A DNA stretch of 64,000 bases, from contig OZ244821.1 in NCBI GenBank assembly GCA_965220325.1, positions 1,179,428 to 1,243,427 on the forward strand, read 5' to 3'. The notes beneath the pieces are model-generated. The model was not told the origin of the DNA. It searched no databases and saw only the letters and a program-made list of their open reading frames with translations. The stretch comes from Candidatus Poribacteria bacterium (GTDB taxonomy: Bacteria; Poribacteria; WGA-4E; WGA-3G). Shown here piece after piece: positions 1 to 64,000 of the stretch. Each line of letters begins with the position of its first letter. Within the stretch, counting starts at the first letter, position 1. Made by a program: the position numbers and the translations under genes.

Positions 1-267
1 GGCTATCCCACGCAAAAACCGCTCGGAATCCTTAATCGTATTGTCAAAGTGCATTCAGCACCAGGCGATAGCCTTTTAGATTTTTTTGCGGGCAGTGGGA
101 CGCTTGGTGAAGCCGCAGCACTACATGGCCGTTCCTCAATTTTGGTCGATGATAATATCCCCGCAATCAAAATTATTATGGAAAGGTTGGCATCTTATGA
201 CATTCAACTTACTAACACTGACTATGATGCATTGATGGAGGTAACCAATGGAAAATCCTCAGCGTGA
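1..267 (+). CDS. DNA methyltransferase (N4/N6 DNA_methylase family, beta-class), C-terminal fragment; 5' end lies outside the window
   Basis: Frame 1 from base 1 reads GYPTQKPLGILNRIV...DFFAGSGTLGEAA. The PTxKP and DPF/DFFxGSGT motifs are characteristic of the C-terminal half of PF01555 amino-methyltransferases. Confidence 0.7.
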   Translation, partial: GYPTQKPLGILNRIVKVHSAPGDSLLDFFAGSGTLGEAAALHGRSSILVDDNIPAIKIIMERLASYDIQLTNTDYDALMEVTNGKSSA

Positions 268-814
268 CTCGGCTGTGAGGGAAATAATCTCTATTGCTGA
301 AGACCTACGCAACGAATACAAAAATTATAATTCAGACTGGGTAGAAAGCCCATTCGCGTGGATTAAAGATCTACCATCCAGAACAAGAGGAAAAGTTGGC
401 GAACAACTTATAGAGTACTGGTGTACGGGGCAAAATTTTGAGGTCAGACCTTCGCCAGATTCTGAGGCTGACCGTATCATTAGCGGGCTGCGTGTGGAAA
501 TAAAATCTTCGACCCTATGGAAAAGTGGTATTTATAAGTTTCAGCAATTAAGAGATCAGGCTTACGATGTTGTTGTTTGTTTAGGTCTTAGTCCGCACAA
601 TGTCCACTGTTGGGTACTATCCAAAGAGGTGATACTGGAGCAATGGAGATCTGGTGGAATAGGTTCACAACATGGAGGAAGCCAGGGCGTAGATACCGCG
701 TGGTTGGAGGTTAATCCGAATACCCCTCAGACTTGGTTAATACCGCAGAGTGGTAAACCTGCTGATGCCATCAAAATACTTCGCCAATTTGCAGAGGCGA
801 GACATTGTGAATAA
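248..814 (+). CDS. putative type II restriction endonuclease partner (PD-(D/E)XK fold)
   Basis: Overlaps the methyltransferase stop by 20 nt, suggesting coupling. RPSPDSEAD...GLRVEIKSS provides a PD...(E)IK catalytic signature. No other recognisable family. Confidence 0.45.
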   Translation: MENPQRDSAVREIISIAEDLRNEYKNYNSDWVESPFAWIKDLPSRTRGKVGEQLIEYWCTGQNFEVRPSPDSEADRIISGLRVEIKSSTLWKSGIYKFQQLRDQAYDVVVCLGLSPHNVHCWVLSKEVILEQWRSGGIGSQHGGSQGVDTAWLEVNPNTPQTWLIPQSGKPADAIKILRQFAEARHCE

Positions 815-904
815 GTAGGTATTTGATAACGCAAGTTGCCAGGGCGATTTAGTTTTCGGTTTTGGCTTGGGTTTTCGTTTACATAAGTTGATGTTTTCTT
901 ATGA

Positions 905-986
905 AAGATCGCGAGCACAGCTCGCTCCTACAAGGGAGAAATATTTACATAGATAAAGTAAATATGTAAAACTAAGTACCCCTGCG
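905..986 (+). repeat. REP element copy (GATCGCGAGCACAGCTCGCTCCTAC hairpin followed by TTTACATAGATAAAGTAAATATGTAAA hairpin)
   Basis: The same roughly 80 bp unit recurs at about 14415, 21497, 26310 and 61180. It has a GTAG/CTAC tetranucleotide next to an imperfect palindrome, the classic REP architecture. It is preceded by a CAGGGCGATTTAGTTTTCGGTTTT module that is also seen at 6821 and 61113. Confidence 0.6.
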
Positions 987-1004
987 CAAGTTGCCACCTT
1001 TTAT

Positions 1005-1080
1005 TGACATAGCACTCCTACGGAGTGTAAGACGTTGGATATACTGTTTTCTATAGATATATCACCCCTACGGGGTGAGG
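1005..1080. repeat. paired-hairpin repeat (CACTCC-TAC-GGAGTG ... CACCCC-TAC-GGGGTG), core-only copy
   Basis: Homologous to the cores at about 21650-21740 and 23775-23860 (GCCCC-GCT/TAC-GGGGC pairs separated by ...CGTTTCTATAGACATA...). The stem sequence differs here but pairing is preserved. Confidence 0.5.
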
Positions 1081-1490
1081 AAAATACTTGAAACCCTCAT
1101 TGAAGGACGCAGAAATACCCGAGCAAAACACGAAAATCTGTTAGTAGCAACTTGGGTTATTTGATAGCAGGACTTACGCACTTTTGACGATATGATGCTC
1201 CGTTAGCGGGTAAACTCTCAAAAAACAGAGGCGTTCTCAGTGCACAGGAGACCAACGGTTTCCTATGGTACAAAAGACCCACAGGCTAACAGCCTATGGT
1301 ACAAAAGAGCAACTTGGGTTATTTGATAGTATAAAACCTGTCAATACCAATTACGCAGTTTTTCTGAAAGAAACGGGAAGTTACTTTTGGACTATCTTTT
1401 ATCGGGGTAGACGTTTCTAATAGATAAGGGAAAATGGCCCGCTTATTTTTTATGGAACGGTTCGTCAGATAGACAAGGGAGGGATATACA

Positions 1491-2156
1491 ATGAAAGGAA
1501 TTAAAGAAATTTCGGAACAGATTCGAGAAGGGATAACCCGATTTATAGAAGCAGTAGACGACACCGAATCCGCGCTTGATAAAACTATCGTCGATATGAA
1601 GGAGCGGCTCGCCGAGGCAAAAGACCTCGTCGCTACAGCAATCGCAGAGGAACAGAGACTTAAACGCGCCTATCAAGAGGCTATGGATGCCGCTGAAATC
1701 TGCCGTAAAAAAGCACACGCTGCTTCTCAATCGGAGGACCTTGAGTTTGCAAGGGACGCACGCCAACGCCGGCAACAACATCTATTACGCGCAGACGACT
1801 ATAAACGTCAGATAGATACCCAAGCGGCAGTTGTTGACCGTCTCAAAACTGAGATCCACGACTTTTATCACCGGTTCCGAGATGCAGTGAAACGCGCGGA
1901 GACCCTCTGTTATCATCAGAGACAGACAGAAACGCGCGCAAAACTCTATAAATTGCTGTCCGATGAGGTAGACAACGACGTGTCTAAAGCCTTTGAACAA
2001 GCGGAGCAGAAATTAAAAGCGACAGAAGCCGAAGCGGAGGTTTGGGAGCGAAAGCGTCTGCACACTACGACCGAAGCAGAAACGACAGAAGACGCTACTA
2101 ACTTGGACCAAGCACTCACGAAACTTAAAGAAGAGGTCTTGGGCAGTCGTGATTAA
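1491..2156 (+). CDS. pspA: PspA/IM30 (phage shock protein A / Vipp1) family protein
   Basis: 221 aa coiled-coil protein. The N-terminus MKGIKEISEQIREGITRFIEAVDDTESALDKTIVDMKERLAEAKDLVATAIAEEQRLKR is typical of PspA/IM30. Confidence 0.75.
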   Translation: MKGIKEISEQIREGITRFIEAVDDTESALDKTIVDMKERLAEAKDLVATAIAEEQRLKRAYQEAMDAAEICRKKAHAASQSEDLEFARDARQRRQQHLLRADDYKRQIDTQAAVVDRLKTEIHDFYHRFRDAVKRAETLCYHQRQTETRAKLYKLLSDEVDNDVSKAFEQAEQKLKATEAEAEVWERKRLHTTTEAETTEDATNLDQALTKLKEEVLGSRD

Positions 2157-2907
2157 CCTCTTGGCGTTGACAAAATACTTTGGTAAGTTATGTGCCGTTG
2201 ATGCGCTCACGTTGCAAGTAGCGGCAGGTGAGATATTCGGGTTTCTTGGACCCAATGGTGCAGGAAAGACAACAACCATCAATATGCTCACAGGCTTGCT
2301 CCGTCCGACATCTGGCACAGCGACCCTCGCCGGATACGACATTCAGAAACAAGGGCTCCAGGCAAAGGCGATTCTTGGGCTGATGCCGGATACCCCGCAG
2401 CTGTATGAAGCGTTGACGGGTAGGCAGTTTGTCCGTATGATCGCCGATCTATATGAGGTACCACCGAAACAAGCCGAAAATGAGATGGATAGCCTACTTG
2501 CACAACTTGAGCTTAACGATGCCGCGGATGATCAGATTAAAGGATATTCCTACGGTATGCAGAAGAAGATATTGCTTATCTCACTCCTCGTGCATCACCC
2601 GAAGATACTCTTTCTTGATGAACCTACCAGCGGTCTGGACCCGAGAAGTGCGCGTACCGTCCGCGAGATCTTGCGTCAACGTTGTGAACACGGATGCACG
2701 GTCTTCATGACAACACATATCCTCGAAATCGCGGAACGGATATGCGACCGCGTCGGTATCATTAGTAAGGGACGACTTATCGCTGTCGGGACGATAGCGG
2801 ACCTACAGCAGAGAAAGCGCGAAACCCATGCAGACCCTACCAGCGATAACCCGCAGCAGACCGAAACGTTGGAGGATATTTTCCTGGATCTAACGGCGGA
2901 TGCCTAA
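2149..2907 (+). CDS. ABC transporter ATP-binding protein
   Basis: Walker A GPNGAGKTTT, signature-like YSYGMQKK, Walker B ILFLDEPTSGLD. The GTG start overlaps the pspA stop by 8 nt. Confidence 0.85.
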   Translation: MINLLALTKYFGKLCAVDALTLQVAAGEIFGFLGPNGAGKTTTINMLTGLLRPTSGTATLAGYDIQKQGLQAKAILGLMPDTPQLYEALTGRQFVRMIADLYEVPPKQAENEMDSLLAQLELNDAADDQIKGYSYGMQKKILLISLLVHHPKILFLDEPTSGLDPRSARTVREILRQRCEHGCTVFMTTHILEIAERICDRVGIISKGRLIAVGTIADLQQRKRETHADPTSDNPQQTETLEDIFLDLTADA

Positions 2908-2966
2908 AACTCAGCAGTTAACTACGAACCGGTCTTGCTGATAGGCGAAAGCCGACGCCATTTCCC

Positions 2967-4595
2967 ATGTTAAAAAATATCCGGATCCTATTAAAAGCCG
3001 ATTATCAAGGATGGGTGAATAACCTTAAACACAGCGGAGAGACGTGGCGGAAAGGTGCTTTAAAGGGTGTCGCTTATCTCGTTCTCATCATCGCTCTGGC
3101 GGTGTTAGGCAACTCCCTTTTCAGCCATTTGCGTCTCACCGAAGCAGAACCGACGCTTCTATTAGGCGTAATCAATGGGTTCATAGCATTTGGCGTTATT
3201 GTCGTCGCAAAGGAGTTGATGGAAGGTTCCCTGAAGATTCTATATGAGGCACCAGACACCGCACGCTTACACGCTACACCGATGCGTTCGGTGGCGATTT
3301 TCGGATATAAGTTCCTCCACCTCACCATCACACGCTTTCTGAGCATTCTCTGTTTCCTCGGACCCCCGTGGGTGATGTTCGGGGTAATCTTTGAACTGCC
3401 GTGGTATTTTTATATAGGACTATTTCCAACGTGCCTGGGTCTGCTCATCGTCATCGCGAGTTATGTCACCATCAGTATGATGCTCATTGCCCGCTTCTTC
3501 TCATCTGGCGGACTCATTACCACACTCAAGGTGCTCGGTACAGCCGTCAGCGTGATGGTCGGTTTTCTTTTGCCGTTGACACTGTTTACCTCGTTTGATG
3601 CAATACCGGTGAAACAGATTTTGCTCGATTGGGCAGCCCCAGAAACGACAGACGCAGGCACTAAATGGTATCCACACGAATGGATTGGGCAACTCTTATT
3701 AATCTGGACGACTGAATCCACAATACAAGACCGATGGCGATGGGTACTCGGAGGTATCGGCGGAAGTGTTGCCTCTATGGCGGTGGCAATTCTCGTTGCA
3801 CAACTGATCTATCAGCGCGGTTGGGAAAATATCCGTCTGTTGAAAACGAAGCGTAAATCTATACGCCACAACGGTGATTCTAAAGCATCGTCGCTAAAAG
3901 GTATTACCGTGGCACTCGGACGGGGACCAATAAAAGCCATGATGCTAAAAGATTTTCTAATCTATGTCAGGCACAGTGGGCGACTCATTGCGATACTAAT
4001 GCTTACGCTTTTTCTTGCACTTCACATCGGTGTCCTATTTATACACGGCGGTGGGATGAACGCTGCCGAAAGTCTTACGGTACAAATTGTACTTTACAGC
4101 CTTCTGATTACCTTCGGTATTAGTTGTAACGGTTTTCGGGATGAAGGAAAAACGTGGTGGATGCTGAAATCTGCACCTGTCACACCAAGATTGGTATTTA
4201 TCGGAAAATTCCTGACTGCCCTCCTCTGTGCGTTGGTTTATGCTGAATTCTGGTCGTTGGTCGCCGTTTATCTACTTCCGATTCCGAGGCACAATTGGAT
4301 GCCGTTGCTGCTGATGCCTATAATAACGCTGCCAGCGGGATGCGCATTAAATACTGCGATCGGAACGTTGCCGTGGATGGCGGAATTAACACAACAACCC
4401 AAACCCGTTTTACGGGTTATAACCTTCACAGGAATACTCATTGTTGATGTGGGACTTATCATTGTGCCGGTGATAGCTTGGTACACAGAAAGTTTCGTTC
4501 TCTTTACAGGGTTAATGCTCGTCCTCGTCGTTGTGTTTATAGTGTGCTATAGATGGGGCATAAATAACCTTCGCAAGTTGTTAGTCGCACAATGA
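2967..4595 (+). CDS. polytopic membrane protein, probable ABC-2-type permease partner
   Basis: 542 aa with many hydrophobic helices. Lies immediately downstream of the ABC ATPase in the same orientation. Confidence 0.5.
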   Translation: MLKNIRILLKADYQGWVNNLKHSGETWRKGALKGVAYLVLIIALAVLGNSLFSHLRLTEAEPTLLLGVINGFIAFGVIVVAKELMEGSLKILYEAPDTARLHATPMRSVAIFGYKFLHLTITRFLSILCFLGPPWVMFGVIFELPWYFYIGLFPTCLGLLIVIASYVTISMMLIARFFSSGGLITTLKVLGTAVSVMVGFLLPLTLFTSFDAIPVKQILLDWAAPETTDAGTKWYPHEWIGQLLLIWTTESTIQDRWRWVLGGIGGSVASMAVAILVAQLIYQRGWENIRLLKTKRKSIRHNGDSKASSLKGITVALGRGPIKAMMLKDFLIYVRHSGRLIAILMLTLFLALHIGVLFIHGGGMNAAESLTVQIVLYSLLITFGISCNGFRDEGKTWWMLKSAPVTPRLVFIGKFLTALLCALVYAEFWSLVAVYLLPIPRHNWMPLLLMPIITLPAGCALNTAIGTLPWMAELTQQPKPVLRVITFTGILIVDVGLIIVPVIAWYTESFVLFTGLMLVLVVVFIVCYRWGINNLRKLLVAQ

Positions 4596-4650
4596 TCCAG
4601 TCCCTACGACTTGACAAAATATTTACACACCCATGAGAAAGAAGGAAAAA

Positions 4651-5175
4651 ATGTTAATAGAATATGAGGGTATAACACCAAAAATACACGCCTCTGTCTT
4701 CGTCGCACCGGGTGCGATGATTATTGGCGATGTAACCGTTGGTGAAGAATCGAGCATCTGGTTTAACTGTGTGCTCCGCGGGGATTTAGAACCCATCCGC
4801 ATCGGGTGCCGCACGAACGTACAGGACGGTTCCGTTATACACATGGACAAAGAAATCCCATGCCTTATCGGAGATGATGTCACGATCGGACACGGCGCGA
4901 TTCTCCACAGCTGCACCATCGGCAACGAAGCACTGATCGGTATGGGCGCGATCCTCTTAACCGGTTCAGTCATCGGTGAACGTGCTATTGTCGCAGCGGG
5001 GACACTTGTCCGGGAAGGGCAAGAAATCCCCGCAGGAACGCTCGCAATGGGGGTACCCGCAGTTGTGCGCCGTGAGGCTACCGAAGCGGAACTTGAACGC
5101 GTCCAACGCGGCAAGGACGATTATGTCTTACGTGGCAAACTGATGCAAGAAGCAGGTGTTAGCCAGAGCACGTGA
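4651..5175 (+). CDS. gamma-carbonic anhydrase family / hexapeptide-repeat (LbH) protein
   Basis: MLIEYEGITPKIHASVFVAPGAMIIGDVTVGEESSIWFNCVLRGD... is a typical gamma-CA/YrdA family sequence. GAAGGA Shine-Dalgarno lies 6 nt upstream of the ATG at 4651. The track ORF begins at 4633. Confidence 0.8.
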   Translation: MLIEYEGITPKIHASVFVAPGAMIIGDVTVGEESSIWFNCVLRGDLEPIRIGCRTNVQDGSVIHMDKEIPCLIGDDVTIGHGAILHSCTIGNEALIGMGAILLTGSVIGERAIVAAGTLVREGQEIPAGTLAMGVPAVVRREATEAELERVQRGKDDYVLRGKLMQEAGVSQST

Positions 5176-5263
5176 ACCCAAGCATCGCGCCGGGAAACCG
5201 GATATACGGAGAAGGATATTCTTCGCAAAACTAACCTGAACGAACCGCAAGGAAATTAAAAAT

Positions 5264-6307
5264 ATGGCAAAACGAACATGTTTGATGATTGGTGGCAGTG
5301 GTATGGCAGGCGGCTGGATCCACAACTTCACGACTAATTTCAGGGACCGGATTCAGATCATCGGTCTCGCGGACGTGAATACCGATGTTCTCGCAACACA
5401 AGGCGAGGCGTTAGGACTCAGCACCTCACAACTATTCACAGACTTTAACGAGGCGTGTGCAGAGGTCAAAGCAGACTTTTGTGGCGTTGCGACCCCACCC
5501 CAATTTCACAGTCCGGCAGCAATCGCTGCTATGGAAAACGGGATGCCTGTTATCTGCGAAAAACCGATCGCGGATACCTTGGACGCAGCGAAGGCGATGG
5601 TACACACCGCACAGAAAACCGGATTACCGTGTGCAATTATCCAAAACTATCGTTACGCCAATAACAAACAGGAATTAATCCGTATCCGTGATGAAGGCAG
5701 ATTGGGACGACTTCAGCATATCGTGGGCAGATACGCGTGCGACTATCGGCGCTATCTCTCTTGGGGAAAAGAGTGGCGACACGATATGGATTTTTCACTC
5801 CTCTTTGAAGCCTCCGTTCATCATTTAGACATGCTACGGTTCCTATCCGGCGGCGATTGTGAAACGTTGATCGGATTTGGCTGGAACCCCGAATGGTCGA
5901 GCTTCCAGCACTACTCCAGCGGCCTCTATATGATGCGGATGGATAACGGCGTTCATACCGCTTATGAAGGGAATAGCTCCGCGGCCGGTATCATCAACTG
6001 CTGGAACCATGAACACTATCGCGCAGAGTTTGAGCAGGGTGCCGTCGAGATCGCAGGCGGAAACCAGATGACGATCCACCGCGTCGGCGGTGAAAGAGAG
6101 GTCTATGAGGCACCACCGATCCCCTATCACGCACATACCCATCTGTTCGATGAATTCTTGAATTGGCTTGATGGCGGCGAACCGTCTGATACTCGGATTG
6201 AGGACAACATCAAAAGCTTTGTGCTGGTCATCGCCGCAATGGAAACGAGCGTTGATGGGCAACCGAAACACATTGCTGACTATCTCAGCGACTTGAACCT
6301 TAATTAA
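5264..6307 (+). CDS. Gfo/Idh/MocA family NAD(P)-dependent oxidoreductase
   Basis: N-terminal Rossmann fold GGSGMAGGW and the EKP motif (VICEKPIADTLDAAKAM). Confidence 0.8.
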   Translation: MAKRTCLMIGGSGMAGGWIHNFTTNFRDRIQIIGLADVNTDVLATQGEALGLSTSQLFTDFNEACAEVKADFCGVATPPQFHSPAAIAAMENGMPVICEKPIADTLDAAKAMVHTAQKTGLPCAIIQNYRYANNKQELIRIRDEGRLGRLQHIVGRYACDYRRYLSWGKEWRHDMDFSLLFEASVHHLDMLRFLSGGDCETLIGFGWNPEWSSFQHYSSGLYMMRMDNGVHTAYEGNSSAAGIINCWNHEHYRAEFEQGAVEIAGGNQMTIHRVGGEREVYEAPPIPYHAHTHLFDEFLNWLDGGEPSDTRIEDNIKSFVLVIAAMETSVDGQPKHIADYLSDLNLN

Positions 6308-6412
6308 GTAGGACTTACGCATGGTAGAGATATTGATGGACGGAAGGATGGAAGGAACGGAAGGATGGCGGGACACCCCCAATCTTCCAATCTTCCAATC
6401 TTGCGTAAGTCC
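6308..6412. repeat. hairpin microsatellite element: GGACTTACGCA inverted repeats enclosing a (GGAAGGATGG)n / (CCAATCTTCC)n palindromic core
   Basis: AGGACTTACGCATGG at 6311 and CGTAAGTCC at about 6402. The interior is GGAAGG-type repeats followed by their reverse complement. The same family occurs at 33205-33335, with single arms at 25192, 29938 and 38805. Confidence 0.55.
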
Positions 6413-6427
6413 TGTTAAGTGTAAACT

Positions 6428-6736
6428 ATGCTCAATCCAAACGACGAACTGAACAACGAAATACCGACTGTCCTTGAGGATATTCCAGAATCGGAACAGC
6501 GCGCCTTACTTGAAAAAGCAGCGACCTGGATTGTCCGGCGGGGTCTCACCGCGCCGGCAATTATCGCCTTAGAGACTTGCAAGCCTCTCAATTTTTTGGG
6601 CAGTCAATTTCTGATCGCCTTCAGTCCTTTTGTTCAAGCGATTTTCAAAGGCGAAGAATACCACAAATTCGCACTCGTCATAGAAAAAGATGCGAATGTT
6701 GAACTCCTAATTGAATTGATTGAGGCACAATCATAG
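6428..6736 (+). CDS. hypothetical protein (102 aa)
   Basis: ORF bracketed by GGACTTACGCA motifs at 6311 and 6764. No recognisable domain. Confidence 0.35.
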   Translation: MLNPNDELNNEIPTVLEDIPESEQRALLEKAATWIVRRGLTAPAIIALETCKPLNFLGSQFLIAFSPFVQAIFKGEEYHKFALVIEKDANVELLIELIEAQS

Positions 6737-6987
6737 GGTGTGTCAATATTTCGTCAATTGTTTAGGACTTACGCATCCGGAAACCCTTTTGTAGCAAGTG
6801 GTTGTTGGTTGTTGGTAAGACAGGGCGATTTAGTTTTAAGAAATTATTGGGTTTCAGGTCTTTCTTTACAGATCCGGTTCGGTTAGGAAACCGAACCTAC
6901 CGTGCCTGGGTGGACGGTGTATTGTTAATGCGATATAAACTTTTAGAAATGGTATAACCTTACCGAACCGCAAGGAAAATTAAAAAT

Positions 6988-8328
6988 ATGGCAGTAGAAC
7001 TAAAAATGCTTCAGATGGATCAGACCATGACCAAAGGCAAAATCGGGAAATGGCTCGTTAAAGAAGGCGATACCGTCACCGAGGGACAACCCTTATTAGA
7101 GATTGAGACCGATAAGGTCGTCCATGAACAGGAGTCCCCTACCGACGGGATTATTGCCCAGATCCTTGCTGAAGAGGGCACCAATGTTCCCGTCAACGCT
7201 ATACTAGCTGTTATCGGTGCCCAAGGGGAAGAGGTTGCGCGCATTGAAGCGGACACCGCACCAGAGCAAGAGGTACAAGCGAAACCTGAACAACCGACAC
7301 CATCGCCTACCGGTGATGCACCGAAAGCCTCCCCAGCCGCGCGTCAACTTGCAGAGAAACTCGCTATCAACCTCACCGAAGTCAAACCATCCGGACCCGG
7401 TGGCCGTATCCTTGAAAGCGATGTCCAACGGTATATCGACTTGAGGGAACCGGTGCCTTCAGTTGAAACCCCGCGCCTTAAGGCATCTCCGCTCGCAAGG
7501 CGACTCGCGAAAGAGCAGGGTGTTAATCTCACTTCAATTGCCGGTTCTGGCCCCGAGGGTAGAATCGTCCGAGACGATGTGTTACAAGCCGCCAGTGCAG
7601 CCCCTGAAGTGCCTGTTGTAGAGACACCAGCGATTCAACAAGCAGCAGAAGTTATCGCTATGGACGGTATCCGCGGAATTATTGCGGAACGGATGACCCT
7701 CAGCGTTCAGACGAACGCCAGCGTCACGCTCCATACCGAGACTGACGCAACGGCACTTGTTGAATTGCGGGGGATGCTCAATGAGAAACTACAAGCAAGA
7801 GAGGTGAACATCACTTACACGGATCTGCTTGTGAAGGTCGTCGCAAACGCTTTACGGGAACATCCGCGACTCAATGCGACACTCACGGATGAAGGCATCC
7901 ATCTATTACCAGAAATTAACATCGGGGTTGCCGTCGCACTGGCGGATGGACTCGTGGTGCCGGTGGTTCGGAATGCTGATAAGGAGCGGTTATCGGAGAT
8001 TTCAGGACAGGTGAAAAATTTCGCTGAACGGGCACGGCGTAATCAACTAACACCTGGAGAACTTCAAGGTGGGACCTTTACGATTACGAATCTCGGAAAC
8101 TTCGGGATTGATGCGTTCACGCCGATCATCAATCCGCCGGAGAGTGCTATTCTTGGCGTAGGGCGGATTCTGAAGAAGCCAGTCGTCGATAACGATGAGA
8201 TTGTTATCCGAAGCATGTTGACGCTAAGTCTGACATTTGACCATCGTGTTGTAGATGGTGCACCTGCAGCGCAGTTCCTGCAAACAGTTTCTAACTATAT
8301 TCAGGATCCGTATCTGTTGTTGGTGTAG
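6988..8328 (+). CDS. dihydrolipoamide acyltransferase (E2 component of a 2-oxo-acid dehydrogenase complex)
   Basis: Lipoyl domain (LEIETDKV), two peripheral-subunit-binding domains (SPLARRLAKEQGVNLTSIAGSGPEGRI), and catalytic domain DHRVVDG. Confidence 0.85.
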   Translation: MAVELKMLQMDQTMTKGKIGKWLVKEGDTVTEGQPLLEIETDKVVHEQESPTDGIIAQILAEEGTNVPVNAILAVIGAQGEEVARIEADTAPEQEVQAKPEQPTPSPTGDAPKASPAARQLAEKLAINLTEVKPSGPGGRILESDVQRYIDLREPVPSVETPRLKASPLARRLAKEQGVNLTSIAGSGPEGRIVRDDVLQAASAAPEVPVVETPAIQQAAEVIAMDGIRGIIAERMTLSVQTNASVTLHTETDATALVELRGMLNEKLQAREVNITYTDLLVKVVANALREHPRLNATLTDEGIHLLPEINIGVAVALADGLVVPVVRNADKERLSEISGQVKNFAERARRNQLTPGELQGGTFTITNLGNFGIDAFTPIINPPESAILGVGRILKKPVVDNDEIVIRSMLTLSLTFDHRVVDGAPAAQFLQTVSNYIQDPYLLLV

Positions 8329-8331
8329 TGT

Positions 8332-8751
8332 CTACCAACATTCTGTCTGTAGCGATTCGACTTCATCGAAATGTGTGTCTCGTGTGACGAGGATTAAATC
8401 GTGTTGCATAGCAATTGCAGCGATCCAAATATCATTATTCGGGATAGGTCTACCTTTCCTTCGCAGCCGTTCTTTGATGATTCCGTACCACTGTGCCGTT
8501 TCCAAATCACAAGAAAGAAAAATATATTCTTCTACGAATACATTGATTCTGTGAAGATTTTCTGTAACCTTATTCGATTTCTGTGCGCCGTAGTAGAGTT
8601 CACCAACTGTCGGAGAAGCTAAGAACAAGTTATTACCATTTTGCATTTTTTCTTCGATCGCCGTGTCACCGGTAAGCATTCCGATAACGATGTTGGTGTC
8701 CAAAAGATAGTTACCATTCTGATTCATCGACCTGTCCGCAGTCCTCTTCAA
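8332..8751 (-). CDS. vapC: type II toxin-antitoxin system VapC family toxin (PIN domain)
   Basis: N-terminal YLLDTNIVIGML is a PIN signature. Convergent with the E2 gene and overlaps the upstream antitoxin ORF. Confidence 0.7.
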   Translation of the reverse strand: MKRTADRSMNQNGNYLLDTNIVIGMLTGDTAIEEKMQNGNNLFLASPTVGELYYGAQKSNKVTENLHRINVFVEEYIFLSCDLETAQWYGIIKERLRRKGRPIPNNDIWIAAIAMQHDLILVTRDTHFDEVESLQTECW

Positions 8752-8941
8752 TTGCGCGCTTTATTTCTTCAAGATCCTCAGGTGGGAACAATCCGACAAA
8801 TTTAAGCAGTTCCTTACCTGGGATGCCTCTTATGGGTTCGCCTAAAAAAGAGAGGATAGAATTCAAAATCTGTTTCTGTTGCACAGGCGTAAGTTTGTCT
8901 AATCGCTGGACAATCTCTTGGATAGTTGTTGGGTTTTCCAT
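8711..8941 (-). CDS. putative antitoxin (DUF2281-like) of the VapC pair
   Basis: Start placed at MENPTTIQEIVQRLDKL, 9 nt downstream of a perfect AAGGAGGT Shine-Dalgarno. The longer track ORF to 9031 lacks an RBS. Sequence is similar to ORF 10540-10761. Confidence 0.5.
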   Translation of the reverse strand: MENPTTIQEIVQRLDKLTPVQQKQILNSILSFLGEPIRGIPGKELLKFVGLFPPEDLEEIKRAIEEDCGQVDESEW

Positions 8942-9099
8942 CGTTTTACCTCCTTTTTGCGTAAAACCAGAAACGTGATAGTAGGGGTTGGGTAACCCAA
9001 CCTCTCCTATTATACAACGAGAAAATGGCAATTTTCAAGGTTAAAAGGAGATTATATACAAGTTGAAAAACGAAAACGGTTTATGATATAATAAGAATC

Positions 9100-10503
9100 A
9101 TGAAAACACAAACGATGTATGAAAAAATATGGGAGGCGCATCTCGTGCGCGCTTCCGCTGATGAGGTGCCGATTCTTTATATCGACACGCATCTCGTCCA
9201 CGAAGTCACATCCCCGCAAGCGTTTGAGGGGCTGCGACTCAACAACCGAAAGGTACGCCGACCTGATCTGACCTTCGCAACGATGGATCACAACGTGCCG
9301 ACGACAGATAGATCGCTACCGATCACCGACCTGATCGCAGCGAAACAGATGGAGACGCTGGCAGAAAATTGCACTGAGTTTGACATCCCGCTCTACGACA
9401 TTGATAGTCCTGATCAAGGGATCGTCCATGTCATCGGACCGGAACTCGGTATCACACAACCCGGTAAGACCATCGTCTGCGGTGATAGCCATACCTCAAC
9501 GCACGGTGCACTCGGTGCACTCGCCTTCGGGATCGGCACGAGTGAGATTGAACATGTCCTCGCGACGCAGTGCCTCTTGCAACAGAAATCAGAGACATTC
9601 GAGATTCGGATTGATGGCACACTCCCCTACGGCGTGACCGCAAAAGACATTATCCTCTCGATTATCGGGCATATCGGTATCGACGGCGGCAACGGCGCTG
9701 TCGTCGAGTATACCGGTTCTGCGATCCGCGCTCTTAGTATTGAGGAGCGGATGACAGTTTGCAATATGTCGATTGAGGCAGGCGCACGCGCCGGTATGAT
9801 CGCACCCGACGATACGACCTATGAATATATCGCTGGCAAACGTTTCGCACCGAAAGGTGAAGATTTTGAGGCAGCGGTTGAACGTTGGAAGCAGCTACCG
9901 ACTGACGAAGGCGCGACTTATGACCGAACGCTACAACTCGATGCAGCTGACATCGCGCCGCAGGTGACATGGGGGACAAACCCCGGTATGGTCACCGATG
10001 TGACAGGACGTGTCCCGGACCCAGCAGCCATGACGACAACCGACGACAAGCGCGCCGCAGAACACGCTTTAGAATATATGGACCTCCAACCCGGCACCCC
10101 GATAACAGATATTCCTGTCGATAGGGTTTTCATCGGTAGCTGCACGAACTCTCGTATCAGCGATTTACGGGCTGCTGCGGAAGTCGCTAAAGGAAGGAAA
10201 GTCGCAGAGAACGTCAGCGCGATGGTCGTCCCGGGTTCGCAGGCGGTTAAACGTCAAGCGGAGGTGGAAGGGCTTGACAAGGTTTTTCAAGAAGCCGGCT
10301 TTGAATGGCGTGAAGCGGGTTGTAGTATGTGCCTCGGTATGAATCCTGATACCCTGATGCCGGGTCAACGTTGTGCCAGCACATCGAACCGGAATTTTGA
10401 AGGTAGACAGGGCAAAGGTGGACGCACGCATCTCGTCAGTCCACAGATGGCGGCTGCGACGGCGGTTACAGGCCGTTTCGTGGACATCCGAAAGTTTCAA
10501 TAG
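9100..10503 (+). CDS. leuC: 3-isopropylmalate dehydratase large subunit
   Basis: [10 protein letters not shown]...[21 protein letters not shown]...[10 protein letters not shown] closely matches LeuC. Confidence 0.9.
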
Positions 10504-10539
10504 GAAGGCTCAAAGGTTGGAAGATACTGGAAAGGAAAT

Positions 10540-10761
10540 GTGGAGGTAATAATGGAATCTACCATCATTGAAAAAATCAGGGAGCTTCCTCCAGAGCTCC
10601 AAGAAGAAGTCATTAATTTCATTGATTTCTTGCGAACAAAAGAGAGTTCAAAACGAAAAAAGAAGAAACCAAACTTGGAATGGATTGGCGGATTAAAAGC
10701 GTATCGCGACCAGTTTACGGCTCTCGAACTTCAGAAAAAAGCATCAGATTGGAGGGATTAG
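10540..10761 (+). CDS. orphan DUF2281-like antitoxin
   Basis: TIIEKIRELPPELQEEVINFIDFL parallels TIQEIVQRLDKLTPVQQKQILNSILSFL in the antitoxin at 8711-8941. Sits between leuC and leuD. Confidence 0.5.
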   Translation: MEVIMESTIIEKIRELPPELQEEVINFIDFLRTKESSKRKKKKPNLEWIGGLKAYRDQFTALELQKKASDWRD

Positions 10762-10856
10762 TGTACCTCGCGGATACCAATATTTTCCTTGAAGCCTTGT
10801 TGGAACAAGACCAAAACGAAAAGAACCCATTGAGGTGTTATAATGGAAGCGTTTAA
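10761..10856 (+). pseudogene. decayed VapC (PIN) toxin remnant, about 31 codons
   Basis: GTG-initiated [31 protein letters not shown] then a stop, which is only the PIN N-terminal strand. It overlaps the leuD start. Confidence 0.4.
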
Positions 10857-11433
10857 AGAACACGTTGGACGTGTTGTCCCACTTGACCGGATTAATGTTG
10901 ATACAGACCAGATCATCCCGAAGCAATTCTTGAAACGGATTGAACGGACAGGCTTCGGTGAATTTCTTTTTAACGATTGGCGTTACCTTGAAAATGGTGA
11001 TCCGAACCCAGAATTCGTGCTGAACTTCCCGCGCTATGCAGGTGCCAGTATTCTTGTTGCTGGTGCGAATTTCGGTTGCGGTAGCTCGCGTGAGCATGCC
11101 CCGTGGGCACTTCAGCAGTACGGGTTCAAAGCGATCCTCGCGCCATCGTTTGCGGACATTTTCCGCAATAACTGCTATAAGAACGGTATCCTTCCGATAA
11201 CGCTGCCTGCGGACGTTATCGCATCGCTCAGCCAAGAGGTACACGACACTGAGGGCTATCAATTGATGGTAGATTTGGAGGAGCAATCGGTGATCTGCGC
11301 TGACGGCACTGTACACACTTTTGAGATCGGGGATTTTGAGAAGCACTGCTTGCTGAATGGACTCGATGAAATCGGTTGGACTTTGCAATATGAAGCGGAC
11401 ATCGCAGCGTTTGAAAACCGAGGCAGCGCGTAA
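10843..11433 (+). CDS. leuD: 3-isopropylmalate dehydratase small subunit
   Basis: [49 protein letters not shown] closely matches LeuD. Confidence 0.9.
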
Positions 11434-11513
11434 AAAGTTCTGTGGAAACTGCAGATTTCTGAATCGCAGATATGCGTTGAAAAAGAAAAACGGCTTATAG
11501 TATAATAAAAATC

Positions 11514-12590
11514 ATGAACGTTTCAAACATAGATCTCTACCGTTTTTTTCCATCGCCGCTGGCACACTTTCCGGACAGAAGCGCGCGGTGGTTGTTTATA
11601 GACCCAGAGAACGTTAAAGGTTTAGTAGAACTCGTCGCGGGGCGTATCGCTACCCTATTGGATTTTAGCCAACTCACAGCCCTCAACCGGGACTTTCTGT
11701 CCGACACGCTCCGTGAACAGGAAGCCGACCTCGTTTTTAGTGTCCCGTTTCGCGATACCTCAGCAGACCAAGAACTGATCATCCACATCCTCATAGAGCA
11801 TCAATCTGGGGTGGACAAAGAGATGTGGTTTCGGTTTTTAGGATATATGTATAATCTCTGGGTTGCAGAACGTCAACGGTGGACAGCGGAGGAGGTTCCG
11901 AAAGAGGAACGCCGGTTGCTTCCGATTCTCCCGATCCTCTTTTACACCGGCGATCAGTCTTGGAGCCTCCCGCTGGCTCCAACTTCACTGATGGAAATCC
12001 CAGAGATACTTGCGCCGTTTGTTCCGACGTTTAACGTACTTTTGTTGGATGTCAAACAGACTGAACCAATCGAACTGACCAAAACAGGACATCCCCTCGG
12101 GTGGTTGCTTACGGTGCTCCAAAAGGAATTATCTTCAAAAGAAGAACTTACTGAGGCCTTAGTGACAGCACTCGATAGTTTAGATACGGTGCAAACCGAG
12201 CAGCATAGACGTGCGATGATATACTTGGCATCGCTCGTATATCATCGACGCCCCCCTGAAGAACGCGATACTTTGATAAAGGTCATAGACGCGCATTCGC
12301 GTGGAATGGAGGTAAAAACCATGTTTCAATCAATGGCAGAAGTCACATTTCAAAAAGGGATAGAGCAAGGGATAGAGCAAGGGATAGAGCAAGGGATAGA
12401 GCAAGGGGAAGCCCGCGCAAAACAGGTGGCACTCCTGAAACTCTTACACCACCAATTTCAGAGCATTCCCGAAACGTTAACAACATGGATTCAGACCCTC
12501 CACGATCCTGTTCATCTTGATAGGCTCTTTGAGAAGGTTCTGAACGCGGAAAACCTTCAAGATATTGACTGGGAGACCGATGACGCGTAA
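11514..12590 (+). CDS. Rpn family recombination-promoting nuclease / putative transposase (PD-(D/E)XK, YhgA-like)
   Basis: IIHILIEHQSGVDKEMWFRFLGYMYNLW core motif. C-terminal tandem (GIEQ)x4 encoded by 12-bp repeats at 12359-12406. Confidence 0.75.
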   Translation: MNVSNIDLYRFFPSPLAHFPDRSARWLFIDPENVKGLVELVAGRIATLLDFSQLTALNRDFLSDTLREQEADLVFSVPFRDTSADQELIIHILIEHQSGVDKEMWFRFLGYMYNLWVAERQRWTAEEVPKEERRLLPILPILFYTGDQSWSLPLAPTSLMEIPEILAPFVPTFNVLLLDVKQTEPIELTKTGHPLGWLLTVLQKELSSKEELTEALVTALDSLDTVQTEQHRRAMIYLASLVYHRRPPEERDTLIKVIDAHSRGMEVKTMFQSMAEVTFQKGIEQGIEQGIEQGIEQGEARAKQVALLKLLHHQFQSIPETLTTWIQTLHDPVHLDRLFEKVLNAENLQDIDWETDDA

Positions 12591-12749
12591 CAACCTCCGC
12601 CTGGTCCCAGGACCCGAGACGGTTATTGGGTTCATTACAGGCACCGATGATGGATTTCTTTAGCATCGGCGCAGTCGCGGCATTATAGCGATGTAGATTG
12701 TTGGTTCATTTGGTACTTGCAGCTCCTTGAAAATCTGTTTGAACTCAGT

Positions 12750-12872
12750 CCTATAGTCGCTGGAAAATAGGATGTTGTGGTGTGCTAACGCTGGGTGCTT
12801 GGGCTTGCATTTTTTCTGCTGTGCCGATCTCTCTTCCGTTAGGGTCGACGAGTATTACGTGTTCTTGGGTCA
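12750..12872 (-). pseudogene. isopentenyl-diphosphate delta-isomerase (idi) 5' fragment, 40 codons
   Basis: Minus-strand translation MTQEHVILVDPNGREIGTAEKMQAQAPSVSTPQH... resembles the Idi N-terminus ([25 protein letters not shown]...) and then terminates. It lies between the Rpn gene and Uma2 gene amid repeats. Confidence 0.4.
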
Positions 12873-12892
12873 TTTATATTTTTTCCTTCTGG

Positions 12893-13095
12893 CACAGGTT
12901 AAGAGATTATGCTACAAAGTGAACAGGAGACCAACAGACTATTCTACAAAAGAACGAACTGGCGATAATAACAGATTATGCTACAAAGAGAACAGGCTAA
13001 CAGCCTATTCTACAAAGAGAACACACGATAACAGCGAACAGGCTAACAGCCTATTCTACAAAAGAGGGAACTGGAGACCAACAGCCTATTTTACT
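12893..13095. repeat. tandem/dispersed AGGCTAACAGCCT-type palindromic repeats (ACAGGCTAACAGCCTATTCTACAAAAGAG units)
   Basis: Four or more units here. Related copies at 1262-1312 and 20207-20338. Confidence 0.5.
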
Positions 13096-13153
13096 GTTGA
13101 ACGGGTGTCACCGAAATTGGGAAAGCCTGTCTATTCGGATGACCGGAATATCT

Positions 13154-13981
13154 CTATTCTTCTGAAGGGCGTGTTTGGAAGCGTGCAAGTTGTTCTCGGA
13201 GACGTTCGACTTCTGCTTCGGCGTTTTCTGCTCGGTCGTGCTGCTGCTGACGTGCAATCGCTTCCCGCTCTGCTTGGGCTTCGGCTGTTTCTGCTCGGGC
13301 TTCGGCTGTTTCTGCTCGGGCTTCGGCTGTTTCTGCTCGGGCAGCCTGCATCTCCTCCGGCGTTTGCAACCACTTGCCACCCATCGGATCGTAAACCCGC
13401 AAACGCCCCTCTTGTATAACGAAATCTAAACTCAGAACATCTGAATGGATACGTCCATCAGCATCCGGTTCTATCGGCACATACACACCCGCTACAAGCC
13501 GAAAACCCATGAGCGGTGGAGACAGATAAAGTGACTCGGCATCATAGAGCAGATAGTTCGATATGCCGAGTGCAGCGTAGAGTGCTTTCTTGTCGGTGAG
13601 GTCGTTCCGATACGTCGTCTTACTTGAGAATTCCATCACAAAATCTGGAACTTTGCCCTCTTCCCAGACTTTGTATGTGTGTCGCCGTTTTTGACCGATG
13701 TCGAAAGCGACGAGAACATCAGGGGCAACGACATCACGAGGGTTGCCCTCGGTGTAATAAGTGAGAATATCACCGGAGACGTAAGTATCGGGCATAGCGG
13801 CGAAATGTTCCCGCAGTGCTTGTATAAGCCAGATAAGGATTTCCAAGTGGAGGTCGCTTGCTGCCATCGGTTTACCGTCCGTATCAGGGTAGAGGTCTGC
13901 TGTATCTGTGGGTGCGTAAGATATATTGCGTCTATTTGTGTGCGTCCGCATCGGTGTTTCTCCTCTGCCGTGAGGCATCAA
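13154..13981 (-). CDS. Uma2 family (DUF820) endonuclease with C-terminal AETAEAR repeat extension
   Basis: YPDTDGKPMAASDLH...VVAPDVLVAFDIGQKRRHTYKVWEEGKVPDFVMEFSSKTT...YAALGISNYLLYD are Uma2 motifs. The C-terminus carries (AETAEARA)x3 from 24-bp tandem repeats at 13255-13330. The start may be M11 (13951). Confidence 0.75.
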   Translation of the reverse strand: MMPHGRGETPMRTHTNRRNISYAPTDTADLYPDTDGKPMAASDLHLEILIWLIQALREHFAAMPDTYVSGDILTYYTEGNPRDVVAPDVLVAFDIGQKRRHTYKVWEEGKVPDFVMEFSSKTTYRNDLTDKKALYAALGISNYLLYDAESLYLSPPLMGFRLVAGVYVPIEPDADGRIHSDVLSLDFVIQEGRLRVYDPMGGKWLQTPEEMQAARAETAEARAETAEARAETAEAQAEREAIARQQQHDRAENAEAEVERLREQLARFQTRPSEE

Positions 13982-14101
13982 AAACGTATCTTAAGGTTCT
14001 GAAGCGTATTATACCTTTTTCGGTAGCAGGATGTCAATCTTTTTATCACGACTGAATCCGTCGGTTTGCTATGTAGCGTTCGATTACCGCACATGAACCG
14101 C

Positions 14102-14407
14102 CTACACATCAGAACCGTTTTGTGGTACGCCGGGGGGCGGTTCTGTAAATTCCTCACTCCGCGCCGCCGCTTCTTTTCTTCGGCGATCCCATTCCACGAT
14201 TTCTTGATAAACTGCGGCCTTGCCTTCAGCAATGCCCTCGGCCTTGCCTTCAGCAATGCCCTCGGCTTTGGCAGCCTGAATCCGTTTTTCTCGCCTGTCA
14301 AGATACCAATCTGACAATAACATAATTACGTCAATGCCTCCTACTATCATTCCAGGATCATTCAATTCTCGATTTGGATATTGGTTTTGCTTTACGTAAG
14401 TGAACAC
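14102..14407 (-). CDS. hypothetical small protein with (AEGIAEGK) tandem repeats
   Basis: GTG start. C-terminal W..RRKEAA...E.F.EP.P tail is shared with 20812-21351. The N-terminal 16 codons are also found as a remnant at 21440-21497 next to a REP copy. Confidence 0.35.
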   Translation of the reverse strand: MFTYVKQNQYPNRELNDPGMIVGGIDVIMLLSDWYLDRREKRIQAAKAEGIAEGKAEGIAEGKAAVYQEIVEWDRRRKEAAARSEEFTEPPPGVPQNGSDV

Positions 14408-14414
14408 CCTTAGG

Positions 14415-14496
14415 AAAGATCGCGAGCGCAGCTCGCTCCTACAGGGGAGGAGTATTTACATAAACAAAGTGAATATGTAAAATTGAATGGTCCTGC
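14415..14496 (+). repeat. REP element copy
   Basis: AAAGATCGCGAGCGCAGCTCGCTCCTACAGGGGAGG...TTTACATAAACAAAGTGAATATGTAAA. Same family as 905-986. Confidence 0.6.
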
Positions 14497-14647
14497 TATG
14501 ATTCCGACTAAAACGCCACCAATAGGAATAAATGCCGAAATATCTTTTACGACATTCTGAACAGAGGGGTGTCCCTTCCAACCTTCTGCTATTTCATAAT
14601 CCACAGCGATGAAACCGTAGATGCTAACAAAAAACGAAATAAGGAAA

Positions 14648-14775
14648 AGTGCTCGCGATAAATATAACGACTCTTTTGTAGGAGCGAGCTGCGCTCGCGA
14701 TCTTCCTCATGCCATCGCGATCTTCCTCATGCCATCGCGATCTTCCTCATGCCATCGCGATCTTCCTCATTCCAT
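14648..14775 (-). repeat. inverted REP copy (TGTAGGAGCGAGCTGCGCTCGCGATC) plus a x4 tandem 20-mer (CATCGCGATCTTCCTCATGC) flanking the RAYT 3' end
   Basis: Reverse complement of the REP core, oriented opposite to the REP array on the other side of the RAYT gene. Confidence 0.55.
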
Positions 14776-15240
14776 CTCATATTTACATCGCCAAAATGGA
14801 TAATCCCGCGCAGCCTTTACCAATCCTGCTCTCACCGGGTTATGATAACAATATTCGATAATAGCGTTCAACGATTCATCCCGTCGAATACCGTGATCAT
14901 GGTAAGCAGGTTGCCAAATCGAACCGCTACGATCCAAACACGCATTAATCTGTTTCGCTGTGTGGCTTTTGAAGGACTGTATGAGTCTTGATAATGTTTG
15001 TTTACTGCCGAGTTGGATAACGGTGTGGATATGATCTGGCATCACACAGATACAAAACCATCTGAGTCGATCATTGGTTTCGAGCCAATCAAATGACTGA
15101 AAAATGATGTCAGCGATTTTGGGAGTTGCAAGCAGCGGTTTTTTCTTAAGTGTCGTAAGCGTGAGATAATAGTAGGTACCGGGTATGGAGTATCTGCCTT
15201 TACGGAGTTGTCGGTGTCCGCGGGTGGGTGTTCGTTGCAT
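14767..15240 (-). CDS. REP-associated tyrosine transposase (RAYT, IS200/IS605-like HuH transposase)
   Basis: 157 aa. HuH motif VMPDHIHTVIQL, SIWQPAYHDHGIR, and catalytic-Tyr region EYCYHNPVRAGLVKAARDYPFW, collinear with E. coli TnpA_REP. Flanked by inverted REPs. Confidence 0.9.
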   Translation of the reverse strand: MQRTPTRGHRQLRKGRYSIPGTYYYLTLTTLKKKPLLATPKIADIIFQSFDWLETNDRLRWFCICVMPDHIHTVIQLGSKQTLSRLIQSFKSHTAKQINACLDRSGSIWQPAYHDHGIRRDESLNAIIEYCYHNPVRAGLVKAARDYPFWRCKYEME

Positions 15241-15274
15241 TTCATATTCCTATAAGTTAGAGATTGTTTTTAGT

Positions 15275-15608
15275 GCCAAGATCGCGAGCACAGGGTCAAG
15301 ATCGCGAGCATAGTGCCAAGATCGCGAGCGACAAGAAACACCGTTTTTGCTTGGGCGTTTCTTGTAAGCAAAAACACTCGCTCCTACACAAGAGACGTTA
15401 GAATAATCGCGAGCACAGCTCGCTCCTACACAAGAGACGTTAGAATAATCGCGAGCACAGCTCGCTCCTACACAAGAGACGTTAGAATAATCGCGAGCAC
15501 AGCTCGCTCCTACACAAGAGACGTTAGAATAATCGCGAGCACAGCTCGCTCCTACACAAGAGACGTTAGAATAATCGCGAGCACAGCTCGCTCCTACACA
15601 AGAGGTGT
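15275..15608 (+). repeat. REP tandem array (about 7 units; five near-identical 42-bp units AATCGCGAGCACAGCTCGCTCCTACACAAGAGACGTTAGAAT)
   Basis: Direct tandem repeats with no spacers, so not CRISPR. The first units carry a 45-bp insertion in the hairpin loop identical to that in copy 21497. Confidence 0.65.
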
Positions 15609-15743
15609 TGAAGCATGTAAAAATGGTATAAGGCGCGAGTTGTTGGTCGAAACCGAAAGATTTTTTCGGAGAAAAAATCGTACCAACAACCAACAACCAA
15701 CAACCAACAACCAACAACCAATAACCCTTAAAAAAGCAAATAG

Positions 15744-15775
15744 CGGTGGACAGGGGATCCACCGCTATTTTTTCG
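15744..15775 (-). terminator. stem-loop AGCGGTGGACAGGGGATCCACCGCT with flanking T/A runs, probable bidirectional terminator downstream of the LTD-protein gene
   Basis: 9-bp perfect stem. TTTTTT follows on the plus strand and ATTTGCTTTTTT on the minus strand. Confidence 0.45.
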
Positions 15776-15821
15776 GTTAGTTCTTCGGTTATAATTCATC
15801 CCTGAATAACCGAGTTGTTGC

Positions 15822-18800
15822 TTATTGCAACGATTTTAGTTCACCCCATGTCGTTGTCGCTTTACCAGTAGGGGAGACATGACCACGAAGGTGTGTGACC
15901 TTTAGAACCTGGATATCACCATCAATGGAGACATCTTGGATCTGGTAGTAGTAGACGACATTGGGTTTCGCGGTCTTGTCAACGAACTCGTAAGCCGTAC
16001 GTTCGCTCGTTGTACCTTGACCTGCGATTAACTGCGTATTAAGTTTCGTGAATTGACCGTCTCGGGTGTCACTCCGGAGGATGTTGAATCCTGCGTTGTC
16101 CAACTCAGATTCGGTGATCCAACGGATAGCGACAGAACCGTCGTCAAGACGTGTCGGACGGAACGTTGATAGTTCAACAGGAAGGACACCACCAGCGTTA
16201 TGGCCAGGGCTGCCTTGATCACTCGTGTGCCCGTAAGAGGTCGCATCAAGCGTCCGACCTAACTGTTGACTCATATCGAAGAACTTCCAAGCATTCTTGT
16301 CCATTCCGTCAATCGGTCCCATAGTATCCGATACACGAACCAGAGAGATACGGTTGCTATTAGCGCCTATAGTGTTAGGCAGCATCCAACTGATTGGCAC
16401 GAAGGACTGACCGTTTGAACGACGATCATTTTCCGGTGCTGGACCGAGGTTACCAATCGTATCAACAGCGTGATAGACGCTATCCTTTTCCCACGCTTCA
16501 ACCTTTATCTGGAACCCGTAAGTATTCAGTAGCAACTGACTACCTCTCCTATTGACCGAATGGATACGTTCCTTAGGAAGCATGGTATTGTTGCGAGCCG
16601 AACGGGCAACAATCAGATACGACTGTCTCGGTGGGATAACATGATTCGGGAGCCTGAAGGATATAGTCAGATCACCATCGAATGAACCAACGCCACCATC
16701 GGCACTATCCATGTCGTGGTTCGTGACAGTGATTCTCCAACCCTGGACACTGACAGCCTCCGTACGAGATGTATTGAAGAGCTCAATCCACTCTGGCAGA
16801 TTTCGAGGTCCCTGGTCTATCATTATTTCGCTAACGATCACCGAGCTACGTGTGGTCGCATCGAATCTGTTATGTCTGGCATGTGCGCTATGCGGATGTC
16901 CCGGTGTGCCACCGTTCTGTGCATTCGGCTTGGCTTTCCGTTTATAACCAATACCCGACCAACCGTTATCATCATCACGGAAAGCAACCTTATCGCTGTT
17001 GTTGTTATTCTCTTTCGACTTGGTGCCATCAATATCCGCGTGTTGACGACGTTGAACCGTTCCCACTGTCAATTTGTTGTTCTCACGGTTAGGTGCTGGG
17101 AAGTTACTCAAAGGCCAGAGATTCGTGAACCGGGTGCCATCATCAACTTTCAGATTAGGGTGATAACCCGCGATGTCTCGGATGTTGTTATCGCCGGTAG
17201 AACCGTTCCGATCCTGGCGATTTCGCAGGACTAAGACGAAGTTACTATGGTCGTCCGGCAGTTCGTTGAAGGTGTGCGCAACCATATAACGTGCCGAATT
17301 CTCGTTAACACCAGGCACATAGTTGGCTTCACCGGGTTTCGCAACTGTCCACGTATTTCTGACACCGAAATTCCAACCCGCGGCTAACGGATGGTTCGGA
17401 TCGCCTGTCGGATCCTTCTTAACAACGAGCAGAATACCACCCGCAGGGACGTTCCGATCTGCAGTCGTGAAATCAATCAAGTCATCATCCTTATCTAAAC
17501 CGGTTATCATCGTGACTTCATAGTTCTTGAGGTTAACGTTACCACCAGAGACGTTACGCAGTTCAATCCATTCGTAATCTGGATTGTCGTGGTTAGCGAT
17601 CTCATTGAAGATGATTGGACCACGATTGGCGTTGGTTGTTCCGACGAGTTGAACGCCAGCACGTTCTTTTTGACCCGGTGTGCCTCTATGGTTCGTTGCA
17701 TAGAGCTCCGTCGATTTCGTCCAATGACCGGATTGATGTCCTGGTCCACCTCCATTGCTCCGGTACATAGAGATGAACTCTACCATACCAGTGACCATAC
17801 CACTGCCATCAGTGGCACCACTGTTACCGTTCTGACCTTTACCAAGCACCCAGTCATCACCAGCACCAACGACGTTACTGATACGGTCAGTCTCTTCGGC
17901 AAGTGCCGGACGCCTTGCTTGACTACTAATTTTTATAGCAGAAATCGCGAAGTTTTTATCAGATGTACGGTTGTGGAGTTCAATCCACTGTTCACCGAGG
18001 TACGCAGCTCTGTTATCAATCTGACCTTGGTCAACAGCCCACATAACTTCGCTGAAGACGACTTGCAGACGGGTCGCACCCGTAACTTTCACATTGATCG
18101 TACCGCCAATGTCAAACAACTCTTCCAGGTCCGGCATCTCTTCTTCATCTGATACCTCTGACCAACTCACCACATCAGGTGAGAGATTACCGAAAGATGG
18201 CGGACTGTCTTTATCACGGACGACGACGAGGTATTTACCGGCAGCAAGCATCGCTGCTGCTGGTGGTGTTTTTGCTGTGACTGTTTCCTTCATACCGGTT
18301 GCTTTCATTGCTGAAACACTAACTTCTACACTTGTCGCACCAGCAGTAGGCGTAATTTCTACAGTCCACATCGTGTCCATTGTGGCATCTGCCGTAGCTG
18401 GCATAGGTGTGCCAGCGGTACCGCCCATAACCATAATATCAGCCATTGCTAACTCGACTTTTTCAGAAAAGTTCAAGGTGACGGTAAACTTTTTATCAAC
18501 CGTGGCAGTAGAATCTGCCAAGATCGTTACAGTCGGTGGTGACTCGGCTGTGACTTCTAGCTCAGCACCAGTTGCTTCCTTTTCTGCGACATCAACTACT
18601 ACACTTGCCGCATCAAGAACAGGGCTAATTTCTACAGTCCACATCGTGTCCATTGTGGCATCTGCCGTAGCTGGCATAGGTGTGCCAGCTTCACCGCCCG
18701 TAACGATAATATCAGCCTTTTCTAACATAACTGGCTTATTGAATGTCAAGGTAGCAGTAAACTTTTTATCAACCGTGGCATCGGGAGCAGTGATTGTCAC

Positions 18801-19550
18801 TGTCGGTAGGGTTACCGGATCAAACATATCAACGATGGTGAACTTCTCTCTCATTGACGCGGAATTAGCTGTACCGTAGGTGGTCGTTCCATCAACAAGC
18901 CCGGTTGGGACAAACCCTGCCTCCGCATCCACGGTAACCCAGACATCTATCGGAAGATCAGAATCCTCACCAGTCTGATTACCAAAGAGGCTTAGACCTA
19001 CTCTAAATGTAGCGAAGAAAACCTTGCTTTGCACAGATTCGTCAACACCAGTAGTAGCGGTATCATCTGCTACGCCTGTAATCGCAACACTGACTGCACC
19101 GTCACCAGAAGTATCAGCATATAAATCCTTAGAAGGAGCTGATTGTGCTGCGGCAGTAACTGTAAGGTCAATGTCATCAGATTCTATACGAGAACCACCA
19201 CTTACAGCATCATATAGATGATCACTAAATGTGATCTTCGCTGTAAACACCCCAGCAACAGTACCATCCGCCGCAAATGCAATAGGAGTCGCGTCGGGAT
19301 CAACCACAAGCCTCACATTATTACCGTCTACGGTAGAACCCATAATATGATCCACCAATTCAATAGATTCGACGGTTGGTGCAGGCAGGTGCTGTGCATC
19401 GTGCGCAGCTTTAGTGAGCGTAGCACCACCAGTAGCGGCATGTTGAAGTCCAGCAGTCGTGCCATCAAGATCATGCGCCATGGCAGGTATCGCTGCAAGT
19501 GCGAAAATTAAAATTAAACTTGCTAAGGAAAATGTCAATCGATTTGACAT
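15822..19550 (-). CDS. large secreted protein with three lamin-tail (LTD) domains and duplicated Ig-like modules
   Basis: Signal peptide MSNRLTFSLASLILIFALAAIPAMA. LTD motifs (...EWIELRN..., ...EWIELFN..., ...EQWIELHN...). Duplicated roughly 100 aa module TATLTFNKPVMLEKADIIVTGGEAGTPMPATADATMDTMWTVEI. C-terminus is ...GKATTTWGELKSLQ. Confidence 0.75.
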   Translation of the reverse strand: MSNRLTFSLASLILIFALAAIPAMAHDLDGTTAGLQHAATGGATLTKAAHDAQHLPAPTVESIELVDHIMGSTVDGNNVRLVVDPDATPIAFAADGTVAGVFTAKITFSDHLYDAVSGGSRIESDDIDLTVTAAAQSAPSKDLYADTSGDGAVSVAITGVADDTATTGVDESVQSKVFFATFRVGLSLFGNQTGEDSDLPIDVWVTVDAEAGFVPTGLVDGTTTYGTANSASMREKFTIVDMFDPVTLPTVTITAPDATVDKKFTATLTFNKPVMLEKADIIVTGGEAGTPMPATADATMDTMWTVEISPVLDAASVVVDVAEKEATGAELEVTAESPPTVTILADSTATVDKKFTVTLNFSEKVELAMADIMVMGGTAGTPMPATADATMDTMWTVEITPTAGATSVEVSVSAMKATGMKETVTAKTPPAAAMLAAGKYLVVVRDKDSPPSFGNLSPDVVSWSEVSDEEEMPDLEELFDIGGTINVKVTGATRLQVVFSEVMWAVDQGQIDNRAAYLGEQWIELHNRTSDKNFAISAIKISSQARRPALAEETDRISNVVGAGDDWVLGKGQNGNSGATDGSGMVTGMVEFISMYRSNGGGPGHQSGHWTKSTELYATNHRGTPGQKERAGVQLVGTTNANRGPIIFNEIANHDNPDYEWIELRNVSGGNVNLKNYEVTMITGLDKDDDLIDFTTADRNVPAGGILLVVKKDPTGDPNHPLAAGWNFGVRNTWTVAKPGEANYVPGVNENSARYMVAHTFNELPDDHSNFVLVLRNRQDRNGSTGDNNIRDIAGYHPNLKVDDGTRFTNLWPLSNFPAPNRENNKLTVGTVQRRQHADIDGTKSKENNNNSDKVAFRDDDNGWSGIGYKRKAKPNAQNGGTPGHPHSAHARHNRFDATTRSSVIVSEIMIDQGPRNLPEWIELFNTSRTEAVSVQGWRITVTNHDMDSADGGVGSFDGDLTISFRLPNHVIPPRQSYLIVARSARNNTMLPKERIHSVNRRGSQLLLNTYGFQIKVEAWEKDSVYHAVDTIGNLGPAPENDRRSNGQSFVPISWMLPNTIGANSNRISLVRVSDTMGPIDGMDKNAWKFFDMSQQLGRTLDATSYGHTSDQGSPGHNAGGVLPVELSTFRPTRLDDGSVAIRWITESELDNAGFNILRSDTRDGQFTKLNTQLIAGQGTTSERTAYEFVDKTAKPNVVYYYQIQDVSIDGDIQVLKVTHLRGHVSPTGKATTTWGELKSLQ

Positions 19551-19867
19551 AGATTATTTTCCTCCAAAATGTAAAAAGAAAAAACAGTGTTAAGTCTCGC
19601 TTCTTTAAAGTGAGCGAAAACTTCCATTCAACAGTCGAATGGATTCAGGGAAGTAAACCCATTCTGAAACAATAAACTAACCTTTTTGGTGCGTAGGTGC
19701 GTTGTCCGCAACGCTACGCTTTTGTGTCAAATTTTACGGAGGTAATGACGACTCATCCGAGAGACTGTTTTTGGCGAGAGGCTGTTTCAAGCGAATCTCC
19801 CGAATTAAACCTCAAATATACATTAAGACGTTTTATTTTATCGAAAGTTACAACAATTTTGCCTTAA

Positions 19868-20650
19868 TTTACTAATATTATACAAAATTAATTGTATTAA
19901 GTCAAATTTATTTGCGTTTTTTTGAATAAAAAACCATTTTTATCGGCAATTACACAAAATATTATCAATTTAATTAACAGTTAGCCGAAATTTACGAAAC
20001 TATATGCGTAGTAAACCCATTTATATTTTGTTTAATCGTGAATTATGTTTATTTTTTACCAAATACATTAATATTATACGAAATAAATTGTATTAAGTCA
20101 AATTTATTTGTGTTTTTTTTGAATATAATCGGATATTTCTCGGTTTTTTGGGGGCGTTTGGGGGATTTGTATTGCGTTTGGGTGGTATTTTGGAGGTGGT
20201 ACAAATACAAAGACCACAGGCTAACGGTCTCCTATGCTACAAAGATTCGGAATTTTTTATTGTTGTTTAGAGAGATGGTACAAATACAAAGACCACAGGC
20301 TAACGGTCTCCTATGCTACAAAGATAGCGTATCGTAGGTTGGGTTGAACGGATGCGACCAAACCGCTGGGAAGCTATAGGTTTGCACGTAGAAGCCGGTT
20401 CGGTTGGGAAACCGAACCTACCAGGACGGGGTCGGACCAGGACGGGATCGGAAGTGTGGGTAGGTTTTTAACCCGAAACACGCGCTGGATGCACACTCTT
20501 TTCAGGGTTCCCTAGGCCTTGAAACGTGATGCACGGCGCGTGTTGGCGGGTGTTTTTGTTTTCTTTGGAGGAGAATAACATCTTCCTCACACTTTAATTA
20601 TACGCTAAAATTTAAAATTAAGTCAAATTTATTTTGTTTTTTGAAAAGAT
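19868..20650. repeat. three copies of an AT-rich repeat (ATTATACRAAATNAATTGTATTAAGTCAAATTTATTTGYGTTTTTTTGAATA) in a non-coding AT-rich tract
   Basis: Copies at about 19868-19935, 20066-20135 and 20590-20650. No credible ORF in 19560-20800. Confidence 0.5.
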
Positions 20651-20811
20651 CGGCATAGGAATAGGAGATAGGTTTGTAGCATAGAAGACTGTTGGCAGGC
20701 ATTTCCGAAGCCCTGAAAAGCCATGATTCAAACAGTAATTGATAAAGTATCTATCCATTCCACTCAAACCGAGGTAATTGGCGAAGGTATTGGTCTAGTA
20801 TACGCATATAG

Positions 20812-21351
20812 TTAATTCGGCTGCTGCTCAGCAGGAGATGGTTCGTCAAAGGGTTCACCCGCAGCTTCAGCTGCTTCTTTTCGCTTGAACCATTCAATCC
20901 ATGCTTGATTTGCCATCTGGAACCCCTCGGCTTTGCCCTCGGCTTTGCCTTCCGCTTTGCCCTCGGCTTTGCCCTCGGCTTTGCCCTCGGCTATACCTTC
21001 CGCTATACCTTCCGCTTTACCCTCGGCATAAACTCGGTCTCTAAATAACTTTGCATACCCAAACATGATTTCCTCCAGTATATGTGAAAAAATGAAAAAG
21101 AAGCCAACAATCAACGCCATCAGAACAGACGTTCGCGTTAATAACGTTCCACCTAATGCCTCCAACCTCCAACCAAAGAGAACTTCAAGTAATAGATTCA
21201 GTATTACAAGACTTGAAAAAATCCGAGCGAATACATAGAACCATTTTCGCGGGATCCGGACTAACGATACATAGTCCTTATCATTTGATGCCATCAACTG
21301 AAACATCCTTTCAAAATAGGGCGTGATAAAAGGTGCAATACACAGGACCAT
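20812..21351 (-). CDS. small membrane protein with C-terminal (AEGK)n repeat tract
   Basis: Three predicted TM helices, then AEGKAEGIAEGIAEGKAEGKAEGKAEGKAEGKAEG from 12-bp tandem repeats, then a W..KRKEAAEAAGEPFDEP tail paralogous to 14102-14407. Confidence 0.5.
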   Translation of the reverse strand: MVLCIAPFITPYFERMFQLMASNDKDYVSLVRIPRKWFYVFARIFSSLVILNLLLEVLFGWRLEALGGTLLTRTSVLMALIVGFFFIFSHILEEIMFGYAKLFRDRVYAEGKAEGIAEGIAEGKAEGKAEGKAEGKAEGKAEGFQMANQAWIEWFKRKEAAEAAGEPFDEPSPAEQQPN

Positions 21352-21377
21352 CGCTTTACTTTCATGTTGATATGTTA

Positions 21378-21407
21378 ATTATAATTCAGCGTGGATAGAG
21401 ATGTCAA
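21378..21407 (-). promoter_or_regulatory. sigma70-type promoter (TTGACA-N18-TATAAT) for 20812-21351
   Basis: Minus-strand TTGACATCTCTATCCACGCTGAATTATAAT, about 27 nt upstream of the start codon. Confidence 0.45.
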
Positions 21408-21496
21408 GGATTTTTTTATCAAGATTTTGATGCAGGGCCATTCAATTCTCGATTTGGATATTGGTTTTGCTTTACAGAGGTGAACATTCTTACGGA

Positions 21497-21621
21497 AAAT
21501 CGCGAGCGTGAAGAAACACCGTTTTTGCTTGGGCGTTTCTTAAGCAAAAACACTCGCTCCTACCGGGGAATCATATTCACAGATATAAAGTGAATAGGTA
21601 CAATTGAATGGCCCTGATAGT
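21497..21621 (+). repeat. REP copy with 45-bp hairpin-loop insertion
   Basis: CGCGAGCG[TGAAGAAACACCGTTTTTGCTTGGGCGTTTCTTAAGCAAAAACAC]TCGCTCCTAC...TTCACAGATATAAAGTGAATAGGTACA. The insert is itself a hairpin (GTTTTTGCTT/AAGCAAAAAC). Confidence 0.6.
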
Positions 21622-21866
21622 ATATTACTAAACTTTGGACAATTTTAGGTGCGATACACATGTCGCCCCGCTGGGGCTTAGACCTTGGGAGACCTGACGT
21701 TTCTATAAACATACCGCCCCGCTGGGGCTGCTCTTTAGTTCATTCGTGTTTATTTTCTTGTGAGTTGGGTTTGCATGAAAAACTTTTAGAAAAATCGGAA
21801 ATACTTCGGAAATAGGTCATGAACTCAACAGAAATTGTCCAAACTATAGTAGTATATTATCAAAAA
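21618..21866 (+). mobile_element. MITE-like element (about 250 bp) with terminal inverted repeats ACTAAACTTTGGACAATTTT / AAATTGTCCAAACTATAG and a paired-hairpin core
   Basis: Homologous over its whole length to 23735-23972 in the same orientation. The core is GCCCC-GCT-GGGGC x2. Confidence 0.55.
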
Positions 21867-21885
21867 TGTCCGAAAATGACAATGC

Positions 21886-21912
21886 AAAATTCTATATTGT
21901 CAAAATTGCGTA
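21886..21912 (+). promoter_or_regulatory. palindrome TGACAAT-N13-ATTGTCA plus direct repeats AATTCTATATTRTCAAAA upstream of fic, a possible operator
   Basis: Located 40-60 nt upstream of the Fic start in an AT-rich leader. Confidence 0.3.
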
Positions 21913-21948
21913 AAAATGATAATATAGAATTCTATATTATCAAAAACA

Positions 21949-23091
21949 GTGAAAAATAATAATATGAAAAAGTTTATAGCAGGCGAATACAGACAACAGA
22001 GAGAATATAAGAGTTTTACACCGTCCCTCGTAAACCGCTATTTTGTTTGGGAAGACCCACAGATAAATATTCTAATGGCAAGGGCAATGCAGCTCTTAGG
22101 AGAGTTAAATGCTTATGCCGAACTCATACCAGATGTAGATTTCTTCATTCAAATGACAATTACGAAAGAAGCTCGAGATTCAAATCTGCTTGAAGGGACG
22201 AGAACCGAACTTGATGAAGTTGTTCTTCCGCACACGGAAATTCCGCCGACCAGACGCGGTGATAGACAAGAGGTTCAAAATTATATTGAAGCGATGAATT
22301 TCGCAATAGCCGAACTTCCAAAAATTCCGATTTCGATGCGACTTCTCAAGGATGTACATAAAATACTACTTTCCGGTGTTCGCGGAAAACACAAGGCACC
22401 CGGTGAAATTCGCAGAAGTCAAAACTGGATTGGCGGTTCCTCGGTTTCTGATGCTTTTTTCGTTCCACCTTCTCCAGAAGAAGTCCCAGATCTTTTAAGT
22501 GATTTGGAGAAATTTTGGCACAACCGATCCCTGCAAATTCCGGAACTGATTAAAATCGCTATCACACATTATCAGTTTGAGACCATTCACCCCTTCCTTG
22601 ATGGAAACGGTAGGTGCGGGAGACTGTTAATCGTCTTGCAACTCATTGATGCAAAGATACTTGAGAAGCCGGGGCTTTATGTATCTACTTTTTTTCAGAG
22701 ACATAAAGATGCGTACTATGATTCACTTACTACGGTCCGTAAATTGAATAAATTAGATCAATGGATATTGTTTTTCTTAGAAGGAATCGCTGATGCTGCC
22801 AAGGATACAAGAGAAACGTTCAAGTCGATTACTGCGCTTCGTCAAGAATATGATACAGCGATTTTTACCTTGGGTTCTCGGGCAAAGAACGCTCAAAAAT
22901 TACTACTTTTTATGTACTCCCAACCGATTGTTAACGTAAATTGGGTTGCAACGGAATTAAACATAAACTATCCAACCGCGAACCGTCTCCTAAAATGTTT
23001 GACAGAACTTGACATACTAAAGGAAATTACGGGATACTCGCGTAATCGCTTTTTTGTCTTGGAGAAATACCTGAACCTCTTCAGAAGTTAG
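21949..23091 (+). CDS. fic: Fic family protein (class II, intramolecular inhibitory helix), probable AMP-transferase
   Basis: Canonical HPFLDGNGRCGRLL (HPFx[DE]GNGR) motif. The inhibitory motif SNLLEG ([ST]xxxE[GN]) lies N-terminal to the core. C-terminal wHTH-like region. Confidence 0.85.
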   Translation: MKNNNMKKFIAGEYRQQREYKSFTPSLVNRYFVWEDPQINILMARAMQLLGELNAYAELIPDVDFFIQMTITKEARDSNLLEGTRTELDEVVLPHTEIPPTRRGDRQEVQNYIEAMNFAIAELPKIPISMRLLKDVHKILLSGVRGKHKAPGEIRRSQNWIGGSSVSDAFFVPPSPEEVPDLLSDLEKFWHNRSLQIPELIKIAITHYQFETIHPFLDGNGRCGRLLIVLQLIDAKILEKPGLYVSTFFQRHKDAYYDSLTTVRKLNKLDQWILFFLEGIADAAKDTRETFKSITALRQEYDTAIFTLGSRAKNAQKLLLFMYSQPIVNVNWVATELNINYPTANRLLKCLTELDILKEITGYSRNRFFVLEKYLNLFRS

Positions 23092-23233
23092 CGGATTTCA
23101 GGCAAGCACTTTGATATCCTTGTACAGTACAGCCCGTTGATGCGTCGCACGCATTTCCGAAGCCGTGAAAAGCCATGATTCAAACAACAATTGACAAAAT
23201 ATTTACGCCCCGCTATGGATAACAGATATAAAT

Positions 23234-23262
23234 TTGACAAACTTACACATCTTTTGTATAAT
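23234..23262 (+). promoter_or_regulatory. consensus sigma70 promoter TTGACA-N17-TATAAT
   Basis: TTGACAAACTTACACATCTTTTGTATAAT, about 45 nt upstream of ORF 23308. Confidence 0.5.
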
Positions 23263-23307
23263 TACAATACACAAATAATAGATGCTCATAGAAAGGAGTG
23301 TTAAACT

Positions 23308-23508
23308 GTGAATGAAAATTTGGATTTCTCCGAGAAGCAGAAGGAATTTTTAAGAGATTTGCTCGGAGAAACTTTTTTACCTCTCGAAAGAAGGGTGAAT
23401 AGAGCACTCAATCGTTATGACCTTGTATCCGAGCATGTATTAAATCTTGACCGTGTTATCACTGAGGCAATTACAAGACTTGAGAATAACCTTAATGATA
23501 GCCATTGA
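23308..23508 (+). CDS. small hypothetical protein (66 aa, helical), possible Fic-associated partner
   Basis: GTG start 10 nt after GAAAGGAG Shine-Dalgarno, with a perfect upstream promoter. No homology recognised. Confidence 0.35.
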   Translation: MNENLDFSEKQKEFLRDLLGETFLPLERRVNRALNRYDLVSEHVLNLDRVITEAITRLENNLNDSH

Positions 23509-23734
23509 CTACTTCAGTCGATGGCTATTGTCTTTTCTAAACCTCTATACTATCTTTGATAAAGCGAATATGTAAAACTATAACGGATTTCAAAATTAAT
23601 GAGACCCTTTACAAGCGGACGAGGGAACCTCGCCCCTACAAGGGGTGGTCTCGGCAATCACTGAAATGTCTCTTTAATTATTGACTTTACTATAAATGCC
23701 CCTGATGGCCATGCTTTTTTTCGCTTGACTTTAC

Positions 23735-23972
23735 ATTATACTATAGTTTGGACAATTTTTGCGCAATAAACATGCCGCCCCTACGGGGCTTAGATTCGTG
23801 GCGGATGCCGTTTCTATAGACATATCGCCCCTACGGGGCTGCGTATCGGTGCATCGGCATTTATTTTTCTACGAGTTGCGTTTGTATCTGTAACACTCAG
23901 AAAATCCGAGAATGTGGTGGAAACAATGCCTGATCTGGATAGAAACTGTCCAAACTTTAGTACATTATATAT
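23735..23972 (+). mobile_element. second copy of the MITE-like element (TIRs TATAGTTTGGACAATTTTT / AAACTGTCCAAACTTTAG)
   Basis: Direct-orientation homolog of 21618-21866. Hairpins GCCCC-TAC-GGGGC x2. Confidence 0.55.
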
Positions 23973-24093
23973 AAGGCATGATTTATAGTAGGTGTTTTCA
24001 ATTTTGTAGATGCGTTTAAACACATCTATTTCTCCATAATATCATGTCGTTCAAATAGAATCAACGCTCTTTCAAGTTATACCCTTTTGATTT

Positions 24094-25191
24094 ATGAAAA
24101 TTCGAGATATTAAAGTCTATCAAGTGGATCTGCCGCTTTATGAAGGCAGCTACAACTGGTCCGGCGGAAAATCTGTTTCCGTTTTCGACAGTACGATTGT
24201 CTCCGTTGAAACAGACGAAGGTATTACCGGCTACGGTGAAGTCTGTCCGTTGGGACCGTTCTATCTGCCTGCTTACGCCACCGGTGCACGTACCGGTATC
24301 GCTGAACTTGCACAGCACCTCATCGGTGAAGACCCGACGCAACTCCTCCCGCTCAACCGACAGATGGACATCGCACTCAAGGGGCATCCGTACGTGAAAT
24401 CTGCAATCGACATGGCGTGCTGGGATATCCTCGGGAAAGCTTCAAACGCATCTATCTGCACGCTTCTCGGTGGGCGGTATGGCGAGGACTTCATGCTCTA
24501 TCGCGCGATCTCACAGGAATCGCCTGACGAGATGGCGGCGAAGGTTGCAACTTACCGGGCGGAGGGGTACCGTAAATTCCAGTTGAAAGTCGGCGGGGAT
24601 CCAAATACCGATATCGAACGTATCCACGCTGTCGCCGAGTTGATGGAATCGGGAGATGTGCTGATCGCGGATGCAAACACGGGGTGGTTGATGCACCAAG
24701 CTGCTCGCGTCGTCCGAGGTGTGAGCGATGTGGATGTCTATATCGAGCAGCCCTGTCTCTCATACGAAGAGTGCCTCGCCATCCGTCAGCGGACCGACCA
24801 CCCCTTTGTTCTCGATGAGACCATCGACGGCATCCACGCCTTATTACGCGGTCATGCCGACCGGGCGATGGATGTTGTGAATATCAAGATTAGCAAATTC
24901 GGCGGATTGACCAAAGCGAAACTCGCCAGAGACCTCTGCGTTGAACTCGGCGTAGCGATGACGATTGAAGACAGCTGGGGCGGCGATATTACAACCGCCG
25001 CGATTGCGCATCTGGCACACAGCACACCGCCAGAATTCCTTTTCACAGCGACGGATTTCAACAGTTATGTCACTGTCAGCACGGCGGAAGGCGCGCCGCA
25101 ACGGGTTAACGGCAGGATGGCAGCGTCAACGCAACCAGGTTTGGGGATTACACCGAAGATGGGGGTGTTGGGTGAAGAGCGGAAGAGGTGA
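24094..25191 (+). CDS. mandelate racemase/muconate lactonizing enzyme family (enolase superfamily) protein
   Basis: MR/MLE N-terminal capping domain plus barrel with metal-ligand region. 365 aa. Confidence 0.8.
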
Positions 25192-25270
25192 AGAGGGAAG
25201 GATGGAAGGCGGAAAGATGGAAGAGGGGAGGATGGAAGACCGGAGGATGGAAGAGGGGAGGCGGGAAGTT

Positions 25271-26236
25271 ATGTCTATTCGGATTCTCTCTGCGTCTGAT
25301 GTCCGGGCGGCATTACCGATGCCGAAAGCAGTTGATGCGATGCGGTACGCCTACGGTCAACTGTCGGCAGGTAAGGCGATCGCACCGCCCCGGCAACATA
25401 TCTCCACCGATAAAGGCGTTACGCTCATCATGCCTGCCTATCTCCCCGAACAGAACGAGTTTGGCATCAAAGTCGTCTCCGTTTACGACGATAACCCGAA
25501 CCTCGACCTACCGCGTATCACCGCGACAGTCTTAGTGCTTGACCCGACGACAGGGGCACCAAAAGCGTTCATTGACGGCGGCAGTCTGACGGCTATCCGT
25601 ACAGGTGCTGGTGGCGGTGTAGCGGCGGACCTGCTCGCGCGGCAGGACGCGAAAACGGTCGGACTCTTCGGCGCGGGTGTACAAGCGAGATCACAGTTAC
25701 AGGCGGTGATGGCAGTCAGAGACATCACGCGCGTGAACCTGATCAGTCGGACGGAAGCCTCTGCCGAACGACTGTCCGCTGAGATTTCGGCGTGGCGGAA
25801 TGCACCGCGGGTCCATCTTGCCCGTCATCCGAAAGCGGTCGTCACCGACGCTGACATCGTTATCTGCGCGACGACATCGGCAACCCCGCTTTTTGATGGA
25901 AACGCCTTACAACCTGGGACGCATATCACAGCCGTCGGTACGTTCGTACCTGAGAAACGGGAGGTCGATACCACAACAATAAGACGGGCAGACCGGATTG
26001 TTGTTGACTCGCGTGAAGCCTGTTTAGAGGAAGCCGGGGATTTGATTATCCCAAATGCCAAAATTGACGCAGAAATCGGTGAGATCGTCAACGGCGATAA
26101 ACAGGGTCGCGAGTCGGACGCGGAAATCACGTTTTTCAAATCGGTCGGTGTAGCGGTGCAAGATGCGGTCGCCGGTGCAGCCGTGCTTGCAGCAGCAGAA
26201 GCAGCAGGGTTAGGCACCGTCATTGAAATGGATTGA
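25271..26236 (+). CDS. ornithine cyclodeaminase / mu-crystallin family protein
   Basis: MSIRILSASDVRAALPM...GSLTAIRTGAGGGVAADLLARQDAKTVGLFGAGVQARSQ is typical OCD. The track ORF from 24965 starts in GGAAGG repeats that lack coding character, so the start is placed at the ATG at 25271, preceded by GGAGG. Confidence 0.8.
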   Translation: MSIRILSASDVRAALPMPKAVDAMRYAYGQLSAGKAIAPPRQHISTDKGVTLIMPAYLPEQNEFGIKVVSVYDDNPNLDLPRITATVLVLDPTTGAPKAFIDGGSLTAIRTGAGGGVAADLLARQDAKTVGLFGAGVQARSQLQAVMAVRDITRVNLISRTEASAERLSAEISAWRNAPRVHLARHPKAVVTDADIVICATTSATPLFDGNALQPGTHITAVGTFVPEKREVDTTTIRRADRIVVDSREACLEEAGDLIIPNAKIDAEIGEIVNGDKQGRESDAEITFFKSVGVAVQDAVAGAAVLAAAEAAGLGTVIEMD

Positions 26237-26309
26237 TTAGGACTTACGCATGCGGCTCTTTCGTACCACAAACTTTATGAAGATTAAATAAATATTTGGG
26301 TAATCGTTA

Positions 26310-26388
26310 AAGATCGCGAGCGCAGCTCGCTCCTACAGGGAAGAAGTATTTACATAGATAAAGTGAATATGTAAACTAAATACCCCTA
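26310..26388 (+). repeat. REP element copy
   Basis: AAAGATCGCGAGCGCAGCTCGCTCCTACAGGGAAGAAGTATTTACATAGATAAAGTGAATATGTAAA, immediately 3' of the LamG-protein gene. Confidence 0.6.
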
Positions 26389-26390
26389 GT

Positions 26391-27251
26391 CTATTCTGCT
26401 GATTTGAGTTTACCCCAGGTGGTAGCTGTTTTTCCTGCGGCATCAACTGCTAAAACACCTTCAATGCCACTGCCGAGTGCCTTAATTTCATCTGCGGAGA
26501 GCGGCACATTAAAGATGACAATTTCATCAATGATTCCGCTCCAATGACACCTTCCCTTACCGTTATTACAGCCTTCATCCGCGCCGATGTAGACGGCTTC
26601 AAAAGAATCCCAAGGTTGTCCGACTGCGTCTGCACTGTTCTGTAGTTCACCATCAACGTAGATATGGATTTTCGTTCCGTCCCACACGCCGACAAGGTGA
26701 ACCCACTCATTTACGGGAAGCGGGTCTCCGAGTGCTTCAAATCTTTCGGGTGCACTGTTGATACGATAATGGAACGAAGCTTGGTTAATTCTGCCGCCGA
26801 CGTTTTCATGGGCACCCGTGCCGAGTAGATACTGTGACCAACTCGAACAGCCTTGCCCTTTCCATATAACACATTTTCCGTTGGGCGGTGCCGTTGCCAA
26901 TACCCATGCGTGGATCGAGAACCCATTGGAGTCCTTGAAATTCAAGGCTGCCAAACTATCGGTATCCCTTTGCGTTCCGATACGCACATGGTTTTGTGCC
27001 GCAACGCCGCTGAACTCTATGCCGCCGCCGAATTTGGCTTTCGTCCATTTGACATCGCCAACAAACACACCGTCGCTACCGTTTCCAGAAAGATCTGTAA
27101 CGGTTTCACCTTTGCCTTCCTCAAATGTCCACATACCTTGAATCGTATTTTGAGCAATTTTTGCGTCACTTGTCGCTATCATTGCGAAACCGAGCACGGT
27201 AATAGTGCTAAGCGTGAGCATATAATTCAGATACCGTTTTGCGAAAAACAT
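26391..27251 (-). CDS. secreted LamG / concanavalin A-like lectin domain protein
   Basis: Signal peptide. LamG-like jelly-roll (WVHLVGVWDGTKIHIYVDGEL). C-terminal ...AAGKTATTWGKLKSAE matches the tail of the LTD protein. Confidence 0.6.
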   Translation of the reverse strand: MFFAKRYLNYMLTLSTITVLGFAMIATSDAKIAQNTIQGMWTFEEGKGETVTDLSGNGSDGVFVGDVKWTKAKFGGGIEFSGVAAQNHVRIGTQRDTDSLAALNFKDSNGFSIHAWVLATAPPNGKCVIWKGQGCSSWSQYLLGTGAHENVGGRINQASFHYRINSAPERFEALGDPLPVNEWVHLVGVWDGTKIHIYVDGELQNSADAVGQPWDSFEAVYIGADEGCNNGKGRCHWSGIIDEIVIFNVPLSADEIKALGSGIEGVLAVDAAGKTATTWGKLKSAE

Positions 27252-27961
27252 AATTTACCCTCCTGTATACTACTAAACTTTAATTTCACCCCAAACTCTC
27301 TGGCGACTTCTTCAAGTGTAACCATTTCCGCTTCTCCTGCCTCGTGATCGGCTACACGTTGCTCCAACTCTTCAGCAAACTCTGGGCGGAATTCTAACCC
27401 TTCGTCGGGATCGTAGTGGTAGTCCTCAAAGGCGACCTCCAAAAGCTCATAAGCGACGTAAAGTTCTCGAAACGCTAGATCTAACGCCCGATCTGTTGGG
27501 TTCTGCTTAAGCAGCGCGACGAGCCGCTCACGTACGGGGAAGAGCTCTTGAGCAACGAGGGAACGGAGCAGCGTCCGGTATTCGTCCGGTGGCAATTCGG
27601 TGATTTTTTTTTCTGGCATTGGATCGCTGTTTAAGTAAAGTCCCATCCTTCTGAAGTTCCGCTCTTTGAGCGTTGTTTTCCGGTTAGCGAGAACATATTC
27701 GCGTTGCCGTTTTAGTTTCTTGGTGAGCGGTGTATCCGGTGTGAGTCCATCAAGTGGGTCTTCCTCGTAACTCTCCAGCCAAAAGGCGAAATCCACATAG
27801 TCGCCGTGAAAATGAAAGAACTCCGCTTCCAATGCCTCTTGAGGACTATTTTTTCTTAGCAACGCCGCAAGCCGTTCCCGTGATTTAAACAGCTCCTCGT
27901 TGGCGAGGGTGTGAAGCAACTCTCGGAATTCAGTAGCGTTCATCTGTGTAATGTTTGGCAT
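27227..27961 (-). CDS. hypothetical protein with internal duplication (two ELF..RERL.ALL+.N modules)
   Basis: Start at MPNITQ with AGGGAG Shine-Dalgarno 7 nt upstream. The track ORF extends to 28105 without an RBS. Confidence 0.45.
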   Translation of the reverse strand: MPNITQMNATEFRELLHTLANEELFKSRERLAALLRKNSPQEALEAEFFHFHGDYVDFAFWLESYEEDPLDGLTPDTPLTKKLKRQREYVLANRKTTLKERNFRRMGLYLNSDPMPEKKITELPPDEYRTLLRSLVAQELFPVRERLVALLKQNPTDRALDLAFRELYVAYELLEVAFEDYHYDPDEGLEFRPEFAEELEQRVADHEAGEAEMVTLEEVAREFGVKLKFSSIQEGKLCFSQNGI

Positions 27962-28046
27962 GATTTTCTCCCTATGTTTTACAACCCTGGCGTTAAGTAT
28001 AACATAAAACCGAATGGATGTCCAATACCGGTGTATAACTATTTTG

Positions 28047-29144
28047 TCAATTGTCTTTTCGCAGCAGCATTGGAGACGTGAGGTCCCATAGGCGGACGGT
28101 GCCATCTTTACTGCCGCTCGCGAGCGTTACGCCATCCGGACTGAAAGCGACACTCTTAACAGGTGCCGTGTGCCCTGCAAGGGTCGCAATGTGCTTGCCG
28201 GCGGCAATATTCCAGAGTCGGATTGTCTTGTCCTCGCCACCACTTGCCAGCGTTAATCCATCCGGACTGAAGGCAACACTCCACACAACGGATGTATGCC
28301 CTATAAAGATTTTCAGTTGCTGCCCTGTGGTCGTATCCCAAAGTCGGATTGTCTTGTCCCAACTCCCACTCGCGAGTGTCCGTCCATCTGGACTGAAAGC
28401 GACACTAAAGACCCAATTCGTGTGCCCAATAAGCGTTTTCAATTTCTCACCGGTATCAATATCCCACAAACAGACGCTGTTTCCTGCATCGCCACTCGCT
28501 AACGTTTTGCCGTCGCTACTGAATGCGACGCTGAAGATGTTCTCGGTATCCTCAATCAGTGCTTTCAACCGTTTACCTGTTTCTACGTCCCATAGATAGA
28601 GATTCCCATCCTCGCTGCCACTTGCGAGTATCTTGCTATCCGTGCTGAATGCGACAGTATTGACCCAATGCAAACCATTCGGGGCATTTTCTTTCATTGA
28701 CCTGAGCAGCTCGCCGGTAGCAGCGTCCCAGAGGCAAATTACCTCACTTTCATCAATGCCACCTGCGATCATCTGTCCATCCGGACTAAAAGCGACGCTG
28801 TTAATATTCGCAGTGAAGTTCCGTTGAAAAGCCACCCAGAAATTTGCCGCCAATTTGATCTCTTCTCCCGTGACAGCATCCGAGAGTCGGACGGTGTTCT
28901 CCTTGTCACTGGCAACTATTGAACCATCCGGGCTAAACACAACGCTGTGGATGCCTCTCTTGACGGCTAAATCAATCGTGATATGAGACAGATCGGGCAC
29001 GAAAGTTGGTTCCATAGTGGATTTCTCCTTTTGGGTTGCGTCTTCAGATTCCACGGGTGCCACCCCAGTCAATATCAAAAATGTTATGATCATCGTAAAG
29101 ATGATGCCCCAAAAATTAGCTCTGCTGATAGTTGTATAAATCAT
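28047..29144 (-). CDS. WD40-repeat protein with N-terminal signal/TM segment
   Basis: At least 7 WD repeats (LASGSWDKTIRLWD, LASGGEDKTIRLWN, LASGSKDGTVRLWD). ATGA start/stop overlap with anmK. Confidence 0.75.
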   Translation of the reverse strand: MIYTTISRANFWGIIFTMIITFLILTGVAPVESEDATQKEKSTMEPTFVPDLSHITIDLAVKRGIHSVVFSPDGSIVASDKENTVRLSDAVTGEEIKLAANFWVAFQRNFTANINSVAFSPDGQMIAGGIDESEVICLWDAATGELLRSMKENAPNGLHWVNTVAFSTDSKILASGSEDGNLYLWDVETGKRLKALIEDTENIFSVAFSSDGKTLASGDAGNSVCLWDIDTGEKLKTLIGHTNWVFSVAFSPDGRTLASGSWDKTIRLWDTTTGQQLKIFIGHTSVVWSVAFSPDGLTLASGGEDKTIRLWNIAAGKHIATLAGHTAPVKSVAFSPDGVTLASGSKDGTVRLWDLTSPMLLRKDN

Positions 29145-30511
29145 GGCAGTACAAACTTTCCGAGGATTTTCCGAACAGATGCCCCTGTCGCTGAAGGCAG
29201 GTTCCCCGCATTTCCGTGGAGCGTCTCATTCGCCAGAATCGCGAACGCGATCGCCTCCTTCGCATCCGCTGAGATACCAGAGGTGTTCACAGGTTCAACT
29301 GTCGTGTTTTCCAATACTTCGCTCAACCGTTGCATGAGGGTCTGATTGTGGACACCGCCGCCACTCACATAAAGCACGTCTATCGGATTTTGTCCCGCTA
29401 TAAATTGTGCGATGTAGCCGGTAATCGTTTGGACCGTCAACTCGGTCAGTGTCGCGATGCAGTCGTTATCTGAAAGTGTGCGCTTCCGGCAAGCTGTGAG
29501 ACATTCCATCGCATAATTGCGTCCAAACATCTCACGTCCAGTCGTTTTTGGCGGTGGCAGATGGAAAAACGGGTGCTTCAACCATTCGTCAATGATCGGT
29601 TGGTGCGGCGTACCCTGCGCGGCACGCTGCCCCGCTGCGTCATACCGTTCTGTCCCTTCCGTGATCTCTGTTATGACAGCGTCAATACACATATTGCCGG
29701 GCCCCGTATCCGCGGCACAGACAGTATCGAATGCGCCATTTGCCGGAAGCACCGTGAGATTCGCAATCCCGCCGATATTCAAGAGTCCGACTGTTTCAGT
29801 GCTGTTGTGGAACAGCAGATAATCTGGGTATGATACCAACGGTGCACCTTGTCCGCCTGCTGCCATATCCGCGACGCGGAAATCCGCTATCGTTGGAATC
29901 CCTGTTTCGTGTGCAATGACTGCAGGCTCCCCAATCTGCAATGTCGATGACAGGGTGGAAGGGTGGAAGGGTGGAAGGGTGGAAGGGATTGGAAGGGATT
30001 GGAAGGATGGAAGGGCGGAAGGATGGGGGGGATTGGAAGGGTGGATGGGTGGAAGGGTGGAAGGGATTGGAAGGGATTGGAAGGATGGAAGGGCGGAAGG
30101 ATGGAGGGGATTGGAAGGATGGAAGGGTGGAAGGGTGGAAGGGATGTTTGGGTCTTTCGGGAGGTGATGGATCGTTTGGCCGTGTGAACCGATGAGGTCA
30201 ATATCGCTGGTAGACATTTCGCTTTTTTGTAGGATGTGTTTAACTGCCTCAGCGAAGAGGTATCCGATATAGAAATTCATTTCACAGATGTCGTCAACAC
30301 GACCCGTATCGGGTTGACAGAGCGCAAGGATACGTTGTGGCACGCCAGATGGAAACGGAACAGTCTCAAAAGCGATCAGGTCTACTTTAGTTTCCAAACC
30401 GTGTCCGACAATTTCGACAATAGCAGCATCAATGCCGTCAACTGAGGTACCGGACATTAACCCGATAACCAATTTTTTATCTTTCTTGAGAAGTTCAAAA
30501 AAATGTTTCAT
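29141..30511 (-). CDS. anmK: anhydro-N-acetylmuramic acid kinase with an in-frame roughly 65 aa Pro-rich repeat insertion
   Basis: GLMSGTSVDGIDAAIVEI..., GSHGQTIHH..., TLQIGEPAVIAHETGIPTIADFRVADMAAGGQGAPLV are collinear with E. coli AnmK. The insert TLPPFHPSNPLHPSALPSFQSLPIPS... is encoded by CCTTCC repeats. Confidence 0.85.
   Translation of the reverse strand: MKHFFELLKKDKKLVIGLMSGTSVDGIDAAIVEIVGHGLETKVDLIAFETVPFPSGVPQRILALCQPDTGRVDDICEMNFYIGYLFAEAVKHILQKSEMSTSDIDLIGSHGQTIHHLPKDPNIPSTLPPFHPSNPLHPSALPSFQSLPIPSTLPPIHPSNPPHPSALPSFQSLPIPSTLPPFHPSTLSSTLQIGEPAVIAHETGIPTIADFRVADMAAGGQGAPLVSYPDYLLFHNSTETVGLLNIGGIANLTVLPANGAFDTVCAADTGPGNMCIDAVITEITEGTERYDAAGQRAAQGTPHQPIIDEWLKHPFFHLPPPKTTGREMFGRNYAMECLTACRKRTLSDNDCIATLTELTVQTITGYIAQFIAGQNPIDVLYVSGGGVHNQTLMQRLSEVLENTTVEPVNTSGISADAKEAIAFAILANETLHGNAGNLPSATGASVRKILGKFVLP
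29938..30172. repeat. (GGAAGG[GA]TGG)n microsatellite block lying inside the anmK reading frame
   Basis: GGGTGGAAGGGTGGAAGGGTGGAAGGGATTGGAAGG... on the plus strand. Same repeat family as 6337-6400, 25192-25268, 33215-33300 and 38805-38850. Confidence 0.6.
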
Positions 30512-30765
30512 CTGCTAAAAGTTGTCAGTTGTCAGTACGATTTTTTTCTGCGAAAAAAATCTTTCAGTTGTCAGTAGTTTTCAGTTTTCAGTACGGTTTT
30601 TCTGCGAAAAACCTTTCAGTCGTCAGAAAGAGACTTGTGGAACTATCACAACCCTCTTTTAACTGATAACCGATAACCGAAAGGAATCGTACCCGATTCC
30701 GTACTGATAACCATTCCCTCTGATAACTGACAACTGATAACTGACAACTATTTCCTCTGATAACT
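30510..30765. repeat. CAGTTGTCAGT / CTGATAACTGACAA simple repeats in the anmK-namZ intergenic region
   Basis: Multiple direct and inverted copies. A similar tract is at 39296-39340. Confidence 0.4.
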
Positions 30766-30769
30766 ATTT

Positions 30770-31969
30770 TTACTGGTAAACGTGATACTGTGTTGCGCGG
30801 TCTTGCCACTTTTGAAGGTCTGGCATCCACTGTCCCTGAATGGAATCCACTGAATTCCGGTTTGATAGTGCTTCTCGGAGCCACGTGTTGCCTGCCAATC
30901 TATCGAAATGTGATGCTTTGAACGCGAACTGGTCGCTGTATTCGGTGGTTAGGGTAGATAGCATCTGAACGGCTGTCTCTATCGGACGGAAACGTTCTCT
31001 GTCGGTAATATGGATTGCGACACCGTGGCAGGTCTGTTTCGCGTATTTTGTGGTCTCGGACACAGGGGCGGGTGTAAAGACAACGGAACGAAAGCGAACC
31101 CCCGGCAGTCGGCAGTCGTTGAGGTGTCCTGCCCATTTTTCGCCGTTGCACCAAGGCGCGCCGATATATTCAAACGGCTTTGTCGTGCCGCGTCCTTCGC
31201 TCATATTCGTCCCTTCAAATAGACATAAACCGGGATAGAGTGTCGCGGTCGTCAGCGTCGGCATATTCGGTGAGGGCGGCACCCACGGCAAGCCGGTATC
31301 ATCGAACCCCATCGCCCGCTTGTACCCGTGCATCCACGCAACTTTTAACTGACAAGACGGCACGCGCTCCGCTTTTAATAGCCTCGCCAATTCGCCGATT
31401 GTCAACCCGTAACGGATCGGTATCTGGTGTATTCCAACAAATGATTCAGACCCACTTTCCAATACCGGTCCCTCTACAGCATTACACGCAATCGGATTCG
31501 GTCGGTCGGCAACGATGAACGCAATCCCACAGTCCGCGGCGGCTTCCATCGCATACAGCATCGTCGAAATATAGGTGTAATAACGCGCCCCGACATCTTG
31601 CATATCGTAGACCAATACGTCTATGCCTTCAAGTTGATTCGCTGTCGGACGCATCGATTGCCCATATAGACTCAAAACCGGCACATTTATTGAATTTTTG
31701 TCATTGACACCGATACCGTTCGGATTTTTGTTGATAGCAATGCCATCTTGTACTGCACCCCAGAGTCCATGCTCTGGCGTGAAAATCGCGGAGAGTCGGC
31801 ACCCCGGCACTTCTGCGAAAAGCCGATAGTTGTTTTGTAAGGTGGCATCGACACCGGTGTGATTTGTAATAAGTCCGATGGATTTCCCGTGAATCCAGTC
31901 GCGTTTCTCAGTGCGTAGGACGCTTAACCCTAATTCGACGAGTGTTTGAGAATGTGTTGTAGTAGACAT
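30770..31969 (-). CDS. DUF1343 family exo-beta-N-acetylmuramidase (NamZ-like)
   Basis: IGLITNHTGVDATLQNNYRLF...LSAIFTPEHGLWGAVQDG is typical DUF1343/YbbC. Confidence 0.7.
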   Translation of the reverse strand: MSTTTHSQTLVELGLSVLRTEKRDWIHGKSIGLITNHTGVDATLQNNYRLFAEVPGCRLSAIFTPEHGLWGAVQDGIAINKNPNGIGVNDKNSINVPVLSLYGQSMRPTANQLEGIDVLVYDMQDVGARYYTYISTMLYAMEAAADCGIAFIVADRPNPIACNAVEGPVLESGSESFVGIHQIPIRYGLTIGELARLLKAERVPSCQLKVAWMHGYKRAMGFDDTGLPWVPPSPNMPTLTTATLYPGLCLFEGTNMSEGRGTTKPFEYIGAPWCNGEKWAGHLNDCRLPGVRFRSVVFTPAPVSETTKYAKQTCHGVAIHITDRERFRPIETAVQMLSTLTTEYSDQFAFKASHFDRLAGNTWLREALSNRNSVDSIQGQWMPDLQKWQDRATQYHVYQ

Positions 31970-31971
31970 AT

Positions 31972-33264
31972 CTATATAGTGTACACGATGTTGTGGAACA
32001 TCCTCCGAAAGTCGATGATACCGCGCCGGTCAGCATCAGGGTGCACCCGATTTGTCAGCAGGATAGCCGCGAGTTTCCTTTTCAGGCATATCCGTATTGA
32101 GGTACCGGTGAATCCTGTATGATAGAGACACCCATCGTCTGTTACGATCCAACCGATACAACGGCGTTCTCCTTCCGCTGAAACGACTTGACGCATCGTG
32201 TTAAGACTCTCCGGCCGCAATAAACCGTTTCCGCCGCTATCCATCAACGCTTTACAAAACTTTCCGAGGTCTGTTGACGTAGAAAAGAGACCTGCGTTTC
32301 CTGAAATCCCGCCGAGGAAATGTGCGTTTTCGTCGTGTACCTGTCCGATAATCACGCCTTCGCGCCAGTCGTAGCGTTCGTAGTTGACCATCCGACGTTC
32401 AAAACTGTTTGAATCCTCAGTCGCTGCACAATTCTTATGCCATTCCTGCGGTGGATTGAACCGCGTCCACTCCATACCGAGCGGCGCGAAAATCCGCTCT
32501 TCTGATAGTTCGTCAAGCGACTGTCCTGTTACCCTTTCAAGCAATTTACCGAGTACGATATACCCTAAGCAGCTATACACCGTCTTTTCTCCGGGTTGAG
32601 ATGCCAAAGCGATCTGACCGAGGTAAGAGACAACCCGCTCACGAGATTCCGCCCGTAGATAGAGCGGTATCCATGCCGGGAGTCCAGAGGTATGCGCCAG
32701 CAGGTGTGTGAGCGTTACGCCCTTCTGTCGGAATTCCGGCAGATATTCCTGCACCGGTCTACGCAGTGAAAGTTCACCGCTTTCAACGAGTTGCATGCAA
32801 AGTGTTCCGACAACAATAGGTTTTGTCAGCGATGCTAAGTCAAAGAGTGTCCTGCGAAGCATCGGGAGGCGTTTCGGTTTTACGCATCGGAAGCCGAACG
32901 CTTCATGGTAAATCACTCGCTCGCTAGTGAGAATGTATGCAACAGCTCCGGGGAACACCTTTTCCGAAATGCTATTTTGAATAAGTGTCGAAATCGTATT
33001 TTTAATTATTGGCCTCCGTACATCGTTCCACTTCGTTTCACGATGGTTTCTGATCAAGGACGCAACACAAGTAGAAACAAACACATCGGAAATAACCAAA
33101 AACCTGCTCGAAATGTAATGGAGAGCAGAAAAAGTACCTCTAATTATTGGCCTCCGTACATCGTTCCACTTCGTTTCACGGCAGAAAAAGAGCCAATATC
33201 TTAAATAGGACTTAGGCAAAAGTGGAAGAGTGGAAGAGTGGAAGAGTGGAAGGTGTCCTTCCAT
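31972..33264 (-). CDS. beta-lactamase-fold serine hydrolase (AmiE/YbbE-like, probable MurNAc-peptide amidase); start uncertain
   Basis: SxxK motif LASLTKP. N-terminal FPGAVAYILTSERVIYHEAFG. Coupled to namZ with a 2 nt gap. The first 90 or so codons of the track ORF are repeat-derived (GGAAGG block plus a 40-bp direct repeat). Confidence 0.55.
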   Translation of the reverse strand: MEGHLPLFHSSTLPLLPKSYLRYWLFFCRETKWNDVRRPIIRGTFSALHYISSRFLVISDVFVSTCVASLIRNHRETKWNDVRRPIIKNTISTLIQNSISEKVFPGAVAYILTSERVIYHEAFGFRCVKPKRLPMLRRTLFDLASLTKPIVVGTLCMQLVESGELSLRRPVQEYLPEFRQKGVTLTHLLAHTSGLPAWIPLYLRAESRERVVSYLGQIALASQPGEKTVYSCLGYIVLGKLLERVTGQSLDELSEERIFAPLGMEWTRFNPPQEWHKNCAATEDSNSFERRMVNYERYDWREGVIIGQVHDENAHFLGGISGNAGLFSTSTDLGKFCKALMDSGGNGLLRPESLNTMRQVVSAEGERRCIGWIVTDDGCLYHTGFTGTSIRICLKRKLAAILLTNRVHPDADRRGIIDFRRMFHNIVYTI

Positions 33265-33335
33265 CCTTCCGTTCCTTCCATCCTTCCGTTCCTTCCATCC
33301 TTCCGTCCATCAATATCTCTACCATGCGTAAGCCC
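33205..33335. repeat. hairpin microsatellite element (GTGGAAGA)n-(TTCCATCCTTCCG)n bounded by AGGACTTAGGCA / TGCGTAAGCCCT
   Basis: Reverse-complement arrangement of the 6308-6412 element, including TAGAGATATTGATGGACGGAAGG. Confidence 0.55.
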
Positions 33336-33438
33336 TGTTAAAATTAGTTGACTGAGATACTACCTATATGATACACTATTTCTCGTATTTTTGTCAGCAA
33401 CTTTTGATACATGCAAGCCGCCGCCCAGGGAATCAATC

Positions 33439-33804
33439 ATGCAATCACTACCAAAAGAACTTCAAGAAATAACAACAACCGAAAAACCGTGGGGGCACTT
33501 TATACAGTATGTGTTGAATCAACCGGTTACGGTCAAAATTTTAGAAATTCGGGCAGGCGAGCAAGTCAGTTATCAGTATCACCACCACCGAAGCGAATTA
33601 TGGATCCCACTCGATGAGGGTGCCTGTTTGAAACTTGACGGCACCATTCAACGTCCTGAACCGATGGAACCTGTGTTTATCCCCCAAGGTGCAAAACATC
33701 AACTTATCGGTGAATCGAAAGACTACCGGATACTCGAAATTGCGTTTGGACACTTTGACGAAGCAGATATCGTCCGGCTTTCAGACAAATATGGAAGAGT
33801 CTAA
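33439..33804 (+). CDS. cupin domain protein (phosphomannose-isomerase-type cupin)
   Basis: VKILEIRAGEQVSYQYHHHRSELWIPLDEGACLKLDG is a cupin two-His motif. Confidence 0.55.
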   Translation: MQSLPKELQEITTTEKPWGHFIQYVLNQPVTVKILEIRAGEQVSYQYHHHRSELWIPLDEGACLKLDGTIQRPEPMEPVFIPQGAKHQLIGESKDYRILEIAFGHFDEADIVRLSDKYGRV

Positions 33805-35272
33805 AAAAGAGGAGGATTTTTTGGATAGGGAACTTAAGCTATGGATTGATGGCCAGACAATTGAGAGTCAGACACCAGATTCAGCCCCGGCGTCTGCATC
33901 CGTTACTGCGGAGGCGCAAGCGGTACAACAGAGCGTTGATGCCGATTTGCAAGCGATTCACGGACGTTTTCAGGCGGAGCGATCGGTATCCCCTGCTGAA
34001 TTGGCGGCTACACTGCGTGCTTGGACCCGTAGCCATCTCCAAAACGAGGATATTGCTCAGGTCGGAATGTTAGCCGCGCGGGCACGTGCGGAATTTTCGG
34101 TGCTGGTCACCATCGGTATAGGCGGCTCTGATCTCAGTGCTCGCGTCTTTCACGATTCCTTTAATCACCCGTACCATAATTTAGTATCGCCTGAAGAGCG
34201 CGGCGACGCGCCGGAAGTCTATTTCACCGGCGATACTTTCGATCCCCGTAAACTCACCGGCTTAATTGAGATGCTCAAAGCACGGAACCGCCTTCAGAAG
34301 ACACTTTTCAACGTTATCAGCAAATCCGGTACCACAACTGAGACGATGGCAACGCTGATGGTTATCCGTGAAGTGCTTGGTGACGCGAATTGGCAGCGGC
34401 AGGTACTTGTGACGACCGGTCTAACCGATGAGAGTGTGCTGTTCCGCATGCATGCCGAATGCCCATTTTATGGTGAGACACTACTTCCTGTTCCAGAGGG
34501 TGTCGGTGGACGCTTCTCAGCTTTTTCTCCGGTGGGGCTATTCTTTCTGGCGATGACAGCCGGAAAAGATGAAACGCCAGAGACGCGCATCCGCAGTGCA
34601 GTGGAAGGTGTACAGCAGGCACACGAAGATTTTTTCTCTGAGCGTGAATATCAGGACAAGATCGCTTATCAACTCGCTCGATGGATTCATCTTGCTGGAG
34701 AAGTCAAAGGTCGTAAACCGCCAAGCAAAAACACTATTGTCTTCTATAACTATGCCGACAACAGCTGCCTCGGTGAGTGGTTCGTTCAACTCTGTACGGA
34801 GTCTATTCAAGAGCGCGGTACCGGTCCTAACGTCATAAATGCAAAGGGACCTACCAGTAACCACTCAATACTCAACGGTATCATCGCTGGCCCGAGAGAT
34901 AAAATTGTACTTTTTATCCATTGGGAAGACCTTAGTCCCGATTTAGTCCTGCCGACGGACACTGGAATGGATGAGAAATTGGTGGATATTGAAGGACTCT
35001 CCATGACGCACATGCAGACGGCTTCCTATCGCGGCACCGCCTTAGATTTTTCTCAAAACAGTGTTCCTAACGCAACGCTGGTACTCCCGAAACGTGATGT
35101 TCAGTCTGTTTGTCGATTGATGCGGACGTTAATGGATACTATCGCCGTGAAAGGCAGGCTCCAAGGGTTACATCTTGACAACAAGGGCAGAAATGAGTTA
35201 ACATATCTCCAAGATGGCGTTGAAGGTTATAAACAGAATTTCCGATCTTTTGCCAAGGTGTGCCGAGAATGA
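33791..35272 (+). CDS. pgi: glucose-6-phosphate isomerase
   Basis: ISKSGTTTETMA and PEGVGGRFSAFSPVGL are PGI signature motifs. Start at ATG 33791 (MEESKKEED), overlapping the cupin gene end. Confidence 0.75.
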   Translation: MEESKKEEDFLDRELKLWIDGQTIESQTPDSAPASASVTAEAQAVQQSVDADLQAIHGRFQAERSVSPAELAATLRAWTRSHLQNEDIAQVGMLAARARAEFSVLVTIGIGGSDLSARVFHDSFNHPYHNLVSPEERGDAPEVYFTGDTFDPRKLTGLIEMLKARNRLQKTLFNVISKSGTTTETMATLMVIREVLGDANWQRQVLVTTGLTDESVLFRMHAECPFYGETLLPVPEGVGGRFSAFSPVGLFFLAMTAGKDETPETRIRSAVEGVQQAHEDFFSEREYQDKIAYQLARWIHLAGEVKGRKPPSKNTIVFYNYADNSCLGEWFVQLCTESIQERGTGPNVINAKGPTSNHSILNGIIAGPRDKIVLFIHWEDLSPDLVLPTDTGMDEKLVDIEGLSMTHMQTASYRGTALDFSQNSVPNATLVLPKRDVQSVCRLMRTLMDTIAVKGRLQGLHLDNKGRNELTYLQDGVEGYKQNFRSFAKVCRE

Positions 35273-37341
35273 GGAATAGACTCTCTGCTCTCCATTTTCA
35301 GGATAAAATATTTATCGCTTACGGTTTTGTGTTCCTCGTTATGTTTGGTGCTGTTTTTGGGAGCACCCGTTTTTTGATCCATCTCGCTTTTAAAAGGGAA
35401 ATTGACGACTATGTCGAGACGCGACAAGCTCGGATTTCAAACAATTACCAAGCCTTCCTTAACCAGGTTCAGAAGGATGTTCACGCCGCAGCTGCTGATG
35501 AAAGGTTACACAGCGCCATTGAGATAAAACAGTCCTACCCTTATCAGCCGACATCAGAGTTCGATCTATTCGAGTATGGCACTCCAGACGGAAAGCTTCT
35601 ATATCCGGATCCGCAGCTGCGAAGAAACGCGCCTGTATACCGTTCTTTAGACAACAGAGAAGCACATATAGAGTTCAGGCGTATTCCACAACGGAGCGAT
35701 CTCGGTCAACAGTTTGTCGTTCAAGGAACGGCAGCCGGTGAATGGGGGTTTGTTACAGGCGGCTATAACTTACAGACATGGCTTGAGGAGAAAGAGACGA
35801 TTATCCAGTCGGATGAGCATCCGGTTTTCCTGGTCAGGAAACCACCGATCCCTGAACCGCCGGTCTTTGATGCCGAATTGAGCGAGATGACAGCAGAGGA
35901 TTGGCTACCGTTGAACAATGCAGCCCGAGGCGTGCCTTTTGACGGTTGGCTTCAATCGTTCTCTGGTACACAACCCCAACAAAAGGTCGTTATACCTGGA
36001 TCCGAAGAGACCGATGGGAGCCCTTTTACGGCTTCCCTGATAAATCCGTTCCACTCAGCTTTCGCGACGCCCCGCGGGGCAGCACCGGTCGGACTGATTG
36101 TCGCCTATTCACACGCGCGCCAGATCCAGTGGCAGCGGCAGTTGACACTCACACTCCTTTTAAGTGGGGTCGGCGGATTGGTGTTGGTTTACCTCATTAG
36201 TTACATCGTCAGTCGGAGCATTGCGCGTCCGATCGCAGTGCTACGCGAAGGCGTCAATCATATTGCTGCTGGCGATCTTAATCATCGTGTTAACATCCGA
36301 TCCGGCAACGAGATGCGCCAACTCGCGGAAGGGTTCAACCAGATGGCGCGGGACCTCAAGCGGAGTTTAGATGCGCGCATGGCAGCAGAACGGGCAGCGA
36401 CATGGCGGGACGTCGCACGGCAGGTGGCACATGAAATCAAAAACCCGCTTTTTCCGATTCGGTTGTCTGTTGAAAACTTGCAACAGGCGAAATCTAAACC
36501 TGAAGTCTTTGAGAAAATATTTAGTGAATGTACCGACACCGTCATCGAAGAAGTCGATCGTATCGGGAAACTCATAGATGAATTCCATCAATTCGCACGG
36601 ATGCCGAGCGCTCAGCGGAAACCGAACCATTTAAATGATATTGTCAAGTCTGTTCTGACGTTATATACCGGTGGACGGGTGCCGGATTCCGGTCAAGCCG
36701 ATGGCGCCACAGCAGTCGGTTCGGAACACAAGGACTTAATACCCAAGGATTCTATCGAAGGTATCTGGCTCGAAAATATTTCTAAGGTGAAAGTCGAAAC
36801 CGAGTTAGGAGAGACACCGAAACTGTTGCTGGATCCTGAGCAGATCGCACAAGCACTCGGCAATCTTCTAAAGAATGCGATTGAAGCGATGCCGGACGGC
36901 GGCACCCTTAAGGTGACAACCTATTTCACACCAAGCACACCATACGGAAATTCTGAAGACCTACAAAACGGCGACAACAAAGCGCAAGAAAATAGAGACA
37001 CGGACCCCAACGGCATCGTTTCACTCGAAATCCAAGATACCGGTTGTGGTATGTCCGATGAAACGATGGCGAATCTCTTTGTCCCTTACTACACCACCAA
37101 GTCTGATACGGACGGGACAGGGCTCGGTATACCGATTGTTAAAAGAATTGTTGAGGAACACGGCGCCGAGATCGAATTTGAGAGTACCGAAGCTGTCGGC
37201 ACAACAGTCCGCATCTATTTTTCGTACAACCGAAATGAACGCGCCGAAGAATTAGCCCTCGGACCGGAAGGATTAATACCGCTCACAGGTTTGACACCGA
37301 AATTAGAGATAAAAGATCGGTCAGTAGACTCGACAGATTAA
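35260..37341 (+). CDS. sensor histidine kinase (TM-HAMP-HisKA-HATPase)
   Basis: HAMP region. H-box HEIKNPLFPIRLSVENL. G-boxes DTGCGM and GTGLGIPIVKRIVEEHG. Confidence 0.8.
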   Translation: MPRMRNRLSALHFQDKIFIAYGFVFLVMFGAVFGSTRFLIHLAFKREIDDYVETRQARISNNYQAFLNQVQKDVHAAAADERLHSAIEIKQSYPYQPTSEFDLFEYGTPDGKLLYPDPQLRRNAPVYRSLDNREAHIEFRRIPQRSDLGQQFVVQGTAAGEWGFVTGGYNLQTWLEEKETIIQSDEHPVFLVRKPPIPEPPVFDAELSEMTAEDWLPLNNAARGVPFDGWLQSFSGTQPQQKVVIPGSEETDGSPFTASLINPFHSAFATPRGAAPVGLIVAYSHARQIQWQRQLTLTLLLSGVGGLVLVYLISYIVSRSIARPIAVLREGVNHIAAGDLNHRVNIRSGNEMRQLAEGFNQMARDLKRSLDARMAAERAATWRDVARQVAHEIKNPLFPIRLSVENLQQAKSKPEVFEKIFSECTDTVIEEVDRIGKLIDEFHQFARMPSAQRKPNHLNDIVKSVLTLYTGGRVPDSGQADGATAVGSEHKDLIPKDSIEGIWLENISKVKVETELGETPKLLLDPEQIAQALGNLLKNAIEAMPDGGTLKVTTYFTPSTPYGNSEDLQNGDNKAQENRDTDPNGIVSLEIQDTGCGMSDETMANLFVPYYTTKSDTDGTGLGIPIVKRIVEEHGAEIEFESTEAVGTTVRIYFSYNRNERAEELALGPEGLIPLTGLTPKLEIKDRSVDSTD

Positions 37342-37372
37342 AACCGAAACACACTGCGATAGGACAAACGAA

Positions 37373-38803
37373 ATGGAAACTTTTTTGATTGTAGACGACG
37401 AAAAAAATATACTTAAGATGTTATCCCTAGGGCTCGAAATGCGGGGGTATCAAACCTTGACAGCTGCGAGCGGTGAGGAAGCTTTGCAGCAAGCGATGAA
37501 ATCTGATGTTGACCTCGTTCTGTTGGATATCCGTATGGAGGATGGTATGGACGGCGTCCAGACGCTCGTCAAACTCCGTGAACGTTATCCTGAATTGAAC
37601 GTCGTGATGATGTCCGCGCAGCAAGATATTGAAATCGCTGTTAAAACGATGGAACTCGGCGCGAAACGGTACATCACGAAGCCGATCGATATTGATAAGA
37701 TTTTGTCGAGTGTCCAACCGTTTTTGGAGATATCGCGCTTATCGCAAGAGAATGAGATCCTGAAGTCTCAAATTGTCCGTATTGATGAGATGGTCGGAGA
37801 AAGTACGGCTATCAAGCACCTCCGTTCACAGATTAATCGGGTCGCTGGTAGTAGGCTCGGTGTCCTTATCTCTGGCGAGAACGGTACCGGCAAGCAGCTT
37901 GTCGCCAATGCTATCCATGAAAAAAGCGAACGTGCAGCGAAAACCTTTATTCCGCTCAATTGTGCTGCTTTGCCAGATGAACTCATTGAGAGCGAACTCT
38001 TCGGACATGAGCGCGGCGCATTCACAGGGGCGGATTCCCGTAGGCAGGGACGTTTTGAACTCGCGGACGGTGGCACCCTTTTTCTTGATGAGATCGGCGA
38101 TATGAGTTTAAAGGCACAAGCGAAGGTCCTTCGCGTGATTGAAACCGGTGAAGTCGAACGTCTCGGCGGCAATCAGATTCGCACTGTAGATGTACGGATT
38201 ATCGCTGCGACGAACAAAAATCTGCCGGAAGAGATTGAGAACGGACGGTTCCGACGGGACCTCTTCTATCGGTTGAATGTTGTCCCTATTGCGGTGCCGC
38301 CGCTTCGCGAACGCACGGAGGATGTTCCATCATTAGTCAAGTACTTCGCCGAGCGCCTGCAGCTCAATATGGCATCTACGCCGAAGGCTATTGATCCGGG
38401 TGCTTACGCCGTGTTTCAAAGTTACCATTGGCCCGGGAACATCCGAGAGTTAAAGAACATCGTTGAACGCCTCCTTATTATGGTGAACCGAGATGTTGTG
38501 ATGGCACCCGATGTTGCAGAGGCTTTGTCTCTGGTGCCGCAAGTGCCTTCTTCACCGAATTTTGACGGTGATACGACGGAGTATCACGGTTCGCAGGCTC
38601 TACCGAACTCGGTACTTTACAAACCCGGAACCCCGTTGAGTCAGATGATGGATACCGCCGAGGCGCAGTGTATTCTCACGGCTTTGGAAGAATTTAACTG
38701 GAATATCCGACGGACAGCGGAAGCATTAGAGGTTGAACGGAGCAACTTGTACAAAAAAATGAACAAGTACGGTATCTCCCGACCAAATTCCGAGGAAGGA
38801 TAG
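37373..38803 (+). CDS. sigma-54-dependent Fis-family response regulator (NtrC-like)
   Basis: Receiver domain (LLDIRMEDGMDG). AAA+ region GENGTGKQLVA, GAFTGA-type ERGAFTGADSRRQGRFELADGGTLFLDEIGDM. C-terminal HTH. Confidence 0.85.
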   Translation: METFLIVDDEKNILKMLSLGLEMRGYQTLTAASGEEALQQAMKSDVDLVLLDIRMEDGMDGVQTLVKLRERYPELNVVMMSAQQDIEIAVKTMELGAKRYITKPIDIDKILSSVQPFLEISRLSQENEILKSQIVRIDEMVGESTAIKHLRSQINRVAGSRLGVLISGENGTGKQLVANAIHEKSERAAKTFIPLNCAALPDELIESELFGHERGAFTGADSRRQGRFELADGGTLFLDEIGDMSLKAQAKVLRVIETGEVERLGGNQIRTVDVRIIAATNKNLPEEIENGRFRRDLFYRLNVVPIAVPPLRERTEDVPSLVKYFAERLQLNMASTPKAIDPGAYAVFQSYHWPGNIRELKNIVERLLIMVNRDVVMAPDVAEALSLVPQVPSSPNFDGDTTEYHGSQALPNSVLYKPGTPLSQMMDTAEAQCILTALEEFNWNIRRTAEALEVERSNLYKKMNKYGISRPNSEEG

Positions 38804-38862
38804 AGATTGGAAGATTGGAAGATTGGAAGGGTGGAAGAGGGGAAGAAAGGTAGATCGGAACG

Positions 38863-39297
38863 ATGCTAAGGAAGCACATTAGTGAAAATGGTGGGATGAC
38901 TCGCCTTCAATTGCTTATTCTGGTTGTTTTAACAGCTGTGATTGGTGGGCTCTCGTTTCCACCATGGCTAGAGTATCGTAAGGTCGGGACAGCGGATGTC
39001 GATGTGGAAACGATTGCCGTTGCTATCAAGAAATACCATAGGCATACCGGCAGTTATCCGACGCGTCTGGACGCACTCGTGACGGACCCCGGCCTCGAAG
39101 GATGGCGTGGGAATTATCTCGAATCTATCCCTGAAACACCGTGGGGTGGCAGCTACGTCCTGTTTCAAGACAGGTATAAAGTCGGGATAGCGAAAGATCA
39201 CCGGCGTGTCCCCGAAAAATATCGAGTCGGCGGCGTTGCGGAGATCAGTCGAGTCTATCATGTCGACGCGCCCCTCGGTGAGAAATATTGGTGGTAA
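38863..39297 (+). CDS. type II secretion pseudopilin GspG-like protein
   Basis: Short leader ending ...ENGG, then hydrophobic MTRLQLLILVVLTAVIGG. GspG-like core (YPTRLDALVTDP...TPWGGSY). Position +5 is Q rather than E. Confidence 0.55.
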   Translation: MLRKHISENGGMTRLQLLILVVLTAVIGGLSFPPWLEYRKVGTADVDVETIAVAIKKYHRHTGSYPTRLDALVTDPGLEGWRGNYLESIPETPWGGSYVLFQDRYKVGIAKDHRRVPEKYRVGGVAEISRVYHVDAPLGEKYWW

Positions 39298-39429
39298 TTA
39301 GTTATTAGTTGTCAGTACGTTACGTTTTCAGTACTCAGTTAAAGAGGTATCTTGTGGTAGTAGCCTGAAAGTAACCGCCACAATGTGCTAACTGAAAACG
39401 GCACTGACACCTGAAAACCGAAAAAAAAT

Positions 39430-40236
39430 ATGTGGGTCTTTATTTTTCTCCTCGGTTTAGCAATCGGTAGTTTCCTTAATGTCTGTATCTACCGTATCTC
39501 TTACCGTATCCTTCATCCTGATTCAAACGTGTCCATCCATTCTCCGCGTCGCTCTTTTTGTCCGGCATGCAACGCAACAATAAGTATTTATGACAACATC
39601 CCGGTTTTGAGTTATCTGCTTTTACGTGGCAAATGTCGGCATTGCAGCGCGTCGATTTCCGTACTTTATCCGTTGGTTGAGCTTGCCACGGCGGGGTTGT
39701 TCCTCGTGATGTACTATCGCTTTGGACTCACCCTCGAATTTCTGCTTGCACTTGTTTTCGTTGCGGTATTAGTACCAATTTTTGTCATCGATGCACAGCA
39801 CTATATCATTCCAAATGTCCTCATTGTCACTGGACTGATTCTCGGTTTCGGCATTGTCTGTGCAATCGCGTATCAACGCAGCGATGTCTGGTATCTGCTT
39901 ATCCGTCTCATCGGTGCTGTTGCGGGTGGGTCGGCGTTGTGGTTGGTCGCTGTTATCGGGAGCGCGGTCTTACGCAAAAAAGCGATGGGGGGCGGCGACA
40001 TCAAGTTGATGGCACTCATCGGATTGTTCCTCGGTGCCTGGCCCGAACTCGCGATGGTGATAGGTTTTTCTGCCTTCAGTGGCGCGATTGTCGGGACGAC
40101 ACTCATCGTCTCAGGCGTGAAAAGCCGTGAGAGTCCTATCCCTTACGGTCCGTTTCTTGCCGGTGCTGCGGTGCTTGTCCTCTTGTGGGGAGATAGCCTC
40201 TGGCGTTTGTACTTGCAATCTGTGGGGTGGCATTAA
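39430..40236 (+). CDS. prepilin peptidase (A24 family, PilD/GspO-like)
   Basis: GSFLNVCIYRI...SFCPACNATISIYDNIPVLSYLLLRGKCRHCS zinc motif plus multiple TM helices. Confidence 0.8.
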   Translation: MWVFIFLLGLAIGSFLNVCIYRISYRILHPDSNVSIHSPRRSFCPACNATISIYDNIPVLSYLLLRGKCRHCSASISVLYPLVELATAGLFLVMYYRFGLTLEFLLALVFVAVLVPIFVIDAQHYIIPNVLIVTGLILGFGIVCAIAYQRSDVWYLLIRLIGAVAGGSALWLVAVIGSAVLRKKAMGGGDIKLMALIGLFLGAWPELAMVIGFSAFSGAIVGTTLIVSGVKSRESPIPYGPFLAGAAVLVLLWGDSLWRLYLQSVGWH

Positions 40237-40312
40237 TCGTAGGCGGGATTTGTAATCCCGATCAGGCACATTCTGTGTGCTGTTAGCCATCATCTAATGC
40301 AATGGAGGAACT

Positions 40313-41656
40313 ATGAAAACCTTTTGCCTAATCATCTGCCTTTTGATGTTAGCCTTGAGCCAACAGGTTGCGTCCGCACAGCAGCAGCAAATTAAGGAAG
40401 AATCTGCTGAGGACTTTGTTAAATTAGGAATACCGCTCGAAGAAGCACTCACCAAAGCTACGTTTGTCGTTGAGTGGTTAAGCGGAGACGGAAGTACTGA
40501 AGTAAATTTTCAAGGTGAGAACGTAATCCGCACCCCTGATTACATAGAGCTCCGCTCTGATGAAGATGAACGGGGCAGGTCCAGTTATTATAGGGTCCTA
40601 CCTCAGCATACTGTTGAAGGAAATCGGTATATTTTTGTGCCGTTAGCCCAAAGTGGTGGCGGTTCTGGGGTCCTTTGGAATCTCCATATAGTAGATAAAA
40701 AAACGCTCCGAACTGTTGATACAGCCGGTCTCGGAGATCGCGCGAGGATTGAAAAGGTTGGCTTGGCTGTTCCTAATAGTGATACTGTCTCTATCACCTA
40801 TATTAAGCGGGAGGTTATTAAAGGTAAAGCCGTACATGACCTGAAAAAAGCAATAACGAAACACTTTCGGATGATACAAGGAACCCTTCAGGAGGTGGAA
40901 ACCCCTATGGGGAGCAACGCCGAGGCAATTACACCGAAAATATCCGAGGAGCCCGACGTTATTTTTCAATTGGTTGAGCGTCTACAATTCGCTGATGGCA
41001 CGGCAGTAAAATCCATCGCTAAAGACGATATTGACGCACTTCGGGACCGACCTATTCGCCTTGGTCCGAACGATCATATTGACGGTGTAACGCTAACAAA
41101 CGAGAAAGGCGAAGATATCCAAGTGCGAACGTGTAGAGAATATGACGATGCGCTTAAGCGTGGTTACTATGCCAACACGAATTTTGATGCACAAATGTCT
41201 ATGTGGTTTATGCATCAGTGTGGATTGTTGAACGCGTTAGAGGGGGCAGCTGCTCCTCGGCAAAGTTATATCTCAAATCCTAAAGTGGGAATAACGAATT
41301 TAGAGTTGATGCCTTTTTCCGTTTTTCCTTACGCGTCGGACGAGGAGATAAAATCAGGAGCGACATTTCAGACAAAGATCAAGAATGGGGAACTCAGAGT
41401 TGTAGAAAAAAATCAAAACACTCTGACGACTGAGGAAATCGATACGGGACAATTTTTACAGGAAGTGGTACGTGCTGACTTTAACGATGACGGTATTGAA
41501 GATATTTTTCTATTTGAGTATCATTATTCAATACGAGGCACATTCGGCTCTGGTGGAATTATTGTCTTGACCCGTAAATCGGTGGATGGGAAGTTTGAAG
41601 TTGTGCGTCCCTCCAACCCAGCCCAATCTTCCGGACATCCATATTGGTTTGATTGA
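40313..41656 (+). CDS. secreted hypothetical protein (447 aa)
   Basis: Signal peptide MKTFCLIICLLMLALSQQVASAQQ. GGAGG RBS. No recognisable domain. Confidence 0.5.
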   Translation: MKTFCLIICLLMLALSQQVASAQQQQIKEESAEDFVKLGIPLEEALTKATFVVEWLSGDGSTEVNFQGENVIRTPDYIELRSDEDERGRSSYYRVLPQHTVEGNRYIFVPLAQSGGGSGVLWNLHIVDKKTLRTVDTAGLGDRARIEKVGLAVPNSDTVSITYIKREVIKGKAVHDLKKAITKHFRMIQGTLQEVETPMGSNAEAITPKISEEPDVIFQLVERLQFADGTAVKSIAKDDIDALRDRPIRLGPNDHIDGVTLTNEKGEDIQVRTCREYDDALKRGYYANTNFDAQMSMWFMHQCGLLNALEGAAAPRQSYISNPKVGITNLELMPFSVFPYASDEEIKSGATFQTKIKNGELRVVEKNQNTLTTEEIDTGQFLQEVVRADFNDDGIEDIFLFEYHYSIRGTFGSGGIIVLTRKSVDGKFEVVRPSNPAQSSGHPYWFD

Positions 41657-41879
41657 AAACTTGTATTATAGGGAATCCTAAAAATAAATAGACATCTTTG
41701 TAGCATAACCTGTTAGGTTGTGCCAGTCTGATTGCCTGTTATAGGCATTCAGACTGTTTGAGTGTGCCCAATTAATTATAGATTTTACTATAATCTGAAC
41801 GAAAACATCTATTTTTTTTGAACTCACATTATGTTATCATTTCCACATTAATGGACAATCCGTGTTTTGGAGAAAATCA

Positions 41880-43706
41880 ATGAGAACAGTACCATATCCA
41901 CGGGATCATATTTTCTATAATAATCGCGGTATTGATTACGGTGAAAAGGGTGAGCATGATCTTGCCATCAAAGATTTTACCAAAGCAATTGAACTTAATC
42001 CGGACTATGCGATCGCCTATAACAATCGCGGTGCTGTCTATCGTGATAAAGGTGAGCACGACCAAGCCATTGAAGACTGCAGCAAAGCCATACAACTGCA
42101 ACCCAATTATGCCGAACCCTATAACAATCGCGGTGCTGCTTATGGCAACAAAGGCGATTATGACCTTGCGATTAAAGACTATAACATAGCGATAAAACTG
42201 CAGCCGGATTTTGTTCAGGCTTATTACAACCGTGGTCTTGCCTACCACGAGAAACGTGAATTTGATCGCGCTATTAAGGATTATAGCAAAGCGACAAAAC
42301 TGAATCCGAAACTTTTTCATCCGTATTACAATCGTGGCAATGTTTACCTCCAAAAAGGTAATTTTGATAGAGCTATTGAAGACTATAGTAAGGCAATAGA
42401 ATTGAATCCAACACTTGGTCCTGCATATTGCAATCGCGGTGAAGTTTGGTTACATTTAAAAGAATGGGATAAGGCAAAAGCCGATTTGACCACTGCCAAA
42501 GATAAAGGGGTTGATATCATCGCTGCGTTTCATAACTCTTATAGAGACGTTGCGACTTTTGAGCGGAGAAATAGTGTTAAACTGCCGAAAGACATCGTGG
42601 CAATGTTGAGGCAATATCCAGTCAACAATTTTACAACAACGCAAAGAACCTTGACTGCTGATGGCGAAACACAAGAATCTTATGCGGTGTTAGAACTGTT
42701 GGAGAAATTTCGCAATACTGGCAAGCCACTGAGCGAATATCTCCACGGGCAACCCTCTCGTGGTATTACGACAGGGTGCAACGAAGTATTTATAGTAAAG
42801 CGTGAAACGTATGATGCCCTCATTGCGGAACACCCGTCGTCTGCTGATATTTTAAAACCGTTTCTGATGGCGCGCGACATCCAACGTTGGCGGGTGAAGC
42901 CAACAGACGAGTCGCGGAGAGAACTACAAGACAAATGGCTGATCTTTACGCATCAAGGCATAGACATTGATGCATATCCGGCAATCGAGAAACACTTAGG
43001 AAAACACCGTGATGCGCTGGAAAAACGATCAGGGAAACAGGAGTGGTACGAACTGCAAACGGCTCCAACGGATACGACGCGGTTTACGCAACCGAAGTGT
43101 ATCTATGCAGATATGGCAAGTGAAACTGCGTTTGCTTTTGATGATGAAGGCTACTATGTAGGCAGCCCCGCATCTCTGTTGCCTACAAGTGAACTGTGGC
43201 TTCTCGGTGTGTTGAACACCAGAGCGGTTTCCTGGTTTTATGCGCGGACAGCTCCACAGGTTCGAGGTCCGTTTTTAAAATTCGTGCCTCAGTATGTCTC
43301 ACAAATCCCAATCCCTGATATGGAACCGGAGCAGAAGGCACTCATCCACAAACTCGTTGAATATATCCTTTATCTCAAGAAACAGTCCACGGTAAAAAGT
43401 AGAGATTTAAAATACGCCCGTGCCCGCGTGATGGTTGGATATTTTAATCAAATTATTGATGGTCTGGTTTATGAATTATATTTGCCGGACGAGCTTCATA
43501 AAAGCCGCAAACACCTTTTTCAACCGTTGTTCGATGAACAGTTGCCACCCCTTGAGGAGATTCAAGGTGATAAAATGTCCGCGTGCCGAGACATTTTTGA
43601 GCGGTTATATGAAAAAACGCATCCGGTTGCGGTCAATCTATTCTTTTTGGATAGTGTCAAACCTATCTGTATCGTTGAGAGTAAGGCGTCAATAACCCCC
43701 CGCTAA
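41880..43706 (+). CDS. TPR-repeat protein fused to a type IIG / TaqI-like C-terminal target-recognition domain, with no methyltransferase catalytic domain
   Basis: N-terminal roughly 220 aa is 6-7 TPRs (AIELNPDYAIAYNNRGAVY...). The C-terminal roughly 380 aa has GITTGCNEVFIV, FLMARDIQRW, LWLLGVLNTRAVSWFYART...SQIPIP, IDGLVYELYLPDEL, matching the TRD and C-terminal helical region of Eco57I/MmeI/PglX-type enzymes. No (D/N/S)PP(Y/F/W) motif. Confidence 0.6.
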   Translation: MRTVPYPRDHIFYNNRGIDYGEKGEHDLAIKDFTKAIELNPDYAIAYNNRGAVYRDKGEHDQAIEDCSKAIQLQPNYAEPYNNRGAAYGNKGDYDLAIKDYNIAIKLQPDFVQAYYNRGLAYHEKREFDRAIKDYSKATKLNPKLFHPYYNRGNVYLQKGNFDRAIEDYSKAIELNPTLGPAYCNRGEVWLHLKEWDKAKADLTTAKDKGVDIIAAFHNSYRDVATFERRNSVKLPKDIVAMLRQYPVNNFTTTQRTLTADGETQESYAVLELLEKFRNTGKPLSEYLHGQPSRGITTGCNEVFIVKRETYDALIAEHPSSADILKPFLMARDIQRWRVKPTDESRRELQDKWLIFTHQGIDIDAYPAIEKHLGKHRDALEKRSGKQEWYELQTAPTDTTRFTQPKCIYADMASETAFAFDDEGYYVGSPASLLPTSELWLLGVLNTRAVSWFYARTAPQVRGPFLKFVPQYVSQIPIPDMEPEQKALIHKLVEYILYLKKQSTVKSRDLKYARARVMVGYFNQIIDGLVYELYLPDELHKSRKHLFQPLFDEQLPPLEEIQGDKMSACRDIFERLYEKTHPVAVNLFFLDSVKPICIVESKASITPR

Positions 43707-44118
43707 AGCATGGGGCTTGTGCGAAGCGTAGCCAGCGTTCACTCCACAAGTTAAACTATTGACTACAGTAAAATATCACGGTATCGTGGCATGGCAGTCA
43801 CAAAGTCTGTCTTAAAACGATATGTTGAACTGGTAGTAGGCATATCTAAGGATGCTCCCCAAGTCTGACGTAAAGGCTGATACCTGTGATCTGGATGGGG
43901 CAACATACAACCCGAAAGGGATTTTACCTGTTTTCTCAAAGATACCGTGTCAGGTCGGATTGGAGATGGTGACAGCACTTCCAAAAAGAAGCAGCACAGT
44001 CAGAGAGAAACGGAGACCCCGAAACCGTGCCGAAAAAAACGGAACGCTTATATTCTAAACTAAAAATTGTATCTTCTATTCAACTTACACTGATACTCGA
44101 GACTACGTTGGTGCAACT

Positions 44119-44406
44119 GTGGATACTATAGCGCAAGTGCTTCAACAGCACGTGCCAAATACAGGAACACACGGGATAATAGTTGTAATTGATGGACTGG
44201 ATAAGCAAGAAAAACAACAGATCGCCAAACGATTAAAGCGGGCAGGGGTGATGTATAAAAAGGTACGTGGAGCCAAAGATGAAGGGAGCGCGTGGATAAG
44301 ATTAGCCGATGCCATTGCGGGATTTAGTTGGGATGTTTACAAAAACAAACCATATACGCAAAGCCTACATGCTGACATGCCATCGGGACCTTTTATTCAA
44401 ATATAA
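44119..44406 (+). CDS. hypothetical small protein, possibly a gene remnant
   Basis: GTG-initiated 95 aa ORF in a 1.2 kb low-coding tract. A weak NYN/LabA-like pattern (GIIVVIDGLD) is unconfirmed. Confidence 0.2.
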   Translation: MDTIAQVLQQHVPNTGTHGIIVVIDGLDKQEKQQIAKRLKRAGVMYKKVRGAKDEGSAWIRLADAIAGFSWDVYKNKPYTQSLHADMPSGPFIQI

Positions 44407-44854
44407 AAAAAAGCTAGAGTGTCTGGCTCTAGCAACCCAACATAGACATACCACAGCGGCAGAGGTCACGGTTGGCTGGCCCTAGTTTTCCCGGGGAAAA
44501 CACCGTCCATACGGCACGTATTCGGGCAAAGTACACATTCGACATATATTATAACGAAAAAAAAACAGATTGTCAAGTTTTTTGTCTAATTTTCAATTAT
44601 GGTAAAATCTATCGTTATTCAGGCACCGTGGTAGGCGCGGTTTTGCGGCGTATTCGCCCAAATGCGACCGGCATTCAAACTGCGCCTACTAGGAAATTGT
44701 GTAAGTCCCACTTCATACAGTTTGCGTGATGGTTATCTGTCAACATTTCTAATCCTGCAAATCCTGATTCGGGTAATTAACGCGTTCCGCTTCCATCCTT
44801 CCGATCCAAATTTTTGATGGAATATGGATACGTGCCCCAAAACATAATCCTTTG

Positions 44855-44883
44855 CAATTAACACCCTTATACGCTATAATTCA
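44855..44883 (+). promoter_or_regulatory. sigma70-type promoter TTGCAA-N17-TATAAT for the nitroreductase gene
   Basis: TTGCAATTAACACCCTTATACGCTATAAT, followed by AAGGAGGA RBS and ATG 44908. Confidence 0.45.
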
Positions 44884-44907
44884 ATTTCATAAGGAGGATG
44901 CAACATA

Positions 44908-45477
44908 ATGGATGTTAAAGACGCGATTCTTACACGACGTACGATTTTTAAATTCAAACAGGAACCCGTGCCAAACGATGTCATCGAACAGGTTTTCAGT
45001 TACGGGATATGGGCACCGAATCACCATGTCACGGAGCCTTGGCGTTTTACTGTGATTGGCAAGGAGACAAAGCTAATCCTGGCAGACCGCTACCGCGAAA
45101 TCAAGATGGAGGATACACCCGACCACGTTGATGCCGAAAATCTCGCCAAAATCGGTGAACTCGCTTACGATAAATTCATGTCCAAGCCGACGATTATTGC
45201 CGTTTCGTGCTTACAGGAAGGCGATGAACAACGTCGACGTGAAGACTACGCCGCTGCGTGTTGTGCAATGCAAAACGTCCAACTCGCTGCATGGGATGCG
45301 GGGGTCGGTATGCAATGGAGCACCGGCAGGATCACGATGGAAGAACAGACGTATCAGTTGTTAGGGATTGATTCGTCACAGGAGTATATCATCGGTTTCT
45401 TCTATACCGGTTACCCCGCCGACATCGGGCAACCGAAAAGGCAACCTGCAGGTGAGTTTATTCGGTGGGTAGCGTAA
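44908..45477 (+). CDS. nitroreductase family protein
   Basis: AILTRRTIFKFKQEPVPNDVIEQVFSYGIWAPNHHVTEPWRFTVI is a typical NADH/FMN nitroreductase fold signature. Confidence 0.8.
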   Translation: MDVKDAILTRRTIFKFKQEPVPNDVIEQVFSYGIWAPNHHVTEPWRFTVIGKETKLILADRYREIKMEDTPDHVDAENLAKIGELAYDKFMSKPTIIAVSCLQEGDEQRRREDYAAACCAMQNVQLAAWDAGVGMQWSTGRITMEEQTYQLLGIDSSQEYIIGFFYTGYPADIGQPKRQPAGEFIRWVA

Positions 45478-45614
45478 AAGCCGTCAGCAATCAGCCATCG
45501 GCTTTCAGCAAAGAGTTGTTTGTAGCAGGCGAGAATTAACTTAACACATGCTCTACTAATGGTTGAAAGCCGACTGCTGACAGTGAGCGTAGCGAATGCC
45601 CTGACTGCTGACAA

Positions 45615-46448
45615 CTATTGAAGTTTGTACGCTGCCTTGGCGTTCTGCCAGAAAAACTTCGCCTTGACGGCATCGCCTTTCGCGCTGAAATAGCCGTCCA
45701 CGATCTGTTGCACGACTTTGTACGGTGCGAAACGTTCCGACACGGGCCAGTTGCTCCCGTAGATAAGCCGATCCTCGCCAAACGCATCCCATAGGACATC
45801 AATCGTTGGCGTGTAATAGGCGACATCCGTCGGTGCAGGCGTTTGCCCGGTGTGTTCTGCCAATCCGGAAACCTTACAATAGATATTCGGATAGCGTGCC
45901 ACTTCATTGATAGCAGAAACCCACGCCGGATCCGGCGGATCTTCTGATATGCGCGCACCGGCAATATGATTGATAACGATACGCATCTCCGGTGTATGTT
46001 CAACCAGTGTCGGTAGAATCGATAACGCGTCAGGGTTAATCAGGAGGTCTAAGGTGAGTTCTTTCGCCGCCAGTCTTTCGATATTTGCCATGAAGGTCGT
46101 GTTGCCGATGGCGCGTAGATGTCCGCTGCCGAGGCGTATCCCGCAGAAGAGTGGATTCGCGGCGAAACGGTTCAGGTGCTTTCCAAAATCCACGTCGTCG
46201 GGTTCTAAATGTCCAACGAACCCGACAATAAACGGTTCGTCTGCGGCGAGGTCGAGAATCCACTGGTTATCTTCAAGCCACTTGCTCGCTTCAACGACGA
46301 CAGTACCCGTCGCGCCTTCAGGGACCGCGAGAGCCTTGTAGTCATCCGGCATAACCCGTCGATAGAGCACCTCATCATTAGGGTTCGGCCACGGAACACC
46401 TTCCGGGCGCGTGGGATCGTAGAAATGCGTATGTGTATCAATAATCAT
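45615..46448 (-). CDS. amidohydrolase-2 family metal-dependent hydrolase (TIM barrel)
   Basis: MIIDTHTHFYDP... N-terminal metal-binding HxH and conserved C-terminal Asp region. Confidence 0.75.
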   Translation of the reverse strand: MIIDTHTHFYDPTRPEGVPWPNPNDEVLYRRVMPDDYKALAVPEGATGTVVVEASKWLEDNQWILDLAADEPFIVGFVGHLEPDDVDFGKHLNRFAANPLFCGIRLGSGHLRAIGNTTFMANIERLAAKELTLDLLINPDALSILPTLVEHTPEMRIVINHIAGARISEDPPDPAWVSAINEVARYPNIYCKVSGLAEHTGQTPAPTDVAYYTPTIDVLWDAFGEDRLIYGSNWPVSERFAPYKVVQQIVDGYFSAKGDAVKAKFFWQNAKAAYKLQ

Positions 46449-46521
46449 TTTTCTCTATGCCTCTTGCTATGCTCAGCATGTTGTGCTGAGCATCGGTTTC
46501 TGATTAAGTTGGAATGTATCC

Positions 46522-47367
46522 ATGAATAAGTACGTTCTCTCTCTTTTTAAATTCAGGCATTTTACCATAATGCTAACAGTGCTTTTAGCAAGCAGTCTGT
46601 TTGGATGTCCGTCTCCTGACTCGGTACAGCAGGAGAAGCGTGAGCTGCAACGTGATGCGTTAAAACTGAGGATGGGACAGGCACTCAACCCGACGGATGC
46701 GGAAGGACATCTTCAACTCGGAAAAACCTATCGCGAATTAGGTGAACATGAGAAAGCGATAGAATCTTTTCAACATGCCCTCGCACTTGATGCCGAAAAT
46801 GCGCATGTCTATAACAATTTCGGTCTCGTTTACATGGATACCCGTCTGTTTATCCTCGCGATTGAAATGTTCCAAGCTGCGTTGGAGTTGTCCCCCGAAA
46901 ATCCTGCGTTCCTGAACAATCTCGGTTATGCGTACAATATGACCGACCGGTTTGAAGAAGCACTCACTGCTTACCGCAGCGCCATTGCGTCGGATCCGAC
47001 TTTCATTGACGCCTATTACAACCTCGCCGATACCTACCTCAACCGCGAGATGTATCCAGAGGCTGTTCAGTATTATGAGGCAGCCCTCGAGATGGAAGAA
47101 GGCGATGCCGACGCTGATGTCTATTTTAACGCCGGACTCGCTTATGAGAAAAACGGACAGTTCCTGCCCGCCATCCAATCCTACGAAAAAGGGGTATCAA
47201 TTGATGATGGCGATGCGGAGGCGTATTACCGTCTCGCCCAGACGTACAAGAAAAACGGCGATCCGCTTATGATGCGTCGCTATCTGGAGACGTTTTTAGA
47301 TCGGGCGCGGGGAGCTCCGCATCTTGAAAAAGAGATCCACGAGGCGGAGCAGCTGTTCGACAAATAG
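46522..47367 (+). CDS. TPR-repeat lipoprotein
   Basis: Lipobox LFGC after the signal peptide. At least 6 TPRs (AHVYNNFGLVY, PAFLNNLGYAY, IDAYYNLADTY...). Confidence 0.65.
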   Translation: MNKYVLSLFKFRHFTIMLTVLLASSLFGCPSPDSVQQEKRELQRDALKLRMGQALNPTDAEGHLQLGKTYRELGEHEKAIESFQHALALDAENAHVYNNFGLVYMDTRLFILAIEMFQAALELSPENPAFLNNLGYAYNMTDRFEEALTAYRSAIASDPTFIDAYYNLADTYLNREMYPEAVQYYEAALEMEEGDADADVYFNAGLAYEKNGQFLPAIQSYEKGVSIDDGDAEAYYRLAQTYKKNGDPLMMRRYLETFLDRARGAPHLEKEIHEAEQLFDK

Positions 47368-47385
47368 CGTGCTATTGTCACTGGC

Positions 47386-48696
47386 TCAAGGCTGTCTTAA
47401 GATCAGCAGAAATTCTGATTTCATCCCGTCCGGATTCTTATTCCTCCGAGCACCGAATAGTTTCCTTGTTTTAATCCTATCCTCATAGACTTTTTCAAAC
47501 GTCCATCCGCGTTCCGTGAAATACTCCGCCAGTATCCGCCACAATTCGACCGTTATACCGTCAATTCGAGGGTTACCAACGAAGATACACGCTGCAGCGT
47601 TCGGTTTCAGTTGCTTCATTGCGTTCTCAAGTGCGTTGACCGTATGACAAAAATAGGAATCGAGCCGTTTTCGGAGGTCGTCTCGGGTGAGCATCTCTCG
47701 GACGTTAGCCAACGTTTGGGTCTGAACGATCCGATCTGTCTTCCGATACGGGATTTCAAGCCGTGATAGTTCTCGGATCTCTTCCTCCGTGTGTCCTAAC
47801 CAGAACAGTTCCATTTTCGTTGAACGGATATACTCCTGCGCTTGGAGGTATGGTGGTGATGTTATGAGCGCGTCGCATTCTCTCGGCACCGTAATATAAG
47901 ACGAATCCACACCCCCTTGCCACTGTATTTCAGGCGTCCGATCGTTGTGATGCGCCTGTGTGTACACAACGAAATCGTTAAGACTTCTTAACGTCTTGAG
48001 CGAGAGCGTGTCAACCATCTCATCTAACTGCGCTCTCCAATTCTCCTTAAGCAGTTCCGCTATGGCACTCAACTTCCGTTTCGATCTCGCAAGTTTAGGG
48101 GTCCTATCTTCTGTGTTAGAGAAACGTTTGCTTGCCTTCAACAGTGCAGCCTTAATAATGGAAGAAAAGACATCGTCGTCCGCCTGATGGATAAATCCCC
48201 AGTAGTATGATAAGACCTCTAACATTTCCGGTGCGTACCAATAATCAACGTTTGACCAATCGGGTATGAACCGGTGTTTACTCGCTCGCATGCCCTCCAA
48301 AAGTTTATGCAAATCTGCTTCGTGCAGTCTCCCTTTACCGCGGTAAACCTTGAGCGGCATAATGTGATTCAGGAGAAGGTTAAGATCAAGTAACACAGCA
48401 TTGCGTTTGCACAAATACGCCTCAACACCAACCGTTCCTGAACCTGCAAACGGATCTATAATCCAATCCCGTTCCTTTGTGTAGGTATTAATCGCGTAGC
48501 GGACGATTTGTGGGATGAATTTCGCAGGATAGGCATAGATAGCGTGTGTCAAGTAGCCAGTATCGTCGATTTCAGGAACGAGATCGCGAAAGGAGACCCA
48601 TTCGACCCCATCAGATGCCGTTTTCTCTGCCGGTGTTTCAAACTCGGTGTCTATCGAAAAAAGCGTGAACTGTTCTTCCAGATTTCGGTTTTGCAT
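47386..48696 (-). CDS. DNA N6-adenine/N4-cytosine methyltransferase, motif order I then IV (alpha-class), apparently orphan
   Basis: YPAKFIPQIVRYAI...WIIDPFAGSGTVGVEAY (AdoMet motif I) at about residue 90, and ALITSPPYLQ (catalytic motif IV) at about residue 275. No adjacent nuclease gene. Confidence 0.65.
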   Translation of the reverse strand: MQNRNLEEQFTLFSIDTEFETPAEKTASDGVEWVSFRDLVPEIDDTGYLTHAIYAYPAKFIPQIVRYAINTYTKERDWIIDPFAGSGTVGVEAYLCKRNAVLLDLNLLLNHIMPLKVYRGKGRLHEADLHKLLEGMRASKHRFIPDWSNVDYWYAPEMLEVLSYYWGFIHQADDDVFSSIIKAALLKASKRFSNTEDRTPKLARSKRKLSAIAELLKENWRAQLDEMVDTLSLKTLRSLNDFVVYTQAHHNDRTPEIQWQGGVDSSYITVPRECDALITSPPYLQAQEYIRSTKMELFWLGHTEEEIRELSRLEIPYRKTDRIVQTQTLANVREMLTRDDLRKRLDSYFCHTVNALENAMKQLKPNAAACIFVGNPRIDGITVELWRILAEYFTERGWTFEKVYEDRIKTRKLFGARRNKNPDGMKSEFLLILRQP

Positions 48697-48735
48697 AGAT
48701 CTCTACGAGGTTTGTAGAGCAAGTTTGACCAAAGG

Positions 48736-49944
48736 TTATTGTTGTTCCTCTTCAACTTCTACTGCGTTTTCTATCTCTTCCTCTGTGAGTTGGAAGTCAA
48801 ACACCGCTTCTCCTTCATCGACCTGTTCTGTTTCCGGTGTAGCAGCCCCTTGGCGTTGCTCTGTGGGTTGTGTAGTCTCCTGTACGGCGACATCTGTCGT
48901 TTCAAGTTTCTTTGAAGTGCCACCGAGGATCGTCAAAGCCACAATCCCGACGACGCAGACACTCGTGACCGTCAGCGCGATAGGACGTTTCCAGAGGACA
49001 GTGCGTTCGCTTCTGTCTAAGAACGGGAGGAAGAGGAGTAGCAACATGCCAACCGTCGGAATCACAAACGTCCCGAGGATTTCAAAGGGACCTTGGAAAT
49101 ATTTCAGCAGCTGGAACAGGAACAGGAAATACCATTCCGGGCGCGGATCGTAGTCGGCGTTCGTCGGATCGGCGACATCTTCGAGCGGGACAGGAACGAA
49201 CAGTGCAACCGCAGCGAGGGCAACGAACAGGATGAGCATACCGACGACATCTTCAAATACCTGATCCGGATAGAACGGTTTGCCGGTTTTCATCTCCTCT
49301 GGTGTGTTCTGTGGTTTACCTGAAGACCCGTAATATCGGACGAAGAAGAGGTGCACACCGACCAGTCCGAAGGCTAACCACGGCAACCAGATGGTGTGGA
49401 GCGCATAAAACCGCGACAGCGTCACCGCACCGATCTCTGTACCGCCGCGCATCACCTTCGCCACGAAGTCGCCTAATCCGGGCGCGGTGCTGGCGATTTC
49501 TACACCGACAACCGTTGCCCAATACGCCTTCTCATCCCACGGAAGCAGATAGCCTGTAAACCCGAAACCCAGGACAACCAATAGGAGAAGAACGCCGAAT
49601 ATCCACGTCAGTTCCCGCGGTGCTTTGTATGAGCTGTAGAGGACGACGCGCAGCAGATGCAGGACAACGATGATGACCATCGCACTCGCACCCCAGTGGT
49701 GTAAACCGCGCACAAACGCACCGAACGGGACCTCTGTGCTAATGTAGGTTACCGCGTTATGCGCGTGTTCTGGGGAAGGCGAATAGTAGAATGCCAGAAA
49801 CGCACCTGTTACGGCTTGTAATATAAGCAGAAACATCGCTAAGCTGCCGAGTGAGAAAAGCAAGTTGATGTGTTTCGGCAGTGGTTTGCGTAAATGCGCG
49901 GAAAACTCCGTTAATGGGAGACGTTCGTTGAGAAATTGTCGCAT
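48736..49944 (-). CDS. cytochrome b subunit of a cytochrome bc-type complex
   Basis: HHWGASAMVIIVVLHLLRV...YKAPRELTWIFGV...GYLLPWDEKAYWATVV is a cytochrome b heme-ligand pattern. Confidence 0.8.
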   Translation of the reverse strand: MRQFLNERLPLTEFSAHLRKPLPKHINLLFSLGSLAMFLLILQAVTGAFLAFYYSPSPEHAHNAVTYISTEVPFGAFVRGLHHWGASAMVIIVVLHLLRVVLYSSYKAPRELTWIFGVLLLLVVLGFGFTGYLLPWDEKAYWATVVGVEIASTAPGLGDFVAKVMRGGTEIGAVTLSRFYALHTIWLPWLAFGLVGVHLFFVRYYGSSGKPQNTPEEMKTGKPFYPDQVFEDVVGMLILFVALAAVALFVPVPLEDVADPTNADYDPRPEWYFLFLFQLLKYFQGPFEILGTFVIPTVGMLLLLFLPFLDRSERTVLWKRPIALTVTSVCVVGIVALTILGGTSKKLETTDVAVQETTQPTEQRQGAATPETEQVDEGEAVFDFQLTEEEIENAVEVEEEQQ

Positions 49945-50412
49945 CTACGTCTCCTTTACGTATAGGATACCTGCTTCGACTTTAGTTTCCAGTTTCTGCA
50001 AGGGTTCCGGCGGTGGACCGGCAATAACGGCACCCGTCTTATCGAATATCGCACCGTGGCACGGGCAGAGGAACGATTCCTGTTTTTCATCCCACCGGAC
50101 GAGGCAGCCGAGGTGTGAACATATCCGAGAAAAGACACTCCATTCCCCGTTACCGACATCGGTTACGTAAACGGAACGTTTTTTTCTCGCCTGAACCCAA
50201 CCGTCTTTAGCGGTGAAGGTATAATCCACTTTTTTAAATCGACTGTTTTTAAGCCGGTCTGCAAGCCCCAAATCGACCCATTTCGATTCCGCTTTTTTGA
50301 AGGCGGGTGAAATTGCGAAGCCGATCAGCGGAATACCGGCAGCGAGACTTATAATCCCACCAATAAACGCCGTTATAATTTCCAAAAATGAGCGTCTACC
50401 CCTCTTTTCCAT
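49945..50412 (-). CDS. Rieske [2Fe-2S] protein
   Basis: CSHLGCLV...CPCHGAIF Rieske boxes. N-terminal TM anchor. Abuts the cytochrome b gene. Confidence 0.8.
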   Translation of the reverse strand: MEKRGRRSFLEIITAFIGGIISLAAGIPLIGFAISPAFKKAESKWVDLGLADRLKNSRFKKVDYTFTAKDGWVQARKKRSVYVTDVGNGEWSVFSRICSHLGCLVRWDEKQESFLCPCHGAIFDKTGAVIAGPPPEPLQKLETKVEAGILYVKET

Positions 50413-50429
50413 CCGTTCCCTCCTTTAAA

Positions 50430-51494
50430 TCATCTCTTCCGTGTCTGCCCTTCAAAGGGTGTGCGGAGGTCGTAACGTCCCTCTTCCAGAACCGGTAGCG
50501 TGCCGTCATTGACCATGAGTTCGAGCGGCAATTCTTTGGTTTCCATCGGCATCGTGACGACGTTCTTGATCCGCAGAGACTCATAGATAGCCAGCATAAT
50601 TTCGAGGGTGTAGCGGGCTTGAACGCCACTGCCGCGGTGATCGGAGATGTCGCCTTCAATCCACTCGATTAACTCTTGGAATTGGTTCTTCGGCTCTGGT
50701 GGCGGTGTGATGGTTTGCCATCCCTGCGCGTCTCCGTTTTGAAGGAGAAGTGTTCCATCGGGTCCGTTGCGAATTTGCCCTTCTGTGCCAGCGATTTTCG
50801 GCATTGAGACGGGTGGTTCGGGGAGATCACCTTCGTAGATGCCGCGGGCGCCACCTTCAAAGCAGACTAACCCCATACAGAGGTCTTCACAGATCGTGCG
50901 GCGCTCCCAGCGGTCAGTCGTACGCGATGTCTGTCCAATCACCCACAAAGTTTCCGGATCAGACAACGTGAAACGCCATCCGTCAATTGCGTGTGTGCCT
51001 GTATTCAACAGTCCAGCGTGCTGTTTTGCTCTGTGGTGGAGCGTTGTCGGTTCCCCGATCGCTCCTGCAGCGACGAGTCTACGTGCCTCTATATTTGCCG
51101 CGGAATACCTACCTTGGTGACCGATGATAAGTTTGACATCGTTCGCTTCGCAAGCCTCAAGCATAGCGTCGGCTTGTCCGAGTGAGGCAGCCATCGGTTT
51201 CTCACCGATAATCCCTTTCACACCTGCCTTCGCCGCTGCGACGGTGGCTTCCGCCCGCGGTCCCTGCCATGTTGTGATACTGACGATGTCCAAATCCTCT
51301 TTTGCCAACATGTCTTCAACATCGGTGTAGGTAGCGGGGACATCGTACTCGTCCGAGACCCGTTTCGCCGCTTCTTCGTAGATGTCCATCGCTGCGACGA
51401 CTTCTGCCCTGGCGTTATTTCCCCACGCTCTGGAGTGGGACCTACCCATCCCACCGCAACCGATGATCCCGACGCGATATGTCTGATTTGCCAT
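50430..51494 (-). CDS. Gfo/Idh/MocA family oxidoreductase
   Basis: GIIGCGGMGRSH Rossmann fold and GEKPMAASLGQADAML motif. Confidence 0.8.
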   Translation of the reverse strand: MANQTYRVGIIGCGGMGRSHSRAWGNNARAEVVAAMDIYEEAAKRVSDEYDVPATYTDVEDMLAKEDLDIVSITTWQGPRAEATVAAAKAGVKGIIGEKPMAASLGQADAMLEACEANDVKLIIGHQGRYSAANIEARRLVAAGAIGEPTTLHHRAKQHAGLLNTGTHAIDGWRFTLSDPETLWVIGQTSRTTDRWERRTICEDLCMGLVCFEGGARGIYEGDLPEPPVSMPKIAGTEGQIRNGPDGTLLLQNGDAQGWQTITPPPEPKNQFQELIEWIEGDISDHRGSGVQARYTLEIMLAIYESLRIKNVVTMPMETKELPLELMVNDGTLPVLEEGRYDLRTPFEGQTRKR

Positions 51495-51685
51495 CTGTGT
51501 GCCTCCTTATTTTTGCATCCAAGAAACTCCTAAAACCGTGTTGACCATTTTATCATCTCACCGTATTTTTGTCAAATTTTCTCGCAATGCTTTATATCGT
51601 TTTCCTTGACAAACCTTCAAAAACATTGCAAACTATAGAAAGCAGTATAAACTTGTAGACTACATCAAAAGAGAGGCATTTTAAG

Positions 51686-52783
51686 ATGGCTGGTTATGAA
51701 GATAAAGGTTCACAGATTCGGGTAACAAACCTTGAGGCTTACCCGATGGGTGTGAAGGCGTACGTCAAAATTGAAACGAACATGGACGTTACGGGTTGGG
51801 GCGAGATCAACAATATGGAGACCACTGTCACCTGTGCGTTGGCGCGTTCCTTATCCGAGATGATCATCGGAGAAAACCCGACACGGATTGAGCATCACTG
51901 GCAGCGACTGTTCCGGGCACATCGCAATATCCGAGGCGGCGGATTGATGGTGCATACCATCTCCGCAATTGATATGGCACTCTGGGATATTACGGGGAAA
52001 CTCTGGGGTGTACCGGTGTACCGGCTCCTCGGGGGTCCTTGTCGCGATAAAATCTGGAAATATCCGAGTCCAAAGGCGATAAAAACGGGACCCGGCGGTT
52101 CTAAACCGTTTGCGGGTACCCCTGATGAGATCGCTGACATGGTTAAACGTGTGCATGATGCGCGAGAGAAGGTCGGTTCCGATGGTGCCGTGATGTTTGA
52201 TGCACATAGTTGTTTACCACCGCCTATCGTCAAACAATTTGCGAGTTACTTGAAGCCTGATGATTTACTTTTCCTTGAGGAGGCGTGGGTGCCGGGCAAT
52301 ATTGAGGTGATGCGGAAAATCCGAGAATCCGTCCCTGTCCCGCTGGCGACAGGAGAACGCGATCGTACAATATGGGAAGTCCGCGAAATCCTTGAGGCGC
52401 AGGTAATTGACATCCTGCAACCCGATGTTGGACACGGTGGCGGTATTACACAGGTCAAGAAAGTCGCAGCACTCGCGGAAGCGCATCACGTCCCGATCGC
52501 ACCGCACTGTACGATGTCCTACCTCGGTCTCACTGCGAGTTTTCATTTATCGGCTGCCGTGCCGTTTTTCCTTATCCATGAGGGCTATGAGAACGTCCTT
52601 CCGGCAGGTGTTGCCCGCAAGGCGTGGGAGATGGACGAAGAAGGGTACGTTTCACTACCTGAGGGACCCGGTTTAGGTGTTGAGGTGGATGAGGCAAAAG
52701 TTATTGAAGTTGGACAGGATGAGCGGAGACGCTTCACCTGGCCGAATAGCCGATTGGTAGACGGTTCTATTGCTGATTATTAG
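51686..52783 (+). CDS. enolase-superfamily MR/MLE sugar-acid dehydratase (D-galactonate/L-fuconate dehydratase-like)
   Basis: MR/MLE N-terminal domain. DILQPDVGHGGGITQVKKVAALAEAHHVPIAPHC at the C-terminus. Divergent from the Gfo gene. Confidence 0.8.
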   Translation: MAGYEDKGSQIRVTNLEAYPMGVKAYVKIETNMDVTGWGEINNMETTVTCALARSLSEMIIGENPTRIEHHWQRLFRAHRNIRGGGLMVHTISAIDMALWDITGKLWGVPVYRLLGGPCRDKIWKYPSPKAIKTGPGGSKPFAGTPDEIADMVKRVHDAREKVGSDGAVMFDAHSCLPPPIVKQFASYLKPDDLLFLEEAWVPGNIEVMRKIRESVPVPLATGERDRTIWEVREILEAQVIDILQPDVGHGGGITQVKKVAALAEAHHVPIAPHCTMSYLGLTASFHLSAAVPFFLIHEGYENVLPAGVARKAWEMDEEGYVSLPEGPGLGVEVDEAKVIEVGQDERRRFTWPNSRLVDGSIADY

Positions 52784-52954
52784 TCCAACACATCAGTATG
52801 AGCATTATATAGGCGCGCCTTAGCAGCGCGCCTAAATCTGAAGTTAGACTGGATCTCGTTAGCAGCACTGTAATAAGGCACTAACGATTTCTTCTTTCTC
52901 AGATACAGTGATTTTCACAGTATGTCCCACCAATGCTGCTGATCCTGTGCGTCA

Positions 52955-54166
52955 CTAAAGTGATTCAAGGAAGGCAATAACGGCTTGTTGTTTCTCTACA
53001 GACAGGTTGAAGAACTTTTCCTTAGCATTCTGTGCCTCGCCACCGTGGGCTCGAATCGCACCTTCAAGTGTTGTTGCGCGACCGTCATGAAGGAAAAACG
53101 GTGTACCCCCGAGAAATTCCGCAACCAAACGTGTGCCCCAAAGTGGAGCAGTCCGCCATTCTGTTCCTGTCGCTTCACCATCAGGACGGTTATCTGCTAA
53201 TTCTTCACCCATATCATGCAAAAGGAAATCGGAGTAAACGTGGACATCTACCCTGTTCAAAGCATCAATAGGAGACGGTCCCGTCTGCATCGTCGGGACG
53301 TGGCAGGAGGCACACCCAATCCGGTTGAAAATCGCATCGCCCCTTTTGACTTCCCCCGTTATCTCACCACGTGGCGGCGGAGAAAGCAACCGCATGAAAA
53401 CGACGATATCCATAACCGTTGATCTTTCAATCTCTGGGTCAGGAACAGTGTCCCCAGTATTGGAAGGTTCCTCTTGTAGAAAACTGCTGGTAACACCCAT
53501 ATCTTGTTGGAATGCCATTGCGGTCTGTTGTACCAACGATGAAACGGATGCCTTGCGTCCAAACCTTCCAAGCTGCTCACCCGGTCCGCCGCCAATCTCC
53601 GTAGTTGGTACAAAATCGGCGGCAGCGACCCAGTGCGGTCTGCCAGAAATACCGTCGCCATCGGCATCGTCTTCATCGGCGTAGGATAATATGGTTTCAA
53701 CCGATATATTTTCGATAAGTCCCATTCCGAAAACGGGGGGCGGGAGTCGTGTGGATTTATCCACACCCACCGGAAGTGTCTCGTAAGACACACCTGGGAT
53801 GACTTTGTCTTGAAGCTGGGGACCTCCCATATCAAGCATCAGATTATGTCCCATACTAAATCGGATGAGCGATAGGTCCGGCATACCACGCCCATTTCCA
53901 GGGTGGCAACTTACACACGCCGCCTGATTAAAAATGGGACCTAAACCTTCTTCTACTGTGAAGACTTTCATGAATGCTTCCTCACCTCGTGTGAATGTGG
54001 CACTCAGGTCAGAAGGCAACATTTCAAAAGGGGTCTCAAAATTACCAAGCGCAGGTTCAACATTATCGGCTTTGGGTATTATTAATTTAGTCCTGCCGTC
54101 ACAACCATTCATAGATACGAGAACAATCAAAACAATAAAAAAAATGCAAGATATTTCCAATTTCAA
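52955..54166 (-). CDS. di-heme c-type cytochrome, DUF1111 family (putative thiol oxidoreductase/peroxidase)
   Basis: Two CxxCH motifs (AACVSCH, GCASCH). C-terminal FLHDGRATTLEGAIRAHGGEA is typical of DUF1111. Confidence 0.6.
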   Translation of the reverse strand: MKLEISCIFFIVLIVLVSMNGCDGRTKLIIPKADNVEPALGNFETPFEMLPSDLSATFTRGEEAFMKVFTVEEGLGPIFNQAACVSCHPGNGRGMPDLSLIRFSMGHNLMLDMGGPQLQDKVIPGVSYETLPVGVDKSTRLPPPVFGMGLIENISVETILSYADEDDADGDGISGRPHWVAAADFVPTTEIGGGPGEQLGRFGRKASVSSLVQQTAMAFQQDMGVTSSFLQEEPSNTGDTVPDPEIERSTVMDIVVFMRLLSPPPRGEITGEVKRGDAIFNRIGCASCHVPTMQTGPSPIDALNRVDVHVYSDFLLHDMGEELADNRPDGEATGTEWRTAPLWGTRLVAEFLGGTPFFLHDGRATTLEGAIRAHGGEAQNAKEKFFNLSVEKQQAVIAFLESL

Positions 54167-54504
54167 CTCCTTGTAGATGCAGTTAGATCAATATATCGTA
54201 GATTTTAGAATGATTTAGACACTCTCAACGCACAAGCAACCGCCTAAACCCTCACCCTATATCTTCCATTACCTAAGGAGTAGCGAATTAACCCCTAAAT
54301 CCGCCACTCCTTATCCCCAACGTCCCATCCCCTATCACGGGTTAGGCGACTTTGGAGGCTTCACGAAGAGACAGAACGACCCGGAAGGAACTGCTTAATG
54401 TAATTCACCATATTTGATACTGAAGATCGCCTACAGAAAACAAGTCTATTGAGAAAGCGACCCTCCGAGTGTCTAATTTCTACAATAAATCTAAAATTTT
54501 GGGG

Positions 54505-55842
54505 TCATTTGTCATTGACATTCAGCGGTATCGGCTCCGTTTGTTTCATCGGTTTTGATAGCAGATGTGCCGGTGGCGATTCGCCCGTCAAAGTCTTGAG
54601 AAATTCGACCAAATCGTTTTGCTCCGCTTCACTGAGATTCAGCGGTGCTATCGGCAACGCAGCCATCCTAGGAAACGCCACAGTAGAACCTCCAGCATTC
54701 TTGAACGCAATCACAGACAAAAGCGTCGGAAACTCTCCCGTATGAAAATACGGTGCCGTCACGGCAACGTTGCGGAGGGGCGGTGTCCGGAACGCACCCT
54801 GGTCTTCAGACTTCGCTGCCATAACACCTAACATCTCTTCGGACCCCGACCGCCAATCGCTATAGATACCCGCACTGTTAAACATATTATTGAGAAGTTT
54901 CGGAATACCTTGGAAACGCCCCTTATCCTCTACAGGCCCCGATGGCACGCCGATATTATGGAAACCGTTGTCCGTAAACCTCGGTGTATTGTGGCAATCA
55001 ACGCATCCACCTTTGCCAATGAATAGCTTTAAGCCCCGCTTGGCTTCCGGGGAAATCGCAGACGCATCGCCTGCGACATACCTGTCAAACGGCGCATCCC
55101 GACTAATCAGAAGCCGTTGGTAGGCTTCAAAGGCTTTACCGATATTCGAGAAGATGGTGTTTATAGCAATCTGGTCTGCTTCGGACATGCCATCAAATGC
55201 CGGATCTCCGGGTTTGCCGTCATCGGGGAAGCGGGCTGTATCTTCGAGTTCAGGGAGCGGAGCAAAAACTGCTTCATATTCCGTTTTATAGTGTTGATGG
55301 ATAACATAGGCATACTGTGCACGGGTTCCCGCCATTTCATCTTCACCTTCAAGCGCAAATAACGCTTGGGCCCACATCGTTTCTGCCCTGCCGTCCCAAA
55401 GCTGCCATTCGTTATACGCAGCATTGAGCACAGTCGGTGTGTTTCTTGTCCCTCGTCCGGTCGCTAATGACGTTGATTCTATATCCGCAAAGGCATAAAA
55501 CGGCGAGTGGCAGGTCGAACATGCTATTGTGCTATGTTTGGAGAATCGAAAATCAAAGAAAAACGCCTGTCCCAACAGTGCCGCAGCTGGGTCATCAGCA
55601 AGACGATTCGTCGGATTTGCCGGCGGGACGGCAGGTAAAGGTGATAACCCCATGATAATGTCCCACTCAGCTTCGCTAAAGAAGTCGGGCGTTTCTGTCG
55701 GATGTTCAAGCGTAGTAAGTGTTTCCCCGACGCGTTCCCTATCACATCCTATGAAAAATAGGACAACATTACATAGAAAAAACATGAAAACCATTGAAAA
55801 TCTGTTGAAATCAGATACCATATATTTATTTCCTCCGCTCAC
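54505..55842 (-). CDS. di-heme cytochrome c peroxidase (CCP/MauG family)
   Basis: CSTCHSP and CVDCHNTPRFTDNGFHNIGVP heme motifs. RTPPLRNVAVTAPYFHTGEFPTL conserved CCP region. Confidence 0.8.
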   Translation of the reverse strand: MSGGNKYMVSDFNRFSMVFMFFLCNVVLFFIGCDRERVGETLTTLEHPTETPDFFSEAEWDIIMGLSPLPAVPPANPTNRLADDPAAALLGQAFFFDFRFSKHSTIACSTCHSPFYAFADIESTSLATGRGTRNTPTVLNAAYNEWQLWDGRAETMWAQALFALEGEDEMAGTRAQYAYVIHQHYKTEYEAVFAPLPELEDTARFPDDGKPGDPAFDGMSEADQIAINTIFSNIGKAFEAYQRLLISRDAPFDRYVAGDASAISPEAKRGLKLFIGKGGCVDCHNTPRFTDNGFHNIGVPSGPVEDKGRFQGIPKLLNNMFNSAGIYSDWRSGSEEMLGVMAAKSEDQGAFRTPPLRNVAVTAPYFHTGEFPTLLSVIAFKNAGGSTVAFPRMAALPIAPLNLSEAEQNDLVEFLKTLTGESPPAHLLSKPMKQTEPIPLNVNDK

Positions 55843-56139
55843 ATAATTTATTATTGAGCACTGTGTATCGTTGCCTTTAAGGTAACTGTAACAGATAACG
55901 GTAACTGTAACAGATAACGTGAATTTGATAAATACTTAGGGCAGCCGCATTTGCGCTTAAAGTCCTCCTGATAAGGGGATTTAGGGGGTGTTTTTGCTGG
56001 GGTGTTTCTTAAATCACTAAAACTGCCCTTCTTTTGCCCAATTTGCGCCTGTTCTGAATTCTAAGTTCGCGTTAACAGGTAAATGGGTTTTATGATGATA
56101 GAAGGTTTCCATCACAGCAAAAACACAATTCAGTTAATA

Positions 56140-56262
56140 TAATGATGTTAGGACAATTTTAAAAATTTATGTATTTTACAATAAATTGTCCCAACATCAG
56201 TAAATTATACTCTGCTTCAATTGATAAGTCAAATTAAATTTTCAGAAAATTACTTAACTTGT
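56140..56262 (-). promoter_or_regulatory. duplicated promoter-operator module: consensus sigma70 promoter (TTGACT-N17-TATAAT, minus strand) immediately followed by a 55-bp palindrome GATGTTGGGACAAT-N-ATTGTCCTAACATC
   Basis: Minus-strand reading TTGACTTATCAATTGAAGCAGAGTATAAT, with -10 at about 56204-56209 and -35 at about 56227-56232. About 90% identical to 60893-61022. Upstream of the CCP gene. Confidence 0.55.
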
Positions 56263-56283
56263 TAGGCTGTGAGCTTGGAAAGC

Positions 56284-59200
56284 CTATTTCCGTATCAACA
56301 GTTTCCGGGTCGCAAAATAATTGCCCGCTTTGAGGGTGTAGAAATACACGCCTGTCGCAACCTTTTCACCGAGCTGATTCCGTCCATCCCAATGCGCCGC
56401 CTTGCTCCGACTTTGGTAGATACCCGCAGGCTGGTGCCCCAATCGCAACTTCCGCACGATCCGCCCCCGCACATCGTAGATCGTTAGCGTAACTTCTGCC
56501 GGTTTGGCGAGCTGATACGGTATCCACGTTTCAGGGTTGAACGGGTTCGGGAAGTTAGTCAAGAGTGCAGTATTATCAGGAATCACAAGAGATGTTTCAA
56601 GGGATGGCGCAGCACCTACGACATCCGTGACATTGATGGTAACGGTAATACTATCAGTCCCACCCTTCCCATCAGAGACAGCGACTTTGACCGTATAAGT
56701 GCTCTTCGTTTCAGCATCAAGTTCAGCGTTAGTTTGGAGTTGACCGGATGATTTAACAATACGAAACGAATCCGCATCCGTGCCACCGAGATGATAAGTG
56801 AGTGTATCCCCGGTATCCTCATCTGTGGCAGCGACCACACTGCCGATGTTTGTACCGGAAGCGGTGTTTTCTGCTACAGAACGGGTTGTGCTATCACCAT
56901 CGCTAAACACAGGGGCGTTATTATTTGCTACTGCAGGAATTGTAATATCTAAGGTTAAACCTGGATGACCTTCAATTACCTCAATTGCTGCCTTGAGTCG
57001 ACGGAGGGGACCATAATCCAAAATCTGATTCCCCGACAGACCAAGTTCTGTGAGTGCGGTCAAGTTTTCAAGCGCAGAAACATCGCTTATGGAATTGTTA
57101 TTCAGAGCGAGTTCTGTGAGTGCGGTCAAGTTTTCAAGGGCGGATATATCACTGATCCAATTGTTAGACAGAATGAGTCGTTTCAGTGAAGTCAAGTTTT
57201 CAAGGGCGGATATATCGCTTATGGGATTCCAATGCAGATTGAGGTCTGTGAGTGCGGTCAAGTTTTTAAGGGCGGATATATCGCTTATGGAATTCCAATC
57301 CATCTTGAGGTTTGTGAGTGCGGTCAAGTTTTTAAGGGCGGATATACTGCTTATGGAATTACGAGACAGATCGATCCAATTCAGTGCGGTCAAGTTTTTA
57401 AGGGCGGATATATCGCTTATGGAATTGTAACTCAGAAAGAGCTGTTTCAGTGAAGTCAAGTTTTTAAGTGTGGATATATCGCTTATGGAATTATTATGCA
57501 GATATAACCATTCCAGTGCGGTCAAGTTTTTAAGGGCGGATATATCGCTTATGGGATTGAAACCCAGAAAGAGCCATTTCAGTGAAGTCAAGTTTTTAAG
57601 GGCGGATATATCGCTTATGGAATTGTGTTTCAGAACGAGGTTTGTCAGTGAAGTAAATCCATCAAAATCACCAACCTTTAGTGCCGTTATTCTTCTGTAG
57701 TCAATGCTAAGGGAAGTTATTGCAGCAAGATGGGCTGCAGTCACATCGGCGGCATTATTAACATTCGGTACCGCAGCAACAATTGCATCTCGCACCTGTC
57801 GTGTGCGTTCATTGACCGGAGTAAATTCGGATACATCCGTCACATTTATGGTAACGGCGATGCTATCACTCCCGCCGCTGCCATCAGAGACAGACACTGA
57901 CACGGAATAAGACGACTTGCTTTCATAATCCAAGGCGGCACTCGTCTGCAGTTGCCCAGAGGTCGAAACAATACGAAACGAACTTGCATCCGTGCCCCCC
58001 AAAGTATACGTGAGTGTATCGCCGCTATCCGTATCTGTCGCAGCAATAGCACTGCCGATGTTTCTGCCGGAGGGAGTGTTCTCTGCGATGGAGCGCGTCG
58101 TCTCGGTGCCATCGTTGAAGACAGGTGCGTTGTTAGGAGCCGCACTCACTTGAATTGAGAACGTCAGCGTGGCTGAAAGTGTTCCATCACTCGCCGTATA
58201 GGTATAGGTCGCTGAAGCTGTCTCAGTTGTAGGTGTTCCAGAAAGCGTGCGCGTTGAAGCCGTAAAGGTCAACCCGGCAGGGAGTGCTGGTGTCACCGTG
58301 TATGTGATCGTATTGCCAGCATCAACATCGGTTGCTTCAGGCAAGGCCACCGACGTGATTGCTGTTCCTGCGGTGGCAGAAATATTACTGATGCTTGCTC
58401 CCGCACTGAACGCTGGTGCCTCGTTGACGTTCGTGACATTAATCGTGACGGCGATGCTATCACTCCCGCCGTTTTTATCAGAAACAGATACTGACACAGA
58501 ATAAGACGACTTGCTTTCGTAGTTTAGGGCAGCACTAGTTCGGAGTTGCCCGGATGTGCCGACAATACTGAACAAGGAGGCATCTGCGCCACCTAAAGTA
58601 TAGGTGAGTGTGTCGCTGGTATCCGCATCTGTCGCAGCAACGGGACTTCCGATGTTTGTACCTGAACGGGTGTTCTCAGCAACAGACCGAGTAGTGCTGG
58701 TGCCATCGTTGAATGCGGGGGCGCGGTTCTCATTCACATCTGTAATATTGATGGTGACGAGGACGCTATTGACAAGACCCCCGCTATCCGTCGCGCGGAC
58801 AGCCAGATTGTTGTAAGTGCGCTTCGTTTCATAGTCAAGAGCCGCGCGGGTTTGCAGCTGCCCTGTCCTTGCGTCAATACGAAATACGTTTTTATCGCCC
58901 CGCTGAAGCGAATAGGTCAGTGTATCGCCACTATCGGGGTCTGTGGCCTGGAAGGGCCTGCCGATGTTTCTGCCGGAAGCCGTGTTCTCTGGGACGGAGA
59001 GTGTGACCCTTCCAAAAGTGCTGAAACTCGGTTTCTCATTGACATCTGTAACACTGATCGTGACGGCGATGCTATCTGTGCCGCCATTGCCGTCGGAGAC
59101 AGAAACCGTGACAGCGTAGGAGTTGTCTGCTTCATGGTTCAGGGCAACATTGGTTTGCAGCTGCCCGGAGGTGGAAACAATGCGAAACGAGGACGCATCC

Positions 59201-60672
59201 GTGCCACCAAGCGTATACGTTAGTGTGTCGCCGGTATCCACATCTGTCGCAGCAATAGCACTCCCTATGTTTGTACCTAAAGCGGTGTTCTCAGCAACAG
59301 ACCGCGTCGTGCTAGTGCCTTCACTGAATGCGGGAGCACGATTCTCATTGACATCTGCAACGTTGACGGTGACGGCGATACTATCACTCCCACCATTACC
59401 ATCAGAAACAGACACCGTCACGGAATAAGATGATTTCGTTTCATAATCTAACGCAGCACTCGTCTGCAGCTGTCCTGATGTAGAAACAATGCTAAATGAA
59501 GACGCATCCGTACCACCAAGCGTATACGTTAGTGTGTCGCCGGTATCCGCATCTGTCGCAGCAATAGCACTCCCGATGTTTGTGCCAGATGCCGCGTTCT
59601 CCGCAACAGACCGCGTCGTGCTGGTGCCGCTTGTGAACACGGGTGCGCGGTTCTCACTGACATCCGTGACCTTGATGGTGACGAGGACGCTATTGACAAG
59701 ACCCCCGCTATCCGTCGCGCGGACGGCCAGATTGTTGTAAGTGCGCTTCGTTTCATAGTCAAGTGCCGCGTGGGTTCGCAGCTGCCCTGTATTTGCGTCA
59801 ATACGAAACGCTTTCTTATCGCCCCGCTGCAGCGAATAGGTCAGTGTATCCCCGCTATCGGGGTCTGTTGCTTGGAAGGGAGCACCGATATTTGTGCCGG
59901 AAGCCGTGTCCTCTTCGACGGAGAGTGTGACCCTACCCGAAATGTTGAAACTCGGTTTCTCATTGACATCTGTAACATTGATCGTGACGGCGATGCTATC
60001 TGTGGCGCCATTACTATCGGAGACAGAAATCGATACCGAGTAGGACGACTTGCTTTCATAGTTTAGGGCAGCACTGGTTCGGAGTTGGCCCGATGTGCTG
60101 ACAATACTGAACGATGCCGCATCCGTGCCACCCAAAGTATAGGTGAGTGTGTCGCCGGTATCCGCATCTGTTGCAGCAATAGGATTCCCGATGTTTCTGC
60201 CAGAAGCCGTGTTCTCAGCAACAGATCGCGTGGCACTGTCGCCATCGGTGAAGGTCGGAGCGTTGTTTCCAGCCGTTTCATCAACATCCGTGACATTGAT
60301 TGTGACGCTAATGACACGTCTACCCCCATTGCCATCGTCGACAAAAATGGCAAACGAGTAGACGCTCTTCGTTTCATAGTCCAAGGGTGCTTTGGTGCGG
60401 ATTTGACCGGTATTGCTGTCGAGAGTAAATGCTGTTCCATCCAGCCACCCCTTAGTATAGGTGAGTGTATCGTTATCTGCATCCGTTGCAGCGACCGGTG
60501 CGCCGATGTTTACCCCGGCCGGTGTGTTCTCTGCAATAGAGCGTATTGTGCGGTTACCGTCTATGAATACAGGTGCACTGTTCTCATCGGCATAACCTAA
60601 TATATGTGTGCAAAAAATTATAAAAGCGGTTAGGAAAATTGATACGATATACTTTTTGTTTTTAAATAGCAA
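56284..60672 (-). CDS. giant secreted adhesin: about 12 cadherin-like repeats, a central leucine-rich-repeat block, and a T9SS-type C-terminal sorting domain
   Basis: Signal peptide. Repeated APVF.DG..TTRSVAEN...NIG..IAATD.D.GDTLTY.LGG.D...F.I....GQL.T..ALDYE modules. LRRs (LTSLK.LFL..N.ISDISALKNLTAL...). The C-terminus NFPNPFNPETWIPYQLAKPAEVTLTIYDVRGRIVRKL...WDGRNQLGEKVATGVYFYTLKAGNYFATRKLLIRK matches the Por/T9SS CTD. Confidence 0.8.
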   Translation of the reverse strand: MLFKNKKYIVSIFLTAFIIFCTHILGYADENSAPVFIDGNRTIRSIAENTPAGVNIGAPVAATDADNDTLTYTKGWLDGTAFTLDSNTGQIRTKAPLDYETKSVYSFAIFVDDGNGGRRVISVTINVTDVDETAGNNAPTFTDGDSATRSVAENTASGRNIGNPIAATDADTGDTLTYTLGGTDAASFSIVSTSGQLRTSAALNYESKSSYSVSISVSDSNGATDSIAVTINVTDVNEKPSFNISGRVTLSVEEDTASGTNIGAPFQATDPDSGDTLTYSLQRGDKKAFRIDANTGQLRTHAALDYETKRTYNNLAVRATDSGGLVNSVLVTIKVTDVSENRAPVFTSGTSTTRSVAENAASGTNIGSAIAATDADTGDTLTYTLGGTDASSFSIVSTSGQLQTSAALDYETKSSYSVTVSVSDGNGGSDSIAVTVNVADVNENRAPAFSEGTSTTRSVAENTALGTNIGSAIAATDVDTGDTLTYTLGGTDASSFRIVSTSGQLQTNVALNHEADNSYAVTVSVSDGNGGTDSIAVTISVTDVNEKPSFSTFGRVTLSVPENTASGRNIGRPFQATDPDSGDTLTYSLQRGDKNVFRIDARTGQLQTRAALDYETKRTYNNLAVRATDSGGLVNSVLVTINITDVNENRAPAFNDGTSTTRSVAENTRSGTNIGSPVAATDADTSDTLTYTLGGADASLFSIVGTSGQLRTSAALNYESKSSYSVSVSVSDKNGGSDSIAVTINVTNVNEAPAFSAGASISNISATAGTAITSVALPEATDVDAGNTITYTVTPALPAGLTFTASTRTLSGTPTTETASATYTYTASDGTLSATLTFSIQVSAAPNNAPVFNDGTETTRSIAENTPSGRNIGSAIAATDTDSGDTLTYTLGGTDASSFRIVSTSGQLQTSAALDYESKSSYSVSVSVSDGSGGSDSIAVTINVTDVSEFTPVNERTRQVRDAIVAAVPNVNNAADVTAAHLAAITSLSIDYRRITALKVGDFDGFTSLTNLVLKHNSISDISALKNLTSLKWLFLGFNPISDISALKNLTALEWLYLHNNSISDISTLKNLTSLKQLFLSYNSISDISALKNLTALNWIDLSRNSISSISALKNLTALTNLKMDWNSISDISALKNLTALTDLNLHWNPISDISALENLTSLKRLILSNNWISDISALENLTALTELALNNNSISDVSALENLTALTELGLSGNQILDYGPLRRLKAAIEVIEGHPGLTLDITIPAVANNNAPVFSDGDSTTRSVAENTASGTNIGSVVAATDEDTGDTLTYHLGGTDADSFRIVKSSGQLQTNAELDAETKSTYTVKVAVSDGKGGTDSITVTINVTDVVGAAPSLETSLVIPDNTALLTNFPNPFNPETWIPYQLAKPAEVTLTIYDVRGRIVRKLRLGHQPAGIYQSRSKAAHWDGRNQLGEKVATGVYFYTLKAGNYFATRKLLIRK

Positions 60673-60892
60673 TATCTAAGCTCCTTTATCGGTATTCAAT
60701 GAAGGTTAGCAATCCCAGTCCTTATCTGCTTTCAAGAGCGGTTAAATTGACATTCAGCGGTATCCGATCCGGTTGTTTTGATTGAAATCAGATACTATAG
60801 ATATACTTATATCCTTTTTTAGATAAAAATGAATATAGTACTTTATGATGCGATAAATAGAGGATATCTATCACAGGAAAAGGACACAACTT

Positions 60893-61022
60893 AGTTAACG
60901 TAAATGATGTTGGGACAGTTTCAAAAATTTATGTATTTTACAACAAATTGACCCAACATCAGTAAATTATACTTTGCTTCAATTGATAAGTCAAATTAAA
61001 TTTTTAGAAAACTACCTAATTC
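60893..61022 (-). promoter_or_regulatory. second copy of the promoter-operator module, upstream of the giant adhesin gene
   Basis: Minus-strand TTGACTTATCAATTGAAGCAAAGTATAAT, then GATGTTGGGTCAAT...ACTGTCCCAACATC. The predicted TSS is about 285 nt upstream of the start codon. Confidence 0.55.
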
Positions 61023-61179
61023 GCCTAAGAAACGTCTAGTAAATTCAGAACGTCATATCAGACTTCACAACAAAAAATTTCTACCAAAATAGGTATACGT
61101 CTCTATCTTTTCTCAGGACAATTTAGTTTTCGGTTTCGATCTTGGTTTTGGTTGACAGATGTTAACGTTTAGATGCCAG

Positions 61180-61326
61180 GTCGCGAGCGTGAAGAAATCC
61201 GCAGAAATACCCAGGCAATACGCAGAAATACCCAAGCAAATACACCCCAAGCAAATACACTCGCTCCTACCGGGGAAGCGTATTCACATAGATAAAGTGA
61301 ATATGTAAAACTAAACACCCCTGCTA
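61180..61326 (+). repeat. REP copy with a 70-bp loop insertion made of CAGAAATACCCARGCAAATAC repeats
   Basis: GTCGCGAGCG[insert]CACTCGCTCCTACCGGGGAAGCGTATTCACATAGATAAAGTGAATATGTAAAACTAAACACCCCTG. Confidence 0.6.
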
Positions 61327-61446
61327 TCTTTTCTCTGAAAACCTTGAATTAGAGAGAGATTTTTGATATAATAATAAATTAACAGTAGTCGTGTTCGTTC
61401 GTATAAGAATAGATTCTACAATCCAGTTTAGGAGGCTCCGAATAGC

Positions 61447-64000
61447 AATGAATTCTCTGAAAGACCTTATTCAACGCTGTCATGAACGGCATGAAAAGCC
61501 TCTTCGACAACGCAAGACAGTGTCAACACCTGCGATGTATATAAAGGATCGCCCACGCCAGTACGCGGTTTACTGTGCACACCGCTTCCCTGTCATGCTT
61601 CATGATTTAGAACAAGCGGATATCTCTCTCATGCCTATGGGACGCGCACCTTGGCATGATCGGGGGCCCGGGGATTTTAGGGGCAAGCGGTTCTTGAAAC
61701 GCCAAGGCATAACGGATTGGAGCGCTAAACGATGGGATGCTTCGTGGGGTATTCAATTGTATACTGGTATCCCTTCGGAACGTAATGGTGCGAGATGGCA
61801 CGATCTACACTTCAAGTATGAGGCGATCTGTGCTGCACCAGAGGCAGTTGTCGCTTGTATTGAGGCACTTGTTAATATTGTTAATAACCCGCTTTTAACA
61901 TTAGGGAAGTCCGGCGGCATCCGCTTCTCCTGTAGAGTCCAAGATTATCTCCATCCCAATACCGAAGCAGCGAAATTATATATCTATAAAGACACCCTGA
62001 TACCGGAAAATGTGTATCAACGCGATGTATATCTCGAAATATTTGGTCAAGAAGGGCACACACGCTGGGATGCCCGCTATGAGATACTCATCGGGAATCT
62101 GTTAACGCCACCGGTCATCGCCAAAGAAGTCCTTTTCGCGCCTATTGACGCCCTCCGTGTGAAACTCCATGAACCTGCGCCTGATAGCACAGAAGCGAAG
62201 CAGATTGTCACCCCTGTACCGCTATCGCTCGGTTCAGAGAGCCTTGATCTCGCAAGAGAGGCGTTCTTGCAACGTGGATTCTCTTATGTCAGACAAGAGG
62301 ACGGCCTTTACTACTGGACGCTCCCTGAAGGCACTATTGGCAGCGAAGATGTCCTACTCTCGGAAAGCGATGGGGTGGTGTGGGTCAGCGCAGCTACGCC
62401 TGACATGGGGCTGCCAACGCAATCCACGCCAATCACAGAGGTTTGGGATGATACAGGTATTCTGTCCCCACTATCTGCAACAAGTACCTCTACACCTGTG
62501 AAAGTGAAACAGGTACGAAAAGATGAACTCAGCCCGTTGGCGATAAAACGTCCACCACCGGTATTAGGACAACACGGTAACACCGAAGAGGATGAAATAC
62601 TCCAAAGGGATGTGTTTCGGATAGAAAGCATCTTTGACGGAGGCGTACGTATTCTTGGGGTTATTACAGGGATAGGTCCTTGGGATAAAGAGTCAGAAGA
62701 CTCATATTTCCTTAGTGGCGGTGTAATTTCCGTAAATACGCCGGAAATCAAATTCGCTGAAAGCACTGAAAAATACTTTCGAGAGCAGAATATACCATCG
62801 GTGGCTTACTGGAAGCCTCGAACACACCGATGGGAACACGTGAAAGACATACCCACTAATGTCCGGATGAAAACACCTTTTCAACATGGAAATGTCTGTG
62901 AAGACTCAGAACGATGTTCAGCACTTGAGGAAAAAGGTGGAAATCCGAATGAAAGTATCTGTCCACAGTGCTCCGTCTATTCAGAGTGTCAGCAGCGTGG
63001 ATACTTATCCCAATTTGCCGCATTTCGACAGGCAAAAGTCCAAATGTTGACGATTCCGCAACTGTTTTTTGATCCCCAATATACTGAATTGGTGGAACAG
63101 ATCCTCGAAAGAGACGATGAAACCGAACGACTTTGTGTGCTCAACCAACAGCGCACACATAAACTATTCCTCGAATGTAAACTCTCAAAAAACATTATGG
63201 AGGAATGGGCTGCGAACTGGCAGAACTGTGCCTTAGGAAACTTCGCAAAAACATTGCTGAGTGCTTTGGAAATTGAAGGCAAATCTTACGACGATGCCGT
63301 CAAAGGCGTACGCGCAGTGATGCAGACTTTTGAATGGCAAGAGGACACACTTATCCAGCAGATGTGTCAAGTTAGAGTGCGGGGTAGGACGGTGGCGAGC
63401 GAGATCGTTGACACTGATACCGGAAAGACGTTGGCACGCTTTAGCATCAAATTTGAAGGTGGTGCCTCCGCTTACATCCCCTTAAACAAAAACGCAGCGG
63501 ATAAACTCAACGCAAAAGGACTTCCTGTCTTTCTGCAATCCGTTCCGCTTAATGAAGACATAAAAGTTGTAATGTCGATGGCGCAAGCGATTTCATTAGG
63601 GATATTGGATACAAAATCAGTTGAAAGCATTCAAGCGTTTCCAACCGTCTGTCGCGAGCAAAGTTGGACATTTTGGCATCAACTTAAGCGTTTCTTTGCA
63701 CATTACACGCGAGACTCAGACGCACCTATTCGATGGGATGGTGAAGTCCTGCAGTTTTGGGTGCCCCCTGTGCTCCATACAAGCGTCAAACGCCTTTTGT
63801 TGGTATCGTCAGTATTCTCAGAGCAACATCTCCACAGAGTGTTTCCCAATGAAAACCTTGAGACCTACTGGACCGAACCCATACCGTGGAGTCAGGGAAA
63901 CCGCGTCTTTCAGGTTCGCACAGGGGTCTATCCATCAGAAGCCATTCTCGACTACTACAACTGGAGTAATGTAAGTGTCTCTGAAACAGGTCAACGTTTT
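61447..64000 (+). CDS. large uncharacterised protein (>850 aa, 3' end outside the window) with a Cys-cluster zinc-ribbon-like motif
   Basis: ATG 61447, preceded by AGGAGG. Open to the window end. Contains C-x6-C...C-x2-C-x5-C (CEDSERCSALEEKGGNPNESICPQCSVYSEC). The N-terminal 170 aa has a weak primase-polymerase-like pattern (GIQLYTGIPSE...HDLHFKYE...LGKSGGIRFSCRV) lacking catalytic DxD/H. No Walker motifs. Confidence 0.5.

What the first reader, a model, noticed from the sequence alone, without database searches (positions are those of the whole stretch)
14648..15625. Complete RAYT-REP unit: a HuH tyrosine transposase flanked by inverted REPs and a REP tandem array
- **RAYT identity.** The 157 aa ORF at 14767-15240 aligns motif for motif with E. 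coli TnpA_REP. The motifs are the HuH box PDHIHTV and the catalytic Tyr in YHNPVRAGL.
- **REP flanks.** On its 3' side at about 14677-14702 lies a reverse-orientation REP, TGTAGGAGCGAGCTGCGCTCGCGATC. On its 5' side, 15275-15608, lies a forward-orientation array of 42-bp REP units. Each unit carries the GTAG/CTAC tetranucleotide next to a GCGAGC-ACA-GCTCGC hairpin.
- **Interpretation.** This is the source and maintenance locus for the REP family scattered through the window. It shows that the otherwise anonymous repeats are a REPIN/RAYT system.
Basis: partly seen in the sequence, partly recalled or inferred. Interest (0 to 1): 0.55.

Follow-up and report, generated by a model that had tools for sequence, protein, structure and literature searches.

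The report
Poribacterial RAYT with REP arrays (REPtron)
This is a genuine REP-associated tyrosine transposase gene flanked by its own palindromic repeats in a sponge-symbiont (Poribacteria) genome, an ordinary kind of system, but this copy sits where a close relative has an intact gene and every scattered repeat in the window rides inside a different kind of small mobile element.

Summary
ORF 14767-15240(-) is a RAYT: NCBIfam REP_Tyr_transpos scores 136.8 bits against a cutoff of 80, and the predicted fold best matches E. coli TnpA_REP (4ER8). HuH is H70/H72. The catalytic Tyr is most likely Y130 with N134, not the Y of YHNPV. Its REP is GTAG-GA-GCGAGC-NNN-GCTCGC-GAT. REPs flank the gene as mutually inverted direct arrays, and fourteen related poribacterial REPtrons examined share this layout. 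This is a REPtron, a known kind.

The interpretation needs three corrections.
- **Not REPINs.** Poribacterial REPs are mostly singletons or head-to-tail arrays (2 inverted pairs in 38 clusters).
- **Scattered copies ride in MITEs.** All five class-A REPs outside the locus sit inside 143-210 bp elements. Four have both terminal inverted repeats and three have 9-11 bp target-site duplications. One (14353-14495) is a clean insertion into a gene that is intact in a 97%-identical relative. Their spread here is therefore not shown to be RAYT-driven.
- **Non-canonical locus.** This REPtron replaces 413 bp, including 23 codons of that same gene. At least nine of its relatives sit beside an AAA-ATPase and/or Type ISP gene.

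A rare long-loop REP shared by the REPtron and a MITE links the two.

The parts
14767..15240 (-). RAYT (TnpA_REP) gene, 157 aa. HuH is H70-I71-H72. The likely catalytic Tyr is Y130, with N134 at +4.
   Evidence: NCBIfam NF047646 scores 136.8 bits against a cutoff of 80, while the IS200 model scores 29.2 against 55. Pfam Y1_Tnp matches. PDB 4er8 matches by sequence at E=3e-8. The AlphaFold model (pLDDT 88.7) has 4er8_A as top hit with TM 0.67. H70, H72, Y130 and N134 are invariant in 43 homologues. dN/dS is 0.06-0.17.
14677..14702 (+). Complete REP on the 3' side of the RAYT, with the GTAG strand on +: T-GTAG-GA-GCGAGC-TGC-GCTCGC-GATC.
   Evidence: Exact match. As ssDNA it forms a 6-bp stem with a 3-nt loop, -6.8 kcal/mol.
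14649..14676 (+). Outer left edge of the unit. A REP truncated in its loop (GTGCTCGCGAT, 14649-14659) is followed by a 17-nt spacer homologous to the array spacer. The junction with host DNA lies at about 14649/14652.
   Evidence: It belongs to the 53-nt inverted-repeat arm 14649-14701, which pairs with 15406-15458. Homology to the empty-site relative L126 ends at 14652.
14695..14776 (+). 20-bp tandem repeat x4.1 (TCGCGATCTTCCTCATGCCA). It repeats the REP tail plus the sequence that follows the RAYT stop codon, and the innermost copy contains the stop codon.
   Evidence: TRF reports 98% matches. Family D3. A GGAAGATCGCG half-site directly after the stop codon is conserved in L120, L121 and L124.
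15271..15329 (-). 20-bp tandem repeat x2.8 of REP halves (GATCGCGAGC plus loop), lying between the RAYT start and the array.
   Evidence: family D5.
15319..15388 (-). Long-loop REP: GATCGCGAGCG, then a 46-nt insert made of two interleaved palindromes, then CTCGCTCCTACA.
   Evidence: pair I18. The same variant occurs at 21497-21565 (about 64 of 69 nt identical) and at 61170-61270, and in L013, L078 and L130.
15377..15604 (-). 42-bp direct array, 5.4 copies at 100% identity. Five complete REPs lie at 15405-15430, 15447-15472, 15489-15514, 15531-15556 and 15573-15598. Their GTAG strand is the RAYT coding strand.
   Evidence: On the RAYT strand each REP also scores as terminator-like.
15605..15650 (.). 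Right edge of the replaced segment. Homology to the empty-site relative resumes at 15651.
14353..14495 (+). 143-bp MITE carrying a REP (14418-14443) at its centre. Its TIRs are CAGGATCATTCAATT and AATTGAATGGTCCTG. The 9-bp TSD is CTATCATTC (14344-14352) and CTATGATTC (14496-14504).
   Evidence: Relative L126 has a single CTATCATTC and no element. Removing the element plus one TSD copy restores an ORF that is 98% identical to the intact 155-aa protein P0121.
14102..14648 (-). Remnant of a 155-aa membrane-protein gene. It is split by the MITE and has lost its first 23 codons to the REPtron.
840..984 (+). REP-bearing MITE (REP at 907-932) with a perfect 10-bp TSD, CGCAAGTTGC.
21433..21616 (+). 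MITE with perfect 15-nt TIRs carrying the long-loop REP. No TSD is recognisable.
26312..26388 (+). REP plus the right MITE arm only. The left flank resembles a different palindromic context seen in L064 and L007, so the element is a chimera joined at the REP.
61114..61323 (+). MITE carrying a long-loop REP expanded by internal tandem repeats, with a perfect 11-bp TSD, CTATCTTTTCT.

Best explanation
The locus is a functional REPtron of a Candidatus Poribacteria genome. It encodes a single-domain HUH/Y1 enzyme (RAYT).

**Proposed mechanism, by analogy with characterised TnpA_REP.**
- The enzyme binds the folded single-stranded REP, reading the GTAG tetranucleotide plus a perfect 6-bp GC hairpin with a 3-nt loop.
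- It cleaves at nearby C|T dinucleotides through Y130, with H70, H72 and N134 holding the metal.
- It rejoins the strands.

**Shown.**
- Protein identity, fold and catalytic residues.
- Purifying selection on the gene.
- REPs flank the gene as two mutually inverted head-to-tail arrays, with the GTAG ends distal.
- This layout is conserved in 14 related REPtrons, while copy number and period vary even between near-identical strains.

**Inferred.**
- The RAYT, and/or slippage at the hairpins, generates the local arrays and half-REP repeats.
- The arrays on the coding strand may act as terminators that insulate RAYT expression.

**Two further facts are shown.**
- This copy occupies a non-canonical site. 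It replaces 413 bp, including the start of a gene present in a 97%-identical relative, and one junction lies inside a REP loop.
- Every REP of this class elsewhere in the window sits inside a TIR-bearing MITE. Three of these have 9-11 bp TSDs and one was caught as a fresh insertion.

The most likely overall picture is therefore that the RAYT acts locally, on arrays and on REP exchange with neighbouring MITEs. Long-range spread of these REPs in this genome is carried by MITE transposition through an unidentified DDE-type transposase.
For: **RAYT identity.**
- establish family, fold and catalytic residues.
- Purifying selection.

**REP statistics and hairpin.**

**Conserved architecture.**
- Seen in L119-L125, L127 (two copies) and L129-L131.
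- Array copy number differs between L120 and L121, which encode the identical RAYT.

**Non-canonical site.**
- The empty-site relative is L126.
- The canonical neighbourhood, AAA_16 ATPase, RAYT, then Type ISP or HemN, appears.
- Homology between this unit and the canonical ones stops at the REP arrays.

**MITEs.**
- TIRs and TSDs.
- TSD test: 9 of 19 elements against 0 of 76 offset controls.
- Filled and empty site pairs: window against L126, and L130 against L125 with TSD TTCGGATTGT.

**Link between REPtron and MITE.** The 26-nt core is identical and the 46-nt long-loop variant is shared.

**Mechanism template.** PMC8266576 documents Y115F, Y130F, C|T cleavage and GTAG as guide.
Against: - No biochemical or expression evidence exists for this protein.
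- The 42-bp and 20-bp repeats are perfect tandem copies in a window that is generally rich in tandem repeats (59 TRF rows). Plain replication slippage explains them without any RAYT action.
- The REPtron did not make a clean insertion. It replaced 413 bp, and the two flanks differ in identity to L126 (97% against 84%). Recombination or a mosaic history is as likely as transposition.
- The transposase that moves the MITEs was not found.
- Of 40 REP clusters (36 from other Poribacteria loci, 4 from the window), 24 show no recognisable TIR. MITE carriage is therefore not general.
Confidence: 0.8

Rival explanations
1. It is an autonomous IS200/IS605-type insertion sequence that still transposes itself, not a domesticated RAYT. 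The new location and the second copy in one genome would be ordinary IS behaviour.
For: - Pfam Y1_Tnp matches.
- The unit is absent from a 97%-identical relative.
- Two copies lie 3 kb apart in one genome.
- Homology between copies ends at the flanking hairpins.
Against: - The IS200 equivalog model scores below its cutoff (29.2 against 55), while the RAYT model scores 136.8 against 80.
- The flanking hairpins are mutually inverted and multiple. They are not one LE and one RE on the same strand.
- No tnpB is present.
- At least nine relatives share parts of one neighbourhood, beside an AAA_16 ATPase and/or Type ISP gene.
- The copies differ by dS 0.16-0.6, so they are not the near-identical copies expected of an active IS.
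- The event here removed 413 bp rather than inserting next to a specific tetranucleotide.
Confidence: 0.1
2. The RAYT is real, but the arrays, half-REP repeats and relocation owe nothing to it. Hairpin-prone DNA undergoes slippage, template switching and REP-to-REP recombination, and the host merely tolerates the result.
For: - Array units are 100% identical, spacer included.
- The long-loop insert is an inverted duplication typical of template switching.
- Tandem repeats are common throughout the window.
- The REPtron junction and the 26312 chimera both lie in or at a REP, as expected for recombination between repeats.
Against: - The gene is under strong purifying selection with all catalytic residues invariant, so some activity is maintained.
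- The inverted-array layout is conserved across 14 REPtrons although the spacers turn over.
- The extra REP in the L121 MITE has a different tail (GGT rather than AAG) from its neighbour. That argues against simple local duplication.
Confidence: 0.3
3. The REP hairpins inside the MITEs are unrelated to this RAYT. They are an intrinsic MITE feature, such as a terminator or folding apex, that merely resembles the REP.
For: - MITEs with the same TIRs carry other central hairpins or none (L013, L022, L040, L109, L130).
- MITE mobility needs only TIRs.
Against: - The 26-nt core, including GTAG and the GAT(C) tail, is identical to the RAYT-flanking REPs.
- The rare 46-nt long-loop variant is shared between the REPtron and MITE 21433-21616.
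- The other central hairpins are also GTAG-tagged REP classes.
- MITEs lie within 300 bp of the REPtron in 4 of about 9 independent loci.
Confidence: 0.1

Closest known systems
Group 3 REPtrons (Stenotrophomonas maltophilia REPtron Sm, Marinomonas REPtron Mb; PMC8266576)
   Same: - A small RAYT is flanked by cognate REPs.
- REPs are perfect short palindromes with a 3-4 nt loop preceded by GTAG, here separated from the stem by 2 nt as in REPMb.
- C|T dinucleotides lie next to the REP.
- The catalytic Tyr sits at a position equivalent to Sm Y130.
   Different: - The host phylum is Poribacteria.
- The flanks are head-to-tail arrays rather than single REPs or BIME-like alternating clusters.
- Activity is untested.
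- Group assignment rests only on REP structure, and on 37% identity to two gammaproteobacterial RAYTs against 24% structure-based identity to E. coli TnpA.
E. coli TnpA_REP / REPtron Ec (PDB 4ER8, group 2)
   Same: - Best structural and sequence match in the PDB.
- HuH, Tyr and Asn align.
   Different: - E. coli REPs are longer, bulged palindromes organised in BIMEs.
- The E. coli gene is single-copy with no evidence of mobility (PMC8266576).
Pseudomonas GTAG-1 REPs and REPIN-RAYT systems (PMC3733652, PMC3116915)
   Same: The REP core GTAGGAGCGAGC-NNN-GCTCGC is letter-for-letter the same and is found in many Pseudomonas, Methyloversatilis and Lysobacteraceae genomes. In L037 and L104 it flanks RAYTs.
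   Different: - There the REPs are mostly inverted doublets (REPINs). Here they are singletons or direct arrays.
- The RAYTs are only 37% identical.
REPs embedded in longer palindromes (Anabaena variabilis GTAG-15 dimers, Halothiobacillus CGTC-1; PMC3733652)
   Same: REPs sit regularly at the centre of a longer inverted-repeat sequence.
   Different: - Here the host sequence is a bona fide MITE with TIRs, 8-11 bp TSDs and filled and empty sites.
- It exists with several REP classes and without a REP. The paper found no REP-free target palindromes and reported no TSDs.
IS200/IS605 insertion sequences
   Same: - The same HUH/Y1 fold, with ISDra2, IS200 and IS608 next in the fold search.
- The coding sequence is bordered by hairpins.
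   Different: - The hairpins are inverted and multiple.
- The IS200 model scores below its cutoff.
- There is no TnpB.
- Most copies sit at a conserved locus.

Membership tests
RAYT / TnpA_REP | HUH motif (His-hydrophobic-His) on the central sheet | tested here: met
   H70-I71-H72 aligns with HMH of 4er8. H70 and H72 are invariant in 43 homologues.
RAYT / TnpA_REP | Catalytic Tyr on the C-terminal helix with a polar metal ligand at +4 (E. coli Y115 and N119) | tested here: met
   Y130 and N134 align with Y115 and N119 and are invariant, whereas Y132 is not. Y115F and Sm Y130F are the catalytic mutants in PMC8266576.
RAYT / TnpA_REP | Scores above the curated RAYT model threshold and is not better explained by the IS200 model | tested here: met
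   NF047646 scores 136.8 against a cutoff of 80. NF033573 (IS200) scores 29.2 against a cutoff of 55.
RAYT / TnpA_REP | Fold of TnpA_REP | tested here: met
   Model pLDDT is 88.7. The top PDB hit is 4er8_A with E=6e-10 and TM 0.67.
RAYT / TnpA_REP | Binds and cleaves cognate single-stranded REP | not testable with these tools
   Needs purified protein and oligonucleotide assays.
REPtron | tnpA_REP immediately flanked by cognate REPs in inverted orientation | tested here: met
   The REP at 14677-14702 has its GTAG strand on +. The five REPs at 15405-15598 have theirs on -. The inverted-repeat arms are 53 nt. All 14 related REPtrons show the same arrangement.
REPtron | The same REP is distributed elsewhere in the genome in many copies | tested here: inconclusive
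   Five further class-A copies lie in the 64-kb window. Multiple loci come from each complete poribacterial chromosome.
REPtron | Typical behaviour: single copy with no mobility of tnpA_REP | tested here: not met
   The unit is absent from the 97%-identical relative L126 and replaces 413 bp there. Two copies occur in one genome. This is a typical property, not a defining one.
GTAG REP (GTAG-1-like) | Short GC-rich palindrome tagged at one end by GTAG, with a conserved 3-nt tail at the other end | tested here: met
   The sequence is GTAG-GA-GCGAGC-TGY-GCTCGC-GAT. The hairpin has -6.8 kcal/mol. The core is shared with Pseudomonas-type REPs. The family description is in PMC3733652.
REPIN | Two REPs in inverted orientation, tens of nt apart, forming one long hairpin, as the predominant unit | tested here: not met
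   Poribacteria show 28 singletons, 8 direct arrays and 2 inverted pairs. Proteobacteria with the same core show 41 inverted pairs and 13 mixed clusters among 111. No such doublet exists in the window.
IS200/IS605 insertion sequence | TnpA scoring as IS200-type, one left-end and one right-end hairpin on the same strand, insertion 3' of a fixed tetra- or pentanucleotide without loss of target DNA | tested here: not met
   The IS200 model scores below its cutoff. The hairpins are inverted and multiple. The event removed 413 bp.
MITE (for the scattered REP copies) | Small non-coding element with terminal inverted repeats and target-site duplications, seen as filled and empty sites | tested here: met
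   TIRs are CAGGNNNATTYARTT. TSDs occur in 9 of 19 elements against 0 of 76 controls. Empty sites are L126 and L125 against L130.
MITE (for the scattered REP copies) | A cognate autonomous IS with the same TIRs | tested here: inconclusive
   None was found among about 130 loci or in the window. The DDE_5 IS in L127 has different TIRs, TAGGACTTACGCA. No collection-wide search was made.
CRISPR array (considered for 15377-15604) | Identical repeats separated by unique spacers | tested here: not met
   The 16-nt spacers are all identical, since the 42-bp units are 100% identical.

The most novel reading that the evidence does not exclude
In Poribacteria, GTAG-REPs spread by a relay between two transposition systems.
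- The RAYT acts only locally. It builds head-to-tail arrays and places or exchanges REPs at the single-stranded apex of neighbouring hairpin-forming MITEs.
- A DDE-type transposase then scatters those REP-loaded MITEs, leaving 9-11 bp TSDs.
- REPtrons themselves can be relocated at REP boundaries, contrary to the current statement that tnpA_REP shows no mobility.
Probability: 0.3. Interest if true: 0.65.

Novelty: new variant of a known kind. Interest (0 to 1): 0.5.

Why it matters
How REPs disseminate is still described as poorly understood, and tnpA_REP is said to show no evidence of mobility (PMC8266576).

This locus offers concrete, checkable cases in long-read poribacterial genomes:
- a REP-bearing element caught as a fresh insertion with a TSD;
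- REP gains between strains that encode the identical RAYT;
- a REPtron present at a site that is empty in a 97%-identical relative.

If the pattern holds genome-wide, part of REP spread can be attributed to hitch-hiking on classical MITEs. That would change how REP population dynamics are modelled. If it does not hold, this is simply a well-documented REPtron in a new phylum.

Tried and rejected
- **Rfam.** A gathering-threshold scan of the whole window found no family, so the repeats are not a known RNA.
- **CRISPR reading of the 42-bp array.** Rejected because the spacers are identical.
- **ORFs across the array.** The 170-aa and 155-aa ORFs (15250-15762 minus strand, 15313-15780 plus strand) are mechanical read-throughs of the repeat and were not pursued.
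- **Source contig.** Exact look-up of the window's own RAYT (P0001) found no record. The source contig could not be fetched and no genome-wide REP count was possible.
- **Synteny.** Comparison of the window with seven RAYT loci found none beyond the unit. That finding led to the empty-site search.
- **The 413 bp missing from the window.** No translocated copy was found.
- **Autonomous IS with the MITE TIRs.** None was found among the fetched loci. The one IS examined belongs to another TIR family.
- **Literature.** Searches for Poribacteria with RAYT, REP or MITE found nothing relevant. The one 'RAYT' hit opened matched only the author name Raytselis.
- **Replication-strand bias.** All five scattered copies have the same orientation, but this was not evaluated. 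Five copies and a weak skew are too few.
- **Not used.** The metagenome-contig scan, the search of protein representatives, and the phrogs and padloc libraries.
Full report
**Observation**

ORF 14767..15240 on the minus strand (157 aa) is present as described.
- It scores 136.8 bits on NCBIfam NF047646 'REP-associated tyrosine transposase' (cutoff 80). It scores only 29.2 on the IS200 model (cutoff 55).
- It matches Pfam Y1_Tnp. Its best solved relative is E. coli TnpA_REP, 4er8.
- An AlphaFold model built on 43 homologues (pLDDT 88.7) has 4er8_A as its top PDB hit (TM 0.67). ISDra2, IS200 and IS608 transposases follow.
- H70, H72, Y130 and N134 are invariant across homologues down to 46% identity. 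Y132 is not.
- Y130 and N134 align with E. coli Y115 and N119. Y115F is the published catalytic mutant (PMC8266576).
- dN/dS against eight relatives is 0.06-0.17, so the gene is maintained.

**The REP**

- The 26-nt core GATCGCGAGC[G/A]CAGCTCGCTCCTACA occurs nine times in the window, against none in shuffles.
- On its active strand it reads T-GTAG-GA-GCGAGC-TGY-GCTCGC-GAT(C). As ssDNA it folds into a 6-bp stem with a 3-nt loop at -6.8 kcal/mol.
- It is a perfect palindrome separated by 2 nt from GTAG. That resembles the group 3 REPs described in PMC8266576.

**Anatomy of the locus**

Reading the plus strand:
- a REP truncated in its loop (14649-14659);
- a 17-nt spacer;
- a full REP (14677-14702, GTAG strand on plus);
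- a 20-bp x4.1 tandem repeat that reiterates the REP tail and contains the RAYT stop codon (14695-14776);
- the RAYT gene;
- a 20-bp x2.8 repeat of REP halves (15271-15329);
- a REP whose loop holds a 46-nt insert of interleaved palindromes (15319-15388);
- a perfectly identical 42-bp array with five REPs (15377-15604, GTAG strand on minus).

Arms 14649-14701 and 15406-15458 are 53-nt inverted repeats.

**Organism and relatives**

- Homologues are almost all from Candidatus Poribacteria. The identical protein is recorded on a 6.11-Mb contig.
- I examined fourteen related REPtrons (88-97% protein identity). All have 2-5 head-to-tail REPs upstream with the GTAG strand on the coding strand. All have 2-7 REPs in the opposite orientation downstream. 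Periods range from 29 to 78 bp and the spacers are unrelated.
- L120 and L121 encode the identical RAYT, yet they differ by one extra REP in the downstream array and one extra REP elsewhere. The arrays turn over quickly.
- On the RAYT strand each array REP also scores as a weak terminator.

**Not REPINs**

- Clusters found with the same core pattern in 32 poribacterial loci comprise 28 singletons, 8 direct arrays and 2 inverted pairs.
- In 86 proteobacterial loci carrying the identical core (Pseudomonas, Methyloversatilis, Lysobacteraceae and others), 41 of 111 clusters are inverted pairs and 13 are mixed.
- Two gammaproteobacterial RAYTs flanked by this same core are only 37% identical to ours. 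They are flanked by inverted doublets.
- The core corresponds to the widespread GTAG-1 type of PMC3733652. That paper also documents head-to-tail dimers and tandem clusters, so direct arrays are not new in themselves.

**The scattered copies are inside MITEs**

- Every class-A REP outside the REPtron lies at the centre of a 143-210 bp element with terminal inverted repeats CAGGNNNATTYARTT:
  - 840-984, with TSD CGCAAGTTGC;
  - 14353-14495, with TSD CTAT[C/G]ATTC;
  - 21433-21616, with no TSD seen;
  - 61114-61323, with TSD CTATCTTTTCT;
  - 26312-26388, with the right arm only.
- Across all fetched loci, 9 of 19 TIR-bounded elements have flanking direct repeats of 8-11 bp at 88% identity or better. 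None of 76 offset controls do.
- Contig L126 is 97% identical to window 13144-14652. It has a single CTATCATTC and no element.
- Removing the element plus one TSD copy restores an ORF that is 98% identical to an intact 155-aa protein, P0121.
- A second filled and empty pair is L130 against L125, with TSD TTCGGATTGT.
- HUH/Y1 transposition is not known to produce TSDs (established knowledge of IS200/IS605). These REP copies were therefore moved by a cut-and-paste or copy-and-paste enzyme acting on the TIRs. I did not find that enzyme.
- The same TIRs enclose other interiors. Some carry other GTAG-tagged hairpins, such as GGTTCGGTT-type and GCGAT-type, and some carry none.
- Of 40 REP clusters (36 from other Poribacteria loci, 4 from the window), 24 show no recognisable TIR. 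MITE carriage is prominent here but not universal.

**Links between MITEs and the REPtron**

- The REP core is identical.
- The unusual long-loop variant in the REPtron (15319-15388) is nearly identical to the one in MITE 21433-21616. It recurs in other REPtrons.
- A MITE lies within 300 bp of the REPtron in the window, in L120/L121 and beside both copies in L127.
- The 26312 copy is a chimera. Its left flank matches a different palindromic context and its right flank is a MITE arm, with the join at the REP.
- These points suggest exchange or recombination at REPs. They do not prove RAYT involvement.

**The REPtron is at a non-canonical site**

- In at least nine relatives the RAYT lies beside an AAA_16/AAA_35 ATPase gene and/or a Type ISP restriction gene, usually followed by HemN and ADH genes.
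- In the window it lies between the disrupted 155-aa gene and an LTD-domain protein gene.
- Relative to L126, window 14653-15650 replaces 413 bp that include the first 23 codons of that gene. The left junction falls in a REP loop. The 413 bp is not found elsewhere in the window.
- Homology to canonical REPtrons ends at the REP arrays.
- One genome carries two REPtrons 3 kb apart, 85% identical in DNA.
- The event is a replacement with unequal flank identities (97% against 84%). Recombination is as plausible as transposition.
- It nonetheless contrasts with the statement that there is no evidence of tnpA_REP mobility (PMC8266576).

**Verdict**

- This is a real and complete REPtron, a new member of a well-known kind in a phylum for which I found no description.
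- The REPIN label is not supported.
- The claim that this locus maintains the scattered copies is not shown.
- The added value is threefold:
  - direct evidence that REPs of this class are currently being spread inside TSD-generating MITEs;
  - evidence that arrays change between near-identical strains;
  - evidence that a REPtron can change location.
- Mechanistic steps beyond identity and architecture are inferred.

Noticed in passing
window 6821-~6990 and 20421; 23615-23640; 8981; 19693; 40239: Other GTAG-tagged hairpin classes occur at low copy. GTAGGTTCGGTT-TCCT-AACCGAACC sits at 6900(-) inside an element that starts with the same MITE left TIR (6821), and again at 20421(-). GTAGGGGCGAGG-TTC-CCTCGTCC sits at 23639(-). 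Single GTAG hairpins sit at 8981, 19693 and 40239. This suggests several REP classes, and probably several RAYTs, in this genome.
   Followed up: partly
window 6309, 6763, 26238; L127 1078-2167: The motif TAGGACTTACGCAT recurs in the window. It equals the 14-bp terminal inverted repeat of an IS encoding a DDE_5/DDE_Tnp_1 transposase in a related genome, so these are probably solo ends or MITEs of a second family. The one at 26238 abuts the truncated REP-MITE at 26312.
   Followed up: partly
window 15625-15780: Just outside the REPtron there is an extended -10-like TGGTATAAG (about 15633). It is followed by a GTTGTTGGT...ACCAACAAC hairpin, 6.4 copies of the heptamer ACCAACA (15682-15726) and a strong bidirectional terminator (15738-15770). 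This could be a short non-coding transcript. AAATGGTATAAC-like motifs also occur at about 6975 and in L126.
   Followed up: no
window 14455-14483 and the equivalent positions in the other MITE copies: The right arm of the REP-bearing MITE carries an outward-facing sigma-70-like site (TTTACA-17-TAAAAT, 10 of 12 matches). It also carries a small hairpin ATT[C/T]AC-N9-GT[G/A]AAT with compensatory changes between copies: C-G, T-A and T-G.
   Followed up: partly
window 6335-6402, 25174-25268, 29952-30145, 33221-33308, 38804-38846: There are many short purine-rich tandem repeats (GGAAGG/AGGGTGGA-type octamers, up to 22 copies) near ORF ends. They are a separate repeat class that I did not examine.
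   Followed up: no
window 13269-13342 and 14215-14270: There are in-frame coding tandem repeats. A 21-bp x3.5 repeat (AETAEAR units) lies in the C-terminus of the Uma2-family protein. A 24-bp x2.3 repeat (KAEGIAEG units) lies in the disrupted 155-aa protein, and its copy number varies among homologues P0121-P0126.
   Followed up: no
window 56284-60672 (and 57047-57650): A 1462-aa protein carries nine cadherin domains, LRRs and a Por secretion tail. It contains 66/132/198-bp tandem repeats. It looks like a eukaryote-like surface protein of the kind reported for sponge symbionts (my own knowledge).
   Followed up: no
window 11514-12590, 13154-13981, 21949-23091: The neighbourhood holds a YhgA-like (Transposase_31) protein, a Uma2-family endonuclease-fold protein and a Fic/DOC protein. 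In relatives the RAYT lies next to a Type ISP restriction-modification gene that is present, truncated or absent depending on the genome.
   Followed up: partly
L115 3276-3752; L121 5581-5751: REPs inside MITEs can amplify in place. One MITE holds an eight-copy, 48-bp-period REP array. Another gained a second REP with a different tail compared with the otherwise near-identical L120.
   Followed up: partly

What the first reader, a model, noticed from the sequence alone, without database searches (positions are those of the whole stretch)
15822..15860. Two unrelated secreted proteins end in the same tail ...GK(A/T)TTTWG(E/K)LKS-x-x: candidate novel C-terminal sorting/anchoring tag
- **Shared tail.** The LTD/Ig protein (15822-19550) ends VSPTGKATTTWGELKSLQ. 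The LamG lectin-like protein (26391-27251) ends VDAAGKTATTWGKLKSAE.
- **Context.** Both have N-terminal signal peptides and otherwise unrelated domain content.
- **DNA versus protein identity.** The encoding DNA is only about 68% identical over 40 nt, with many synonymous differences, while 9 of 12 residues are identical. So the similarity is maintained at the protein level and is not a shared DNA repeat.
- **Not a known tag.** The tail is not a recognisable T9SS CTD, PEP-CTERM, LPXTG or GlyGly-CTERM signal.
- **Interpretation.** It may mark substrates of a dedicated processing or export system, such as a sortase- or exosortase-like enzyme, or a lipid anchor.
Basis: seen in the sequence. Interest (0 to 1): 0.6.

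Follow-up and report, generated by a model that had tools for sequence, protein, structure and literature searches.

The report
Poribacteria-wide C-terminal tag on secreted proteins
The shared tail is real: it is an undescribed 17-20-residue C-terminal peptide, seen almost only in the uncultured phylum Poribacteria, that is attached to hundreds of otherwise unrelated exported proteins and most likely tells the cell envelope where to put them.

Summary
**Observation: confirmed and much enlarged.**
- Both window proteins end in the same motif three residues before the stop codon.
- Consensus: [L/A]-[A/P]-V-[E/D]-[P/A]-x-G-K-[L/A]-x-T-T-W-G-x-[L/I]-K, followed by 1-6 variable, mostly basic residues.

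**Distribution**
Of these, 109 are labelled Poribacteria.
- All 133 matches lie 1-12 codons before a stop.
- A tail-only profile finds 664 protein clusters (50% identity) among 1.84 billion representatives. All of the best 150 matches are at the extreme C-terminus.

**Carriers**
- 101 of 105 full-length carriers have signal-peptide-like N-termini.
- Carrier domains include LamG (67 of 105), PA14, LTD, beta-propellers, ankyrin and lyases.
- Large adhesin-like proteins carry an FN3 module just before the tail.

**Nature of the tail**
- AlphaFold leaves it unpacked on the LamG protein.
- Third codon positions vary freely, so selection acts on the peptide.
- No Pfam or NCBIfam model and no paper matches it.
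- It has no hydrophobic anchor, so it is not a sortase- or exosortase-type signal.
- A genuine T9SS type A domain sits on another protein in the same window.

**Verdict:** a new kind of C-terminal targeting or anchoring tag. The reading machinery is unidentified.

The parts
15825..15881 (-). C-terminal tag of the LTD/Ig protein: HVSPTGKATTTWGELKSLQ. The stop codon is at 15822-15824.
   Evidence: Translation. The tail profile is built from and matches this segment.
15888..16175 (-). FN3-fold beta-sandwich module just before the tag. It is the conserved C-terminal 'stalk' of the large tail-bearing protein family.
   Evidence: AF2 gives pLDDT above 90 for residues 14-109 of the last 130 aa. The top Foldseek PDB matches are FN3 domains. 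Its 139 sequence homologues (120 inspected) almost all end in the tag. No Pfam or NCBIfam hit.
15822..19550 (-). Whole carrier protein A, 1242 aa: signal peptide, two Big_12 Ig-like regions, LTD domains, FN3 module, tag.
   Evidence: ORF list. Pfam LTD 2.6e-22 and Big_12 1.2e-07.
19476..19550 (-). Signal peptide MSNRLTFSLASLILIFALAAIPAMA. It carries the family-conserved 'TFSL[AT]SL' motif.
   Evidence: Sequence. The motif is present in 53-63 of 94 large tail-bearing cluster representatives and in 0 of 101 small ones.
26394..26450 (-). C-terminal tag of the LamG protein: AVDAAGKTATTWGKLKSAE. The stop codon is at 26391-26393.
   Evidence: Translation. The tag is kept in 113 of 120 homologues. 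K274, W279 and K283 are invariant; V269, T277, T278 and G280 are at least 90% conserved. AF2 pLDDT is below 50 for residues 269-286.
26481..26954 (-). LamG / concanavalin-A-like lectin domain of carrier protein B.
   Evidence: Pfam Laminin_G_3 9.8e-24, residues 100-257. The AF2 domain is confidently folded.
26391..27251 (-). Whole carrier protein B, 286 aa: signal peptide (27162-27251), LamG domain, short linker, tag.
   Evidence: ORF list. Homologues are named 'LamG domain-containing protein [Candidatus Poribacteria bacterium]'.

Best explanation
**What it is**
- An autonomous, lineage-specific C-terminal targeting or anchoring peptide found on exported proteins of Poribacteria.

**Proposed course of events**
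1. Carrier proteins cross the inner membrane through Sec, using classical N-terminal signal peptides.
2. Their last 17-20 residues stay flexible and exposed. The motif is [L/A]-[A/P]-V-[E/D]-[P/A]-x-G-K-[L/A]-x-T-T-W-G-x-[L/I]-K plus 1-6 residues, with net charge about +2.7.
3. One shared envelope component reads this linear motif. It could be a receptor, pilot or anchor protein, or a translocon.
4. That step fixes the final location of a large, diverse set of lectin-like and adhesin-like proteins. The most probable outcome is retention at, or delivery to, the outer membrane or cell surface.

**Shown**
- The motif and its strictly C-terminal position.
- Its independence from the preceding domain.
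- Its restriction to signal-peptide proteins and to this phylum.
- Purifying selection on the peptide.
- The lack of packing onto the LamG domain.

**Inferred**
- That a common partner reads it.
- That the outcome is localisation.
- Non-covalent docking seems more likely than cleavage or transpeptidation, because there is no membrane-spanning segment to hold the substrate at a membrane-bound enzyme.
For: **Position**
- All 133 genomic pattern matches lie 1-12 codons before a stop, mostly 2-4.
- All of the best 150 of 664 profile hits end 0-4 residues from the protein end.

**Domain independence**
- The Pfam census of 105 carriers gives Laminin_G_3 67, Pentaxin 6, RhaB_D2 5, PA14 4 and LTD 3. 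PD40 propellers, He_PIG, ankyrin and a polysaccharide lyase also occur.
- Carriers fall into at least 8 separate sequence clusters.

**Export**
- 101 of 105 full-length carriers have signal-peptide-like N-termini. The four exceptions look like mis-called starts.

**Exposed linear motif**
- The AF2 LamG model has pLDDT above 90 for the domain and below 50 for residues 269-286.

**Selection on the peptide**
- Codon position 3 identity is 0.40, against 0.83 for positions 1+2, and all synonymous codons are used.
- Tag columns are invariant or at least 90% conserved in a LamG family spanning 49-88% identity.

**Phyletic restriction**
- 109 of 119 genome stretches are labelled Poribacteria, 8 are 'uncultured bacterium', and 2 are short contigs in bins of other phyla.

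**A separate class from known signals**
- No known sorting-signal model hits the 105 carriers.
- In the same window, TIGR04183 hits another protein above its cutoff.
- Six T9SS-type CTDs occur in the sample, and none is on a protein with the tag.

**Published context**
- Kamke et al. 2014 (PMC3909097) state that a secretion pathway for poribacterial surface and eukaryote-like proteins 'remains to be revealed'.
Against: - No partner, receptor or enzyme was found. The recurrent neighbours of tag genes are only the expanded poribacterial families: Gfo/Idh/MocA, PhyH, TPR, WD40, FG-GAP and the enolase superfamily.
- No experiment or proteomic datum bears on localisation or processing.
- The number of residues after the motif varies from 1 to 12. 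That argues against recognition anchored on the free carboxylate.
- No precedent is known for a short non-hydrophobic C-terminal peptide that directs Sec-exported proteins in a diderm.
- Structural hints conflict. AF2 draws a weak helix over W-G-x-L-K. The core instead has strand-type amphipathicity: moment 0.54 against 0.29+-0.01 for shuffles at 160 degrees, and none at 100 degrees.
Confidence: 0.45

Rival explanations
1. Docking strand or peptide for supramolecular assembly. The tag inserts by beta-augmentation or donor-strand complementation into a scaffold or filament subunit. Many different lectin modules would then be plugged onto a common surface structure, in the manner of a cellulosome or a pilus tip.
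For: - The core K-L-x-T-T-W-G-x-L-K has strong strand-type amphipathicity, about 23 SD above shuffles at 160 degrees, and is rich in Thr.
- 49 of 105 carriers share the LamG part of TafC, the tip adhesin of haloarchaeal Tat-fimbriae, which assemble by donor-strand exchange (PMC11821415).
- The best PDB match of the FN3+tag model is an entry titled 'myomesin:obscurin-like-1 complex' (5fm5), followed by 'C-terminally extended domain My4 of human myomesin' (5fm4). From my own recollection, not checked here, that C-terminal extension completes a partner's Ig domain in trans.
- Tag genes cluster in tandem: 48 extra relaxed tags lie in the same 8 kb loci.
Against: - The hydrophobic alternation expected of donor strands (i, i+2, i+4) is imperfect. 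Position +2 is polar and variable.
- No acceptor subunit with an incomplete fold was identified.
- AF2 does not predict a strand for the tag.
- TafC similarity is limited to the LamG domain, at 29 bits against a cutoff of 410.
Confidence: 0.2
2. Direct, receptor-free anchor. The basic, Trp-containing tail binds anionic envelope lipid or LPS, or peptidoglycan, and so tethers the proteins non-covalently. A variant is covalent linkage through one of the two near-invariant lysines.
For: - Net charge from K(-5) to the end averages +2.7.
- Trp is invariant. K(-5) is 98% conserved even though the relaxed search did not require it. K(+4) was required by both search patterns but is also invariant in the independently collected LamG family (K283).
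- The tail is unpacked and exposed.
- A precedent from general knowledge: Lpp is cross-linked to peptidoglycan through its C-terminal Lys.
Against: - Sequence conservation is far more specific than charge-plus-Trp membrane binders need. V-E-P-x-G-K and T-T-W-G are nearly fixed.
- Only three hydrophobic residues are present.
- The conserved lysines are not terminal, unlike in Lpp.
Confidence: 0.12
3. Substrate tag of a sortase-, exosortase- or rhombosortase-like transpeptidase, or of another C-terminal processing enzyme. The enzyme would cleave the tail and attach the protein covalently.
For: - The tag is strictly C-terminal, lineage-specific and carried by many paralogous substrates, as with PEP-CTERM or LPXTG.
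- A small-residue/Pro stretch (A-V-E-P-x-G) upstream could serve as a cleavage site.
Against: - The defining tripartite layout (motif, hydrophobic helix, basic cluster) is absent. Only 1-6 polar residues follow the motif.
- No sorting-signal model hits.
- No peptidase or sortase family recurs near tag genes.
Confidence: 0.1
4. Cargo-loading peptide for an encapsulin-like or other protein compartment. This idea rests on my recalled Family 1 encapsulin signal consensus (roughly [LIV]-G-S-L-[KR]), which I did not check.
For: - Many tags read T-W-G-S-L-K, which resembles that recalled consensus.
- The tag is C-terminal, short and disordered.
- Poribacteria are discussed for compartmentation (title of PMC3909097).
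Against: - 101 of 105 carriers have Sec-type signal peptides, whereas encapsulin cargo is cytoplasmic.
- Carriers are lectin- or adhesin-type domains, not typical cargo enzymes.
- The tag marks hundreds of families rather than 1-4 genes next to a shell gene.
- No paper links encapsulins with Poribacteria.
Confidence: 0.03
5. No signalling role. The tail would be a structural terminal element, or a relic inherited by descent or spread as a DNA cassette.
For: - Two large families, LamG and FN3-terminated, account for most carriers.
- In the FN3 context the AF2 tail pLDDT is 69-77, so some packing is possible.
Against: - The same 17 residues follow unrelated folds.
- The tag is unpacked on LamG.
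- Synonymous sites are randomised, so it is not a DNA cassette.
- Its conservation equals that of the domain cores.
- The only tail-less LamG homologues (7 of 120) are truncated or altered at the C-terminus.
Confidence: 0.07

Closest known systems
T9SS type A C-terminal sorting domain (TIGR04183 / PF18962 Por_Secre_tail)
   Same: A C-terminal unit shared by many unrelated Sec-exported surface proteins of one lineage. It is present in the same genome: window protein 56284-60672 scores 39 bits against a cutoff of 23.
   Different: The T9SS CTD is a folded beta-sandwich domain; the match here spans 87 residues (1374-1460), on a 72-position model. The tag is 17-20 residues and is predicted unpacked. 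No TIGR04183, FlgD_ig or CHU_C hit occurs on any of 105 tag carriers. The two C-termini are mutually exclusive in the sample. The FN3 module before some tags matches FN3 domains, not T9SS CTDs.
PEP-CTERM/exosortase, LPXTG/sortase and GlyGly-CTERM/rhombosortase sorting signals
   Same: A short signature motif at the extreme C-terminus of many paralogous secreted proteins, with lineage restriction, recognisable in silico.
   Different: Those signals have a hydrophobic transmembrane helix plus a basic cluster after the motif, and a dedicated membrane enzyme. The tag has neither a helix nor an identified enzyme.
Secretin S-domain / pilotin pairing (general knowledge, not tested)
   Same: A short C-terminal peptide on a Sec-exported protein that is disordered until a partner lipoprotein binds it and determines outer-membrane targeting. 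This fits the low-confidence helix AF2 draws over W-G-x-L-K.
   Different: The S-domain serves one protein, the secretin. The tag serves hundreds of families. There is no sequence similarity and no pilotin candidate.
Dockerin-cohesin attachment in cellulosomes (general knowledge, not tested)
   Same: A common C-terminal module attaches many different carbohydrate-binding or carbohydrate-active proteins to a shared scaffold. Tag carriers are mostly lectin-like (LamG, PA14) or lyase and rhamnosidase modules.
   Different: A dockerin is a roughly 70-residue folded calcium-binding domain. The tag is a linear peptide, and no cohesin-like receptor was found.
Encapsulin Family 1 cargo-loading peptide (consensus recalled, not tested)
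   Same: A short disordered C-terminal peptide with a ...G-S-L-K-like core.
   Different: Tag carriers have signal peptides and adhesin or lectin domains, and they are far too numerous.
YSIRK signal peptide paired with LPXTG in Gram-positive surface proteins (general knowledge)
   Same: In the large FN3+tag family, a conserved specialised signal-peptide motif (MSNRLTFSLASL...) is paired with the conserved C-terminal signal around a variable middle.
   Different: The motifs are unrelated, the organism is a diderm, and the small LamG carriers lack this signal-peptide motif (0 of 101).

Membership tests
T9SS type A CTD (TIGR04183 / PF18962) | Significant match to the CTD profile at the C-terminus | tested here: not met
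   No hit at E<=10 for the last 130 aa of protein A. None among the 105 carriers. Positive control in the same window: 39 bits against a cutoff of 23 on the 1462-aa cadherin/LRR protein.
T9SS type A CTD (TIGR04183 / PF18962) | Folded beta-sandwich CTD (the family profile is 72 positions long) | tested here: not met
   The tag is 17-20 aa with pLDDT below 50 on the LamG protein. The beta-sandwich before the tag in protein A matches FN3 domains, and no T9SS CTD is among the 50 listed matches.
T9SS type A CTD (TIGR04183 / PF18962) | T9SS machinery (SprA/Sov, PorV, PorU, PorK-N) encoded in the genome | not testable with these tools
Kamke 2014 reported no Por genes in single-cell genomes. Complete MAGs now exist and should be checked.
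PEP-CTERM / LPXTG / GlyGly-CTERM type sorting signals | Tripartite layout: motif, hydrophobic transmembrane helix, basic cluster | tested here: not met
   Only 1-6 (rarely up to 12) mostly polar or basic residues follow the motif. No such NCBIfam model hits the 105 carriers.
PEP-CTERM / LPXTG / GlyGly-CTERM type sorting signals | Co-occurring dedicated sortase, exosortase or rhombosortase | tested here: inconclusive
   None is among the recurrent neighbours in 119 loci. Such enzymes need not be linked, and whole genomes could not be profiled.
Encapsulin Family 1 cargo-loading peptide | Cargo is cytoplasmic, with no signal peptide | tested here: not met
   101 of 105 carriers have signal-peptide-like N-termini.
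Encapsulin Family 1 cargo-loading peptide | Cargo gene adjacent to an encapsulin shell gene | not tested
   The top neighbour clusters are unrelated families. No explicit shell-gene search was run.
Outer-membrane protein beta-signal (general knowledge) | Terminal aromatic residue closing a beta-barrel | tested here: not met
   The last residues are variable and mostly S, A, R, K or Q. Carriers are soluble LamG, FN3 or propeller folds.
T1SS C-terminal secretion signal (general knowledge) | One-step export from the cytoplasm, hence no N-terminal signal peptide | tested here: not met
   Signal peptides are present.
LamG / concanavalin-A-like lectin (PF13385), carrier B | Profile match above the gathering score and a folded beta-sandwich | tested here: met
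   84.7 bits against a cutoff of 27.6. AF2 mean pLDDT 86.5.
Fibronectin type III fold, module before the tag in carrier A | Structural match to FN3 domains | tested here: met
   Foldseek probability 1.00 and TM 0.5-0.7 to titin, myomesin and Ihog FN3 domains. No Pfam sequence match.
TafC tip adhesin of haloarchaeal Tat-fimbriae (NF052521) | Full-length match above the cutoff, including the N-terminal donor-strand pilin-like domain | tested here: not met
   29 bits against a cutoff of 410. Only profile positions 151-359, the LamG part, align (PMC11821415).

The most novel reading that the evidence does not exclude
The tag is the address label of a protein-sorting pathway that has not been described. 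In that pathway a short, non-hydrophobic C-terminal peptide directs Sec-exported proteins to, or across, the outer membrane through machinery unique to Poribacteria. This would be mechanistically distinct from both T9SS and sortase-class systems. It would account for how this phylum displays its large repertoire of lectin-like and eukaryote-like proteins.
Probability: 0.35. Interest if true: 0.8.

Novelty: new variant of a known kind. Interest (0 to 1): 0.62.

Why it matters
**For Poribacteria**
- They are dominant, uncultured sponge symbionts. How their surface and 'eukaryote-like' proteins reach their destination was called an open question in 2014 (PMC3909097).
- A phylum-specific tag carried by at least 664 protein clusters defines a large surface or secreted proteome that can be recognised computationally. 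From 2 genes in 64 kb I estimate it may mark a few percent of genes.
- It gives a concrete handle (peptide, profile, diagnostic tryptic fragment) for finding the machinery by phylogenetic profiling, co-folding screens or metaproteomics.

**More generally**
- It would add a sorting signal of unusual design: short, basic, with no membrane anchor and no folded domain.
- It coexists with T9SS-type domains in one genome, which suggests two parallel routes.

Tried and rejected
1. **Neighbourhood search for a processing enzyme.** I clustered all ORFs of 90 aa or more from 119 loci plus the window. Recurrent non-tag neighbours are only expanded poribacterial families, identified by eye from motifs. 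One real conserved operon exists in 6 loci: two tag genes followed by a lipoprotein that looks like an FGE-sulfatase-domain protein (the domain was not confirmed with Pfam). It is synteny of one family, not general machinery.
2. **Third homology search with a tail-only alignment.** The second returned only fragments of 84 aa or less.
3. **PDB sequence search with the tail profile.** The one hit is insignificant: 8dj2_A 'Adhesin', N-terminal HVSPKGKLATT, E=0.19. No paper mentions that entry.
4. **Literature.** The motif strings, Poribacteria+encapsulin and Poribacteria+T9SS gave nothing relevant.
5. **DNA-level repeat.** Rejected.
6. **Third WG.[LIVM]K match at 27279-27293(-).** It lies in a 12-codon ORF and is taken as chance.
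7. **Two non-poribacterial labels.** L024 is labelled Pseudomonadota and L082 Deltaproteobacteria. Both are short MAG contigs, and L024 comes from the same sample series as a Poribacteria bin. L024's GC of 0.49 is in the poribacterial range. Mis-binning is likely but not proven.
8. **Helix against strand.** This stays unresolved.
9. **Per-genome count.** It could not be measured.
Full report
**1. The observation**

The two ORFs exist as described.
- Protein A is 15822-19550(-), 1242 aa. Pfam finds LTD and Big_12. It ends GHVSPTGKATTTWGELKSLQ*.
- Protein B is 26391-27251(-), 286 aa. Pfam finds Laminin_G_3. It ends LAVDAAGKTATTWGKLKSAE*.
- In the six-frame translation of the window, WG.[LIVM]K occurs three times. 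Two are these tails, each three residues before the stop of an ORF with a classical signal peptide. The third lies in a 12-codon ORF and fits chance.
- The DNA of the two tails differs at many synonymous sites.

**2. The tail is a family feature of both proteins**

- The last 130 aa of protein A retrieved 139 metagenomic proteins. One is named Candidatus Poribacteria. Of the 120 listed, nearly all end in GK[LA]TT[T/I/R]WG[ED][LI]K plus 2-4 residues.
- Protein B retrieved more than 120 homologues at 48-98% identity. Those that carry names are called 'LamG domain-containing protein [Candidatus Poribacteria bacterium]'.
- 113 of those 120 keep AVDAAGK[TI][TA]TTWG.LK directly after the LamG domain. 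The other 7 are truncated or altered at the C-terminus.
- In that family K274, W279 and K283 are invariant. V269, T277, T278 and G280 are at least 90% conserved, which equals the conservation of the domain core.

**3. The tail is autonomous and strictly C-terminal**

- All 133 matches lie 1-12 codons before a stop codon, mostly 2-4. From the information content of the pattern I estimate only about 50 chance matches in the whole collection, and those would not sit next to stops. Effectively every match is a true tail.
- A relaxed search in the same loci found 48 more tails. Tail genes therefore often sit together.
- The derived consensus is L-A-V-E-P-x-G-K-L-[T/A]-T-T-W-G-x-[L/I]-K-x-x-(x). V(-10) is 92% conserved and K(-5) 98%.
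- A 32-position tail profile was searched exhaustively against 1.84 billion cluster representatives. It gave 664 clusters at E<=0.001, and all of the best 150 matches end 0-4 residues from the protein end.
- This count is an underestimate. In my test set only 131 of 171 true tails would pass that threshold.

**4. Who carries it**

- Of 105 full-length carriers taken from the genome loci, 101 have signal-peptide-like N-termini. The four exceptions look like mis-called starts.
- Pfam census of those 105:

| Pfam family | Carriers |
|---|---|
| Laminin_G_3 | 67 |
| Pentaxin | 6 |
| RhaB_D2 | 5 |
| PA14 | 4 |
| LTD | 3 |
| PD40 propeller | 2 |

- He_PIG, ankyrin, a polysaccharide lyase and others occur once each. 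Thirty-two families matched in all, and some carriers (for example the first one) had no hit.
- Local clustering shows at least eight unrelated tail-bearing sequence families.
- No known sorting-signal model hits any carrier.
- The large carriers (700-2200 aa) form a family with a conserved signal peptide (MSNRLTFSLASL...), a variable middle and an FN3 module just before the tail. Protein A belongs to it.

**5. Phyletic range**

- 109 of the 119 genome stretches are labelled Poribacteria.
- Eight are unnamed 'uncultured bacterium' MAGs.
- Two are short contigs in bins labelled Pseudomonadota and Deltaproteobacteria. Mis-binning is likely but unproven.
- One carrier locus, L036, comes from a MAG labelled casp150-mb.226. 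I read that label as a water-column (possibly Caspian Sea) sample, which I did not verify. If correct, the tag is not confined to sponge symbionts.

**6. Physical nature of the tail**

- AF2 folds the LamG domain confidently (pLDDT above 90). It leaves residues 269-286 below 50, with only a nominal helix at 278-285.
- For the last 130 aa of protein A, AF2 gives a beta-sandwich at residues 14-109. The tail there scores pLDDT 69-77, with a helix at 123-128.
- Foldseek places the sandwich among FN3 domains (myomesin My4, titin, Ihog). No T9SS CTD is among the 50 listed matches.
- The 10-residue core has strong strand-type amphipathicity: 0.54 against 0.29+-0.01 for shuffles at 160 degrees. It has none at the helical angle of 100 degrees.
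- Net charge from K(-5) to the end averages +2.7.
- Across the 133 genomic copies all synonymous codons for Gly and Thr are used. Third-position identity is 0.40, against 0.83 for positions 1+2. Selection therefore acts on the peptide, not on the DNA.

**7. What it is not**

- **Not a T9SS CTD.** There is no profile hit.
  - The model works on this genome. The 1462-aa cadherin/LRR protein at 56284-60672(-) matches TIGR04183 above its cutoff (39 bits against 23) and also FlgD_ig.
  - Six such CTDs occur in the sample, and none is on a protein with the tag.
- **Not PEP-CTERM, LPXTG or GlyGly-CTERM type.** No hydrophobic helix follows the motif.
- **Not an outer-membrane beta-signal.** The terminal residues are variable and non-aromatic.
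- **Not a T1SS signal or an encapsulin cargo peptide.** The carriers have signal peptides.
- **Not described in the literature searched.** The motif strings are absent.
- Kamke et al. 2014 noted TIGR04183-like domains on poribacterial eukaryote-like proteins. They found no Por genes and called the pathway unresolved.

**8.

- Clustering the neighbours of tail genes in 119 loci shows only the expanded poribacterial families: Gfo/Idh/MocA, TPR, FG-GAP/ASPIC, PhyH, enolase superfamily, WD40 and ABC ATPase. I identified these by eye.
- One conserved operon appears in six loci: two tail proteins followed by a lipoprotein that looks like an FGE-sulfatase-domain protein. It is synteny of one family.
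- The window itself offers no candidate. Its genes include Fic, WD40, AnmK/NamZ/beta-lactamase-fold (cell-wall recycling) proteins, a two-component system, a prepilin peptidase and a MauG-like peroxidase.
- The machinery remains unknown.

**9. Most likely mechanism**

- The properties fit a post-Sec address label. The tail is exposed, linear, basic, strictly C-terminal, independent of the preceding domain, restricted to this lineage and found only on exported proteins.
- I judge non-covalent recognition by a shared envelope partner most likely (0.45).
- Rival explanations and confidences:

| Rival | Confidence |
|---|---|
| Strand-docking or assembly peptide | 0.20 |
| Direct lipid, LPS or peptidoglycan anchor | 0.12 |
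| Sortase-like covalent processing | 0.10 |
| No signalling role | 0.07 |
| Encapsulin-like cargo tag | 0.03 |

- Every functional step is inferred. Only the sequence anatomy and the distribution are shown.

**10. Novelty and verdict**

- The feature is real, large in scale and not described in any library or paper searched.
- It belongs to the general class of C-terminal sorting or anchoring tags. Its design resembles no defined class.
- Limitations: there is no per-genome count, no partner and no experimental evidence. The organism is uncultured.

Noticed in passing
window 56284-60672 (-); CTD at about 56293-56553: A 1462-aa cadherin / Big_9 / LRR protein ends in a genuine T9SS type A sorting domain (TIGR04183, 39 bits against a cutoff of 23; also FlgD_ig). 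Its last residues are ...GVYFYTLKAGNYFATRKLLIRK. Poribacteria were reported to lack Por/T9SS genes (PMC3909097). Five more such CTDs occur in other poribacterial loci, and none is on a protein with the TTWGxLK tag.
   Followed up: partly
window 19476-19550 (-), and the N-termini of P0277-P0410: The large FN3+tag proteins share a strongly conserved signal peptide, M-S-N-R-L-T-F-S-L-A-S-L-(I/V)-L-I. It is present in 53-63 of 94 large cluster representatives and in 0 of 101 small carriers. Conserved ends around a variable middle recall the YSIRK/LPXTG pairing.
   Followed up: partly
window 14695-15604: An IS200-like Y1 transposase (14767-15240, -) is flanked by 20-bp tandem repeats at 14695-14776 (4.1 copies) and 15275-15329 (2.8 copies). 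A perfect 42-bp x 5.4 array lies at 15377-15604, just downstream of protein A's stop. The layout resembles a REP/RAYT arrangement.
   Followed up: partly
window 14102-14407 (-) and 20812-21351 (-): Two small paralogous ORFs carry (A-E-G-K/I)n repeats, seen as a 12-bp repeat x 8.7 at 20924-21027 and a 24-bp repeat at 14215-14270. They have similar Pro/Glu-rich ends and flank protein A. Function is unknown; the only Pfam hit is a weak Yae1_N match.
   Followed up: no
L009:230-2876, L012:4249-6767, L056, L069, L091, L108: A conserved three-gene operon occurs in six poribacterial genomes. Two paralogous ~270-aa tag-bearing proteins with no Pfam domain are followed by a lipoprotein that looks, by eye, like an FGE-sulfatase (SUMF1)-domain protein.
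   Followed up: partly
L024 (JAPPIL010000222.1) and L082 (JAFDHL010000343.1): Tag-bearing ORFs sit on short contigs binned as Pseudomonadota and Deltaproteobacteria. These are probably mis-binned poribacterial contigs, but rare transfer outside the phylum is possible.
   Followed up: partly
105 tag carriers from L001-L119: 49 of 105 weakly match NCBIfam TafC, the tip adhesin of haloarchaeal Tat-fimbriae, through the LamG part only. The small poribacterial LamG proteins are a very large paralogous expansion, with 89 members in one cluster within about 1 Mb of sampled DNA.
   Followed up: partly
window 39430-40236 (+) and 40313-41656 (+): A prepilin peptidase (Peptidase_A24) lies next to a 447-aa signal-peptide protein that has no family match in Pfam or NCBIfam.
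   Followed up: no
PDB 8dj2 chain A, residues 6-16: An 'Adhesin' chain begins HVSPKGKLATT. This resembles the first half of the tag (HVSPTGKATTT in protein A), but the match is not significant (E=0.19) and lacks the W-G-x-L-K half.
   Followed up: no

Follow-up and report, generated by a model that had tools for sequence, protein, structure and literature searches.

[quoted passage not shown] CccR of Yersinia pseudotuberculosis acts on palindromes at the -35 and -10 boxes of its own promoter to repress it (PMC9755527), and SoFic of Shewanella oneidensis binds to the 100 bp immediately preceding its gene (bioRxiv 10.64898/2026.07.09.737422). For the repeats around such a gene, the relevant precedents are the bacterial MITEs derived from DDE insertion sequences, such as QMITE2 of Coxiella and MITE Aba12 of Acinetobacter, which have been reviewed together with the MITE pairs reported to flank and mobilise class 1 integrons in Acinetobacter and with the standing of MITEs as recombination hotspots (PMC10969869).

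Here we analyzed a 64-kb stretch of the Candidatus Poribacteria chromosome (the window), in which an initial sequence-only reading had picked out an AT-rich island with a fic gene and a small ORF bracketed by two MITE-like elements, and had proposed a MITE-mobilised or composite cassette. The AT-richness is real (Table 1), and synteny with relatives breaks at the island, resuming at 24094 in relatives with MR_MLE. With a probability of about 0.85, however, the island is part of a long intergenic stretch of the chromosome where mobile-element debris has accumulated, and not a single mobile unit. Since the MITE pair is not one gene-moving cassette, the finding is a largely ordinary one.

Table 1. 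Features of the island, in window coordinates.
Feature	Position	Strand	Details
AT-rich island	19560-24060		GC 0.393 versus 0.479 across the 64-kb window
AT-rich promoter modules (predicted)	19857-20642	-	three copies of TTGACT-17/18-TATAAT, all leftward, 11/12 matches each
Two 54-nt repeats, 98% identity	20193-20325	-	terminator-like hairpin each, 20232-20209 and 20311-20288
59-bp direct repeat copy 1	20695-20753	+	
179-aa ORF	20812-21351	-	(AEGK)n repeat
179-aa ORF promoter (predicted)	21407-21378	-	12/12 match
MITE-2 copy	21433-21616	+	TIR CAGGGCCATTCAATT, 15/15 inverted repeat; different family from MITE-1
MITE A left target-site duplication	21618-21627		TAGTATATTA, 10-mer, identical to 21850-21859
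MITE-1 copy A	21628-21849	+	TIRs CTAAACTTTGGACAATTT and AAATTGTCCAAACTATAG; two GCCCC-GCT-GGGGC hairpins, 51 nt apart
MITE A right target-site duplication	21850-21859		overlaps first fic operator half-site
fic promoter-operator array	21853-21963	+	~3 units of 40 bp, 26-bp palindrome TGAYAATATAGAATTCTATATTRTCA per unit
fic	21964-23091	+	375 aa, class II Fic with C-terminal wHTH
59-bp direct repeat copy 2	23147-23205	+	88% identity to copy 1
Small-ORF sigma-70-type promoter (predicted)	23234-23262	+	12/12 consensus match
66-aa ORF	23308-23508	+	truncated copy of 95-aa Poribacteria gene
Terminator-like hairpin after 66-aa ORF	23495-23531		
Third short repeat family copy	23592-23697	+	CCCCTACAAGGGG hairpin; BLAST matches in L050, L056, L062, L071
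MITE B left target-site duplication	23732-23740		TACATTATA, 9-mer, identical to 23961-23969
MITE-1 copy B	23741-23960	+	TIRs CTATAGTTTGGACAATTT and AAACTGTCCAAACTTTAG; two GCCCC-TAC-GGGGC hairpins, 50 nt apart
MITE B right target-site duplication	23961-23969		

The fic gene is present as claimed, except that it starts at ATG 21964 and not at GTG 21949; every homologue is 375 aa long, and the databases hold a 375-aa protein 100% identical to the product. The translation contains the active-site motif HPFLDGNGRCGR and the inhibitory motif SNLLEG, Pfam returns Fic_N and Fic matches plus a weak HTH match, and SoFic 3EQX (E = 4e-35, residues 41-373) is the PDB entry that matches best over the wHTH. 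The earlier assignment to class II, the N-terminally auto-inhibited Fic proteins, was correct, and the enzyme would be held in check by its own N-terminal helix. In the leader, a palindrome described as TGACAAT-N13-ATTGTCA does exist at 21877-21902, although its spacer is N12 and it forms part of a tandem repeat with 40-bp units (TRF period 40, 2.9 copies, 21853-21970). Promoter-like TTGTCA-17-TAATAT sites, one of them at 21897-21925, straddle neighbouring units, such that the palindromes would overlap the -35 and -10 boxes of fic. The array is kept upstream of fic in L001, L087, L088/L089 and L095, with two to six units, and travels with the gene. Among more distant fic homologues, 42 of 76 have a palindrome with ≥10 matched pairs in the 90 nt preceding the gene, against 4 of 65 control windows. 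The palindromes in the leader agree with the way in which members of the Fic-wHTH group are known to autorepress and, by analogy with CccR and SoFic, a Fic dimer may bind them and repress its own transcription; binding by this particular Fic is putative.

Both bracketing elements are true MITEs, i.e. non-autonomous transposons, as the first reading had suspected. The copies, A and B, are homologous over their whole length of ~220 bp, lie in the same orientation and have a terminal inverted repeat (TIR), CTAWASTTTGGACARTTT, and two GC hairpins. Aligned end to end they show 79% column identity pairwise; the family alignment, counting gaps, gives 68%. For the TIR core AGTTTGGACAATTT there are four occurrences at ≤1 mismatch and seven at ≤2, against 0.72 expected, and for the hairpin CGCCCC-NNN-GGGGCT there are four, against none expected. 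The ranges initially given, 21618-21866 and 23735-23972, took in flanking target duplications, and the limits are now exact (Table 1). A search for target-site duplications, which had been suggested as a check, found a perfect one for each element separately (10 bp for A, 9 bp for B). Together with the existence of a multi-copy Poribacteria family, these duplications bear out the MITE-like nature of the pair.

Within this family, which we call MITE-1, a two-TIR pattern search of fetched loci returned 79, 76 of them in Candidatus Poribacteria and the remaining three chance matches. Exact 8-10-bp flank duplications were found at fixed ends in 39 of 82 copies, or 43 if the ends were allowed to shift by ≤3 nt, and further copies show duplications with one mismatch. 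No IS701-like transposase is encoded within the 64-kb window. A candidate autonomous partner was found in a relative, L084 (17531-18930), where a 1.4-kb insertion sequence with MITE-1 ends and a 9-bp TAACATTTA duplication disrupts a WD40 gene. The 425-aa protein that it encodes reaches 190 bits against NF049999 ('IS701 family transposase', cut-off 170), and a second copy of this type of insertion sequence, 73% identical, is present in L005. MITE-1 and this insertion sequence have their ends and their 8-10-bp AT-rich target duplications in common, and the IS701-family transposase of the latter presumably mobilises MITE-1 in trans. Literature searches combining Poribacteria with MITE terms, whose single hit was a comparative-genomics paper on Shewanella, found no description of the family.

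Other repeats crowd the island. Its repeats had been called private, but several of its segments belong to repeat families that other Poribacteria also have; the exception is a direct repeat first described as 55 bp at 20693 and 23143, which is real but 59 nt long and 88% identical between copies (Table 1), and for which the Poribacteria loci fetched gave no match. The 59-bp repeats bracket the segment from the 179-aa ORF, whose family matches reflect only low-complexity sequence, through fic. A threefold AT-rich ~65-mer was confirmed as two 67-nt copies, 85% identical (19857-19923 and 20053-20119), although the third is shorter (20617-20642). These modules are predicted to be sigma-70-type promoters on the minus strand, with hexamer pairs at 19905-19877, 20101-20073 and 20626-20597.

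How fic came to lie here can be approached from its relatives. DNA homology to L001, L087, L088 and L089 is limited to 21854-23092, which comprises the ORF and the 40-bp operator repeats, and these four loci have a common gene order, GFO-MoxR-fic-...-N6_N4_Mtase-ResIII. In L001, L087, L088 and L095, where the Fic proteins are 76-91% identical to ours, fic is downstream of MoxR with no adjoining MITE, which speaks against a composite cassette. The downstream Mod and Res genes are visible on three long contigs among the four relatives examined; in L095, with the 91% identical Fic, fic is preceded by the 3' end of MoxR and by four operator units. MoxR, MTase and ResIII are all absent from the 64-kb window. 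Here the operator-fic module of 1.24 kb stands alone at a new place, beside a MITE-2 copy that has lost its target duplication, and we infer that a rearrangement moved it.

One possible, if rather doubtful, elaboration is that the module left the MoxR locus through recombination or an aberrant event at this MITE-2 copy, or through the 59-bp repeats, with the MITE-1 copies inserting later; this would add a mechanism to the debris reading and not replace it. The MITE-2 copy ends one base upstream of the left duplication of MITE A, 12 bp from the element itself, and it alone among the four full-length copies in the window lacks a target duplication, those at 840-990, 14353-14500 and 61114-61326 having duplications of 9-11 bp. 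Homology to the ancestral fic loci starts within ~240 bp of the MITE-2 end, or ~10 bp once MITE A is removed, and a hotspot role for MITEs would fit. However, neither a second MITE-2 half nor a reciprocal junction was seen, the right junction at 23092 has no recognisable repeat, and the support is circumstantial and comes from a single locus.

A less probable proposal is that the conserved MITE double hairpins have been domesticated as terminators, insulators or host-factor sites that isolate fic transcription from its neighbours. Over 50 distinct copies the stems are 97-99% paired; 11 copies show a double change from C-G to U-A, and divergent ones carry other variants (GCACC/GGTGC, GCTCC/GGAGC). 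Several unrelated families of repeats carry the hairpin motif too, in the window always on the plus strand, and the second hairpin of MITE A scores as terminator-like. Yet the stems are just 5 bp long and have no U-tract, the covariation score is barely above that of shuffles, 19 of 500 of which equal or exceed it, the compensatory change may reflect one inherited event, and insertion sites elsewhere are unlinked to fic.

It is very improbable that A and B are the ends of a 2.3-kb composite transposon that brought in fic and the small ORF, even though the copies have the same orientation, bracket fic with intact outer TIRs, have integron-mobilising counterparts, and surround a gene at a non-ancestral site. 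Each copy has its own perfect duplication, so that the two result from separate insertions, and the outer flanks of the pair, TAGTATATTA and TACATTATA, differ. The copies also fall into different MITE-1 subfamilies in the family alignment, A being closest to copies in L035 and L030 (89% identity) and B to a copy in another genome, L050 (98.6%), in contrast to the identical pairs of Acinetobacter. Similarity to other fic loci ends at the operator array and the stop codon, short of the MITEs, and the small ORF is of separate origin. As judged from the sequences, then, A and B appear to be separate insertion events, A at the upstream border of the operator array and B ~130 bp upstream of a mandelate-racemase-like gene. 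A reconstructed pre-insertion junction of copy A had no match in a metagenome scan.

The 66-aa ORF does have the promoter ascribed to it (Table 1). Its homologues are 95 aa long, and it is truncated because of a 116-bp internal deletion: window positions 23288-23493 match L091 7981-8186 at 91%, and 23493-23563 match L091 8303-8373. In other genomes the 95-aa gene neighbours an IS1595 transposase, and the 5-8 kb fetched to each side contain no fic; the ORF is probably a decayed remnant of an unrelated IS1595-linked unit. That it is the antidote of a toxin-antitoxin pair, as the suggestion of a Fic partner would have it, is scarcely credible: it is small, looks well expressed and lies ~220 bp downstream of fic, but it lacks the (S/T)xxxE(G/N) motif and any Pfam or NCBIfam match, it is missing from the relatives' fic loci, and this Fic has its own inhibitory helix. 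Class II Fic proteins require no separate antitoxin.

Set against described systems, MITE-1 resembles other DDE-derived MITEs in its ~220-bp non-coding body with 18-nt TIRs, its target duplications of 8-10 bp, its high copy number per genome, its choice of AT-rich intergenic targets and its same-ended autonomous insertion sequence. It is unlike them in that only the TIRs are common with the parent element and in that its core has an internal 50-nt duplication with a GC hairpin, a module present also in a family with other TIRs (window 826-1165). The L084 element is like the IS701 family in passing NF049999, in its DDE_5 and DDE_Tnp_1 domains, and in its 1.4-kb length with a single ORF. Classic IS701 members make 4-5-bp target duplications, whereas the 8-10-bp duplications seen here are nearer IS4-family behaviour. 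A same-orientation MITE pair around an accessory gene recalls the MITE-flanked class 1 integrons of Acinetobacter; those have one duplication around the entire unit, and here each diverged copy has its own. The fic product scores 173 on NF046030, far under the equivalog cut-off of 550. The fic operator, a 26-bp palindrome every 40 bp in two to six copies, also differs from one 10-bp inverted-repeat pair 26 bp apart. Still, the gene resembles those of CccR, for which autorepression is experimental, and SoFic, for which upstream binding is, in its N-terminal inhibitory motif, HxFx(D/E)GNGRxxR active site, C-terminal wHTH and palindromes over its own promoter.

The AT-rich island at 19560-24060 is made up of two separate MITE insertions, a relocated class II fic gene, a remnant of an insertion sequence and a number of repeats with promoters or hairpins. 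The sequence-only reading described these parts accurately, but it over-reached in taking them for a MITE-mobilised or composite cassette built around fic. The island (GC 0.393, against 0.479 for the window) is bounded on the left by a minus-strand gene for a 1242-aa protein with an LTD domain (15822-19550) and on the right by a pair of MR_MLE and ornithine cyclodeaminase (OCD) genes starting at 24094.

The two elements on either side of fic, copies A and B of a family termed here MITE-1, had been called homologous and MITE-like, and both descriptions hold. They align end to end, have terminal inverted repeats (TIRs) and dispersed copies, lack a transposase gene (the ORFs that overlap them are 44-69 aa long and due to chance), and have an autonomous relative with matching ends. 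Target-site duplications, which that reading had proposed to look for, were found as a perfect repeat directly flanking each element (10/10 positions matching for A, 9/9 for B). Within the window, 0.72 matches to the TIR core with up to two mismatches would be expected and seven are present; for the hairpin CGCCCC-NNN-GGGGCT the expected number is 0 and the observed number four.

Coordinates of repeats, candidate transcript and ORFs in and around the island (window positions)
Feature	Position	Strand	Details
MITE-1 copy A	21628-21849		target-site duplication TAGTATATTA at 21618-21627 and 21850-21859
MITE-1 copy B	23741-23960		target-site duplication TACATTATA at 23732-23740 and 23961-23969
MITE-2, full-length copies	840-990, 14353-14500, 21433-21616, 61114-61326	+ (all)	TIR CAGGnCnATTyAnTT
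MITE-2, partial copy	26284-26379	+	
Fourth MITE-like element	826-1165		TIRs ATAACGCAAGTTGCCAC and GTAGCAACTTGGGTTAT; MITE-2 copy nested inside
CYCC-TAC(N0-2)-GGRG hairpins	1015, 1065, 14436, 21557, 23633, 23778, 23828, 61264	+	
Candidate GC-rich transcript, ~300 nt	20280-20626	-	11/12 promoter at 20626-20597; terminator-like hairpins at 20311-20288 and 20232-20209
179-aa ORF	20812-21351	-	
fic	21964-23091	+	375 aa
66-aa ORF	23308-23508		

Copies A and B are members of a MITE family that extends across the phylum. A search with the pattern TTTGGACARTTT-N170-200-AAAYTGTCCAAA, limited to one genome per species, returned at least 79 loci, at least 76 of them in Poribacteria and with several copies per genome; the three matches outside the phylum share no internal similarity and were discarded as chance. 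A and B are 220-222 bp long. MITE-1 elements end in 18-nt TIRs, in which positions 7-14 and 16-18 are invariant among 50 distinct copies. When CTAWAG is taken as the fixed end, exact repeats of 8-10 bp flank 39 of 82 elements, and this number rises to 43 if the ends may shift by up to 3 nt; allowing one mismatch adds more. These flank repeats are rich in A and T, and many have the form TA...TA. An alignment of 52 copies shows, besides the invariant TIR cores, a conserved central part in which two hairpins lie 50 nt from each other; the stems of these hairpins are 97-99% paired. A double change from C-G to U-A is found in 11 copies and other compensated stem variants in divergent ones, with a covariation score barely above that of shuffled alignments.

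The autonomous relative is a 1.4-kb element at 17531-18930 of L084, one of the numbered loci that were fetched from other genomes. It has MITE-1 ends (CTAAAGTTTGGACA... and ...TGTCCAAACTATAG), is flanked by a 9-bp duplication (TAACATTTA) and splits a WD40 gene. Its 425-aa product scores 190 bits with the NCBIfam IS701 model (cut-off 170) and contains DDE_5 and DDE_Tnp_1 domains. Another insertion sequence, in L005, is 73% identical and has the same TIRs; it shows no clear duplication and was rejected as a second clean example. The L084 insertion sequence and MITE-1 have only the TIRs in common, and no transposase of the L084 type is encoded within the 64-kb window. This enzyme is a putative mobilizer of MITE-1 in trans. 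L084 has several other transposase genes (DDE_Tnp_1, DDE_3) within 20 kb (749-4328 and 17556-21104); the load of insertion sequences is high in some Poribacteria genomes. The literature searched seems to contain no description of MITE-1 and its IS701-type parent from Poribacteria, although they are elements of a standard kind and change nothing in how MITEs or Fic enzymes are at present understood. An apparently undescribed MITE family that is common throughout the phylum, with its parent of the IS701 family, should aid repeat annotation and assembly in these uncultured sponge symbionts.

The tempting view of a MITE-based transposon with a toxin gene as its cargo proved to be wrong. Transposition by the outer ends would leave a single duplication around the whole unit; here A and B are each flanked by a duplication of their own, and the outermost flanks do not match, so that A and B do not delimit one composite unit. 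The two copies are only 68% identical to each other with gaps counted. The identity is 89% between A and copies in one other genome, and 98.6% between B and a copy in a further genome, the sites being unrelated; A and B therefore belong to different subfamilies. Nor does fic occur as one unit between MITEs in the loci compared: no MITE-1 TIR adjoins the gene in L001, L087, L088-L090 or L095, and DNA homology between the window and the fic loci of relatives is limited to 21854-23092, comprising the operator repeats and the ORF. The predicted empty sites would read GGCCCTGA-TAGTATATTA-TCAAAAATG for A and GACTT-TACATTATA-TATAAGG for B, the former with no match in a metagenome scan. An integrative genomic island can also be set aside. 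There is no tRNA or tmRNA gene in the window and no integrase among the three island ORFs, and the sole flanking direct repeat is a 59-mer.

The best 120 homologues listed for the Fic protein are 72-100% identical, and all those with a named source are from Poribacteria. Relatives at 84%, 80% and 76% identity are encoded in a conserved block with the order GFO, MoxR, fic, variable small genes, N6_N4 methyltransferase and ResIII helicase (L001 7795-17528, L087, L088-L090), and a 91% relative on a 1.4-kb contig is preceded by the 3' end of MoxR and four operator units. This block may be a defence locus; in L088, Cas10 and RAMP genes are also found upstream. No homologues of MoxR, Mod or Res are present within the window. 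Among genomes with MR_MLE relatives (87-92% protein identity), the common part is MR_MLE-OCD only; synteny starts at 24094, the relatives themselves have AIM24 directly upstream, and the left side of the island has no counterpart in any of those compared. The MoxR-Mod-Res setting in relatives, its absence here and the MR_MLE synteny from 24094 together place fic at a derived site. Nothing that we found ties the MITE-1 copies to this move. A copy of a second family, MITE-2, adjoins the left duplication of A and is the sole one of the four full-length window copies without a duplication, a circumstantial hint of a rearrangement at 21433-21616.

The 66-aa ORF downstream of fic had been suggested as a possible Fic partner. 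Two very large protein searches each returned only seven relatives, four of which are 95 aa long. Window 23288-23493 corresponds to 7981-8186 of one relative's locus (L091) at 91% identity and 23493-23563 to L091 8303-8373; from this split alignment it can therefore be deduced that a 116-bp deletion took away the last 33 codons. Downstream of the 95-aa gene in L091/L092 and L094 comes a transposase gene of the IS1595 type in convergent orientation, and there is no fic nearby. The gene and the transposase form a 1.66-kb block (L091 7794-9456, L094 7794-9468; 74% identity) in two different genomic contexts, so that the block is probably an insertion sequence with a small accessory gene. With such IS1595-linked relatives and no fic near them, the 66-aa ORF is not a Fic partner; it has its own promoter, lacks an inhibitory motif and is of unrelated origin. 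A class I system, in which the Fic toxin is paired with an antitoxin of its own as in VbhT/VbhA or FicT/FicA, was likewise rejected, as no motif-bearing, co-transcribed small partner was found.

The rest of the island consists largely of promoter and hairpin repeats. Each of its three AT-rich repeats is a minus-strand promoter of the sigma-70 type (11/12 match), and terminator-like hairpins on that strand lie in two 54-nt repeats. The candidate GC-rich transcript folds somewhat better than shuffled sequences (z = -2.9), has no Rfam match and contains a REP-like hairpin (GGTTCGGTTGGGAAACCGAACC) with copies elsewhere; parts of it are short hairpin repeats that recur in other Poribacteria loci and at 6874-6915. 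No Rfam family reached its gathering score anywhere in the window, and the sole weak match in the island (Acido-Lenti-1, one hairpin, E = 7.5) was taken as chance. Segment 23592-23697 is a member of another repeat family. Nothing in the fetched loci matches the 59-bp repeat pair, which was rejected as the end of an IS1595-like unit, since it is not similar to L091 or L094. The family matches of the 179-aa ORF (Yae1_N, FliH) involve low-complexity sequence only; a paralogous fragment, 52% identical to its C-terminal (AEGK/AEGI)n-plus-tail region, lies at 14132-14281 on the minus strand, and both the ORF and the fragment adjoin a MITE-2 copy.

Other repeat families are spread over the window. 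MITE-2, copies of which are also found in L019, L038, L066, L072 and L074, is flanked by duplications of 9-11 bp (CGCAAGTTGC, CTATCATTC/CTATGATTC and CTATCTTTTCT). The fourth MITE-like element has in its core the two-hairpin module of MITE-1, with hairpins at 1015 and 1065, and its end sequence abuts MITE-1 copies in L042, L045, L050, L067 and L079. A 50-nt hairpin module (TTTCTATAGACATnTCGCCCC-NNN-GGGGC) is thus common to MITE families with different terminal repeats. The motif CYCC-TAC(N0-2)-GGRG occurs eight times in the window, against 0.33 expected, in at least four repeat families and always on the plus strand, and there may be an orientation bias in this small sample (n = 8); related hairpins are found in other Poribacteria repeat families. 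We consider it improbable that the 50-nt module is a functional cis element, captured repeatedly by different transposon ends and spread through Poribacteria, including beside fic. In that case, its role might be to bind a host factor or to signal recombination or termination in a strand-specific way. A CRISPR-like mini-array can be dismissed, as there are only two hairpin units, inside an element bounded by TIRs and duplications and copied genome-wide. Outside the island, a 117-bp repeat (92% identity; 56141-56257 and 60903-61019) lies on either side of a gene for a 1462-aa repeat protein, each copy with a GATGTTrGGACArTTT...AAATTGwCCCAACATC palindrome and, after it, a TTGACT-17-TATAAT promoter on the minus strand, of the type seen in the AT-rich island repeats. 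Short G/A-rich tandem repeats of the GGAAGG(G/A)T type (25166-25266, 29948-30197, 38794-38834) are found at gene boundaries, including the MR_MLE/OCD spacer, and near-perfect arrays of 42-nt and 20-nt units near 15.4 kb and 14.7 kb (15335-15651, 14690-14789).

The fic product itself is by its sequence a class II Fic-wHTH protein of the SoFic/CccR type, the class II form having its inhibitory motif in the same chain, N-terminal to the active site (bioRxiv 10.64898/2026.07.09.737422). It contains Pfam Fic_N and Fic domains (Fic at E = 4e-19), the motif HxFx(D/E)GNGRxxR as HPFLDGNGRCGR and, in the Fic_N region, the inhibitory motif (S/T)xxxE(G/N) as SNLLEG. Residues 41-373 align with SoFic (3EQX), including the wHTH region; there is a weak HTH_13 match at residues 319-367, and SoFic-like_C (PF21248) is recorded in close relatives. 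The fic leader is a 40-bp repeat in 2.9 copies with a 26-bp palindrome per unit, and promoter-like TTGTCA-17-TAATAT sites span adjacent palindromes; relatives have 2-6 such units. The Poribacteria fic thus travels with an operator array of variable copy number. A metagenome scan with the Fic protein returned only homologues from outside Poribacteria, at 49-63% identity and from many environments (L096-L175). In 42 of 76 of these, a palindrome with at least 10 matched pairs lies within 90 nt upstream of the start; the same holds for only 4 of the 65 control windows and for 7 of the 76 shuffles. These palindromes are lineage-specific, 26-34 bp long and located just before the start codon. The sequences suggest that the operators co-evolve with the wHTH domain, and they extend to many distant homologues an autorepression design of the kind recently described for Fic-wHTH proteins. 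CccR represses its own promoter via inverted repeats close to the -35 and -10 boxes (PMC9755527), and SoFic binds the 100-bp stretch that precedes its gene (bioRxiv 10.64898/2026.07.09.737422). As in these systems, the fic leader of the window has palindromes over its own promoter, through which, by analogy with CccR and SoFic, the gene would be autorepressed.
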